From contig OZ287758.1 in assembly GCA_965649765.1 (NCBI GenBank), forward strand, positions 41,912,001 through 41,976,000: a stretch of DNA of 64,000 nt. The letters are read 5' to 3'. The position numbers were made by a program, and so were the translations under genes. Source of the DNA: Bispira polyomma (taxonomy: Eukaryota). Every line of letters begins with the position of its first letter. The stretch's first letter is position 1. Of this stretch, positions 1 to 64,000 are shown piece by piece. The notes under the pieces were generated by a model, which did not search any database, had not been told where the DNA came from, and saw only the letters and a list, made by a program, of their open reading frames with translations.

Positions 1-54
1 AACAAGTGATGATGCACCAATAATCATCGACGGTAAGACAGGATAATTTCTCGT
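1..54 (-). CDS. SLC22 copy A exon 12 (partial)
   Basis: TTTCAG acceptor, then TRNYPVLPSMIIGASSLV; paralog of 32314-32144. Confidence 0.9.
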
Positions 55-3000
55 CTGAAATGGTGAAATATAATAACAAATATTAATCTTAGTTGGTATG
101 AAAAATAACTTTCAATAAATAATCTAACTTGGCGTATAACGATCTATGTCTGCAAGAACAGTAAATTCTGAAAATATAATTTTTCCCAAACTAAAACCTT
201 AGTTCGCAAAGCTGGTGTATGAGAGTGATAATGAAGTCTTTGATGCCAATTATTCCTTCTGGATACTCTGTGGGTTTTATTCTCTTTTTTGAAAAGAACA
301 AAAATTAATATGACATTAAAGTACAAAGAGTATCTATTGTTCATATGATATGACTTTTAGTGTGCCTAATTGATGCCAGGCATCTTTTAAAGTGCAACTT
401 TATTGACAAAGTTGGTAAAATCATAGTTTGTTTATTCGAGCCTCTTTTATCTAAATATTCAGTTTTATGCACTCTTTACTCTGATAAAAATGTACGTCTT
501 CATATTGCTATCCCAAAAGCCTGGAGTGGGGATAAACAAGATGGCCGCCAAGGTTGAAAAATAGTTTGTAGTCATTTATGTCCGATCTACTTGAGCTACA
601 ACCCCAAAGATAAACTTTAAAGTTAAAATTTAAAGTCAAAATCAATAAATTTAAACTCTTACAATGTTAAGGGCATGTCTATTTATATGCTAAATATAAA
701 AGCGCTGCACTAGCAGCAAGTTTGTTGTTGACGGATTGACGGATGGACAGACTGAAAACAATGCTCCCTCCTGATGCACAAGAACATAAAAATCTACTTA
801 ACGGGATAACATATTACCTAGTTATGTAAGTTGGTACCCCTGCAGTAAAATCTACTGCAATAATATAAGCCAATTACCAGCACACGGAACAGAGGAGCAG
901 TGAAATGTGCCGCTCTAGCAAACATAAATGACGTGCCCAGTCCAACACTACGCATGTTGGTAGGGTAGAGTTCCGGAGTGTGGGCACAGACCCCAGCAAA
1001 AGAACAGGTAAAGCCCATCTTGCCCAAAACACTGAGTGTGACGATAAGCCAGGTATAGCCGCTACTCCAGTCTAGAATACAAAAAAAAAACCAGTGTTGC
1101 AGAGGTGATATTTACACAAGAGATCAAATTTGGATCAGCTGGGGTTGGTATTCACAAAACATGGTTTCTTGGGATCAAATAATGGATTAACTTTGATCCA
1201 GCCAACTTGGTGGATTACCTTTTAATCTGCATAGATTATATATAACTGACAGGAGTTGTTAGAGAGAAGAAGAAGAATACAAAAAACAGATCAAATATTT
1301 TATAGTTTCAGATGAAGTGATTCCTTGCTTTGTGAATATCGATTTGCTACAAGGATCACTTGAAATTTTTTTCTCAAATTTGATCTGGTCTTGATCCTTG
1401 TTTGTGAATAGCGTCCCTGGGCAACAGTGCCATATGACCATGTGGTTTACAATGGTGGATGGTACTTAATTGATTTTACAAATACTTTATGAAATTAAGG
1501 AGAACCTGATGTTCCTGTATCACGTCCTGTATACCCCTGATCTAAACTGGTAGTCATGGCTATGAAATATGATAAAAAGGGGATTGAATAAATAATATAA
1601 TGTCATAAAGATGAAATAGGACAATGTGCATAGATTATAAATCAGGTTATGGATTGTTATATGGCATACTACTAGTACCACTTTTATAGCGACTCTAAAT
1701 AATTAAATAACAGGGTCTCCCGCGGCCCAGTCGTTGGGAAATAGGTCTAGTGGTCAGAAGGTCTTAAGTTCAAGTCTCAATAGGATAAGTTGGTCTGGTG
1801 ATTGGAAGGCATTGGGAGCATAACACCTGATGTGAACATGCCATTGCCTACTGGTAAGAGGTTACGCTATGTTATAGAACACGTGATCGGTCATTTGCTT
1901 TGGTTGTTGCACTTTAGAAGATGCGTTGCATCAATAAACCTTGGTTAATTTATAGATAAATAATAATAATACTAAATATTTATTCATTTGATATAGCATT
2001 AATACAATACAATTACCTCTACTTTGTTTTAAATAGTGCGGATGTATAGATTAGGACGTACAAACTTGGGAATATACGAGAGATAAGTTTACTATTCTAT
2101 TACGTATCTCTCTGGGACAATGCAGAATTGCCTCACTGACCATATATTCTGATAACTGTTCCCATCAATGCTACTCCTGCAGCGATGTAGTAGATACACA
2201 GGGACAGTCTACGACCAATACTGTAACATATTATATGTAAACATCTGAACATGTTGTGGGGGCAAGATTCTGTTGGAATAATAGAAGGTTCATAAGTATA
2301 TGTTGGGATACATGTTAGCAAGGACCTTGTATAAATGTGTCTTCTAATCAATTGGTGCTTTGTAATGACAAAAATAAGTGTACAGAAATAAACCAGAAGT
2401 GCAATTTTAAAAGGGAGGAGACATTTTAATATAAAAATAAAGGAAAATATAAATTTGGGAGAGTTAAAATGTGTCTGTCAAATTATTTATGTCGGCCATA
2501 AATAAATACCAAACGAATAGCGTACTTAATTATTTGATAAAGTTAAAAAAATATACTTGAAATATTTTCAGTGATTATGGCTCTGAGCTTGCAATGTTTA
2601 AGATGGCTCTGGAATTGTGCCTTGGAGACTGTGTTCAGTACATTAGACCCTATAAAAGCCATTTCATAACATTAGACTGATGTAATGATATGATGGGGGT
2701 AGTTAGACAAGTATAAAAAGCACCATGTAGAGCGGGCAACCCTATCTGTAACGTCTACTGAGTATAGCTTTCTTCATAAATCTTTTGCAAGCAGCCGTGC
2801 CAAATGGATATGGTCAAACCGCCCACCTCACCATGGCGAAATTTTCTTCCGCTCATTTCTGAGTTTTTCCATATCACTACAGTAAGTCTTCCTGTCCCAG
2901 TAATCGACTGTTTCTGTCTGCTTCTAATTATTTCTGACTCTTTCTGACTATTACCGTGTCTCGTTAGTGTCAGTAATTGGTTGTTACCGTCTGTAAAACT

Positions 3001-6000
3001 CACCTGGACAAGTTTCAGTGGGTATATTTTTTTAAGATGAAACAGTCGATCTAAAAGATAACCTAAAGACTTTCTGGTACCACCTACTACCCGCCAATGT
3101 GTGAATCATACATTTATATGAATCGGGTATCATTATAGTGAATAATCTTTGAATCGTATTATAATTAATGTGTTTACTATACTAATAGGTTATTACTAAA
3201 GCTCAACTCACTAATGGAACATGATCCACAATATGATGTATGCTGGAACTTCTATGATGGAGTAGAGCAGTGCATTGACGTATCTGTTTCCCGGTAGATA
3301 GGTCACTGTCAAGGCAATAGCATGGTAACCAAGGGCGACAACAAACCTGCCGTCAAAAAGACACAATGAATAATACATAATGTGTACTTTAAAATAGTAA
3401 AATAGAAGTAACTAGAAGGGCAAACAAAAAAAATCCTGGTTCTGCCCTTCTACCCAGATTTGCTCAACATTGTATTTATTTCTTTTAGAACCCATGCTCA
3501 ACACTCTACCAAATTTTGAAATCACCAACAGCATTGATCGAAACATAACTTGTTTGGCAAAGATCAAGGTATTGTAATTGAAACATAAAAATACATACAT
3601 ATAACATTATTATTAAAATGCTGAAAAGATTGAAGCCCAATATCTAAGGATCTTAAGAATGGTTAACAATGTAATGAAACTATCACAGTATGTTTGAATT
3701 CGTAGTTGGCTAATGCATGGTAGGACCAACTTTAAATTCACCCCTAAAATAGCAGACACCATTTCTTTCTCCCAGGACCTATGCCTGTTGGCAAGCAGTC
3801 GACACTTAAATATTATTCTATTTTCCTTTAGTACCTTGCAATAGGAAATTCTTAGTATAGCAGATTTCCTTCAGTTGCTAGCAACAGTTTTCTGTTTGGG
3901 GCCGAAAGGGTTAAAACAGAATTGCTTCCTATAGGAAACAGTACATTTATACTTTTGGCATATTTTCATAAGGAATCAAATTGAAGTCTCTCATGATGTT
4001 ACCAATTTACAGGATATGACATCAACATAGACTAAATGGCCTGGGGCCAGAAGTGTTGACTTTGTAAACAAAATATTTTACTTTGCTCTGCTGTAAACTT
4101 ATGAAGAGGCTTGCCACTGTTGAGATTTGATCCTAGGTTGTCATGGATCTTGAGAAATAGGGGGTACCCCTGAATCCTGAGTGTTTAATGTGCTGATATA
4201 TATGGATATTACATCCCTTTCCCCCACTAAAATCTGTGCCAAAGTCTTATACAACTACATATACTACATTAACGTTACTACTCGCTTAGCTTAAGGGCAA
4301 GTTAATAAAAAAATCAGCTAAAAAAATACAAGGAAAAGCACTTTACCAAAATGGTGGAAAGCATGTTGATCAAAGACGTAATTTTTTAAGCAAATTTTAC
4401 ACAAATAATATAAATATAAGTATTACAAGACACTATTTTGTTATTATTATCATTTTGTAATATTTTAGCAAAACTTGGTGGCAAAACCCCAAAACCCTAT
4501 TTTTAAAATTTTGCGATGGAGTTAGTGACGTCACATTTGTACCAGCAGAGTGCATTCTAGGCAAGAAATACAAACCAGTTGAACCATTGGATGATAGAAT
4601 ACATCAGAATGGTTCTTGATCTAAACAGGTCCTTGATAGTGTATTTAGGTGCATCGTCTTTGGTTGTAGACTCCTCTTTAGTAGTTGTACTTTGAAGTTT
4701 CCCCAATAACCTGATATTATTTATAATACAATAATATAACTTGTACTTATGGCTTACAGTAAAATATTGTAGGAGGATGGGGCCCACAGTGGTTAGAAGC
4801 ATTTGTTTCATAACCATTTGCCCTTTAATAATGATGGTTCAAATCCTGGTTCTACCTTTATGTGGGAAAGTTTGTGAGGTACTTAGCATAACCGGTGGTT
4901 TACAGTGCTGAAGCACTGGTTTGATATGATCTAAGGTATACAAAGTGACAAAAAATTTAAAATTCATTTCTAAAACATTTGACAGGTCATTATGACTGGT
5001 CATTTTCTGCAGATACCATATGCACTATAGCTCAGATAACCACTGAAAATGGTGACTCTGTCCTAATGAGCAGGCTGGAGAATAATTCGGGCAATAGAAA
5101 AAAGTCACCTTCAAGCCTTTCTTTTCAAGTAAGGGAATGACATTTTCTGGTTAGTTGCACAGTCAAGAGAAGGTCAAATACCTCTTTGAATATCAAATAA
5201 AGGTAGCAAACTGTGCCAGGAATAAATTTAAATACAACACTGACATTGGAATACACATACAAGATTTAAATTCCATGTAAGGGGAGATACAAAGTGGCTC
5301 AGATGATCACTTTGAATTGTAAGTTTCTAATATATGGTGCGATCCCCAGTGCTTGGCCAAAAAAAAAGAAAAAAGTTTGGGATATGTTAAAACAATTTAA
5401 ATGATACTTTCGTAATTGTCTTGCAGTTAAATAAATATTTTTGCCCTTTAAAATTGATTTATTATCCTGAATGTTTTTTCTGGTCCTTCAACACAAAGCT
5501 TAGCTACCGGTCTTTTCAATATACAGTAAAACATCTATTATCTAAACTTCTGTTAAATTTCAGACAGTAAAAATTTAACAATAAAATTGAATATTTTGAT
5601 GACAGAAGTTCGTACTATTGTCCTATAAAGAAAGGCTGCTTCTAGTTTATGATCAAAATTTTAGCCTCTTAACATGTTCGGATAAGAGAGGTTCTGCAAT
5701 CAATATTTCACATGGACATTTATAAAATAAAGTATTCACAAACTTTCTAAAAGCCTTTGTGCTTTCTTTGTTTTTTGAATTTTCATTATCCTGATCCTCA
5801 TCAGTGTATTGCTTATTTTGGGCCTGAAGTGTCTTCAGTTCTTCTTGGTCTGCAGTAAATATATGTTCTGGGTAAGCTATCTTGTTCACCTTGGCCGCTT
5901 CGGTTAGAATAGTTTCAGCCTTTTGGTACTTTTTGTTGGCCACTAACCATGGTACAGATTCTGTCAGGAACCTATGAAAGTAAGTGATTACATAATGGCA

Positions 6001-9000
6001 TCATTTATCTTTTATATTTTTGTATGTTATTGCAGTGTTGAAAAACTTTTTCTACATGTTTGTTTATATCATCCAGAATATTTTTCTACATCCAGAATTT
6101 CTCTCACACATGTAAACAACAACCCAAATTTAAGAGACGGAAACTATCCTTTAATCCCAAGTCAATAGAGAAAGATTGTCCTCGCCTCTAAATATGAGAT
6201 ATGACTTAACAGCACTCTTTACATTTAAAAGTAAAAGCTTATTGGGTAACTGAGTTGCTGCTGAGGTCCTACCATCTTTGGTTGCCTTTACATAAGGCAA
6301 CCCCAGTCCAGGGTAGATTCTATGTATACTTGTAAAATGTGTAAATGTTGTGTAGATCAGGAATCTAAAGTAAACCAGATCTGGTGACACTCATGATGAG
6401 GGTGTATTATTAGCCAGATTTGAGAGTACAAATTGTAATTAGACTACCTAGTGCTTACAGTCCTCTTCGTAAAGGGGAGATTAAGGCACAACAAGGGGGC
6501 CGCGGTGGCCTAGTGGTTAGCAAGCATTGCGCTTCACAATCACTGGTCTCTCACCTCTGGGCGGCGTGAGTTCGAATCCTGTCGATGCCTATGTGGGAAA
6601 GGTGGTAGTTCCTTACTGTGGGCCGCTGGTTTCAGTGCAGAACCTTGACCGACTGTATGCAGTGTTTGCTCCAGCGTTTCCAACTACCCGTCCCAATATA
6701 ACCTACTAAAAGGTATTAGAGTGGACGTTAAATATCCAAATTCAAATTCAAATTAAGGCGCAACAACACCAAGACAGTGATCTAATTTTAATATCCAGGG
6801 ACAGAAAAAAGGTCAAGCACCACAGAGAACGCCAGGTGATGAATAAGACTAAGGTGGGTATGCCTTGGTGTACAGGTGGGTTTTGAGCTGCTTTCAAAAA
6901 GAGGCTAGAGAGGGGGATACACGAATAACACCATGAAGAGCATTCCAAACAGTGGGGGCATCAAAAGCAAAGCTGTAACCAAACTGTTAAACTGACTTTG
7001 GAGTAGATGGGTGGAACAAAATTACCACCAATCTGACTGCGCCTTTTAATGTAAGAACTACTGTGAGAGGAACGAAATGGGCAAAATACTTGAGAAAACC
7101 AGTGTGAAGAAACTTATAAACAAGTGTGACTGTTTTAAACACGGAGCCCTGTTCAACAGGAAGCCAATGCAATTTCTTAAGAACAGGAGTTATACTGGTG
7201 TATCGACTAGTGTATGACACTAGTGTAATTTGCGTAGATTAAACATGGAGAGACTCCTGAAAAGTGAATAACAGTAATTCAACCGACAAAAGCATTGGCC
7301 ACATGTATAGAAGCATCATGAGTAAGAAACCGCCTGACACCTCTGAAGTCCTGGAGTTGCACAAAAGTAAACAAAGTAAGCTTATTCTAAAAATAAACTT
7401 CTCATTTTGAAGTTCCTATGTTAAAACCTTTTTGTAAATATCAAGACTGCCTATATTGATGATTTATATAAGTTGAACAATTTAAAGTAATTTTTCATAA
7501 AATTTTCTGCATGACGTTTCTTTCAAGTGGTCCAACCGCGCACATTCGAAATGCTTATTCACTTTATTTTGGACTAATAAATCCATTCCATCTGGTATAT
7601 GGTAACCTGAATACACAGTAATATTTCTAATAAATAATGTTGTTGGGTAACAACTAATTTCAATATATTGTAATTAGTTATAGATCATGGATTCGCATGA
7701 CCTAGTGGTAAAATAGTTGGTTTGGTGACCAGAAGGTCCCGGGTTCGACCACTAGTTGGGGAGTTGGTCTTGTGGGAAAGTCACGGGTAAATATAAGATG
7801 ATACTAGTTGATCCAACACACTTAACACAAGTAAATTATTCTTATAACTATTATAGAAATAAGAAAAACACATGGCCTTCTGTGGCCTAGTAGCTACAGA
7901 CTTGGCCTGGACATTAGAAAGTCTCAACCCCCGATAATTACCATGATGGTTTTTGGAGGATAACATCCTTGGGCGATATGTGAACACTCTATTGCCTACT
8001 TATAATGATCAATGATATGTTGTTGGAATATCCCGGCCCTCTGTATCTGAACATCAAATGTGGAGCTGTGATAACTGAAAAATAAGCATCTTAAAGGTTC
8101 AACGTTTTGTAAATTCTGTAAAACGTAACATTAACCCGTTCAATCCCTAGGTTATCGGCTAGCAGGATTTCTTACTTCCAGAAATGATGTCTGTCGACAA
8201 GTAATCGAAACCCCTAGAACACGCTTTTCTTTTTCATCAGTTCCTTGTAATAATATATTCTTAGTACAACAGAATGATATGTGAGGCCGTTATTGAATGC
8301 AGGAAGTATTTTGAGGGGTAAGTTTTAGTAAATCAAGCTATATGTAACCCATTACAACAACAAAATTTGTTTTCAGTTCCCGGCAATAGTTTTCTTGAAA
8401 AGGTTGAATATTAGTAAATCAACAACAACATGGCAGAGTTTACCAACCAGTAAAACACCACAGTCAATGCAAGAGGAGCAGTGATGGCTATTTGTAGGTG
8501 TCTCCAGTTCCTTATCAGGTAAGCAAGGGGAATAAGGGAAACATAGCCAAATGCCCAAAAGAACTCTACTGCAACCCCAGCCAAGGTTCTCTGTTCTGTA
8601 GGAAACAGTTCTAGGCCCAGAATGAAAGCTGTCGAAACCATTCCCTGTGTGTAAGATATATAAATATATACATAAATATACAGAGTTTAATATATTACTC
8701 TAAAAGATAATTATAAAGGGTTTGTACAAAAATGTCTATAGATGTTATTGCTATAGATGTACCACCATATGCTGCAAGAGCATAAATTATCTTAAGATTA
8801 TTATTTTGAATGACACTTGCTTTGTTAATCCAATAACCATAAATGTTCATATGAGGAAAGAGACATGACATATAATAATTAACATTAGAGATTTTTGGTA
8901 AAATTATTAATGTAATTAATGTAATATTAATGTAATAAAATTCGAATATTTTTTATAATATTGGAATAAAAATAAGATGCTTAAATCTGTGTTCTATGTG

Positions 9001-12000
9001 TATTTTAAATAATCTTCTGGGCTATGAATTAATGTTGTCAGTCCTTCAGGCTTCAGGGTACTAATTCCACGCCATTTGTTATTTCTGGTGGCGTATTGGT
9101 TAGAGAGTTCTCAGTCCCAGTTCGACTCTAATGCAGCTAGGTTCAATGGTCGCATGACATCCTTGGGCAAGATATGAAGACACCTCTACCTACTGACGAT
9201 TACCCATGCTATGTTGTTAGGATCATCAACTTCAAAAGAATGAGTGCCTTGGAGGATGACATTTTTATTGCAGCATATTGCTCTGTTGATATAATGGTTA
9301 ACAAGGAAAAATACCCAAAACATTTTGTTACCTACCCCTAGCAGAGGGCCATTGGTCTTAGATGCATTACAAAGCACTCGGGTGTATTATAATCCCTACA
9401 TGTAATTGTATCCACATTTTTGTCACATTTAGTCAATTTTAGTGAAACTCACCTGTTGCTGGATACCATCAATAAAGCCCAATATAGTGTACATCCACAG
9501 GTTGACTGAGAATGCCTGGACAAAGGCAATCACCACGTTACTCCACATACAGGCCAGAAAGATGACCTTACGGCCATACGCATCACTATCAGGAGAGCGT
9601 GAAACAGAGGACACATCACGGTAATGTTATTGAGATATATACATATACATTTAGGTGAGAAGTAATTATTTCAGAACATTAACTAACCAAATAATAGGGG
9701 TTTAAACAAGCAGGCCAGAAAGATGATGTTGATGTTTGCCTAGTGGCGGGAATGACCACTAAAAATGGAGGTCCTCTGTCACTGGGTGCCCTATCCCCAG
9801 TGACTGGCTTAAGATCCCTGGATGCGTTGATAAATGGTCATTCTATCTTCAGTTAGGGAAATTACACATAAGTTGCACATAATTTATGTGTTCCCCTGTG
9901 GTCTAATGGTTAGAAGTTGATATGGTGATCAGAAGGTCTAGAGTTTGACTTCTTGTACAGCCTGCTAGTTTCTATATAGTGTGATAACATCCTTAGGCAA
10001 GAGGTGAGCTAGAATGACCTTAAAGTCGTGGTCCTTTGTCACTTGAGTTCTATCTCTAGTACGAATTTAAAGAAATTTAAAATGGCCCTATGTTGTATGT
10101 TATGTTATATCATTTATTCATAGAAATTCAGAATATTTTTTTAATGTTACACCTTGTTAAGTTGTTATAGTTATACATTATGGTCTCTCATAGCCTAGTG
10201 GTTACACAGTTGATGCAGTGATCGGAAGGCTTCTGGTTCAACTCCAAAAAAGGGAAATTGACGTAACAGAGTTTTAATTTTTAAAGGGCTTTGATGGCAT
10301 TGAATATTACCAGTCTATGTTTAATTTATTTATTTCTTCACTATGGCATTAACCAGTCATACTTTACCTAAGCTGTGGAAATACAAATGCCCCTAAGACT
10401 CCACCCACTTGGTTGATCGTCATTGATAACTCTACCAGCCAGTTCTTACCACAGACCAGGCTAAACTGATGTTCACCAAATAATAAATACAAATGCAAAC
10501 AAATGTATAGGTTTATAGGTTGATATACACCGTAGTAAGGTCTCATATGACTTGACATTTTACACCACCCATCTGGGTTCTTTCACTTGTCAACCAAGTG
10601 TTCAATTATTGCTCCCTCAGGAAGCATACTAGCTATGCTGACACATACGGCACAAAAACTAACACCCATTAGAGGCCAAGTCTCCATTTATAAACCTGGG
10701 TTGAAAGGAAAACTTTGGTTGAAGTACCTTGTCCAAGGGTACAATTTCCAAACCTGCAGCAAGCGAGGAAACAAAAGGTAGTATTATATAGTTTGAATGT
10801 AGTTGGTGCTTCCAACACCTTAGGTCATATCAAACTGGCCAGATTTAATGGTGGAAAGAAAACGTTGCTGAATCAGTGTAAAACCACCGACTTACAGCAA
10901 TTACTTGACAAACTTTTACACTGAAGAAATGAGATATGAACCCACATTAAGAAGAGAGCAGTGATCAAAAGCAGTTAGGATAATAGAGGTTCCTATGTAC
11001 CCATACAGGGGGGGACAGCAATTCACTCGAAATTCACGGGAATTTAACAAATATGAGCAAAAGGAAATAATGTTGAGGCAATTCACTGGTAATTTGTGTA
11101 GATCATTCCATTGCATATAAATCTGACTCGTATCCAGATACATTAAGATACTTCTGATGAATTTTAACCACAAGTTAGAAACTAAAGTCACTGGTTTAAT
11201 ATAGATTTGAAGTGGACAGCATTTCGCCATTTTCAAACAATAGTAAATATTTAGATTAAAATATTAATGATAGCTTTTATTAACAATAATAATTATATTA
11301 TAAAATAGTTAATGCACACAATACATCATATGAAAAACAGAAAAGAAACCCCAATACAGCCCGATAGCCAATCATTGGTACTGTCTAATCATCTACCTCA
11401 AATGTTGTGCAGTACCACTGTTTATTTAGCTGTATTGGTATTTTAAATTCATTTAAAATTTATTTAAGCAGACAGTATTCTATATATTAGAGGGGGAGGC
11501 ATGTGTATGTTATATGAATATTATAATGCGAAAATAATTCTTTTAAAATGAATATTATACAGTGATTATGTGTAATAACTATATTAATGGCGAAATGCTG
11601 TCCACCGCGAATTACTGTCCCCCCAGTATATCAAAGGTCACATTTTAAACTGGTCACCTACACACTTTACGTATCTACAGTAGGTTATTGTCTTAACAAC
11701 TGACCACATTTTAAACTGGTAATCTAATCACATCTGACTATGTTTTTATCCTTATTACTGAATATGTCAAGTACCATTTATTGGTCTTTGAGTTATTTAC
11801 ATTATTAATTAAACTGGCAACGTAGTAACATAACAGAGACTGAAGTAGGTTTTTGTTCCAGTTCCCTTAGTGTGTGATGGTAAGTAAAGAATTTTAAGGT
11901 TTGGAGATTTATTTTCTGTACATGTTAGTATCTATGTACAGGTTTATGAGATATATTTAAAATTTTAAAATATGTGTAAAATTTTTAATAAGCCCAAACC

Positions 12001-15000
12001 CAAAGTCAAAATAAAGAGGGTATAATTTCTGCAAATGTGGAAGGAATTATTGAGGCAGCTTGGGAAGGTGCTTGTAGGTATGTCCATACAGCAGAGCTCC
12101 GCCACAGCCCGTGTGCCATGATGTTTTGAAGTGATATATTGTTGTTAAAAGCAAGGGTAGCTCCGGATCTACGTAACGTGTGAAAGCCATGTATGGTGTG
12201 ATTTATGCCTATGTGTTGTAATACTGTTCTCAAAGCTGCCCTAACGTGTGAATCCACTATGGGGTGGTATGGGGGAGATGCAGTTACAAAGACGGGGGAG
12301 TGATCTGAGATTTTCCTGGATTGTAGAAGGTTCTGTAGAGCCCGTACTGGGCAGAGGAGTGGTATTTTTATTTTTTGTAATTGGACCACATGCGACTTTG
12401 ACCAGTCCTGCATGTTTTTGGCCCACTTGATGATTATGTGAAGCCCAGGAGGGCCAAATATCAAATCTTGGCGCAGCAAGTGCCTTGAGGGGTCAAATTG
12501 CCTTCTGGTGTGAGGGGCAATGTTCGACATGCGCAGGAAGCCGTAGAAAGCTACCAGAAATATGGCCCTGTAGAGTATGGGATCGCTAAGTATTTCACAA
12601 TTTTCAGAAATTGACAGTAATTGTTTGACATCAAATACTCCTTTAGGGGCTGGTCTAAAAGAAGTGTGAGTGAGGCTACGTGTGAACAGAGCAATGGAGT
12701 TATGTTGGAGCACTGTATGATTGAGATTATATTTCAAACACATTTTGGAGATATGTTGTTCTGTGTCAGATATTCTAGAAACGCTAGTACGGAGTGGACG
12801 GTGATGTCCTGTATTTGGACATACTGTAGAAACGACAAGTATGTTCTGAATTGGCTGGAGTATGCTGCTGTGGTAGAAGGTCTGAGAGCAGCATGTATTC
12901 TGTCAATGGCTGCCCTCCCTAAGGTGTCAGATGATGATGTAGCACCTGAAATTATATGTTAAGGTTTAAATTAAAGTGACTAATTGGAACTGGTTTATGT
13001 TCATACTGATTAAGTAACTGCATCATACTACGTTTAGGAGGATTGTCCGAATAGATTCTGGACAAAGCATCCGCCAATATGTTCTTTTTACCCTTAATGT
13101 GTACTATTTCTAAAGTAATGTCGTGTGTTGAAGTAAGCAACCAAATGTTGCGAATACAAGCAGCTAATTATGGATCTCTAGTTTTGCCAGTCTGGACAAC
13201 CAAGACCATGGCCATGTTGTCACAATGGACTGTCACCCTTTGGTGAGCCCAATTTTCTCCCCAAACTTTCAAAGCCACTACAATATTGACCATCTCTAAT
13301 TGTGTAATATGAAGGTCATATTGGTAAACATTATAGATAGGTGTATAGTAAACTTGGTCATTCCAAATGCCCCCCAAACCTGTGAGGCATGCATCTAAAT
13401 ACATTTCCTTGTTTGCCTTAATTGGGAGAGGATTTATATATGTGACCCCGTTGTAATTAAAAAGAAAATTAATGAACCAGTCTAAATCACTTTTAATGTT
13501 ATTAGTAATTTTGAAGCGCTTGGCTCCAGGGGAAGCCCTAAAAACTGAAAGGAGACGATTAATAAAGCAACGGGCAGGTTTTACACATTTGTGTATGTAA
13601 AGCAATTTTGATTGAAAATTTGTACGAGATATCCAGGATTTTTTTCGTGTATCGACACATGTTTGAAATATTTCAGCAATTTTTTCTTTAGTTATACTGT
13701 TCCCTTAGTAATGTCAATGTCAATACCCAAGAATGTGACCTTAGTAGAGGGAGCACAAACCTTATCAGGATTCATTGGAAGACCTACGTAATTCAGTAAT
13801 TTGCAGAGGTGTTCAAAACCTTGTTTTGCCTGAGATTCCGGACATATGCAAGCATAGTCGTCGATGTAGCAATGAAGGTTATAACCCAGTGTTTTCATCC
13901 AATCTGCTATGATATCCGAACATCGCTGAAAGATAGCATGGGCCCAGCCGAACGCCACGGCAGCGTCAACGTAATACTGGTCGTTATGTTTGATACCCAG
14001 CTTTAAGGCATCCACCGGATCGACTCCTAAATTTCTGAACACGCGGGCCACGTCCACCTTAAATATAAGTGGGTTATCAGTGTCCCGAATACTTGCAGTT
14101 ATATTGTCAATACTAGGAAATTTTAGTGAGAATTCCGTGTCATCATAAATTCCCCGACTAACATTGTCATTAACTGAATTACCTACCAGATAAGAGAGGT
14201 TAAGAATGACTCGTCTCTTACTGCCATCTTTGGGCCTAGTAAGTAAGGGTGAGCAGTGGAAATGAGAATCTGGGATGTTGGCCACAGGACCCAACATGGC
14301 ACCCTTACTCTTTTCTTTATCCAGATATTCGTCAATAGCCTTAGGAAATTGCAAAACAGAGTGGTGGTTAGGTAACATCTTGTGAGTTAAGTTGTTAGGA
14401 GTCACTGAATGACAGTGGAAAGCCAAACTTTAAATATTGTGTAATTATTTTGTCAGGGTGGTTCTGGGTGATATCCTCCCAGGCCTTAATGTTCAACTGA
14501 GATTTAATGGGAATGCGTGCCTGCTTATAGTTGGACACCCCTGTACTTCTAATAATGTTTGCTATATCAGTCATTTTACTCATACTATCTATCTGAACCG
14601 AATCCCTGTCAGGTCCAGTAAAATTGAAGGTTTTTCTAGAAAGTTTAATAAAGCCTAGACTTTTGGAAGAGTCTGTAATGTCCTTAATGTCACTTAGTTT
14701 AGAAGAAGAACTGTGTCCCATGTCGGGGCTGAACAACCCGTCGACGTGATCCCCAGGCGTAGTGTGCGCTCGTTTGCTACTCACTGATATACATGATAAC
14801 AAGTTTGCACAGACATATTGACCTTTTGTTTATCAGTAACCATTAGCTGAAAGCCTGGTAAATTGGCTAAACGCTGATAGCTAACACTTGTGGTACTTTT
14901 TATCCCATAGCAGAAACCTGACAAGCTGTCGTGTTTTGGAAAGTGCAAGTATACCACCTGGTGGTGACGATTATCTTGTGGACACACAAATATACAGTTT

Positions 15001-18000
15001 ATAGTAGAAACGTTACATTCAATTTCAGCAATATCACTATATGTTAGTGCATTATGAACTTCATAATGCCCAACCTGGTGTATATATTCATGAACTGTAC
15101 TTTTCTGAGTTGTACTTTCCCAGAAGTTCACTGTACTTTCACATTGTATTTTTTCTTCTTCACTAGCAATTACATGATACTTAGAGTTATTGACATTAGT
15201 TTCATTTCCTACTTTACTTCCAGAATAGCTATTAGTTTTAACATTAGAATTACTAACTATGCCACTGCTATTATTGCAATTTACAACATGTTCAATTGTT
15301 CGTCCACTTGGTCGTTGACTAGCTACCTATTTTGTTAACTGGTTGCCATCAGATGGCTTCTTAGTAGCATTCGCTTTGTTACATTTATGTTCAGGGTAAA
15401 CACTTTCTTTGTTTAGGTTACGGTAACAGTAATTATAAATATGCCTATATTGGCCATGATCATTTTCATTATTGCAAGAACCATTATTATAGTATTTGCA
15501 CAAAACTTTTGCCTTCTGAACCTGGTGCCTGGTCTGAGGGTTGACGAGTGCCAACTGAGAAGTGCTAAGGCGGTTCAACGCCCATTGTGTTGAGTTTGAC
15601 CAGTCGAGTCGCCCCTCTTCGATCTGCTGCATATTCCCGCCCCATGCTGCCCTCACTGCCGTCCATGGTAGTGCATCCCGGAATGAGTATATCATCTGGT
15701 GCAGCATTTGCCTCATCAGATTGGGGTCGGAAACCTGGGCGATGTTGGCGAGTTGCCCGGCTGCCCATTGGGGCATAGTAAGATCGTCGAAGCTTGGCCT
15801 CTTTCGGGCTGTTCCCCCTATCCATCCCTCATTAGCCCAACGCGACTGAGGTTCCACACCACATACGTCTGTGGTGTTGTAACGGCTGGACTTTTGGCGT
15901 AAGGACGTCTTACCTTGGGATAAGTCTTGTCGTAGTTGGGTGTCATATGCAGCCAGCCTTTGGTTCACAGCGGCGTTAACGTCCGGGATGGATTTCAGAA
16001 CATCAAGCCTGGGAATGATGCCGTCCCGTTGGTAGTCGTGATGTTGGTGGCCAGTATATGAAGTTGAGTGACCCAGCTGCTGAGCAGTCTGACCTGGACG
16101 CAGATTCGGGGGTAATGGCAACGCTGCGTGAGGACGTAAATCTAGCCTAGTGTTGTTCCTGACTGGTATTACGGGGGACGTCAAAAGGGTTAAATTAACT
16201 GACCCTTTCAGTTCTACTCTAGTCTTTTGTTAATGTCAGCGTTTGCCGACTCGAGACGCTGCAATATGGCCATTACCCCAGACAATCCGTTAGATCCCCC
16301 CATAGAAACCTCTGACTCGGCTAACGGTTCTCTTAAGTTTGTTACCACAGGGTCTTTAATCTTTGCAGAAGCAGCCCTCCTGGTGGTCACTGGTTTCTTA
16401 GTTGCTTGAGGTGCACTACCGGGAGTTTTCTTAGTTCTTCCCATACTTGTAACACGAGTGTGCTAGAACTGCACTAGTAAGTCTTTACCCGGTATAATAT
16501 ATGTATATGAATGTATGCTTAAGCTTAATGTAAAAAAAAGTAAAATCCTAACTACTTTAAAAACACATAAAACAAGATTCCAATTTTAACTTTTTCCAGT
16601 GTTGGAAGCTTGCTTTCAAAATGGTAGCATAAGCTATTTCAGGAGGGAGGTCAATAGGTTATTGGCTATGGCTGATAAGGTTCAATGAACAGCATTAACC
16701 AGAAGTGTTTTTAAAATGGTAATTAAAGTTGTGATGTGAACTGATACAGCAGTCTCCTGAAGTGGTCGTGCTAGTCATTCTTAGAAATAATTAGAGTAAA
16801 TCATCACATCCATGATTACAATATAGATTGGCATCCTAAGGACTTACAAATTCCCAAATTTTACATTGGTGACCCAGAGTTGGTCTTGATCCTGATTACT
16901 TACATCAACGACTAAAGTAGATTGGTAACCTAACCTCTGAATAGTGACAATAGTAAGTCTTTGATCTAATTATTTACAGAAGTCACCTACAGTAGACTGG
17001 TGGCCAAAATACTTTTCAACTGATTAGAGAACGTCTTTGTCCAAGGCTGGTATTCACAAAAATACCATTGGTTTGGAATATTCGTGCAGACAATCTAATG
17101 GCTGAACATCCTCAGACAATTATCAAAATTGCATTCTAAGAATGTTTGTAAATATGGCCCCTGATCATATCAGTGACTATTTTAAAGTAGCCTGATTATT
17201 TACAACTGGTTACAGTAGAGATATTTGCTTATTATTTACACAATGGCTGAATCAGACTGGTTACCTAATCACATACAAGTAGCAATACGTCACTCCTCAC
17301 CTCCAAACGCTACACTAAATATTGTTCAAAATTCACGTTACCACAATTGAGGCTATAGTCACTCAACAGCCCTCCTACCCTGCTTCTCTTTTTTGTAACC
17401 TAAAGAGATGTAATTTCTGTTTCTTTTTCCCCGACCTTACGACCTTGCAATGCCCATGGACTAAACAATTGGATCACTGATTCTGCTGTTGTGCTTTAGA
17501 AGATGTCTAGCATTAATAATAATAGTAGGCCTCGGTTCAGAGTACTTACATCAGTGACCAGTGTAGACTCGTAACCTGAGGCTGGGTCATACCAATAGCC
17601 ATGCTGACATTCAACTGTAGAGTTATCTATGCTGAAATTACTGTAAAGAAATTGTAATAATTGTAATCAGATTTATACTGACCGCATATATCTACCTTTA
17701 TCTGGTATTCAGAGCTTTAATTAACCCTTTCCTGACTGCAACAGTCAACTGATTTAGTTACTGTCACTGCTGTAACTGAAGAGAGAGGCTTGACCATTTA
17801 TCAACGTCAGCAATGATCTTTAGATTGCTATTGGGAATAGGACCCAGTGACAGAGGACCACCATTTTAAGTGGTTATCCGAGCCACTAGGAAAAAGTGTC
17901 TTGCCAAAGGATGTTATCCACCAATGAATCTAGCAGGTTCCGGGAATAGAATGCAGAACCTTCTGATCATCAGACCAACTCCCTCCTCTGTTCAACAGAC

Positions 18001-19864
18001 CAAGATAAGCAACATTTAATGTTATTTCTCTTGTATTGTAGAGTTATCCCTGCTAAAACTACTGTGTTTACATTTATTTTAATATATGATATAATATATA
18101 TTTTATTTAATATAAAAATATCATATAAATGTAATTTTAATGCCTATTTAAATATTAAGCATCTTCTTTATGGCTATTTATTTAAATAGAAGAAGAACAA
18201 AGAAAACCTATAGCTGGCCTTTGAAGGACAAAAATAATGTACACATCCCAGACATTTTTTTTCATTTTTTTTATATTTTTTTACATTCTTCAAAATAAGT
18301 TACAGCTGTATATGTATCTACATTATTTGAAGTAGTTGAATATATATTAACATGAAGGAAAGTTTTCAGGTCGTCTGGGTTGAAATAATATTTAGTTGGG
18401 TTTTGTTTTGCTTTCATTAGATAATGCCATGTTGCGACGGCCAGATTCAAGGGTGGAAGAAACCAGTTCTGAAGCACTGTGGTAAGTATCTGACATACGA
18501 CAAGATTTAAACCCACAGGTGAGAAGCTGGCGATTGTGAACCTAATGATTCCAATCACTTTGACGTCTGGGAGCCACATTACTGAATGACTATGCAGTTT
18601 AAGACTAAAGGTCTATACTTGTTAATCCAATGTATTGCATACCTGTACATAAGGCACTGGTCATATTTACATTGCCCTTCACTGTCACAGTTTTGTGGGA
18701 TGGTCTTATTCATTAAACTGCCTTCTGGTACAGCACATCTGTAGTTAGGAGTGTCACCTACATAAATTAAGTAAGTATAGTGTTTACAGTAAAAACCCGG
18801 TATTTCGAGCGGTCACAGGACATGTAAAATGGTGGTACACATTGTTTTCCAATGGTTACACATGTACACTTTTAAAATGATTCTTTATCTATACAGCCAG
18901 TACTTATTCCGGCCTAAAGGTCCACCCTGGATGCATCCTTAATTGAGAATAGGTCTGTATGTCCAACTAGGGCACTGGGATTCTATCTTGACCAAAGACT
19001 TAAGGAAGGGCAAGAATATAAAATGTGACCAACAGAAGGGCAAGTTATAAAGGAAGGTTACTCAAAGAATATCTCTAAGGTAACCCTATCATCCTGAGAT
19101 TCCATCTTGGTCAGCCCTTCTGTGCAGATTTTATTCCCAAATGTATTGTATTCTTTTTGGACCAATGCATCTGGCAAATTTTATGTAGAGTGGTTGAGTA
19201 GTTTTTTGTGATAAACAAACAGACATCACCAAAAACATAACTTCCTTGACAGAATAAAGGTTCACTCACCCACTGCAGTCTATTTTTAAAGAGTGTTTTA
19301 GAGTAGTGTAATCAACTGCAGTTTAGTCTCTTAAAAAGTTTAACACATTATGTGTGAGTTAAGAAAACCAAGGCCTGAGAGCAGAGATCAAGACAACAAC
19401 TGTATGTACTGAAGTATTGATTTTCACTCACTGAATTTTTAAACCACACTTGTAGAATATTCTATTCACATCTACAATTTACACACATTCCCTATACAGT
19501 AAACACATATTAATAGTTGTGGAACAAAGATACCTAAGCAATAAAAAAGAAAGGAGAAAGCATGAAGCTTTACTAACCTGTGAGCAGTAGTGACCTCGCC
19601 AACTGCTCTCTATTTTCCTACCTAACCTATTATTTAATCCATTATAACGTTGGCTGTGTCACAGAGTACACATAATTATAGTTGTAACAAATGAAATCAA
19701 AGCATTTAAATTAAAAAAAAATAATAAACTTACTAACCTATGAAGACGATTGACATCATCATCCAAGCATAAGGTACACCAAATCCAAAGGCGTAGATAC
19801 AATATGACCTCATCTGCCATTTGCTGAACTTCCCTAGACGCCTGAGGGCTTGATCTGAATCCAT
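1..19864 (-). CDS. SLC22-family organic ion transporter, tandem copy A (3' end runs off the window)
   Basis: Exons 19864-19738, 18757-18643, 17640-17550, 10465-10368, 9585-9453, 8644-8448, 5971-5744, 4710-4576, 3346-3212, 2220-2141, 1071-878, 54-<1. All introns are GT-AG with compatible phases and no in-frame stops. SLC22/MFS motifs: LGKFSKWQ, STLVTD-FSLVC, SDAYGRK, ELFPT, ESVPWL, GRR, ELYPTNMR. Confidence 0.92.
878..1071 (-). CDS. SLC22 copy A exon 11 (TM10-11)
   Basis: DWSSGYTWLIVTLSVLGKMGFTCSFAGVCAHTPELYPTNMRSVGLGTSFMFARAAHFTAPLFRVL; 194 nt, AG/GT flanks. Confidence 0.92.
1100..1419. mobile_element. MITE-like element
   Basis: Inverted ends around TATTCACAAA / TTTGTGAATA; the interior is missing at the paralogous site in copy B (~33385). 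Confidence 0.55.
2141..2220 (-). CDS. SLC22 copy A exon 10
   Basis: IGRRLSLCIYYIAAGVALMGTVIRIY; 80 nt. Confidence 0.9.
3212..3346 (-). CDS. SLC22 copy A exon 9 (TM7-8)
   Basis: FVVALGYHAIALTVTYLPGNRYVNALLYSIIEVPAYIILWIMFH; 135 nt. Confidence 0.9.
4576..4710 (-). CDS. SLC22 copy A exon 8
   Basis: LLGKLQ...YTIKDLFRSRTILMYSIIQWFN; 135 nt. Confidence 0.9.
5744..5971 (-). CDS. SLC22 copy A exon 7 (central loop)
   Basis: FLTESVPWLVANKKYQKAETILTEAAKVN...; 228 nt. Confidence 0.9.
6495..6751 (+). mobile_element. tRNA-derived SINE, family 1, full length
   Basis: A box GTGGCCTAGTGG, B box GTTCGAATCC, (CAAATT)n tail; 15-bp TSD ATTAAGGC(A/G)CAACAA at 6480-6494 and 6752-6766. Confidence 0.9.
6767..7365 (-). 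mobile_element. L2 LINE 3' fragment (same family as 23755-25590)
   Basis: TSITPVLKKLHWLPVEQ...; the 3' UTR matches 25500-25590. Confidence 0.85.
8448..8644 (-). CDS. SLC22 copy A exon 6
   Basis: GMVSTAFILGLELFPTEQRTLAG...YLIRNWRHLQ...; 197 nt. Confidence 0.93.
9453..9585 (-). CDS. SLC22 copy A exon 5
   Basis: DAYGRKVIFLACMWSN...GFIDGIQQQ; MFS motif A; 133 nt. Confidence 0.93.
10368..10465 (-). CDS. SLC22 copy A exon 4
   Basis: FSLVCGKNWLVELSMTINQVGGVLGAFVFPQL; 98 nt. Confidence 0.92.
11006..11626. mobile_element. Non-autonomous Tc1/mariner-type element (MITE)
   Basis: TIR C(A/T)GGGGGG(G)ACAG(C/T)AATTC, TA on both sides; empty site at ~35470 and ~45340. Confidence 0.85.
12006..12945 (-). 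pseudogene. Tyrosine recombinase (phage integrase family) of the YR retrotransposon
   Basis: Catalytic set FLRMSN (R), KWAK (K), HTLRR (HxxR), HGLW, WTY (Y). The N-terminal part (RIHAALRPST...LAFLEYL) is in a different frame because of an indel near 12745. Confidence 0.9.
12952..13605 (-). pseudogene. YR-retrotransposon RNase H
   Basis: Catalytic motifs YLDACLTGLGG, ITQLEMVN, HCDN, NILADALSR; one in-frame stop. Confidence 0.88.
13692..14802 (-). pseudogene. YR-retrotransposon reverse transcriptase (frameshifted)
   Basis: YLKFGFPL, SPLLTRPK, RRVILNLS, KVDVARVFR, AFGW, CYIDD (YxDD), TFLGI. Confidence 0.9.
15327..16444 (-). pseudogene. YR-retrotransposon gag-like ORF1 (interrupted near 16200)
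   Basis: Basic N-terminus and a coiled-coil-like stretch (MAILQRLESANADINKRLE); C-terminal Cys/His knuckle CKYYNNGSC...H...C...HKC. Confidence 0.75.
17550..17640 (-). CDS. SLC22 copy A exon 3
   Basis: NFSIDNSTVECQHGYWYDPASGYESTLVTD; extracellular loop; 91 nt. Confidence 0.92.
18643..18757 (-). CDS. SLC22 copy A exon 2
   Basis: DTPNYRCAVPEGSLMNKTIPQNCDSEGQCKYDQCLMY; 115 nt. Confidence 0.9.
19738..19864 (-). CDS. SLC22 copy A first coding exon
   Basis: MDSDQALRRLGKFSKWQMRSYCIYAFGFGVPYAWMMMSIVFI; the TTTTTCAG acceptor at 19903-19904 implies an upstream UTR exon. Confidence 0.9.
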
Positions 19865-21273
19865 CTTGTCTTTATCTAGCCAGAAATATGCCCAGTATTT
19901 CTCTGAAAAAAATCAAGACTGCCACTACTTTTACTATTTCAACACTAGAAGGTGGACCAATTCAAAATAATGGACATTGAACACAGTTTGTACAACTACT
20001 GCATGACAATGAATATTCTGACCAAAGAAAATAATATGTTAATTGCTGCTGCATCCAATTTTAAAAAGGCAATACAGCATATACACTTGTATATACTTAC
20101 TGATTAGGATATGCACCACTTAGGATGGCTGTCAATCGCTTGTGGTGCTATAGAAGTAAAACATTAACATAATAGAAGTAGTATATGATATAGAGGTTTA
20201 TATGTGCAGAATTCACTTACTAGAACCTGGAAGAATGATACTGTAAATAAGCCGATCCTGTTGAAGACCTGACACAGACCTAAGCTGGTGCTTCACATGT
20301 TGGTGGGGTAGAGTTCTGGGGTGAATACATACAGGCAAGCTATACAACAGCTAAAGCCTATCTCACCAATGACACTGAGGTAAACAATCAGCCAGTCCAG
20401 TTCAGATCCCCAAGCTAAAGTGCAATCATATAGAGTACAGTACTCTAGAATATAATTGCTTTGGTAGTGCTCCTAATGAGTTCCTTTGATTGGAATAAAC
20501 ATGGATGTGTAAAACAATTTTCGTACAAGGTATCCATAGTAGTACTACAGTTTATAACCTCTATTATGTGAATGCATTGGGAGAGTGCCGATCTGTTTGA
20601 ATAAAAAAAATGTTCACAAGACAAAAGAGGTAGTTTAGTGCAAAACAGCAGGAAAAAAATGAGTGAAATTGACTTGATCAAATTAAAAATTTGCATGCAA
20701 ATTGTCAGGATACATATGTAGCCATAGCTTGAGACTTCCTGGTAAGTATACAACAAATATTTGTTTGATATAATTAGAAGAATATTGAAAGATTTCCATG
20801 AAATATACCTGTAAGTAATTTTCAGGAGTCACCCTGAAATATTATTGTTCTATTTTCCAAATATCAATGAAATAGCTGGTAGGGTTGCAGGTTCACTTTT
20901 AGGCTTAATGCTATCCAATAAGTTCTAGAGAAAAAGTTTTATCAATTTTAGAGTTGTTTTGGCTTTCAACACTGTTGTTAATGTATGAATGGGATCAGGA
21001 CATTCAAACATATGTGGTGACATCTTGTTTTGTTAAGCATGTAACTTAATCAATTTATACGGATAACAACATACTAAGAGGCAATCTGCACAAGGGTTCC
21101 TAGAAGAGCAAGTCCACCAAGAGTGAAGTACATAGCCATTAAATTCCTTTTGCCAATGCTGAAAAGATGGCAAACCAGTTGCGATTTTTCCAAAAATATT
21201 TACCATGTATGTAATAAAAGTATATATGGCATATATTTATCCACTTTATATCTACATATTACCTCGGTCAGGA

Positions 21274-21512
21274 TTGAATTTGAATTTGGAATATTTAACA
21301 TCCAATCTAGTACCTTTTAATCGGTTATATTGGGACAGATAGTTGAAATGCTGGAGGAAACAGTGCATACAGTTGTTCAAGATCCTGCACTGAAACTACT
21401 ACCTTTCCCACATAGGCATCGACAGGAGACGAACCCACTCCAGCTAATCCCAGAGATGAAAGACCAGTGATTTTAAAGGGCACACTTATAACCACTAGGC
21501 CACCGCAGCCCC
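21274..21512 (-). mobile_element. tRNA-derived SINE family 1
   Basis: Reverse complement of the 6495 family; imperfect TSD CCT(C/T)GGTCA(G/A)GA. Confidence 0.85.
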
Positions 21513-21759
21513 TCCTTGGTCAAGAACCTGTGACTTAAAATATAATGATTGCAGAGGTAGCATTTGACACTTCAAACTTTAGCTGTGTTTGGAGTTTATT
21601 GACCCTTGATCAAGATATTAGGACCATTATTTTGCCCATAACAGACAACTACATTATATTGCACTGCTTTTAAATTTGATGAATAACGAAATTCAGCACA
21701 AGTTTTTCACTAAGTAACATTTTAGTGCCCTACTCAGAATAGCTTGGTTTTTGGTATAA

Positions 21760-22975
21760 CCCAGGTAAGTAAAAAGGCAGGAATGGGGATATCAGTTTAA
21801 TTTTCTATGGTATATTTATTTACATACTCAAGAATGGCCACCATAGCACCCATAGTTTAAGGTTTATAAGTTAAGGTGACCTTGCCAACACCCAGCCTAG
21901 TAAGTATCAAGGTAAGATTTCTCCTAATCTGGGTATCGACCATTGGAGACCATTTTTGGTCTTTTTAAAATCCAAACAGAGGAAAGTTTTTGTGGTCTGG
22001 TGTGATAGCTAACAGAATTCTAGTAACTGCAAGGGGGAACCACTTAAAGTAGGGATTTTGAGAATCTAAGAACTTTTTGAGAACTTTTGACTACATTTTT
22101 CGACTGAAGGGTTTTAGACCACTTTATAATTATATGCAAGCCTGGAGGTGCAAAAAGCACATCTCCCCTAGCTAAGAGGGAGAATTGGGAAGCTGCATGG
22201 GGAATAAATTTTAAAACCTTAAAAAGGAGACAGAGGCCAAAAGATACACTGCTTTAAACACCAAACCCATGTACATGCTATCACATATTTGAATAATTTG
22301 GTGAAGGAGAGGTGTGTCTATGATTGCCTTAATCTTAGCCTTGAAGGGGATATTGAGTACTAAAGCTTTTTGATAATACTTGATCCGAGAATCAGCGAAA
22401 GTCGAGACATCAAGGCCATACAGGACCATTTTTGCTTTAATTGCTGGGAGATAATTTGCTATAGAGGGAGAAGAGACGTGGTTAACCACTAGTACCTCCA
22501 AGAAGGCCAGAATGATCAAAAACCAAAACCTCAAAATAACATATTTGTGTTAGCCCTCTCAGTAGCAGGTCTGAAAGCCTGGTGAGTTCTGTGTGAAGCC
22601 TGTGTAACAATCTTCATAAACTGGGAGGGAACATCTGAAAATTATATAGACCAATCTATTTCTAACATAGTGTCTTTAACCTTTAACCACTTGGGATTGG
22701 GTAACAATTTTAGTAATTTTGAGTTACTATCAGTGGTGACGTGCGATCAAGACAGCAGACCAGACACTGTGTTCAATCTGCCTAGTATGTGTATGGTTTA
22801 AGCCTGATGTGTCCACAGATGCCACCTCCATGAAAATATTTCTGGAAATTGCTGCTAGGGTCAGATCCCTAGTTTTACCAGCGTTGAGAATTGTGACTAC
22901 GGCTGCATTATCACACTGAAGTATTAAACGTTTACCAGCCCAAGTTGACTTCCATAGCCTGATAACACTTGTTTT
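21760..22975 (-). mobile_element. Second, decayed YR retrotransposon fragment (RNase H + YR)
   Basis: RLWKSTWAGKRLILQCDNAAVVTILNAGKTRDLTLAAISRNI (RNase H), then ...AFRPAT...LAFLEVLV...SIANYL...FKAVYLLASVSFLRF (YR). Related to, but distinct from, the 11860-16780 element. Confidence 0.82.
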
Positions 22976-23754
22976 AGACTATAACTGAGGCTTCTGAGAT
23001 TGAGTTCCCGACTTTAGGGCACTGTTTAAAATAAATGCCCTCAAATTGGGCATTATTTTCCACAGTGCCCTCTACCTTAATAATAAGGGGTCTCATTAAA
23101 ATACAACAGGTCATGTGACCACTTCTAAGCCAATAAAATCCTAGGATTATCTGCTGAGGTATTATATTTGTGACATATGGGTTGTTAGCAGTAACCTATA
23201 CAACTCTGAAAAATGAATGTAATATATAACCTTACTCACAAGTGAAACATGATCCACACAATGATATATGCTGGTATTTCTGTTAAGGAATGAAGCAGTG
23301 AATTGATCTTTCCGTCTCCTGGTGAATAAGTCACCATCAGAGCCATATCATTGTACCCTAATGATGTCACCAGCCTTGGAGAAAAAAACCAAACAAACAG
23401 TCAGTAACTCAAAACGCAGGCCTCTTAATTAGTGCTTCTCTAATACCATTTAATCTGTTAAACATGCGAGAACTTAAGGGTATAGACTTTAATACAGTTA
23501 TGGCAACCATGCACAAAACCAGTCCCACAAATGACTGAATGCTTTTCTCTTCGTCATATATACACACCTTTAATAGTCAAGGTGTGGAGATTGTAGTATC
23601 TCATGTATGTATTTATTATTGTATACAACTTTTAACCAAGTGAGCCCCTCTTGAAGAATTATTGTAACCACTTCATCTCCACAGTTATCTAAACAGCATA
23701 CCATCCCATTAATAATATATTATTGTACTATTAATAACGTTATAAACATGTGTA

Positions 23755-25590
23755 TCTTATCTGTATGTTGGATTCATGGCCAACATCTCTCATCAAAGAA
23801 TGTGGTGATATATTACTCCCATCCATTACAAAGCTTGTAAACTGCTCACTTACTGAGGCACATGTACCTGATGGTTTTAAAACAGCTGTGGTTACACCTC
23901 TTATTAAGAAGGCTTCTCTTCCAGTTGATGACCTGAAGAACTATCTCCCTGTATCTGGTGTTAGTTTCATCTTAAAACTGGTTGAACGTGGGGTTGCTAG
24001 GCAACTGTTAGATCACGTCTTTGTTCACAACTTAGACAACCCATACCAGTCTGCATATACAACAGGTCATTCGACTAAGACAGGGGGGCCGCGGTGGCCT
24101 TGTGGTTAGCAAGCATTGTGCTTCACAATCACTGGTCTCTCACCTCTGGGCGGCATGAGTTCGAATTCCGTCGATGCCTATGTGGGAAAGGTGCTAGTTC
24201 CTTACTGTGGGCCACTGGTTTCAGTGCAGAACCTTGATCAACTGTATGCAGTGTTTCCTCCAGCGTTTCCAACTACCCGTCCCTTTATAACCTAAACAGG
24301 TACTAGAGTGGACATTAAATATCCCAATTCAAATTCAAATTGAAATTCCACTGAGACATGCCTTCTGTCTATAAAAAATGAAGTTCACCTATCTTTGTAA
24401 AGAGGTGAACCTACTGCCCTGGTGTTGCTTGACCTCTCTGCTGCCTTTGACACCATTGATCATTGCACTCTTCTCAGTCGTCTCCAGACTTGGTTTGGAG
24501 TTGGGGGCTTTGTTCTTAAATGGTTCACTTCCTGCTTAACTGATCGGCTCTATCTTGTTCGATCTTTGTAAACTCTTGTTTGGTGTTCCTCAAGGTTCTG
24601 TTTTGGGCCCTCTGTTGTTCACACTGTAGACTGGCCCTTTCAGATTGGTTATCGGCAAATACAAAGGTATTAAGTTTCATGTTTATGCAGATGATACCCA
24701 AATTTATGTGCATCTATTCCATAAGAACACATCTACTGCCTTTGAACAGTTGAACAGGTGCCTTGACGATGTGAAAGAGTGGATGTCAACTGGTAAACTC
24801 AAACTTAATCCCGACAAGACTGAGTTTATAATCTTTGGCTCAAAATAGAGGGTTAAGTTGAAAGCATTGTTTCCAGTTGACATCCTAGGTAGCCCTTTCA
24901 GCCTAGCTGATTCTGTCAAGAACCTGAGTGTATGGTTTGACTCTGACTTTTCTTTCTCTAAACACATTCAGAGTGTCTGCAAAAGTTATTTTGTGCAACT
25001 CCAGGACTTTAGACGTGTCAGACGGTTTCTTACTTATGATGCTTCTATACTTGTGGCCAACGCTTTTATCAGTAGTAGACTGGATTACTGCAATTCGCTT
25101 TTCAGGAGTCTCTCAAAGTTTAATTTACGCAAATTACAATGCATTCAAAATAGTGCAGCTAGAATAGTGTCAAACACCAGTCGATACACCAGTATGACTC
25201 CTGTTCTTAAGAAATTGCATTGGCTCCCTGTTGAACAGCGTTCAGTGTTTAAAACAGCTACACTTGTTTATAAGTTTCTTCACACTGGGTTTCCAAAGTA
25301 TTTTGCCCTATATCTTTCCACTTACAGTAGTTCCTACAATACCAGACGTAGTCAGAGTGGTAGTAATTTCCTTGTCGTTCTGAAGTTCCACCCATCTACC
25401 CAAAAGTCGGTTAAACAGTTTGGTCACAGCTTTGCTTTTGATGCTCCCATTGTTTGAAATGCTCTTCCTGATGTGATTCGTGCTTCCCCCTCACTAATCT
25501 GTTTTAGAAAGCAGCTTAAAAACCAGTTGTATACTAAAGCATACCCACCTTAGTCTCTATCATCCCACGCTCTGTGGTGCTGACCCTTGT
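23755..25590 (+). mobile_element. L2/CR1-group LINE, 5'-truncated ORF2 (RT), decayed
   Basis: [70 protein letters not shown], ...KAYPP*; interrupted by a SINE. Confidence 0.92.
24083..24344 (+). mobile_element. tRNA-derived SINE family 1 inserted in the L2 RT
   Basis: Near-identical to the 6495 copy; TSD ATTC(G/C)ACT(A/G)AGACA at 24069-24082 and 24345-24358 duplicates the HSTET codons. Confidence 0.92.
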
Positions 25591-27869
25591 TCTATGGTAA
25601 GTAGATCTACTGTAACGATTGACCCAATGGTCTAAACTACAGCTGTACTTCATATAGCACTATACACAACTCCTTGAGTAACCCATTATGATCTTACATA
25701 TAGAAGTAGGTCTAGTGATCAGAAGGTCGTCAGTTAAAATATTGGTATTGTTAGAGTTAGAATTGGAGTAACCTATTCCAAACCAGTGATATATGGTATC
25801 ACTTACAACGATTATAGGCCTTTAAACACTGGTTCGCAATGAGCTATCCCTTACTTGCTTTACAACAATATGGATATAAACGCAATACAAAGGAGTAATT
25901 TATACAAAACAAGAAATAATTTTACGTTTGTCAGGCTTATCTCATTCAGAAGGGTTATCGCATTTGTAATATTAATGCCAATGCATACTTGTTTGACTGT
26001 AAACTCAACAAAAACATATAAATATTTTTATATCACAACTTTAATGTATGTCGATGAGCTATTTTATGTGGAAAAACACATTTCATTTATTTAAGCATCA
26101 ATTTAAATACTAACCTTGAAAATATGATGTACAATATATAAAGATTGATGTTGTTTTACTAAAATTATGTAATTGAGAAATTCTGATTATTGTCCCCCAA
26201 AAATATTTTGTTCTGTACAAAAAATTCAGTAGTTCTTGTTTTTCACAGGAAAGTTAAATACCAGTAAAGACCACAGTGAACACAAGAGGAGCTGTGAATG
26301 CTATTTGTAGATATCTCCAGTTACAGATGAAATAGGCAAATGGAACCAAAGATACAAAACTAAAGGTCCAGATAAATTCCAAAACCATACCAGCAAATGC
26401 CCTCTATTCCGTGGGGAACAGTCCTAGTCTCTATGGTAATATGGCCTGGAATGGAAGAATTGGATAAAATATGTCATATAGCACACCACATTTGTCAAAC
26501 ATAGAAACATAGTCTCCATGATAGCGTGCCTGGAATAGGAGAATTGAATGAAATGTGTAATATATGCAGGGATCTTAGTCAAAGATAGATTAATAGTCTC
26601 CATGATGGCATGGCCTGGAATGGGATAATTGGATTTAGTTTATTGTAGTTGGGTTGTATGTTGTTTTCAACAACTCAGGTCATATCACAAGAGCCAGATT
26701 TAATGGTGGAAGTAACCTGTAATGATCCGATGTAAACCACCCATCTGTGGCAAGTACCTGACAAACTTTCCTATATAAAAGAACAAATGGTTTTCAAACC
26801 CACATCAGTGAAAGGCCAGTGAAAGCGAGGCAGGCAATGGGAGAATTGGAGACATGCTATATACATATCACCATGATCAATCATAATAAGAATAATATAG
26901 TCTGTATTGCAAGCCTCCACTGCAATATGCTAATCATGTTACTCTTGATTTTTACACACCAGTCAAAACAAAAGTCACAACGGCCAGTCATAGTCAAGGT
27001 AACAAGCTCCAGATCGACAGCTTCAGTTAAAATCAAGGTGACAAGCAATAAAGGTTTTAGATGGAATCAACATCACCAACATCATAAATATAGTGAAACT
27101 TGACATCAATATTTATCCAGAAATGGTATTGTAACTATCATGATTGACATTTGTTTTCTGTTTCTATATGTATACAGACCACATGTCTCTAACGTTACAA
27201 TTGGGGTTCCACGGATAATCTACTGCAGCATGGGTAGTACTAGTCTATCAGTGATATTGTTGAGGCAGTATCTCAAAAATACACTAATTTCCTTTTCTCA
27301 AATACTTGCACTGGCTCTGTGGTTAACAATGCTTCAGCACTAGTTTCATTCACCAATGTATCTCGCCGTCGTGACATGACATCTTAAAAGTGGTATAAAA
27401 CTCAGCTGAATTCTAAATCAAATTAAACACAATAATTTCCAAAAAGTTTCAAACATTACAAATAACAAACAGTTTTAAACATCCTTCACAATAAATTAAC
27501 TCATTACAAGAATAAATAAATACACACTAATATGAATCAATTTTGTTACCATAGTAATTACTCACAGTTTATTATAAGGCAAGGCAATGAAGTATACAAG
27601 ATATACCTGTTGTTGGAGTCCATCCACAAACCCCACTATTGTATACATCCACATGTTGACTGAGAAAGCCTGGACAAAAGCAATCACAACATTACTCCAC
27701 AAACAGCCTCGAAAATCTTTCGGCCAAAAGCATTACTAGAATAAATTTTTTATTGATGTAGAACAGTATAGGTTCTCCAGTGATCACATATATTGTATAG
27801 CCTTAAACTCGGAACACTTTTCCGAATTAAATGCCGATTTTAGGCTAAGCTCCTGATAGGTTGTGGTCT

Positions 27870-28088
27870 CCAGTGGCGTAGTGGTTAAGAAGATGGCCTG
27901 GTGATCCGAAGGGTCCTGAGTTTGACGTCCAATGATGCTGTTAGGTTCATTGGTGGAATAACATCCTTGGGCAAGTTGTGAACATGCCATTGCCTACTGA
28001 TGACGACCTAGTCTATGTTGTAGGAGTCATGATTGGTTTATTGGTGTGGATGTTGCATTTTAGAAAATGCCTCACATTAATAAAGTGC
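27870..28088 (+). mobile_element. tRNA-derived SINE family 3 (CORE-like CCTTGGGCAAG, L2-like tail); relatives near 1715-1940, 7690-8030, 9085-9230
   Basis: A/B boxes, ACATCCTTGGGCAAG, tail GTTGCA(C/T)TTTAGAA.ATG...AATAAA. Confidence 0.7.
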
Positions 28089-28573
28089 AAAAAAAAAATT
28101 ATAATACAATAGAGCTCATGGTGACTCATAGACAACTTTCCATAACTTGTGACAACTATGGTTAAATTGTCATGGCAGACAGGAAAAAAAACTGTCAATT
28201 TGCTTAAAATCTTTGGGAACTTGTGGTAACTCTTGCATGTATTTAAGAGCTAAGAGCCAAGCAAGAAGATTTTAGCACAAGCTGGTCTGGATTTCAATCA
28301 TAGGTTAGTTGGACTCTTTCAGCATAATTTAGTCAAACTTGGTTTTTATGTATGTGACAGTATCCTTAATCTCAAATACCACATGCATAGGTTTCAGATT
28401 TAAGGGGATGACTGCAATAGGTTTACCAGTACATGTGCATTGATATCATACCCTTGTAATTCTCAGGGTTGACTATTATATGAAGCCTTTTTTGATATAT
28501 GGTATTAGTAGAATATATGTGTGAATCACCTACAAACCATAGCTAAGATATATATTATTTCTTCACAATCAAA

Positions 28574-28736
28574 GGGGGCTGCGGTGGCCTAGTGGTTAGC
28601 AAGCATTGCGCTTCACAATCACTGGTCTTTCATCAACTGTATGCAGAGTTTTCTCTAGTGTTTCCAACTACCTCTCCCAATATAACCGATTAAAAGGTAC
28701 TAAAGTGGACGTTACATACCCCAATTCAAATTCCAA
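28574..28736 (+). mobile_element. SINE family 1, internally deleted
   Basis: Head and tail present; TSD TTC(T/C)TCACAATCAAA. Confidence 0.85.
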
Positions 28737-29059
28737 TTCCTCACAATCAAAATCAATCGGTGATCAGTGGTTTACAGAGCTCCGGTACTAGTTTCTTCCA
28801 CCATTAAATCTGGCCACCAAGATATGACCGTAGCTGTTGCCAACGAAACAAAATTTTTATTCCAATTCTATAGTTATGTGTTATGGGCTAGCTCCAGTTC
28901 TTCTGTGGTCAAAAAGAGGAAAGTTAGCACTTTGAGTACCACAACCCAGGGAAATATTTTATTGATAAATCAGCAACATTTGTGACGGTTTTTTAACGAT
29001 GTATTATTTCTCTCCTCCAACTCCAGGGTGTAAGGTTTACAACTTGTTCGATTCCTGCA

Positions 29060-29700
29060 CTCTTTCAGAGCAGGATGCTCTACAACTTATGAAATCCTCT
29101 CCTCTTAAATCTTGTCAATTAGATCCTATCCCAGCGGTTATTCTTAATCAATGCCTTGGCATTCTAGTCACACTCATAACTAACACATTAAATTTTTCTC
29201 TTCGGGATCGTATTTTTCCCACCTGTTTTAGGACTGCAAATATAACTCCCTTCATAAAAGTCAAAAGCTTGATAAGAACCAGCTCAAAAACTACAGACTG
29301 TTGTCAAACCTCAGCTTTGTCTCTAAAGTTATTGAGAAAGCTGTAGCACAAAAATTTTCTGACCACCTCAACAGACATAACATCAAAAATCGTCACCTAC
29401 AGAAAGTTCTCTTTGTTCTATCAGCAATGATATCAATCCTTCACTGGACCGCAAGAAAAAAGTGGCCCTCACCCTTTTAGATCTTTCAGCAGCATTCGAC
29501 ACTATTATTCATGGCCTGCTCCGCAACACTCTCAAGCAGTGGTTTGGAATAAATGGCATTGTCCTAAATGAATCAGATCCTAGCTCACTCTAAGAGGACA
29601 AAGAATTAAATTAGATGATTATCTATCATCTTCCATAAACCTATCATACGGAGTAAGTACCCCAGAGATCTGTCCTTGGGCCTCTAGTTTTTACCCTTGA
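29060..29700 (+). mobile_element. Older L2/CR1 LINE RT fragment
   Basis: [42 protein letters not shown]. Confidence 0.8.
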
Positions 29701-32143
29701 TACACACCCTCTCAATAAGTCTATCTCTCCCAAGGTACATCACACATTTTTTATTTGTGTACTTTTTCTTCGCAAAGATATACAAGAAACGTAAGCAGCC
29801 TTGCAAGACTGAGCCTAGAAAAAGGCTAAAAAAGGCTCACACGAGCAGGCCTGATGTTTTTAGTATTTTAGTTATATTTTATATTTTACATAGTCCCTTT
29901 ACAACTACATGGTAATTTCAGTACATACATATATAAATACGTCTACAATAATAGTGTAAATAATTTAAGTAGTACAGTAATTAGTCTAGAAAGTAACAAT
30001 ATAGTAGGTAACCCTTCAGGTTAAGGTCACCTCAAACCACTGAATGTGGTGGTTCCACTTACAAGTACGATTGGCAAAATGGGCCCAATTTTGAGATCTG
30101 GTTGTTGAAAATCATTAAATTTAATATATTGGGCACGAAAACGAAAATGTGGGGCAACCTTCCAGATTGAACCGATTGTGTCCTATTTTGACTGGACACC
30201 AATCATGATCGAGCTTGAAGTCTGTACAACTTTGAATCTAAAGCTGACCCGGCCTCCCTGACCGTATCGGCAATAGGATCTGACGGGTCTATATCCAGAT
30301 CCCTCAGGATCAAACCTGTAATAATCAAGTTTGGGACTGCTATGCCAACACTATCTGACCCTATATATACATACCCCTTTTGAGCCTTAAAACTCATTCA
30401 TTATTGAGTGGAAAATTGGGTAGAAATGCCAGCAATCGACGAACGAGAATGTATGAGGAGGGTAGGTGTCTTCTTCTTTTTTTTGAATCCTGCAGACTGG
30501 ATAAAACTTAAAAAATAATACAGAAATAGATCTTCTATTTCATGAACTTTCCATTATTCAAACAAAATCTTGACCTCGCTAGATTATAATAAAGGGTGCA
30601 CTGTATCTTCTTAAGGTAAATTTGTGATTATTTATTAAATAATTTTTCCACATTGTACATTTTACAAAATATAGTGATGTAGCAGTGACATTTGCTTATA
30701 CACTAACAATTTGTAACTAAAAAGGCATATAGTAGATCACATACCTCCGCTAAGGTGCCACAGTGTCAAATGCCGAAAAATAACAATCTAAATATTTGAT
30801 TTTGATGAAGTCACTGCATTCCCCACACCCCACAATGTATGTTTTCCTACTGCTTTATAATGAAGTCACCTGAACAAATTTTTGCTCTGCCAGCATGTTC
30901 GAATAATAGAGCTTCTAGGGTAGATGCACAGGCAATTGGTTACTCCAACAGGTGTAAACTGTTTTTTGTTTACTAATAATACCGGCGATAAGGTTTTGGA
31001 ACCATATCATAAACTTTAAAAATGTAATCGGTTTTCTTCAAAAAACATAATAAAGCATATTTTTTTGGACACAAACTCCGTTTTGTACATACACAAGTAA
31101 TATCTGTCAAGTTTTTGGTTACCACTCATTTGAAGGAACAGTACTGCAGATATATTCACCACATATAACACATGGGTTCATAATGGGCACAACTTTGTTT
31201 AGCATTGATTTAAGCTTGTTAAAAAAAGACAGCCGCCATGTCCAGCAATGTGAAAATATTTTTTATTATATATTCAAGACACCTGCTTATTAAAGTTAAA
31301 CTATACCATCACAGGGAGAAAGATAAATAAAGTACACATGCATATTATGACACTTGTCAATTACAACTAAAGGTAAAATTATGTATTAGATAAATTTCTA
31401 CAAAATTGTAAAAGTCATTCTGGATTGAAAATCAACTCTGAATCTCTGGCTAAAGTCAAGTACAAAGTGAGAGTATAATAAAATTCAGTACTGAAAATTC
31501 ATCGAAAATGAATAGCTTAAGTACAGGTGATTTGCTCATCGAGAGAATTGCACATAGTCTTCCTTTGAGTTGAGTCTGAGCTTGAGTGTCTTTTGAGAAT
31601 ATCACACCTCAGATTCAATTACTTCAGTTCAAAGTGAAAATGAACAACACAGATATTACTTACTTGCAGCACTTATGTACACCAGATCTATTCAGAGAAA
31701 TAACTTTAATCTTATGCGCCTTTTATTTTAGTCTGTTTTCATCTACTAATATCAGCGTTTCTCTTCAGCACACTTAAACATAGAACACTATTTAATAATT
31801 TTTAACAGCATCAAGGTTGAAATCACCGCCAACTTAAAACTTTGAGGGATTCCAGAACTTCCAAATCTCTTTAGTAGGTATGTACAGTTTGTCACAAGCA
31901 AAACAGAACTACAGAGCCAAATGACGATTAGTTATATTTGATATAAATTTATAAAAATGTATTTTCTGAGCTTACATTATCACTATAATGCTTGCACACT
32001 GTGTTTATTATAGCTTTAGACATTTCTCACAAGACATGTCTAAAAGAAATATCATTGTATAATTATTTTATGTTGATTTTATGTATCTTGGGACTGCGGC
32101 TTGGTAGTACAAATATAAAGTTTCTTCCTTCTTCTTTAAGGGG

Positions 32144-32314
32144 TTACAACTTATCTCTTCCCGGTGGCTTAGATGACCTTCTGAACTTTTCCACCTGTTC
32201 TATGGTGTCAGGAAGAGGCTCATGTCTGGTCTCAGGTAGAAGAAGTACAAGACCTCCACTAACGAGCGATGATGCACCAATAATCAATGACGGTAAGACA
32301 GGATAATTTCTCGT
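32144..32314 (-). CDS. SLC22 copy B exon 12 (last)
   Basis: TRNYPVLPSLIIGASSLVSGGLVLLLPETRHEPLPDTIEQVEKFRRSSKPPGRDKL*. Confidence 0.9.
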   Translation of the reverse strand, partial: TRNYPVLPSLIIGASSLVSGGLVLLLPETRHEPLPDTIEQVEKFRRSSKPPGRDKL

Positions 32315-35300
32315 CTGAAATGGTGAAATAAAATAACAAATATTAATCTTAGTTGGTATGAAAAATAACTTTCAATAAACAATCTAACTTGGAGTATGAC
32401 ATTGGGACAATCTATTTCAGGAAGAACAATAAATTTATTCTGAAAATATAATTTTTCTCAAAGTAAAACCTAAATTGACAAAGTTTGTGTATGAGAGTGA
32501 TAATGAAATCTTTTGATGTAAATTATTCCTTCTGGATGCTCTTTGGGTTTTATTCTCTTTTTTGAAAAGAACAAAAATAAATGAAATGACATTAAAGTAC
32601 AAAGAGTATCTATTATTCATATGATATGACTTTTAATGCGCCTAATTGATGCCAGGCATCTTTTAAGCGCAACTTTATTGACAAAGTTGGTAAAATCGTA
32701 GTCCATTTATTGGAGCCACTTTTATCCGAATTTCAGTTTTAATACCCCACTTTCAGTCTCATAAAAACGTCTTCATATTGCTATTCCTATAAGCCTAGAG
32801 TGGGGATAAACAAGATGGTTGCCAAGGTAACTGTTTTCAAAAATAGTTTATGGTCATTTACGTCCGAACCACTTCAGCTAGAACCCCGAAGGTGAACTTT
32901 AAAGTTAAAATTTAAAGTCAAAATCAAGAAATTCAATGTTCGTACAATGTTAAGGTCATGTCTATTTGTATGCTAAATATGAAAGCGCTGCACTAGCAGC
33001 AAGTTTGTTGTTGACGGATTGACGGATGGACAGACTGAAAACAATGCTTCCTCCTGGTGTTGCACAATGACATTGTAATTCTATTCAAGGGAATAACATA
33101 CTACCTAGTTATGTAAGTCGGTACCCCTGAAGTAAAATCTAGTGTAATATATAATATGAGCCACTTACCAGCACACGGAACAGAGGAGCAGTGAAATGTG
33201 CCGCTCGGGCAAATATAGATGATGTGCCCAGACCGACACTACGCATGTTGGTAGGGTAAAGTTCCGGAGTGTGGACATAGACCCCAGCAAAAGAACAGGT
33301 AAAGCCCATCTTTCCCAGAACACTGAGTGTGATGATAAGCCAGGTATAGCTGCTACTCCAGTCTATAAAACAAAAAGTGTTGCAGTCCCTGGGGAACAGT
33401 GATAAATAACCATGTGGTCTACAAGGGTGGATAGTACTTAATTTACTTTACAAATACTTTATGAAACACACCATTGCTTACTGATGATGACCCAGGCTAT
33501 GTTGAAGGGCATATGATCGGTTGATTGTTTTGGCTGTTGCACTTTGGAATATGTGTTGCATCAAATACGCATTAAATGTATTAATAAAGAAATAATACTA
33601 AATAATTATTCATTTGATATAGCATTAATACAATATAATACAATGATCTCTACTTTGTTTGGAATTGTGCAGATGTATAGATTAGGATGTAGATAAAAGG
33701 GATTATACAAGAGATATGTTTACTGTTTTACTAAGTATCTCTCTCCGTGAGAATACAGACTTTCTTTACTGACCATATATTCTGATAACTGTTCCCATCA
33801 ATGCTACTCCTGCAGCAATGTAGTAGATACACAGGGACAGTCTACGACCAACACTGTAACATATTATATGTAAACATTGTACAGTTAGAACTACAATGAA
33901 ACCTCTATTATCTCAACAGGTTGTCAGAGCAAGATTCTGTTGTAATAATAGAAAGTTCATAAGTATAGGTAAAGATACATATTCGTAGAAAATAGAGTAT
34001 AGTTATCAAGGTCGTTGTATTGCAATCATTGTACTCTGATTTATACGCATACAACTACCTTCATCTGGTATTCAGAGTGCTAATTACCCTTTCCTGACGG
34101 CAACAGACAACTGGTTTAGTTACTGTCATTCCCCAAACTGAAGAAAGAAGGCTTGAGGATGACCCTTTATCTTTAGCCTGCCACGGGATCCAACAGACAA
34201 GACAGACAACTTACAAGATTTTCTAGTTCCACCTACCATAATGCCAATGCAATGCAATGTTTTCTCCAGCGTTTCCAACTACCCGTCCCAATATAACCTA
34301 AACAGGTACTAGAATGCACGTTAAATATCCCAATTTAAAAAAACTACAAAAACATGTTGGGATAGCAAGGTTTTGTTTATAAATGAAAGTTATTTAAAGA
34401 CATTAAAGACACATTACTTTATTAAACCATCCTTTTTGGAGAGCCCAAATGATTTAATGTAATAAAATTTGGGGGAAACAGAAGGTAGGATAATACAATT
34501 TGAATATACACTAGTCAAAATAAAATAGGACTCAGACATATAAATTTTAATTTCAAAAGTGTGGACAATTTTTATTATTTTGATATGTGTTTGTATTAAC
34601 ACATCTATTTTCCTCATTTCAAGCTATTGTTGCTTTTCTATAAATATTTCTTTAATGAATTACCAAGCAAAGAAGGTGAATGAGCAATCCAAAGTCACAA
34701 GCACAGGACAACATATGTCAAGAACATGAAAGTTCTCTTTCACTTGCCAATTTATTGAAAAATTAACTGTTAATAGTGGGTTGTAACCCTATTAAGGTTA
34801 TTACACTCAGTACAATGTCTTTGCATAGTCAGGCTTATAGAGTGTTCTGGATCATAATCCAGCTGTTCCAATGTGGTCATGCAGATCCAGGCCCTCAGAA
34901 AGAGTGAGAAATCCCGGAAAAGCAAATCATCCGGAATACTGTTGTGACTATTCAAAAACATTATATGGAGTGCATAAACCTAAATGGGAGTAGAACCCAC
35001 TATTAAAAGGTAATTATTAAAAAAATTGCAAGTTAAAGACAACGTCTGTTTTCTTGACATCTGTAAATCTGTGTGCTTGTGACTTTAGATTTCTTGCCCA
35101 TCACACGATTTTCTGTGTAATGTTCTAAGGAAAAAAATATTATTTTTTGAAGTAACAAGAGCATAGAATAAGGAAAATAGATATGTTAATACTAATACAT
35201 ATAAAAATAATTAAAATTGACCACACTTTTGAAATTACCTACATTACAGTCCTATTTTATTTTGACCAGTGTAGTTCGTGCTTGCAACACCTTAGGTCAT

Positions 35301-38300
35301 ATCACGATGGCCAGATTTAATGGTGAAAGAAACCAGTGCTGAATCAATGTAAAAACCACCGACTTACAAAGTACTTGACAAACCTTAACACATGAAGGAA
35401 TGTGATATGAACCACCATTGGTGATAGGTCAGTGATTGTTAGCAGTAAAGATAATATAGCGTTCCAGTGTACACATACATCAAAGGTCACATTTTAAACT
35501 GGTGCTATACATACTTACGCGTATCTACATTAGGTTGTTGTCCTAACTACTAACCACATTTTAAACTTGTACCCTACATACTTACGCGTATCTACAGTAG
35601 GTTTTTGTTCTAACTACTAACCACATTTTCAACTGGTAAACTACATACTAACACATATCTACAGTAGGTTTTTGCCCTAACTACTAACCACATTTTAAAC
35701 TGGTAACCTATTAATTAATCAAACCTGACTAGAGTCTGTCTTTATGCTTATTACTGAATATGTCAGCCTTTAGACTGGTAACCTTTTTAAACTAAACTGG
35801 CAACCTAGTAACTTAACAGAGACTAAAGTAGGTTTTTGTCCTACTGAAAAATAACTGAAGTAGCTATTTATCCTTCATCATTACATTTATGATTACAATA
35901 TAGCCTGGTATCCTAAGGAAGGACTTACAGGTTACCAAATTTTACATTGGTGACCCAATGACCTATAACAGATTAGAGTAGGTCTTGATCATGATTACTT
36001 ACATCAATGACTAAAGCAGACTGGTAACCTAACCTCTGAATAGGGACAATAATTGCGCTTTGTTCTGATTATTTACAGCTTCAGTAGACTGGTGGCCTAA
36101 ATACTTTTCGACTCATTGGAGAATGTCTTTGTCCAGGGTTAGTATATTCACAAAAATTCTTATTCGTAGACTTTTATTTTAACCAATTTGATTTACTGAA
36201 AATATTTTTGAAAAATCTGATTGGCTGAACCTCATTAGAGAATTAGAAGAATTGCATTATAGGAATGTTTGTAAATATGGCCCCTGATCACTTATATAAC
36301 AGTGACTATTATAAAATAGCCTGATTATTTACAACTGATTACAGTAGAGGTCTATTCTGATTACATACTTCAGAGACTGAACTAGACTGGTAACCTAATC
36401 ACATATAAGTAGCGATACGTCACTCCTTACCTCCAAAAACTATACTGGCTTTCTTTCACATTCACTCTAGGATTTTGTTCAAAATTAATATTAAATCATT
36501 CAAGGCTGAAGTCACTCAACAACCTTCCTATCTCGCTTCCCTTCTCTCTTTTAGTAACCTAAAGAGAGGCAATAGCCTTTCTGTTTCTTCTTTTAGACCC
36601 ACCAGGAAGGCACGATCCAGAGGCAGGATCAAGAGCTTCGACCATTGCAGCTCAGATCAGTAGACACACTTACTGGTTTTAGAGAAAAAGCTCGAAACCT
36701 ATCTTGTTCACCTCGCCAACCCACCCTAGTTCTCTCCTGTGCACCTCCCCCTTATGACATTTAAAAAGGACGAGATATTTTAATATTATAAAAGAATAAT
36801 CAAAGATATAAATTTGGGAGAGTTGAAATATGTTCATCAAATCAAATAGACTATTGGTATACTAGAAGTTTGGATAATAAAGGTTATATTGTAAATTTAT
36901 TTTTATTGGTTTTACACTATTAAATGTTTCTAAACAACATGGCCTTAAATAAGTACAGAATGAATACCGTACTTAATTATTTCAAAAAGTTAAAAAAAAA
37001 TATGATGAACATATTTTCCGTGATTGTGGTTCTGAGCTTGCAATGTTACAGAAACTTTAAAAAAGGTGACATAAAAAGAAATTAAATGATGTAATGCATT
37101 GTATAACTGTTAATATGTAAGCCTTTTAAGATGAAATAAGAAATTGAATGTGAAACTAGATAATGTCTTGAACTATTCATTTCACCTAATGGCTCTCGAT
37201 GTGTGCCTTGGAGACTTTTTTCAGTGTATTAGGCACTATAGAAGCCATTTCATTACATTTGATTCTGTCATATTATTCATAACTAACCTAATGTGTGGTT
37301 CACATTGTAATGGTATGACGGTGCAGTTAGAGCAGGTTTAAAAATCACCATGTAGCAGAGACAACCCAATCTGTAACTTCCACTAAGTTTAGCTTCCTGT
37401 ACAAACCTTCTGCAGGCAGCCGTGCCAGATGGATGTTTTGGAGAGGGTAAAACCTTTCACCTCACCAAGGCAGAAAAATTCTTCCGCCCATTTCCATAGT
37501 ATTTCCATATCATTAACGTAAGTCCTCTGTCCAGTAATCGACTGTTTTTGTCTGCTACCGACTCTTTCGACTATTTATTAATTGCTACTGTGACTCTTCA
37601 GTGTCAATAATTGGTTGTTACCGTCTGTAAAACTTATCTGGACAACTTTCAGCAGGTATATTTCCCCAAGATAAAACAGCCGATCCAACAGACAAGACAG
37701 ACAACTTACAAGATTTTCTAGTACCACCTATCATACTGCCAATGTGTGAAACAAACATTAGGCACTATTATAAGGTATAATCTTTGAATGGTATTATAAT
37801 TATTGTGTTTACTGTACCAATAGGTTATTACTGCAGGTCAACTCACTAATAAAACATGATCCACAAGATGATATATGCCGGGACTTCTATGATGGAGTAG
37901 AGCAGTGCATTGACATATCTGTTTCCTGGTAGATAGGTCACTGTCAAGGAAATAGCATTGTAACCAAGAGAGGCAACAAACCTGTCGTCAAAAAAGACAT
38001 AATACATAATATGTACTTTAAATTAGTAAAATAGAAGTTACTAGAATGGCCAAACAAGAGAAGAATGACCTGGCGGCCATATTATGATAATGCCACTACA
38101 AAGCAAGTTACTGATGATTGAGTCCGAAAATAATGAAACAGTTACTAGTTAGCGATTTGCAATGGATTTCGAGAGCCATCTACTGTTGGTACCTAGTAAG
38201 TTAAACCAAAGGAAAAATTCAAATCTAAGACATCTATGTATAAACAACCAAATAACCTGAAAAAATGTTTTAATAATTTATTTTGATAAATTTATTTTTC

Positions 38301-41300
38301 ACACAAGAAAATGACTAGTTTGCTATGTGCATGTGTGAAACACAATTTCTTGGCTGCATAATTGCAGTGATGTTACGATCGCTGCTGTAGTTATAGACCA
38401 AGTTTTCTGTCCTTGACAATGCTCAGCTGTAATGACGGTATGCATTAAGAGGGACAGAGTTCTTTTCTAATGGAAATCGTTGTTAATCTGACACAGCAGT
38501 TTATTATGTTCTTTTCAAAGGTGAAATATATATGGCAATATTTCCAAATAATGCTAATCATGTAAGGAAGTCCTTATAGGTTGGCCATAAGTTATATTAT
38601 TGTGTATGGCTATTACATTAATCAATATACAACCACAGACTAAATGGGAAGATGATAGTTTTTCTGATATAGGTGAATTACCATTTGGTCACAGGTCCAG
38701 CAAACCGCTGCTGACATTATATCATATATTACGAATAAACCTCCAACAACCTACCACATTACGATATAATTAATAGTTATTAAAAATTATGACAAAAATG
38801 TTGACTATAAAACCTCCAAAAATGTTTTATTTTACAATTTTATGTAGAAAGGATTGTATAGCTGTTCTATATTTTTTCACACACCCAGAAAAAAGTTGTC
38901 GTCCATGTATGTAGTATGTATAACGTTTTATTAGAAATCCCCCCTCCCTCTTCCAGTTTTCTAGCTTTTGTACTACTGATTCCATTTCCCATTTCCTTTC
39001 CATGGTTATTATGTCGAGAGTTGAATTACTGTTTCCTGCTTGTAAAAAATGGTTTTTAGGCCATTGTTGTGACAATTTTAAAGCCATATTTTTGTAGGGT
39101 AGGTAAAGGTTTGTATTGATGTCTTAAACTTTAAAAACGTATAGTAATTTAAGGTAAATAGACAACTTAGTTGAAGTCCAGTTTAACAGATATTTACGTT
39201 GTGTTCAAATTAATGTAAAAAAAACAACGAAGAAAAAATTAAACCAATGATGACCTGGACACAGACTGTGACAATCAGTGTATGTATATGAGAAAGGAGG
39301 TGTTTGACTTTGCTTTGCTTATACAGCTGTACACTGGTTGTCTTTGTGTTGTTGTTTTAAACGTACACCAATAAAATGATTGCTTTAAGCTCAAAGCATT
39401 CATAATATATATATTGGTGTACGTTTAAAACAACAACACAAGGACAANNNNNNNNNNNNNNNNNNNNNNNNNNNNNNNNNNNNNNNNNNNNNNNNNNNNN
39501 NNNNNNNNNNNNNNNNNNNNNNNNNNNNNNNNNNNNNNNNNNNNNNNNNNNNNNNNNNNNNNNNNNNNNNNNNNNTAAAAAATAATCAAAACAGTAAAAA
39601 AATTTAAAGAAATTATATTCAATATTCAAGCCAAATATTGTGACGAGTAGTATATATGAGACCAGACAAGTGGAAACCCTAGTCACACACACACTCTTTG
39701 ATCTCTAGGATGTGATGTCATTCACTTGTTGTACCAGACAGTCTATACAGATACACACACACTCATAGAATACCATGTGTGTCATGCTGTTTAGTGTGGG
39801 AAAGGACCCTTCCATGAAATCTGACAATCTCAATATATAAAACTTGAACTTATACTATGTCCCATATAATCACACCAAATTAATTTTGACCAGAGAGTGT
39901 GCATATTCCAAATATAAGAGCACAACTCCCAACAGATTCAGAAATTACCCTGTTGACAGGATGTTGCCATGCTTAACTATGGTTCTTCCACTATTCCCCA
40001 TCTTTTCCCAGGATAGCATGATTATGACAATAAGCATTAGCATAATCATGCAAAAACCCTATCCTAAATTTGCCCTTTTACTAAGATCTGCTCCAAATTG
40101 TATTTATTCCTTCTAGAAACCACACCCTCTACCAAGTTTAAGGTGAATTAGTTCAGTAGTTGTGTAATCACCAACAGCATTGATCAAAACATAACTTGTT
40201 TGGCAAAGATGAAAGTATGGTATTTTGCTCACCAGTCCCCTATTGAGATCTAGGGCCTGTTAATACAAAAATATTCTTATTTCAAGAAATAGGAGAAAAT
40301 ACACTTTACTAAAATGGCTAAAAGCGTGTTGATCATAGTTGTCCTTTTTAAAGCAAATTTTACACAAAAAATATAAATCTAAGCATTACTATATTATTAT
40401 TAGTTTATAACATTTTAGCAAAACTTGAGGGCAAAACCCCACAAACCTATTCTTAAAATTTTGAAGAGGAATATCACATTAGTACTGACAAAGTGCATTC
40501 TAGCAAAGAAATACAGACCAGTTGAACCATTGGATGATAGAATAGATGAGCATGATTCTTGATCTAAACAGGTTCTTGATGGTGTATTTAGGTGCATCTT
40601 CTTTGGTTGTAGACTCCTCTTTAGTAGTTGTACTTTGCAGTTTCCCCAACAACCTGATAATATTTACAATACAATAATATAACTTATAGCTTACAGTAAA
40701 ATATTGAAGAATGATGGGGGAGCAGTGGCCTAGTGGTTAGAAGCATTTGATTCTTAACCAATTGCCTCTTACCAATGTGGGTTCAAATCCTGTTTGTTCG
40801 TTCATGTAGGAAAGTTTGTGAGGTACTTTCCATAGACCGGTCGTTTACAGTGCTTCAGCACTGGTTTTTTTAACTGTTAAATCTGGACCTGATATAACAT
40901 AAGCTATTGAAAATGACGTAAAACTAAACTACATTTAAAATTAATTTCTAAAACATTTGACAAGTCATTTTGACAGGTCATTTTCTGCAGTTAACAGTTA
41001 TTATACCCACTGCGGCCTAGTGGGTGACACATCCACATAGGAATACAGACAACCTGGGTTTGATCCGAGCCAAATACCATATGCATTATAGCTCAGATGA
41101 ACACTTCAATTGTGGCCTTGTCTTAATACCAGACTGGAGAATCTTCGGGTCACCTCCGAGCCATTTTCTTCAAGGTAGGGGAATGACAGTTGCTGGTTAC
41201 TTGTGCAGTCAAGAAAAGGTCAAATTCACCTTTTGGATATCAGGTAAGGTGGATAACTGTGCCAATTAGACATTTGAATACAACACTGACCTTGGAATAC

Positions 41301-44300
41301 ACACAGACAAGGTGTAAACTCCATGTTAGGGCAGGTACATTGTGGCTTAGATGATTACTTGAAAATTGTGATTTTCGGATATATGGTGCAGTCCCTAGTG
41401 CTTGGCCAATATAATAAAACGTTTGGGATATTTTAAAACAATTTGAATTGTACTTTTGTAATTGTTTGACTCTTAAATAAATATTTTTTTCCTTTAAAAT
41501 TGATTTAATATCTTAAATTTTATCTTCTACAATTTTCAAAGCTGACCTTAGTTACCGGCCATTTCAATATGGCCTAGTAAAACATCTATTATAAGAACTT
41601 CTGCTAAATTTCAGACAGTGAAAATTTAATAATAAAATTGAATATTTTGATGACAGAAGTTCCTCCTATTGTTCTATAGAGAAATGCCTCTTCTAGTTTA
41701 TGAAAAAAAATTTAGTCTCCCAACATGTTCGGATAAGAGAGGTTCTATTACAATACATATTTTACATGTCATTGATAAAATAAAGTATTCACAAACTTTG
41801 TGAAACCCTTTGTGCTTTTTTTGTTCTTTGTGTCATCATTATCCTGATGCTCATCAGCGTATTGCTTATTTTGGGCCTGAAATGTCTTCAGTTCTTCTTG
41901 GTCTGCAGTAAATATATGTTCTGGGTAAGATATCTTGTTCACCTTGGCTGCTTTGGTCAGAATAGCTTCAGCCTTTTTGTACTTCTTGTTGGCAACTAAC
42001 CATGGTACAGACTCTGCCAGGAACCTTTGGAAGTAAGAGGTTACATGATGGCGTCATTTATCACATTACACTATGGTACAGACTCTGTCAGGAACCTATA
42101 GAAGTAACACATTACACGATGCTGTCATTTATCACATTGCACTATGGTAGACTCTGCCAGGAACCTTTTGAAGTAAGAGATTACACGATGCTGTCATTTA
42201 TCACATTAGACTATAGTACAGACTCTGTCAGGAATCTATATAAGTAAGACATTACATGATGCTGTCATTTATTACATTACACTATGGTACGGACTGAAAG
42301 GGTTAAATATAAGTAAATCAACAACAACAGAGCTGAGTTTACCTACCAGTAAAACACCACAGTCAGTGCAAGAGGAGCAGTGATGGCTATTTGTAGGTGT
42401 CTCCAGTTCCTTATCAGGTAAGCAAGGGGAATGAGGGAAACATAGCCAAATGCCCAGAAGAACTCCACTGCAACCCCAGCTAAGGTTCTCTGTTCTGTAG
42501 GAAACAGTTCTAGACCCAGAATGAAAGCTGTAGAAACCATTCCCTGTGTGTAAGATATATAAATATATACATATATACAGAGTATATTATATATTACTTT
42601 GAAAGATCAATAAAAAGGGTTTGTAGAACAATGTCTATAGATAAAATAATATGTTACTGTTATAGTTGTACCACTATATGCTGCAAGCATGAATTACCTC
42701 AAGAATAATATTTTGAATGACACTTGCCTTCTAAACCCAATAACCATGAATGTTCATGCGATGAAAGATCCATGACGTAGAACCATGGCATTACAGATGA
42801 AAAAAAGTATCATCATTTTTTATCATATCATCATAGAAATAAGATGCTTAAATCTGTGCTCTGGGTGATAATTGGGGTATGAATTAATGTTGCCAGTCCT
42901 TCAGGCTTCAGGACACTAATTCCACCCCATTTGTCATCTTCATTGGCCTAGTGGATTCTAGGGAGTTCCGGGCCCCCGGCTCGACTCTAATACCACTAGA
43001 TTCAATGGTATGTTGTAGGATTATCTAATTTCAGAGAATGAGTACCATGGAGGATGCATGATATAGCAATAGATCCTTGTTAACAAGGATAGGTACCAAC
43101 AATATTGTTACCTGCCCCAGCAATTTTGTATTAGATGCGCTACAAAGCACTCGGGTACATATTTAGTCCCACAATAGTCCTACAATAATATCCACATTTT
43201 GATCAAATTTAATTTATTTTAGTGAAGCTGACCTGTTGCTGGATACCATCAATGAAGCCCAGTATAGTGTACATCCACAGGTTGACTGAGAACGCCTGGA
43301 CAAAGGCAATAACCACATTACTCCACATACAGGCCAGAAAGATGACCTTACGGCCATACGCATCACTGTCAGGAAAGCATGAAACAGAGGACACTTCAAG
43401 GTAATGTTGTTGGGAAGATATATACACATTTAGGTGAGAGGAAAGTATTTCAGAACATTAACTAATAAAATAATATGGGTTCAAACAATCAGGCCAGAGA
43501 GATTATGTTGATGTTTGCCTAGTGGCTTTGATGACCCCTTAAAATGGCCGTCCATCTGTCACTCGGTCCTATCCTCAGTGGCAGGCTAAAGATTCTTGGG
43601 GATGCTGATAAATGGTCAACATCTCTTTAGTTAAAAAAATGACACTAACTGAGGCAGTTGACTGTTGTAGTCAGGAAAGGCTTAATTAGTACTCTGAATA
43701 CTAGATGAAGGTAGATTTTTGCGCTAAGTATAAATCTAATTACAATTACAATGTTACCGCCAAAAAGATCACTGCCAGGAGGCCACAACATACAAGACGA
43801 GACATTTTTTTGAAAAATGGTAGGATATCATTTTGTTTTGGAGCACAGTATGTCAAAACATTGAATGCTGACATAATAGGCCTTGCATGATACAGGCCAG
43901 AAAGATGGTCCTTAAACCAAAAGTGAAGAGGCATGTTATTATAAAAAAAATGGGAAAATATATATTTAAGTGGGAGAAAACAACTTCAAAAGATTGAATA
44001 CTAGGGGAGATATTAGGGGAGGATCGGATAATAAAGTATTTTCTATACATTGATATTAGTATAAATAGCCAGACAAATATAATAGCAAGGTCACCTGAGT
44101 GGGTTATATCAAAATTATTGAAACAAATTAAATCAACAATATAATATGACGACTTCATTTACACGACCGAGTTGAAAATAAAAATTCAAAAATACAAAAA
44201 CAAATTTCATGACACCAAGTATTTGTGTTTAAATTGAAAGTTGATCTTATGGCACATTAATATACCTTTGTCTGGTAATCAAAGTGACTTAGTACCCTTT

Positions 44301-47300
44301 TCTTGACCGCTCAAGTACGACCAACCAGTATCAGCAACCATAATGCCCCATCAGCTAAGAGACTTGATCAGTCAACAGCATTAATGTCACTTAACATAAC
44401 ATTTGGAGATAGGATCCAGTGGCATAGGAAACCATCATTTAAATTGGTCATTTAAATCCAAAATTTACTTTTTTATTTTTTTAATGCTATGTTGTAGGGC
44501 TATATCCCTTCTTAGAGAAAATGTACCTTTGATGGTAGATTTTTCAATTCAGTGCTTAATATAAATACTTCCGATACAATATAAAAAGATCAAACAGACC
44601 AGGATAAATAGTTCTACTTCAGCAGGATTAGCTCACTTAGCAGAGTAGATTTTAAAAAAAAGGCATTTGACGGACTACATATTTGTCTCCGCATAAAAGG
44701 GAAATCGAGTTCTACTAAAGGGGTTTGACGTCATTGAAAATGGTCAGTCCATCATTAGTTTATTTGTTTCTTCACTATGGTAATGTTTAACCAGTCAAAG
44801 TTTACCTGAGCTGTGGAAACACAAATGCCCCCAAGACTCCACCCACTTGGTTGATGGTCATTGACATTTCTACCAGCCAGTTCTTACCACAGACCAGGCT
44901 AAACTGATGTACACAAGAACAAAAAATACAGATATCAACAAAATTTTAATATATAGATTGCATATAGTCTGATATCACACCTAATCGGGTCTCATCCGAC
45001 TTCACAGTTTACACCCTCAGTCTGGGTACTTTCACTTGTCAACCAATTGTTAAATCACACCTCCTTCAGGAAGAATAGTAGCTGTGATGACACATACGAC
45101 ACAAAGACTAACACCATAAGCGGTCAAGTATCTGTTTATAGACCTAGGTTGTAAGGAAAAGTTTGGATGAAATACCTTGTCTAAGGATACTATCTCCAGA
45201 TCTGCAGCAAGGATTGAACCTGGGATCTTATGATCCAAAGTTGATCTTTGTATTTGTTGATTTAGTAAAACCCCCATCTACCCACATTGGCGGTAGGCCA
45301 TTGATTATTAGCAGTTTTGATAATAATAGGTTTCAGTGTATGCACACATCAAAGGTAACATTTTAAAGTAGTAACCGACACAGTTAAAACCCCAGATCAT
45401 CTACATATCAGTGACTATTATGAAGTAGCCTGATTATTTACAACTGATTAAAGCGCTTTCCTTATTAATTACATTGGATACTGAACTAGACTGGTCACCT
45501 AATAAGTAGCAATACGTCACTCCTGACCTCCCACAACTACACTGGCTTTCCAATTCACTCTAGGATTTTGTTCAAAATTCACTTTAAAACATGAAAGGCT
45601 GTAATCACTCAACAGCCCTCCAACATCGCTTCCCTTCTCTCTTTTAGTAACCTTAAGAGAGGCAATAGACTTAAATTTCTGTTTCTTGTGTTAGACCCAC
45701 TAGGAAGGCTGGATCCAGAACTTTCTCCACTGAAGCCCCATTGTTATGGAACAGTCTTCCAGTCGACCTCAGATCAGTAGATGCAGGAAAAAGCTGAAAA
45801 CCTATCTTTTTAACCTAGCCTACCCACCCTAGTTCCCTCCTGTACACCCACCACCCCCTACCTCCCACCCACCCCTTCCCCCTAAGGATGACATTGCTAT
45901 GCCCATGGACTATACAATTGGATCACTGATTCTGCTGTTGCACTTTAAAAAATGTCTAGCATCAATAAAGCATGTTAAAAATGCTTAATAATAGTAGTAG
46001 GACTCTATTCAGAGTACTTACGTCAGTGACGAGTGTAGACTGGTAACCTGAGGCTGGGTCATACCAATAGCCATGCTGACATTCAACTGTAGAGTTATCT
46101 ATGCTGAAATTACTGTGAAAACATTGTAAAAATTGCAATCCAATTAAAACTCAGCTCATATACTTACATCTGGTATTCAGACAACCAATTAACCCCTTCC
46201 TGACTGCAACAGTCAACTGCCTCAGTTAGTGTCATTTGCCTAACTGAGGAGAGAGGCTTGAGGATGACCATTTATCAACGTCCCAAAGGATCTTTAGCCT
46301 ACCACTGGGGATTGGACCTAGTGACAGAGGACTGCCATTTTAAGTGGTCATCTGCGCCACTAGGAAAATGTGTGTACACATTTTGCTCAAGAATGTTATC
46401 CTACCAATGAAACTTACAGCCGGTACTAGAAATAGATCCCAGGATCTTCTGATCATCAGACCAACTCCCTCTTCTGGTCAACAGACCAAGACATGCAACA
46501 TTTATTGTTATTTTTGTGGTTTTGTAGTGTTATTCCTGCAGTAATGACATTTAATTCTTAAGATATGTCTGTGGTTTAATATAAAAATGTCAATTTAAAT
46601 GTCTATTTTAAATATTAAGCATCCTATTAATGGCTATTTATTTAAATAGAAGAAGAACAATGATTGTGGATATGGAAAAATAATGCACCCATCCAATAAA
46701 TTTTTTTCTTTTTTATTTCTTTCTCACAATCTTCCCGATATCTTACAACTACATATGTATTTACGTTATTTGAGGTAGTTGAATATATGTTAAACTTATG
46801 GAAAATTTTCAGGACGTCTGGGCTAAATTTATATTTAGTTGGGTTTTGCGCCGCATTCAACAGATTAGGTCATATTGCAATGGTCAGATTTAAGGGTGGA
46901 ACAAACCAGTTCTGAAGCACTGTGGCAAGTACCTGACAAATGACAGAATTTAAACCCACATAGGTGAGAGGCCGATGATTGTGAACCTAACAATTCAAAC
47001 CACTAGGCCACTGCAACAACCTCTGGACGTCTGGAAGCAAAAGTTTTCTGATGACTATGCAGTTAAAGTTAAAGGTCTATACTGGTTCATCCAATGTCTT
47101 CCATACCTGTACATAAGGCACTGGTCATATTTACATTGCCCTTCACTGTCACAGGTTTGTGGGATAGTCTCATTCACGATACTGCCTTCTGGTACAGCAC
47201 ATCTGTAGTTGGGAGTGTCACCTACATAAATTATGTAATTAAGTGTTTACAGTAAATACAGCCACAACACTCACTGCGATGACAAAATGTGGCTAGGGAA

Positions 47301-50022
47301 AAATGTACTACTTTCTACTGTATTAGTTGATACCCCTAATACCCCCTACATATTAATCTATATATTGGGCTGACTCTAAACAAAGTGTCTTAAATACATA
47401 TCTATGTCAGTAATGACGCCATGCACACGTCATAAACAACTTACGTCACATATTACGTCACTATAAGATCGTTACCACCTCCCAAGGTGAACTGGAAACG
47501 TCATAACGTTACCAGGTGATTGTTTTTACCTAGTCAACCTAGGCTGATTTGAAAATTCATAACTTAGTTGGATTCACAGAGTGAACACCGATCTTTAACA
47601 AACTGAAGAACTGTACTTGGTTTTCCTGTGCTATTTGTCATAAGACATACTCTAGAAGAGCTAGTCTGAGGAGACACACAAAAGTTGAACATTTACACCA
47701 GACATTTAAATGTAACATGTGTGATAAAAAATTCAAAAGGAGTGATTATTTAATTAAGCACCAGAAAACCCGCCATCAAATGGGTTGTGATGATTTCAGA
47801 CAACTTCTGGATTGTGTAGACAACAAAATCAGCTCACCAGAGGAATTACCTAATTTTTCCCTGGATCAGTTCCTGGATCACAGCCCAGATATTACTATAC
47901 AGGCATCCCCATCAGGATATTCTCTGTCTTCAAGTCTTCATGCACCTGGTTGCACTTATGAATCTCCTACCTCCTACCCACCTTTGGTAACCTCTGACAC
48001 TATCAGCTGCCTTACCACAGTCAACATATGTACATAAACGGATGTAGTCTGTATCAAAAGGAATGCTACAGTTACTCATACAGGCGTTAACACCCCCTTT
48101 GTGAGGACCAGGGAAGCCAGCTGCCAGACTGACAACCCCACCTGTGATAGTGGCACTAACACTGACATGATGATTCTGGAAGATAACAGAATAGCACTGA
48201 ACAACAGCTGGGACACCACCCCCACCTCAGCACCTAGAACTCCTACCATTGACAGCTATTTCACCTCCTCATCAGGATCTGATGGATCATTCATTGAGGC
48301 TTGCAACATATTGATCAGCTCCTCACCACCACTTACTCCGGACTTTGAGTCAGTGGCATCTCCACCATCTGTTACCACCAATACCACCAAGGTTCATCAG
48401 TCTGAGGACCCACTACAGTCCTCCCAGTTTGACTATCTCTCAGAATCCTTCCATGAAATTCTGATGAACTTATCCCCACCAGATGATATCATGGCCAGTA
48501 TCAGCAACATCAACTTTGACAGCCTCCTGGATATCAGTTATTAAAATAAATAACTCACCAGGATATTCATTTATTTTCTTCGCCCAGTGGTGTAAGTTTG
48601 TTTTATTTATATATATATATAAATATATATATATAATTTAAAAATATTTTTGCTATATCAACAAAATGACAAAAAAATATTTGATTTAATGTTATTATCC
48701 GTTTTAATTATCAGAATTAGATAATTATCCGGGATAGAGAAATTTCCAATTTCTTGCACATTTTAAGTTTATAAACATTAATTATAAACTAATTAAAAAA
48801 TGCATTCAGTATTTTTATGTGTTTTTTCTGGTCCCCTGATGTGTATCAACCCACACATTACTCACCTATAGTCCTAATTCTCAATAGGTTTTTTTAAGAT
48901 ATGATTCAGTTTATCATTACTCAAACCGTACAACCCATAATTCGTAAGAGTACATATAGTACATAAACGAATTTTGAGTACATTTCTTTGATATATCTAG
49001 AATTATACCTTCTAGCTTGACCCACTTATCCACCAAAATAAGTGTAATCACATGTACCTAATAATGGATTTTTTTTGCCTCCTTATCCAAGTATAAGAAG
49101 GTGTGATCTCATGGTAAAATCTAACATAAAACCAGATTATAACTGCAACCTATGGGGCTACCATATAATGCCCACCATGGATTTTCTGACCTGGCCACCA
49201 CCCCAAGGCAGAAATATAACTTCCTTGACAGAATAAAGGTTCACTTACTAACGGAAGTCTATTTTTAAAGTGTGAACACTAATAATAATAATGATAATCT
49301 TTATTCTCGTATACATGAGACATGATACAGAAAGAAAAAAAAAATACAAACATAATTCACAATTTAAACAAACAAGTAAAAAAAACCTCCCAAAAACCAT
49401 ATATTTACAAACACCAATCAGAATTTAAACAGAAGAAAACTTCTTATGACTAAACATTATTATTAATCGTTTCATTTATCTCGGACAAAGTAAGGATAGT
49501 GCTTTTTGAATCTCTAACATAACATAAATGTAAAATATTTCCCGCAATTTTGCCTTTTTACTCATTGAACTGAGAACTTAAAATAGTGGATACGTTGACT
49601 GAATTTAAATCAACAAGAACCTAATTGATCATTTCTAAAGTTATATTTATAACGGTAGTACACGTAATATGATTCTAACCTATACTTAATTCTACACAAT
49701 TATAGTATTTAATCCTACACTAAATTACACAGATGTTTTAGAGTGAAAATAAAGTGGACCCTAGCCTGGACCCCAACCTATTATTTAATCTATTATAACG
49801 TTGGCTGTGCTTCAGAGTACACATAATTATAGTTGTGACCACCAAATGAAACCGAAGCAATGACATTTAACTCAAATAAGAAGAAAATTACTAACCTATG
49901 AAGACGACTGACATCATCATCCAAGCATAAGGCACGCCAAATCCAAAGGCGTAGATACAATATGACCTCAGCTGCCATTTGCTGAACTTCCCAAGACGTC
50001 TCAGGGCTTGATCTGAATCCAT
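32144..50022 (-). CDS. SLC22-family organic ion transporter, tandem copy B (complete, 12 coding exons, 567 aa)
   Basis: Exons 50022-49896, 47221-47107, 46112-46022, 44903-44806, 43365-43233, 42543-42347, 42024-41797, 40653-40519, 37981-37847, 33853-33774, 33362-33169, 32314-32144 total 1704 nt in one open frame ending in TAA. C-terminal LPETRHEPLPDTIE is the SLC22 signature. Exons 1-11 have the same lengths as in copy A. Confidence 0.93.
33169..33362 (-). CDS. SLC22 copy B exon 11
   Basis: ...GVYVHTPELYPTNMRSVGLGTSSIFARAAHFTAPLFRVL; 194 nt. Confidence 0.92.
33774..33853 (-). CDS. SLC22 copy B exon 10
   Basis: VGRRLSLCIYYIAAGVALMGTVIRIY; 80 nt. Confidence 0.9.
34509..35271 (-). mobile_element. 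Tc1-like deletion derivative with long (~250 bp) TIRs
   Basis: TA|CACT(A/G)GTCAAAATAAAATAGGACT at both ends; internal TMQRHCTECNNLNRVTTHY* resembles a Tc1 transposase C-terminus; empty site at ~10797. Confidence 0.85.
35488..35710. repeat. ~67-bp tandem repeat, about 3.3 units (about 1.3 units at the paralogous 11639-11725)
   Basis: CACATTTTAAACTGGT...TATCTACAGTAGGTT...CTAACTACTAAC. Confidence 0.85.
37847..37981 (-). CDS. SLC22 copy B exon 9
   Basis: FVASLGYNAISLTVTYLPGNRYVNALLYSIIEVPAY...; 135 nt. Confidence 0.9.
39448..39575. other. Assembly gap (128 N)
   Basis: Run of N in intron 8 of copy B. Confidence 1.
40519..40653 (-). CDS. SLC22 copy B exon 8
   Basis: 135 nt; paralog of 4710-4576. 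Confidence 0.9.
41797..42024 (-). CDS. SLC22 copy B exon 7
   Basis: FLAESVPWLVANKKY...; 228 nt; the acceptor is a weak AAG. Confidence 0.85.
42001..42295. repeat. ~71-bp tandem repeat (4 units plus a partial) made of the intron6/exon7 junction
   Basis: Units start at 42001, 42072, 42143, 42212, 42283. Confidence 0.92.
42347..42543 (-). CDS. SLC22 copy B exon 6
   Basis: 197 nt; protein-identical to copy A exon 6. Confidence 0.93.
43233..43365 (-). CDS. SLC22 copy B exon 5
   Basis: 133 nt; protein-identical to copy A exon 5. Confidence 0.93.
44806..44903 (-). CDS. SLC22 copy B exon 4
   Basis: FSLVCGKNWLVEMSMTINQ...; 98 nt. Confidence 0.92.
45580..45990 (+). mobile_element. Old L2 LINE 3' end (paralogous remnants at 17330-17525 and 36470-36755)
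   Basis: LHWL remnant just upstream, ...KLKTYLFNLAYPP*, then an AT-rich tail. Confidence 0.65.
46022..46112 (-). CDS. SLC22 copy B exon 3
   Basis: ...CQHGYWYDPASGYQSTLVTD; 91 nt. Confidence 0.92.
47107..47221 (-). CDS. SLC22 copy B exon 2
   Basis: DTPNYRCAVPEGSIVNETIPQTC...; 115 nt. Confidence 0.9.
47603..48544 (+). pseudogene. Intronless C2H2 zinc-finger ORF with a Ser/Thr/acidic tail, one in-frame stop
   Basis: CAICHKTYSRRASLRRHTKVEH and CNMCDKKFKRSDYLIKHQKTRH fingers. The 47717 and 48101 ORFs share one frame across the TAA at 48035-48037. No in-frame ATG before finger 1 (CTG at 47603). AATAAA follows the stop. Confidence 0.75.
49896..50022 (-). CDS. SLC22 copy B first coding exon
   Basis: MDSDQALRRLGKFSKWQLRSYCIYAFGFGVPYAWMMMSVVFI; upstream acceptor at 50068-50069. 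Confidence 0.9.
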
Positions 50023-50722
50023 CTTATCTTTACAAATTATCTAGTCACAAATATGTCCAGTATTTCTCTGAAATAAATCATGAACACTGTCATTACCTTT
50101 ATTATATCAACGGTGGAAGGTGGACAAATTCAAAATAATTGACATTGAACACAATGTGTAAAACTACTGCATTACAGTGAATATTTTGACAAAAAACAAT
50201 ATTATGATAATGGCTGGTGCATCGAGTTTTAATGAGGCAATGCAACATAAACACTTCTGACTGGCTGTCTAGTTCAAAAATCCTCAAGCTCAACTCAGAC
50301 TCAATTCAAAGGTCTTCCTATCTTCGAGAGATTAGATAACATACATAATATAACTGTATTTTAAGATTCAGAGCTAACATTCCTACTAAAGTAATATACC
50401 ATTTTTGGGGGCCTAATTTGACAAATTATTAATTGCACAAATATTACCATTGTCAGAGCCAAATATGGTATATTACGGTAGAAAAAGGACAGACATAACA
50501 TTAAAAATCATTCAATATTTCTGGGACCGTTTATAATTACCGCTGGCAGTGTACTAGTAGGTCTGATAAGGCTTTCTCAAGTGTCCTAACCTTTGTACCT
50601 TCACTTCATAAATCAAAAAGTCATTATAACAATAGTATCTCATATAGTGCTCCAAAGCTGTTAAATGATCTGCCTTGTGATATTCACTGTGCACCTCTCC
50701 TCACTTACCAGTTTAAAAAAAA

Positions 50723-52482
50723 AAAATGAGAGAGGTATGGTAATTAGGATATGTGTGTTTAATGGTCATATATGGTACATGACAAAATGAGAGAGGTATG
50801 GTAATTAGGATATGTGTGTTTAATGGTCATATACAGTACATGACAAAATGAGGGAGGTGGGGTAATTAGGCTATGTGTGTTTAAATTGTCATATATGGTA
50901 CATGACAAAATGAGGGGTGTGGTGATTAGGGTGTGTGTGTTTAAATTGTCATATATGGTACATGACAAAATGAGGGAGGTGGGTTAATTAAGATGTATGT
51001 TTAAATAGTCATATACGGTACATGACAAAATGAGAGAGATGTGGTAATTAGGGTGTCTGTTTAAATGGTCATATGCGGTACATGACAAAATGAGAGAGGT
51101 ATGGTAATTAGGATATGTGTGTTTAATGGTCATATATGGTACATGACAAAATGAGGGAGGTGGGGTAATTAGGTTATGTGTGTTTAAATAGTCATATACG
51201 GTACATGACAAAATGAGGGAGGTGGGTTAATTAGGATGTATGTTTAAATAGTCATATACGGTACATGACAAAATGAGAGAGGTGTGGTAATTAGGGTGTC
51301 TGTTTAAATGGTCATATGTGGTACATGACAAAATGAGAGAGGTGTGGTAATTAGGATGTGTGTTTAAATAGTCATATACGGTACATGACAAAATGAGGGA
51401 GGTGGGTTAATTAAGATGTATGTTTAAATAGTCATATACGGTACATGACAAAATGAGAGAGGTGTGGTAATTAGGGTGTCTGTTTAAATGGTCATATGCG
51501 GTACATGACAAAATGAGAGAGGTATGGTAATTAGGATATGTGTGTTTAATGGTCATATATGGTACGTGACAAAATGAGGGAGGTGGGGTAATTAGGTTAT
51601 GTGTGTTTAAATAGTCATATACGGTACATGACAAAATGAGGGAGGTGGGTTAATTAGGATGTATGTTTAAATAGTCATATACGGTACATGACAAAATGAG
51701 AGAGGTGTGGTAATTAGGGTGTCTGTTTAAATGGTCATATGCGGTACATGACAAAATGAGAGAGGTATGGTAATTAGGATATGTGTGTTTAATGGTCATA
51801 TATGGTACATGACAAAATGAGAGAGGTGTGGTAATTAGGATGTGTGTGTTTAAATGGTCATATACGGTACATGACAAAATGAGGGAGGTGGGTTAATTAG
51901 GGTGTCTATTTAAATGGTCATATACGGTACATGACAAAATGAGGGAGGTGGGTTAATTAGGGTGACTGTTTAATGGTCATATACAGTACATGACAAAATG
52001 AGGGAGGTGGGGTAATTAGGTTATGTGTGTTTAAATTGTCATATATGGTACATGACAAAATGAGAGAGGTGTGGTAATAAAGATGTGTGTGTTTAAATAG
52101 TCATATACGGTACATGACAAAATGAGGGAGGTGGGTTAATTAGGGTGTCTGTTTAAATAGTCATATACGGTACATGACAAAATGAGGGAGGTGGGTTAAT
52201 TAGGGTGTCTGTTTAAATGGTCATATACGGTACATGACAAAATGAGAGAGGTGTGGTAATTAGGATGTGTGTGTTTAAATGGTCATATACGGTACATGAC
52301 AAAATGAGGGAGGTGGGTTAATTAGGGTGACTGTTTAAATGGTCATATATAGTACATGACAAAATGAGGGAGGTGCGGTAATTGGGGTGTGTGTGTTTAA
52401 ATGGTCATATACGGTACATGACAAAATAAGGGGGGTACAGTAATTACGGTTGGTGTGCTTCCTTGGTCATATACGGTACATG
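50723..52482. repeat. ~60-bp minisatellite, about 29 units
   Basis: Unit ~ATGACAAAATGAG(A/G)GAGGT(A/G)TGGTAATTAGGAT.TGTGTGTTTAAATGGTCATATACGGTAC. Confidence 0.97.
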
Positions 52483-52767
52483 AGCTGCACATACTTGAGT
52501 TGACACTTGGGATGAGATCCAATTTGAGCCTGATTATCTTATACGGCACCTGTTGATACATAGTTGGGTCTTGTTGATTCCATAGCCTTCTAAACATGAG
52601 ATTTGCCAATTTCAGCCATTTATTAAATATGTGTAATATTATTTACATGCCAAAATAAAATATATATAATACGGTTAAAACTATCAAATTTGCGAACCAA
52701 GAATGCCACAATATCATTGTTAAAGTAATTCTACAGAACACATTTTAAGTCTTTATTGACAAGCTTC

Positions 52768-53297
52768 TGGGCCCGTATTTATTAACAGACTTAGCCAAGT
52801 CTTAAATCTAGTATACTGTAATATCTGTGTATATCAGCACATTAAACATTCATGCTTCCGGGGTTTCCCCTTTAGCTCGACTGTTACTGTACTGGACAAT
52901 AAATATTAGATGCATGACAACCCAGGATCGAATCCCAGCAGTAGCAAGCCTCTTTATAAGTTTACAGCAGAGCCATATTATTTTTGTTGTTAACATGGTG
53001 GAGTTTAGTGGCAAGAGCCCCTTTCTAACCCAAGTGAGTAAGTAGACCTAATGTTGTAGTAATATAATAGCGGAGGACTGGTCTTCATGAGGGAGAGACA
53101 CGTAATATCCATGTATATCAGCACATTAAATACACAAGCTTTTGAGGTTTCCCCTTTAGCTCAACTTTTAGTGTACTGGAGTATTAATCTCAAGATCCAT
53201 GACAACCTAGGATCGAATCTCAGCAGTATCAAGTCTCTTTATAAGTTTACAAAACCTTTTTGCCAGATTTAAGCCTAAGACTTGGCTATGTCCTGAT
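52768..53297. mobile_element. MITE-like element with an internal ~140-bp direct duplication
   Basis: Inverted ends GACTTAGCCAAGTCTTA / TAAGACTTGGCTATGTC; 52826-52965 is repeated at 53111-53250. Confidence 0.6.
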
Positions 53298-54262
53298 CTC
53301 GTTTTCATTGTACTTACAACAGGAATATTCTAAAATAATAGGCATACACCCACTGTCTACTGAGTATATTGAACAACTCCAATATCAAACTAATGAATGA
53401 AACCCTCAGACATCAAATGGTGAAATACACATGTACTTTATTTATATTGCCTTTCTGCATCCACATGTTGAAATTACTAAATGATAGTCAATTGTATGCA
53501 GTAAAGTGAATGTCATGTTAAACATGTGTAACCATTATTCTTTGTATCATGAGTGATTGAAGTATGGTTTTACAAATACCTGGACAAAAAAATTCATATT
53601 GTACTAAACATAATATAGTGAAATTGGTAAAAAATATACATGCAGAGATACACAAGTACTTTCCTAATACACGTTGAAGTAATACTCATATATTATGAAA
53701 ATAGAAATTTACAATTTACAAATTAATACAAGCTATATATATTTGCTAATCAGCTTTGACAGTGACCAATTAAATGCCAGTAAAAATTTAAAACATTTGT
53801 GAACAAAACTGTTTAATGGTGAAAATAGTCAAAGTTAAATTTCTTAAAAATTACAAATTAGAGAAAATTACTGCCAGCTAAAATTTCTACTTATACCGTG
53901 CTGTAGTGTTAAAGAGACCATTCACATGGGACGCATGACAAAATAATGCTACACTGAGTCTACTCTTATAAATATATCTTTGTATCCTAAATATGGGACA
54001 TACATATAGTACTCTACGTCTCAAATCTCAAATAACATAGTGTGAGGAATGTAAAATTTACTACTTTATCTGAAATTCGCCACCCCTAAAATTTAAGCCA
54101 AATTAATAAAAACTGCCGAAAAATAGCTGGAATTTAGGGTAAGTAGGGCAAAATAGTTGCAAAAATCTTAATTTCAGCAAATATTAGATACAATTCTACC
54201 AAAAACCCAACATTTTCTTGGTGGCCACTTTTAGATACAGTGGCTAATTTTATATTACTAAA

Positions 54263-54428
54263 TCGGGAACTAGATCTATCCGTGCTCACCCGCACCAATG
54301 CCCATACTGGTCAAAGCCAAATTCTACAGATGCAGACGGAAATGATTAACTGTATCGCTACCACCCGTGAATATATACAAAGGTGCGGAATGTATGCGAA
54401 TGAGCACATATAGGTCTAGTTCCAGACT
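54263..54428. mobile_element. Small MITE-like inverted-repeat element
   Basis: GGAACTAGATCTAT..GTGCTCA / TGAGCAC..ATAGGTCTAGTTCC. Confidence 0.55.
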
Positions 54429-55244
54429 CTGATACTTCTTTTTTGATCTGATTTAAAACGTTTGAAAGATTTCTTTCACTACATTTACTGTAAAATATAG
54501 TTGATGTAACTTTTTTATAACCAGAAATACTAGACTTTTGAATCTAGCTTTTGATTCTAATCTTGAGATCTTTCAGAAGCTTTACCTGATATATAGTAAA
54601 AAAAACACACTGATGTTGGTATAATCCACAAATGTTATTTCTTGTCCAAAAGTTGTTTTATCCATTCAATCACACAAAAAGTATCATGTTAAACTCCACA
54701 TTATGCCACAGTGATTAATTTCACCCAAATATAGACATATACATTGCTATGCTGATATTATGTAAGATATGAAATCTTTTTGCCCATTCTAATAGATATA
54801 CAAAAAACTTCTTTATAGTACTCATGGAGGAATATCATATGCTTCTCTATATTTCTATATATGTTTGCAGAACGTGTAAATTGAACAACTTGGGTTTGTC
54901 CTTCACTTGACAGCATATGAATTCTCTAAAACAAGAGTAGTCTTTTAAAAAAGACATTGGCCCACAGTGTTACTGATACCCCTAAGTTGGGCCGGGTTGA
55001 TCATTTACAGCCACTCCATAAAGACCTTACATAATATTCCCATCATCAGACTGTGCCTTATAATCGCCTGATAATATAAATCTGGCACTCCCTCAGGTTA
55101 GCCAGGTCGATTATATCAAACCAATCCATGAAGGCCTGACATATTTAAAATGAAATGAAATTGTTCATTTGTTATAGTGCACTTACAGAACACAGCGTCC
55201 TTTCAAAAGGGCTTCCTCATGGGCAGCCACTATGGGCGCTGAGG

Positions 55245-55482
55245 TGCTTGAGGATGACCATTTATCAACGTCCTCAATGATCTTTAATCTGCCACTGGAG
55301 ATATTACTCAGTGACAGAGGACCGCCATTTTAAGTGGTCATCCAAGCTAATGGGCAAACTTGTGTTCACATCTTGAGTAAGGATGTTATCCCACCAAATG
55401 AAACTAGAGACCGGTACCGGGAATAGAACCGGGGACCTTCTGATTATCAGATCAACACCCTAACCACTACACCATGGGGATC
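55245..55482 (-). mobile_element. tRNA-derived SINE family 4 (CORE-like plus Nin/Deu-like domain); relatives near 17785-17990, 46255-46470, 57370-57465, 9735-9840, 43515-43620
   Basis: Same head as family 3, then GGATGACCACTTAAAATGGCGGTCCTCTGTCACT...TAAAGATC. Confidence 0.65.
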
Positions 55483-56005
55483 ACAATATTTCCAACATGG
55501 CTGCGCCCTTTTCTAAAATTAAATCAATATGAGGCTAAAAAAAGTCTTGTCCATGTACAGATTTTCAAACAGGTTAGCATGTAGTCCCCCCCTTAAGTTA
55601 TTATATTGTATGAAAATGATACACTAAATTACCTAAATGTGTTTTGGAACAGAATGTTTATGTGTTTTTTTCTTCAACTCTGTAAAAAAAATAATTGGCT
55701 GTAATTTATACCTAATAAATCTGTCAAAAAGAAATATAATGTAGAATTCTATTTACTTTTATAAAACATGAATGGGGGTGAAACCTCAAATCACCTTTAA
55801 CATCGAGTCAGGTTAGATCTAGTTCAGGGACACCAGTGAATAAGAAAGCCAGGAGGGGGGGGAACTATGAGTTTATTATTAGCACACCAAATCTGTTATA
55901 CAGGTCTAGATAATAAACAAAACACAAATAAATATCCTAATAATAAACACTACATCACTGGCCACAAAACAACCTGGATTAAATACACAAGTTAAGGGGG
56001 GATGA

Positions 56006-56241
56006 TACTGGTGCCGTAACAGGTAAGCCAACAATTAAGGCCCACTCATTGTTTCAGTGGAGATAAATCTTTAAATATTGCTTTTCAATATATTTTCAAT
56101 GCACCTCTCCATTTAGTGTGGCGTTTTGTTTTCAATACCACATTATTTGTAATAAAATATCAATGCTTATCAGAGATATTAACCATTAATTTCAGGGTGG
56201 GCCTTTACTGCTGGCGGGCCTTAACTGTTACAGCAGCAGTA
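56006..56241. mobile_element. MITE with ~40-bp TIRs and TA flanks
   Basis: TACTGGTGCCGTAACAG...AAGGCCCAC / GTGGGCCTT...CTGTTACAGCAGCAGTA. Confidence 0.65.
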
Positions 56242-56505
56242 CAAGTTTGATACATACACGATGCCTGTTGGTTAGTAGTGCACAACATATTTAAAGTTTA
56301 AACTCCATTACTAGAACAACAAAGATAAGATAAACTAAGATCCAAACACTTAGCTGCAATATATAATAAAAATATACTGTTACATATAACACCAACGTCC
56401 ACTCAATGATTTATAAAACCATAGCACACACTTCCATATGATTTGACCTCATACTGCATCATAGTTAACCAGAATGTTATAAGGGGGAAAACCCCATACT
56501 GGTAG

Positions 56506-56730
56506 TAACCTTGACACTTTAGCACTGAAGGTCACACCATTATTAACCATGACACTTTGTTTCTGAAGGTCACACCATTATTAACCTTGACACTTTCTTA
56601 CTGAAAGTCAGACCATTATTAACCTTGACACTTTGTTACTGAAAGTCACATCATTATTAACCATGACGCTTTGTTACTGAAGCTCACAGCATTATTAACC
56701 TTGACACTGTGTTACTGAAGATCACACCAT
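56506..56730. repeat. 38-bp minisatellite, 6 units
   Basis: TAACCTTGACACTTTGTTACTGAAGGTCACACCATTAT repeated. Confidence 0.95.
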
Positions 56731-56785
56731 CTTATATAGAACTGCCATATATCATAACAATTATAGTGACAGAATAACTCACCTT

Positions 56786-57012
56786 AGTCGTGGTGGCCTA
56801 GTGGTTAGAACGGTTAGATTTACAATTACTGGCCTCTCATCAATGTGGGTTCAAATCTCTTTTGTTTCTTGATGTGATAAAGTTTGTCAGGTACTTAGTG
56901 TAGGTCGGTGGTCTAAATGAGAATGCTTCAGTACTGGTTTATTGCACCATTCAACCTGGCCATTATAATATGACCTAAGCTGTTAGATGTGACGTAAAAC
57001 CCAACTAAATTC
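56786..57012 (+). mobile_element. tRNA-derived SINE family 2 (Meta-domain-like). Other copies near 4776-4950, 40715-40935, 63770-63900 (+) and 10800-10980, 26650-26820, 35275-35450, 46860-47010 (-)
   Basis: tRNA head, ATGTGA.AAAGTTTGTCAGGTACTT..GGTCGGTGGT core, GACGTAAAAC tail. The Meta assignment is from remembered consensus, not a search. Confidence 0.7.
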
Positions 57013-58215
57013 AAATGCAAATTCATAATAGAAATCAAGAATAATATTAGTCATAGTCCAATAGATAGCAACACGTACAAACACGTTTTTAAAAAAAAGT
57101 GTGGCATTATCATTTGGTTATGTAGACTTTTGATAAAATAAAGCACACTTAAGCATACAGGTATTTGCTTGGTCAGATTATGAAAAAATATGTTATCATG
57201 TGGTCATTTCAAATTACGGTCAATGTACCTATCTGCAGGGGTTATGTCAACAACTTTAAGTTACAGGTAAAGTCTTTAAAATTGCGCCTGACTAAAAAAA
57301 GGCATTTGTTACTCGACCCTGACCCTATGATTTATTTTCTAGTCAGACAGACTTTTAAAGACTGAAGACAGAGGCTTGAGGATGACCATTTATCAATGTC
57401 CCCATTTAGCTTACCATTGGTGATATAACTTAATGGTAGATGGCCGAAATTTTAAGTGGTCACCCAAATCACTATATACCTGTAGCTGGTTGTTCCAGAT
57501 TTTGATAAAAAGCCTATTTGTTCCTGTGTGGACACATGTACTTGTACAGTATAGGAATACAGAAAGTAAGCGGTGCCTTTTACAAAAGGGTATACATCAC
57601 TATACAACAGCAAAATGGTATAGACCTATTACAAAATGACACAAATCTGTCAATAATTTGGCTAACCATACTCATTATAGTTTCATCATATATATTGTTT
57701 TATAAAGTATTCAGTAGTTAACAACATAGATTCCAGCTCCTGTTATCAGGCGCAGCCTGATATTGTTTTAGAACATAAGTAAGGCCTTCATGGATAGTGT
57801 GGAAGCACGTGACCCGGCCAAAACTAATTGGTGTCAGATTTATAGTTATAAGGCGCAGTCTGAGGTATATACTGGCCATATCAACGTTGGTATATTTCAC
57901 ACAGTGCGCCTGTGTCCTTTTAAAATGACAACTTTTGTGATTTGTGTTGATTTCAAAGTGGACAGTGAAACAGAACAACACTTTATATGTTAAACAAACC
58001 CATATTCAATGACATACATGTCTATTGGCAATCAGTATTGATAGTACAACCAAATCAATTGAATGCCTTTTTAGTCTTCACTGCAATTCTAGCCCCAGTT
58101 TTCACAAAACCCCACTTAAATTCGTAGGTATCATGTATTGTGGAGCCATTAGGAATGGCTGCTATACTGTTTTAATAAGGACCTTCACTAGATTATGGTG
58201 GCATACTTATTCCCG

Positions 58216-59029
58216 TGTTACATATAATAGCACTCTGCTAGAGTGATCTATTTATAGATTTGGAGAAAACCCCTTAGCTTATAGAAGCTGGTTCTGTGTC
58301 GTGTTTTTTATTGGAGTTGTGTTGAACTGTTTACATTTCTTTCCGCAGTCTTGTAGTAACTGTTGTTTACATACTTTCTATTATATATAAAGGTTGAAAG
58401 CCAGGCCACAGACTGGAGTTTGTTGAGTTAGTATGCTATGTGGACTGCTATATAGTGAAACACTTTATTTCTGTGTCAAGTGATATAAACTGGTTATTAT
58501 ATACTTTTTGTGGTGAACTCATTGGAGTGAACTGGATATAAAGTTAAGGGTTAACTGGAGAGTGGAACTGCTACATATTGGATATTGTTTGCATCCTGAA
58601 CTTGCTTAGTTGTGCAGACTCTCTTGATATATACATTTTGTGTTTGTGGACCCCAAACAGATAACAGGATACAGGCATTGTTTGTTAGTGGACACCGTGC
58701 GGATTTTAAAACAGATTGCTGAAAACAGTGGACAAAAATGTTTAACTGTTATTTACATAGACAGGATTGTGGTCAGGTTAGATTGGTTTCGTTGTTGCAT
58801 TGCTGTACTGTTATATGAACTATTAAGAGTATCTTAGTTGACTGTAATTGTTATTTTAATTATTAAATAAATTTGTTAAGTGGAATTTTTCTTTTTACCT
58901 GTTGCAACTTTAAAGCAATTTACTTTAAAGTAATTACTACCGCTCTTGCTCCCTTTACCATAACACCCTGGCAGTAGAAAAACTTTTGTTGTCAGCAGCC
59001 TATACTAAGGATTTACCAGGGTTTTATCA
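58216..59029 (+). mobile_element. Possible solo LTR
   Basis: Starts TGTTACA, ends TTATCA, with internal TATA-like and AATAAA sequences; no TSD recognised. Confidence 0.3.
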
Positions 59030-61015
59030 AACAGGAGTAGTGGTTCACTAAGAATTGTTCATCAATGCTGCCTCTCCCATTGGCGGTATTCTATCTAAAA
59101 CCCTGAAGCTCAACTCAGACCTAAGCTCAAATGAAAGCTTTGTAGATGTATTTGTATAACCTTCAAAGGTCCATCTGGAAATCATTATTAAAGTGGCGAT
59201 GCATAGTTTTGGGCCATTTTATTGGGGTGTTCCATATTGCTGACTATTAAAGCGCTGATGTGTAATTTGAGGCACCTTTTCAACCTTCGTAGTGCAGGCT
59301 GGGCAATTTAATGGAAGAGCCACAAAAGTGCATTTCAATGTATAATTGCATATGCATACTCTGATTTCTGAGCCACAAGGTGCACATTGGCTCCTTCATG
59401 AAATTTTCCCCCCCGACACTATTGTATTATGGATTTTTAACGTGCCTTATTGATGCGAGGGATCATCATCAACATCAGTAAACCAATTGAGAAGTCTAAA
59501 ATCATTGCCAAGGTAGTAAGGAAGGATGTGGGGGTATACAGGTAGGGAAACTATGGAGGGTGGGGAGTTTTACGTTGTTTTCTATGAAGGTTGAAAAAAG
59601 TGTTTTTAATTACTCTACGCCACTTTATTAGTGATTTCTAGTCGGAATTATGAAGCAACAAAATAAAAAAAAAAAAAAAAAGAAGGAAAGGGCAGCAACT
59701 TAAGGGTTAGACTTTCAACATTAATTTCTAAGTCAATACAATGAAGACCTAAAATGGCCCAAAATTGCATATCGGAGCTGTAAAATGTATGGAAATAGCC
59801 TATGGATATTTATGTTTGAAGAGGTGGCAGTAGCACTGAATTCAAATATTTAGTCCAGCCTGAGATATGGGGAGAGCAGAGGTCAGCTTTATTATCTAGA
59901 TGTTTACATCTAGATTATATTATAGAGAGAATCCAATTTTTAGGACAGCACTTTTTACCATTTCCTTTTATAATTTTCACTTCATTTTTTGTACTTAAGA
60001 CTGTTTGGTACTAAGGATGATGACCATTCTATAATATATCTATATTTTTTTAATTTGTTTGTTAAATACGTTTAGTACTTTGGTCTCGTAATTACTGCAT
60101 TGTTCCTTATATCTTTTCTCGCTTCAAGGTACATGTCAACAAAGTTAGATATACAAGGAAAAGTATGGGTTTGCAAATATATATATGATATATATACACC
60201 TATACCGATGGGATATCTGATTTTCTGTTGAATTTCTTCTAACTGGCGAGAACACACGCTTTTTCACTTTGGTTTCGACCGCTAGACGGCGCCACACTAC
60301 AGTATTTCAGATACTCGGTACTAGTACATAAATTTTAACTATGTGCGTAGCAAAAACTGAGAAATGCTTCATTATTATTAGAAAAGCAAGATGGATGGAT
60401 ATCTCAATAGATGTACCCTTAAATGTATGTATATATGTCTTACCCCATATGCACATATAGTTGCTTTAATCCATCACAATTTGTTTAGTTTGCATTACCT
60501 CCAGCATATCAAGTCAAGGTCAGACCTCTCAGACTGGTTAATTGAAGCGTAAGAAAAGTACCAAGCACCAACTTCCATATAAGGAGATTAAACTGTTCAT
60601 GTAAAACAGCAGTACATACAAATAGGCCGTGTGTTTATCTATCTGTGTACTTACCAGTACACAACTTCGGTTACTGCAAATATAACAGATTTAAAAGGTA
60701 AAGTATATAGATATATGAAAGAATATATATTACTCGTTTTATATAACAATTTTTTTCATTACAATTAACTAAATAACCCTGCCTTGTTGTACACCATTTC
60801 TACGCTTTAATTATTTTTATGACAAAATATATAATATACAGGCACACAACGTTCTCATATAATTTTCAAATCCAACCTTCGTTTTTAATATTCTCTGTAT
60901 ATATGTCGGTTAAAAGTTCTGTTAATTGCTTCCTTCAAATATGATACACCAATATATGTTCCCCAGTCGAGGATATATTCAAGGAAGAAACGTAGTGAAT
61001 ATATAAAATTATATG

Positions 61016-62387
61016 GTTGCATACCATTTCTACTCGTCAACATTTTCGTTTAAAACGAAAATCGAAGGGATTAATATACAGGTAAATACATTATATCCCC
61101 TTCATTTTATAATACACTGTTTAATATTATTATGCTGCACTGTATATATTTTTGAGCAATTCGCCATTTTTTTAAACCCCAAGTATATACATATCCATCT
61201 GTTTCCTTATACTGAAAGATTAGTTCTGGTGACGTCATTATGACGTTTCATATACAGTACATGGGATTCATGTTTGACAAGTTTCATCGATTTATAGATT
61301 AATTAACTGACCTTGTTTTTTATTACGTCTGTGACTGATATATACATCAGAAGTGAAGCACATGTATGTGAACCATAATAAAGAGAAGTCTTTGCAAGTT
61401 TGACAATCACCTGAGAAAGCTCCCAACTTCTATATAAGGATATTTAACTGTGTGAACTTTGACTGGACAAGAATGGCCAACATATATTACCTTACATCTA
61501 CACATATATACCTTGTAAGGAAGATAGACGTAAACAACAGCTGATTATTGTTTACAAAAAAGTCACATGGACTTCTATACGTAGTGAACACTTTAACAAA
61601 AAATGAATACTTACTTGCAAATAGACCCTTAAACATTAAATATATTGTAGTTTGATATGTGACTGAAATATATCCAGTTATATAATCACAATTTACTAAA
61701 ACAGTTTAGCATAACACGAAGCCGTTCTGTACTTCTATCTATGTACTTCTTTTTTTATTAATGGATGTGTATATACTTTGGGTTTAAAAAAAAGAGGAGG
61801 AGCACCCTATGGCACCAATTTCCATATAAGAATATTTAATTTTGACTCGGCAGTAATCGCCAACAAAAAAAACGAGTCCAACAATCTCAGAAAAAACGGG
61901 TCGAAACGTCATGAAGGTCAAAAGATCTGGATTCCTGTCCACGAACTATATTTATTTATATACAACAAATAAAATGAAAATAGAAGGATATATCAAAGGC
62001 AATACGCAGTCAGCATCGTCATTCAAATATATATTGTTTTCTCGACATACTTCCTGTGAAGCACACTGATGGATTTGAATGTATACTTGGGGTGAAGGTC
62101 GTTGCAGAATAGTAAACAACACATGTCGTTGCATACCATTTCTACACTTCAACATTTTCGTTTAAAAATTGAAGGGTTTAATTTTCAGGTAAATACTTTA
62201 TATCCCCTTAATTTTATAATACACTGTTCAATATTATTATGCTGCACTGTATATATTTTTGAGCAATTCGCCATTTTTTTAAACCCCAAGTATATACATA
62301 TCCATCTGTGTCCTTATACTGAAAGATTAGTTCTGGTGACGTCATTATGACGTTTCATATACAGTACATGGGATTCATGTTTGACAA
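61016..62387. repeat. Direct duplication of ~260 bp (61016-61280 and 62128-62387)
   Basis: Near-identical blocks ~1.1 kb apart, each with TGACGTCA. Confidence 0.92.
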
Positions 62388-63206
62388 ATAAAAAAATATG
62401 TATCGAAATAAAACGAAAGGAAATGGATGGAAATCTGAAGAAGTAAGAAACAATATTTTGCTTTATATCTTCATGCTATTTCCATAATATTTCCTTATTC
62501 TACAAATGTATAATATACTCGCAGTAACTCAAGTACATACACAGATTTTAACCGCTCAGAATATGGGCGCAGTTTAGAAAATATGGCTTGACAATTCGAT
62601 TTTCTTAAATAACCTTTAATTTATTTCTATTTTCGAAGTAAAAAAGCAAGATTTCGGAACACAAGAAAGGGTAATATAATAACATGATAAACTCTTTATT
62701 ATGTCACACAAATATACATTAACATTTCTAAAATTTACCTTTCGTCCATTATTCCCTTCAATTTGCTTTTCAAATATATCCCATGTGTTTCCAAATTGCA
62801 CAATATTTATTGTTATGAAGCGTCACGTGTGTGTGATGAGCCAATCATAATCGCTGATACAGTAACCAATGAAATCGCTTCATACAAACACACATTAGCC
62901 ATCAATAACCAAGATGGAGTCGTAGGTAAACAAAGCAACTTCTGTGACATACCAAAACATATAAAATATGTTCAGTCTTAGTTATTAATCTAAATAATGG
63001 CCTTAAAGTTTGACAGAAGATGCACAAGTATTTATTCTTTGTAAAAATATTTACTTTGTTGTTAAAGGGCAAGATTTCCATTGAACCTTTGTCATAATTG
63101 TGACCAAAATATTGAAATAAAATGGTGTTTGTACTGTTTAATTAGGGTTACACTGTCACAACTTTTGTCTTATTTTGAATTGTGCTGGAAATTTTCTACA
63201 GACAGT

Positions 63207-63430
63207 GGGCCCCGTATTATTCAAATATACTCAAGCTGCTCAAACTCAGCCTTAAATGAAAGGAAGTCATTGAGACATGCAACAAATCTATACTTTTGAC
63301 CATTCATTTTAATAGAGTCTTCAGTGCTAAATTCAAATATACAATTAGATTTTACTGGCTGGAGATATGTGGGGACTTAAGAGTTGACCTGGAGTCTGAG
63401 TTGAACATAAGATCTTTTGAGGATACGGCC
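63207..63430. mobile_element. MITE-like element (GGCC.GTAT ends; CTCAACTCAGAC family, remnants at ~31570, ~50285, ~59105)
   Basis: Inverted ends plus a subterminal motif shared by several sites. Confidence 0.5.
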
Positions 63431-64000
63431 AACAGGTGTGGATATAGTGTAGTGGAGGCTTTTATCTGAGAGATCTTTTGAAATGCCGGATATCTTCCAC
63501 TGAGTCTGGTAGCGGTTCATGTCTGGTCTCTGGTAGGATCAATACAAGTCCTCCGCACAGCAGGGAGGTGGTTCCTATGAAAACTGAAGGCATTGCTGGG
63601 TAACTACGGGCCTAGAGAAATAAGACACATGTGGCAATAGGTGTATTGGTATGCTTGGCCAAAACAAACTTATTAATGTAGTCTATTGCTTTATCTCAAC
63701 ATTGGTTAAATCATTGATACTGAAGTGAACATATTCTCAGTTTTGATATATAAGAGACTATCCTATCCTCCGTGTTGCAAAGTGTGTCGGGTACTTGCCA
63801 TAGGTAGGTGGTTTACAGTGCTTCGGAACTGGTTTCTTCCAGCATTAAAATATGGCCATCGTGCTATGACCTAGGCTGTTAAAAGTGACGTAAAACCAAA
63901 CTGGATAATGAATTTTGGTTAAAATTGCTACATAAATTAAGCTCCCATAATGTTTAATTATTTGTATGCAATTCATACTAACAGGTTCCATGCGGTTGCC

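Follow-up and report, generated by a model that had tools for sequence, protein, structure and literature searches.

Conserved splice-site footprints suggest a spliced Gag–recombinase fusion in a Ngaro-like retrotransposon lineage

Introduction

The tyrosine recombinase (YR) of a Ngaro-like retrotransposon lineage is probably made by splicing, judging from a donor and an acceptor predicted in a decayed copy from Bispira polyomma and from the marks both sites seem to have left in related proteins. In the proposed route a donor in the middle of gag (at Q-G-K, phase 1) would be joined to an acceptor just past the RNase H stop, and the resulting subgenomic RNA would encode a protein of about 540 aa in intact relatives, comprising the N-terminal half of Gag (basic tail, coiled coil, linker and a short helical segment) and the whole of YR, while the unspliced RNA would provide Gag, Pol and genome. 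That precisely these two sites are used, giving this exact fusion, is somewhat favoured. The retained coiled coil might then co-trimerise with full Gag and carry YR into the particle, and that a broad Ngaro-like clade has its integrating enzyme made and loaded in this way is put forward tentatively.

Little has been established about the expression of the three ORFs of YR retrotransposons, and PMC13003380 quotes Poulter and Butler 2015 for a −1 frameshift into Ngaro YR, which is an untested guess. No description of spliced YR expression was found in the literature searched, a scope that left out subscription reviews and Repbase reports; mentions of splicing in PMC7192593 concern an engineered marker. 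A conserved gag-to-YR splice specifies an exact junction, testable at once in existing RNA-seq. If true, the YR ORF would be annotated as an exon of a protein some 220 aa longer, the recombinase would gain a route to the cDNA, splicing would offer the host a handle on element mobility, and the freely varying frame of YR relative to RNase H would be accounted for. It would also be a third way of packaging an integrase, besides Gag-Pol polyproteins and the frameshift assumed for Ngaro.

Element 1 and its setting

The window, meaning the whole 64,000-nucleotide stretch analysed, contains the copy of interest (element 1) and a second, divergent remnant (element 2), with features collected in Table 1. 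Element 1 inserted into an older repeat, its flanks (11639-11856 and 16800-17428) matching a contiguous stretch at 35622-35839 / 35877-36592, and it lies in sense orientation in an intron of a host MFS transporter gene, which we take to be SLC22-like and which has only weak MFS_1/Sugar_tr matches in Pfam, between exons at 17631-17551 and from 10753.

Table 1. Features of the two elements within the window (/ marks a splice junction)
Feature	Position	Strand	Basis
Element 1 (Ngaro-like YR retrotransposon, decayed)	11857..16799, approximate	-	Flank matches, host exons
gag 5' piece: ATG 16444, basic N-terminus, coiled coil ~16276-16217, premature stop at end	16214..16444	-	gag profile match 16432-16213
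gag 3' piece: linker, helical segment to Q-G-K, conserved helical core, Cys/His knuckle, stop 15329-15327	15327..16229	-	10 homologue clusters; model of intact relative
Predicted donor CAAG/GTAAGA, phase 1, coding for invariant Q-G-K	15908..15917	-	Sequence, matrix rank, 11/11 gags
Predicted intron of 2968 nt, spanning gag core, knuckle and the whole of pol	12946..15913	-	Inferred from donor and acceptor sites
RT region, spread over several frames	13692..14829	-	RVT_1 E 3e-9; tblastn of P0001/P0002
RT thumb and RNase H, 1 internal stop, terminal stop 12954-12952	12952..13704	-	Pfam, tblastn, frames
Slippery-type heptamer TTTAAAC, RNase H frame	12964..12970	-	-1 (YR) frame stopped at 12961-12959
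Predicted acceptor ATATAATTTCAG/G, phase 1	12945..12957	-	Sequence, relatives' footprint, element 2
YR N-terminal SAM-like domain, no in-frame Met	12734..12945	-	Phage_int_SAM_1 E 1.6e-4
YR catalytic domain, second frame past break	12006..12731	-	Phage_integrase E 4.8e-8; tblastn
Element 2: divergent remnant, RNase H C-half and YR	21866..22990	-	tblastn, frames, profile
Element 2 acceptor ATATAATTTTCAG/A, phase 1, past RNase H stop 22644-22642	22634..22647	-	Alignment with element 1

As in Ngaro-like elements, RT, RNase H and YR are co-oriented with YR last (matches to RVT_1, Phage_integrase and, weakly, RT_RNaseH at E 0.012, with tblastn), and the gag-like ORF1 carries a Cys/His knuckle whose Cys/His columns are conserved in 11 sequences. 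The methyltransferase that follows RNase H in DIRS1-like elements is absent, there being no room for it before YR and no such Pfam match in nine frames, and the same absence does not fit PAT-like elements, which combine a methyltransferase with split direct repeats. These features are shared with the Ngaro-like members of the order DIRS, which have gag, RT/RNase H and YR on one strand, no methyltransferase, and a YR beginning at the end of RNase H (here in the −1 frame), as described in PMC4157794, PMC3266345 and PMC13003380. Split direct repeats (A1 ... B1-A2-B2) were not found in element 1, where only about 150 nt follow the YR stop and so the 3' end appears lost, nor were the inverted terminal repeats and internal complementary region of DIRS1-like elements, the termini being decayed. 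The knuckle is unmatched to the published Ngaro knuckle patterns, as far as those were covered.

Element 1 is a dead relic. A stop and a frame break interrupt gag near 16229-16214, pol has several breaks including the RNase H stop at 13167-13165, and YR is divided between two frames near 12734-12713. This copy is thus unable to make the fusion itself, and the evidence for splicing is for that reason comparative.

The predicted acceptor at the start of YR

The acceptor AG (12947-12946, in ATA TAA TTTCAG/GT GCT) lies six bases past the RNase H stop at 12954-12952 and opens the frame of the SAM-like domain in phase 1, and that frame has no Met from its upstream stop at 12961-12959 to the frame break, so that on both counts the first-pass annotation read the site correctly. 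Its description of the acceptor as strong fared less well: by a generic splice matrix the site falls below the top 15 of 255 AG sites, although the host exon just upstream of element 1 (17631) uses the same TAATTTCAG.

The motif ATATAATT(T)TCAG follows the RNase H stop in phase 1 in both elements, and in 128 kb it is present solely at these two RNase H/YR junctions. Twelve bases are identical between the two (with one gap), an island within poorly conserved flanks, and in each case the acceptor is 21 residues ahead of the conserved R-P, the gap from stop to acceptor being six bases in element 1 as against seven in the other. Neither gag nor RT of element 2 was found in the window.

Relatives of the YR give a wider view: 150 hits yielded 68 profile rows with the SAM part, 41 of which could be anchored, and 19 of these reach at least 22 residues upstream (median identity of the relatives 32%). 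At offsets −22 to −18 a YAG in phase 1 is compatible with 18 of the 19 (background 0.42), as against 1/19 for phase 0 (background 0.21) and 9/19 for phase 2 (background 0.48), and a dipeptide [STPALIV]-G occurs in 12/19 (background 0.075); the held-out P0188 likewise fits. The offset window was picked after the data were seen, and fractions as high also arise from conserved catalytic motifs (18/18 and 18/19 at two other places in 263 windows), so the binomial P values for the footprint are overstated. The distinct dipeptides number 6 and 10 at those two places versus 16 at the acceptor. Codon T-richness is 0.44 just upstream of the acceptor position versus 0.23 downstream (n=14), and by itself does not single out the acceptor window. 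Spacing from the acceptor to the first YR motif differs among relatives only in multiples of a codon, with the phase unchanged, and this implies that the junction is translated through. The phase-1 acceptor at the YR start is well supported as a conserved feature by DNA of two elements and the protein footprint.

The predicted donor in gag

The donor GT at 15913-15912, within CAA G/GTAAGA in phase 1 of the S-Q-G-K frame, is present as first annotated. It ranks first of the 223 GT sites of element 1 by the same matrix, and 25 of 7690 GT sites on both strands of the window score as high or higher, so that some 0.07 such sites would be expected inside gag in phase 1. Q-G-K is invariant in 11/11 gags, and the Gly106 column is the only one compatible with AG/GTRAG in all 11 sequences, the next best reaching 5/11; the ten homologue clusters (35-45% identity to the gag 3' piece) are all ENA records and may derive from few genomes. 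The GGT/AAG codons themselves are known from the DNA of one element only, with a chance of about 0.12 by element 1 codon use. In a model of an intact gag relative the Q-G-K site is the end of a predicted helix and the start of a disordered linker, and the Gly may be retained there for structural reasons, helix capping being one that could account for it. The donor is supported by the invariant Q-G-K and by the DNA of element 1, and the acceptor is shared by the DNA of both elements.

Joining the two sites would remove 2968 nt by arithmetic, as the first-pass annotation had it, and with them the zinc knuckle and pol; the conserved Gag core, which it did not mention, would go too. Its interpretation of splicing as a whole thus stands in part, more firmly at the acceptor than at the donor, and from the observed sites, phases and footprints we infer both the splicing itself and the pairing of this donor with this acceptor.

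Other routes to YR

The acceptor may be real and yet be joined to some other upstream exon, either through a different gag donor or from a leader exon that supplies an ATG, with Q-G-K conserved for protein reasons. All of the acceptor evidence is blind to the donor, and gag of element 1 has further phase-1 GT sites at 16093 and 15859. Against this the conserved phase 1 requires that the upstream exon be coding and end in the same phase, and 15913 is both the best donor of element 1 and the sole one with a footprint in 11/11 gags, leaving this arrangement unlikely.

Less likely again is a programmed −1 frameshift from RNase H giving a Pol-YR protein, with the splice-like motifs incidental. It is the published guess for Ngaro as quoted in PMC13003380, YR of element 1 is in the −1 frame with TTTAAAC in the right frame at 12970-12964, the YR frames of P0115, P0040 and P0024 extend well upstream, and a slippery-compatible dipeptide occurs in 5/19 relatives, a weak test in which only residues past the called start are visible. 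However this heptamer is the only slippery site there and a stop closes the YR frame two codons past it. In element 2 the stretch 22760-22630 contains no slippery heptamer, and RNase H and YR are in one frame, albeit by a single T in a decayed copy. The called proteins of the close relatives P0139 and P0073 start M-I in the third frame, implying a YR-frame TGA 5 and 7 codons ahead of the acceptor (back-translated by hand, an NTG start assumed). Fungal Ngaro elements have YR either in frame or shifted (PMC3783388), and conservation of a YAG in a single phase is not what a frameshift would predict.

The least probable of the three is that YR has a start of its own, whether through re-initiation once RNase H has terminated, at an overlapping ATGA, at a Met further downstream or at a non-AUG codon. 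P0085, P0120 and P0150 do begin M-I-[AVT]-G at the site, as expected of a start that overlaps a TGA stop, called starts fall from −19 to −5 in 22 of the 41 anchored relatives, and an in-frame ATG lies 15 codons upstream of R-P in element 2, but element 1 has none, called starts (of uncertain codon identity) scatter from −99 to −5 with no common position or conserved Met, and the acceptor motif is left unexplained. Exonisation into the host gene, suggested by the sense orientation in its intron, was rejected because relatives elsewhere share the footprints.

As for the fusion protein that splicing would give, none was seen among 2 + 150 + 5 YR hits or the 10 gag clusters; the longer YR proteins (2 and 5 hits) either join RT/RNase H to YR or are long and distantly related, no gag match was found among 152 proteins (best E 0.31), and inspection of 35 gag-cluster proteins revealed no YR at their ends. 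These records look like genomic gene calls, and so the missing fusion is weak evidence. Pattern matches to relatives' DNA in GTDB (9 + 32) gave none confirmed, the ESM Atlas returned eukaryotic clusters only with a low recognition score, and the YR profile found 0 sequence hits in the PDB.

Relation to known spliced elements

Retroviral and insect-ERV env RNAs and foamy-virus pol RNAs are spliced, the downstream ORF being reached from a 5' donor in the leader or first gag codons; avian leukosis env retains a few Gag codons, and integrase arrives within Pol. The proposed fusion, by contrast, would retain about 220 residues of Gag, a coiled coil among them, and would attach them to a tyrosine recombinase. 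Conserved alternative splicing setting protein ratios is known in a retrotransposon from the Arabidopsis Ty1/Copia element EVD, whose spliced subgenomic RNA yields GAG alone (PMC5580714), whereas here half of Gag would be joined to the integrating enzyme. Where the literature found on Ngaro-like elements guesses at ribosomal frameshifting, the conserved acceptor and the gag donor point to splicing.

Gag and the coiled coil that the fusion would retain

Gag has no Pfam family, and the model of the intact relative has a mean pLDDT of 42; fold searches with this low-confidence model, in which a retroviral capsid fold was sought for the core, gave no clear match (best Z 6.3, no Foldseek hit at E 0.001). 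A hairpin past the gag stop was not above shuffles (z 0.18). Residues 58-102 of that relative were modelled as a parallel trimer with a score of 0.64, the best of three controls reaching 0.02, with at least 89% of contacts in agreement between runs and pLDDT of at least 73. The mark was reached by 17/29 eukaryotic self-pairing proteins (animals 7/16) and 0/30 single chains in a calibration on two copies, unlike the trimer job, and the pass may reflect memory of solved coiled coils.

The fusion would drop the whole conserved Gag core and retain a predicted trimeric coiled coil. The earlier suggestion that the Gag N-terminus routes YR into the particle becomes plausible, on the model, by way of this coiled coil and not of the core, which the splice would remove; that co-trimerisation with full Gag does bring YR in is a possibility on which we would not yet rely. 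An R-h-x-x-h-E motif, a sequence linked to trimers, is present in 8/8 gags checked. LINE-1 ORF1p has a trimeric coiled coil as well, and the likeness, which lies in a coiled coil at the N-terminus, in the R-h-x-x-h-E motif and in the trimer model of the gag relative, is one of analogy only.

Splice sites and the YR frame of element 1

Element 1 is decayed, with stops or frame breaks in each of gag, pol, RNase H and YR, and it works like a Ngaro element and may also be one by repeat structure and phylogeny, on which formal membership depends; terminal repeats were looked for in it and not found. Joining the gag donor to the acceptor behind the RNase H stop would carry translation from gag S-Q on to the residues G-A-T-S-S-S, in the frame encoding the YR N-terminal domain (Phage_int_SAM_1 in Pfam), and direct reading of the minus strand places both sites, and their shared phase 1, where the first-pass annotation had them. 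That the YR frame opens without an ATG also holds, as this frame contains no Met and a stop shuts it on the upstream side. By a generic splice-site matrix, the donor ranked first among the 223 GT sites of element 1, and about 0.07 equally good phase-1 donors are expected in gag by chance. The acceptor had been called strong, which the same matrix does not bear out (outside the top 15 of 255 AG sites), but AT-rich acceptors are typical of host exons in the window and the exon at 17631 carries an identical TAATTTCAG.

Features of the window discussed in the text
Feature	Position	Strand	Description
Element 1	about 11857-16799	minus	gag / RT-RNase H / YR, without methyltransferase
Donor GT	15913-15912	minus	CAA G/GTAAGA, phase 1 in gag
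Acceptor AG	12947-12946	minus	ATA TAA TTTCAG/GT GCT, phase 1
Stop closing YR frame	12961-12959	minus	
Gag-stop sequence	15340-15295	minus	AAA TAG GTA GC ... CAA CGA CCA
Element 2	about 22990-21866	minus	RNase H C-half and YR
Transporter genes	860-17631, 20215-27714, 33151-46103	minus	MFS/SLC22-like, three tandem copies
ORF remnants	about 23700-25500	plus	LINE-type look by eye
Inverted repeats	11212-11605		perfect, 20 nt, spaced by about 390 nt; resemble a small non-autonomous DNA transposon
Zinc-finger ORF	47585-48544	plus	C2H2 fragments (Pfam E 2e-12)
Tandem arrays	50631-52483, 56465-56768		units about 60 nt and 38 nt
GC skew	51-52 kb		strong

Conservation of the acceptor

The acceptor recurs in element 2, whose protein is about 30-40% identical to its best relatives. 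There the RNase H stop is followed by ATA TAA TTTTCAG/AT, again in phase 1 and again 21 residues ahead of the conserved R-P. At the acceptor the two elements align over 12 identical bases with one gap, between poorly matching flanks, and ATATAATT(T)TCAG has two occurrences over both window strands, which are the two element junctions. Element 2 has no gag and so is no test of the donor.

Searching representatives clustered at 50% identity yielded 3662 YR matches, of which the best 150 were used. A profile from the SAM-like part alone picked up 68 rows, one of them from the window; the anchor residue is present in 41 relatives, and 19 reach at least 22 residues upstream of it, at pairwise identities of 24-56% (median 32%). 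In the five residues at -22 to -18 from the anchor, a window chosen after data inspection, YAG in phase 1 fits 18 of the 19 (background 0.42), in phase 0 one (0.21) and in phase 2 nine (0.48). [STPALIV]-G is found there in 12/19 (background 0.075), and in 1/19 the G follows a residue outside that set; the residues directly upstream are chiefly F, L, I and S. Removal of two joined- or frameshifted-looking rows makes the phase-1 fit 17/17, and the held-out relative P0188 fits also. Across 263 windows scanned, two others, at catalytic motifs, are also high (18/18 and 18/19), with 6 and 10 distinct dipeptides versus 16 at the acceptor footprint. Conservation of acceptor and phase is well supported by element 2 and by these relatives, some of whose proteins may be spliced gene models. 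It is possible that in some families the YR has its own start; the called starts of the relatives spread from -99 to -5 with no position in common, and element 2 has an in-frame ATG six codons past its acceptor. Two long database proteins, P0189 and P0190 (1500-1800 aa), match the YR weakly and contain a DnaJ-type domain by Pfam.

For the Ngaro YR, Poulter and Butler (2015, as quoted in PMC13003380) guessed at a -1 frameshift, here from RNase H. The YR of element 1 does lie in the -1 frame with a TTTAAAC heptamer in the correct frame, but a stop stands two codons past the heptamer, the relatives P0139 and P0073, back-translated by hand, point to another stop located there or close by, and element 2 has no slippery heptamer in 22760-22630. 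Frameshifting is weakened by this and no more, because a single decay mutation could have created the element 1 stop. In fungal Ngaro elements the YR can be either in frame or shifted, according to PMC3783388, and splicing would explain this variability.

The donor and Gag architecture

Gag was compared over ten clusters, all from ENA and 35-45% identical to the window copy, making 11 rows with the window. Q-G-K is kept in 11/11 amid variable neighbours, and Gly106 is the sole column fitting AG/GTRAG in all rows (runner-up 5/11), a protein-level footprint that would fit a conserved donor, with codon-level proof from one element; the Gly could also be kept for helix capping. In the intact relative P0154, modelled at a mean pLDDT of 42 (66-77 in the core), the helix spanning 196-218 terminates at Q219-G220 and gives way to a disordered stretch, with the conserved helical core (265-346) and the knuckle downstream, and therefore the splice would fall at a domain boundary and remove the core. 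The intron, said to drop the gag knuckle, RT and RNase H, would take the knuckle as claimed and, by this model, the conserved Gag core too.

The frameshifted tail of the relative P0185 echoes the sequence that spans the gag stop, the frame past this stop is open for 181 codons, and Lys is terminal in 8/10 full-ended gag C-termini. These features may reflect a signal for reading through the stop into Pol; the fold around it is no better than shuffles.

Proposed expression of the recombinase

Expression of the YR by splicing seems, from the sequence, quite probable, and the exact Gag-YR fusion proposed here is favoured less firmly. Most likely unspliced RNA would yield Gag, Pol and the genome, and spliced RNA the Gag N-half with the YR. 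This half would retain a basic tail and a coiled coil, in which R-h-x-x-h-E occurs in 8/8 gags checked. Three copies of P0154 residues 58-102 were modelled as a parallel trimer with a score of 0.64 (best control 0.02), 89% contact agreement and pLDDT of at least 73; the trimer mark was attained by 17/29 eukaryotic self-pairing proteins and 0/30 single chains, a calibration unlike the present job, and the pass could stem from the predictor having memorised solved coiled coils. The trimer model suggests that the fusion might co-assemble with full Gag through the coiled coil, and packaging of the recombinase by this route is proposed tentatively. No Gag-YR fusion protein appears among the YR matches (2, the best 150 of 3662, and 5) or the 10 gag clusters, and pattern scans of GTDB confirmed no DNA of outside relatives.

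Introns in some fungal YR elements were mentioned early on, and so spliced YR expression may have been described before, though we think this rather unlikely. No description of it was found in the available portions of PMC7192593, PMC4157794, PMC9341512, PMC8547959, PMC2632668, PMC3266345, PMC6681497, PMC9940879, PMC3783388, PMC13003380 and PMC5580714, nor in that of the main text of PMC9210276. Literature searches, with key reviews and Repbase reports outside their coverage, gave no paper on it. The Gag-YR splicing reading is directly testable and conflicts with the frameshift model stated for the Ngaro group.

The surrounding locus

Element 1 sits within an older repeat, in an intron of one of the three tandem transporter genes. 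Pfam gave no match to the plus-strand ORF remnants upstream of element 2. The middle transporter copy, which has stops and looks like a pseudogene, has element 2 in one of its introns; like element 1, it lies there in sense orientation.
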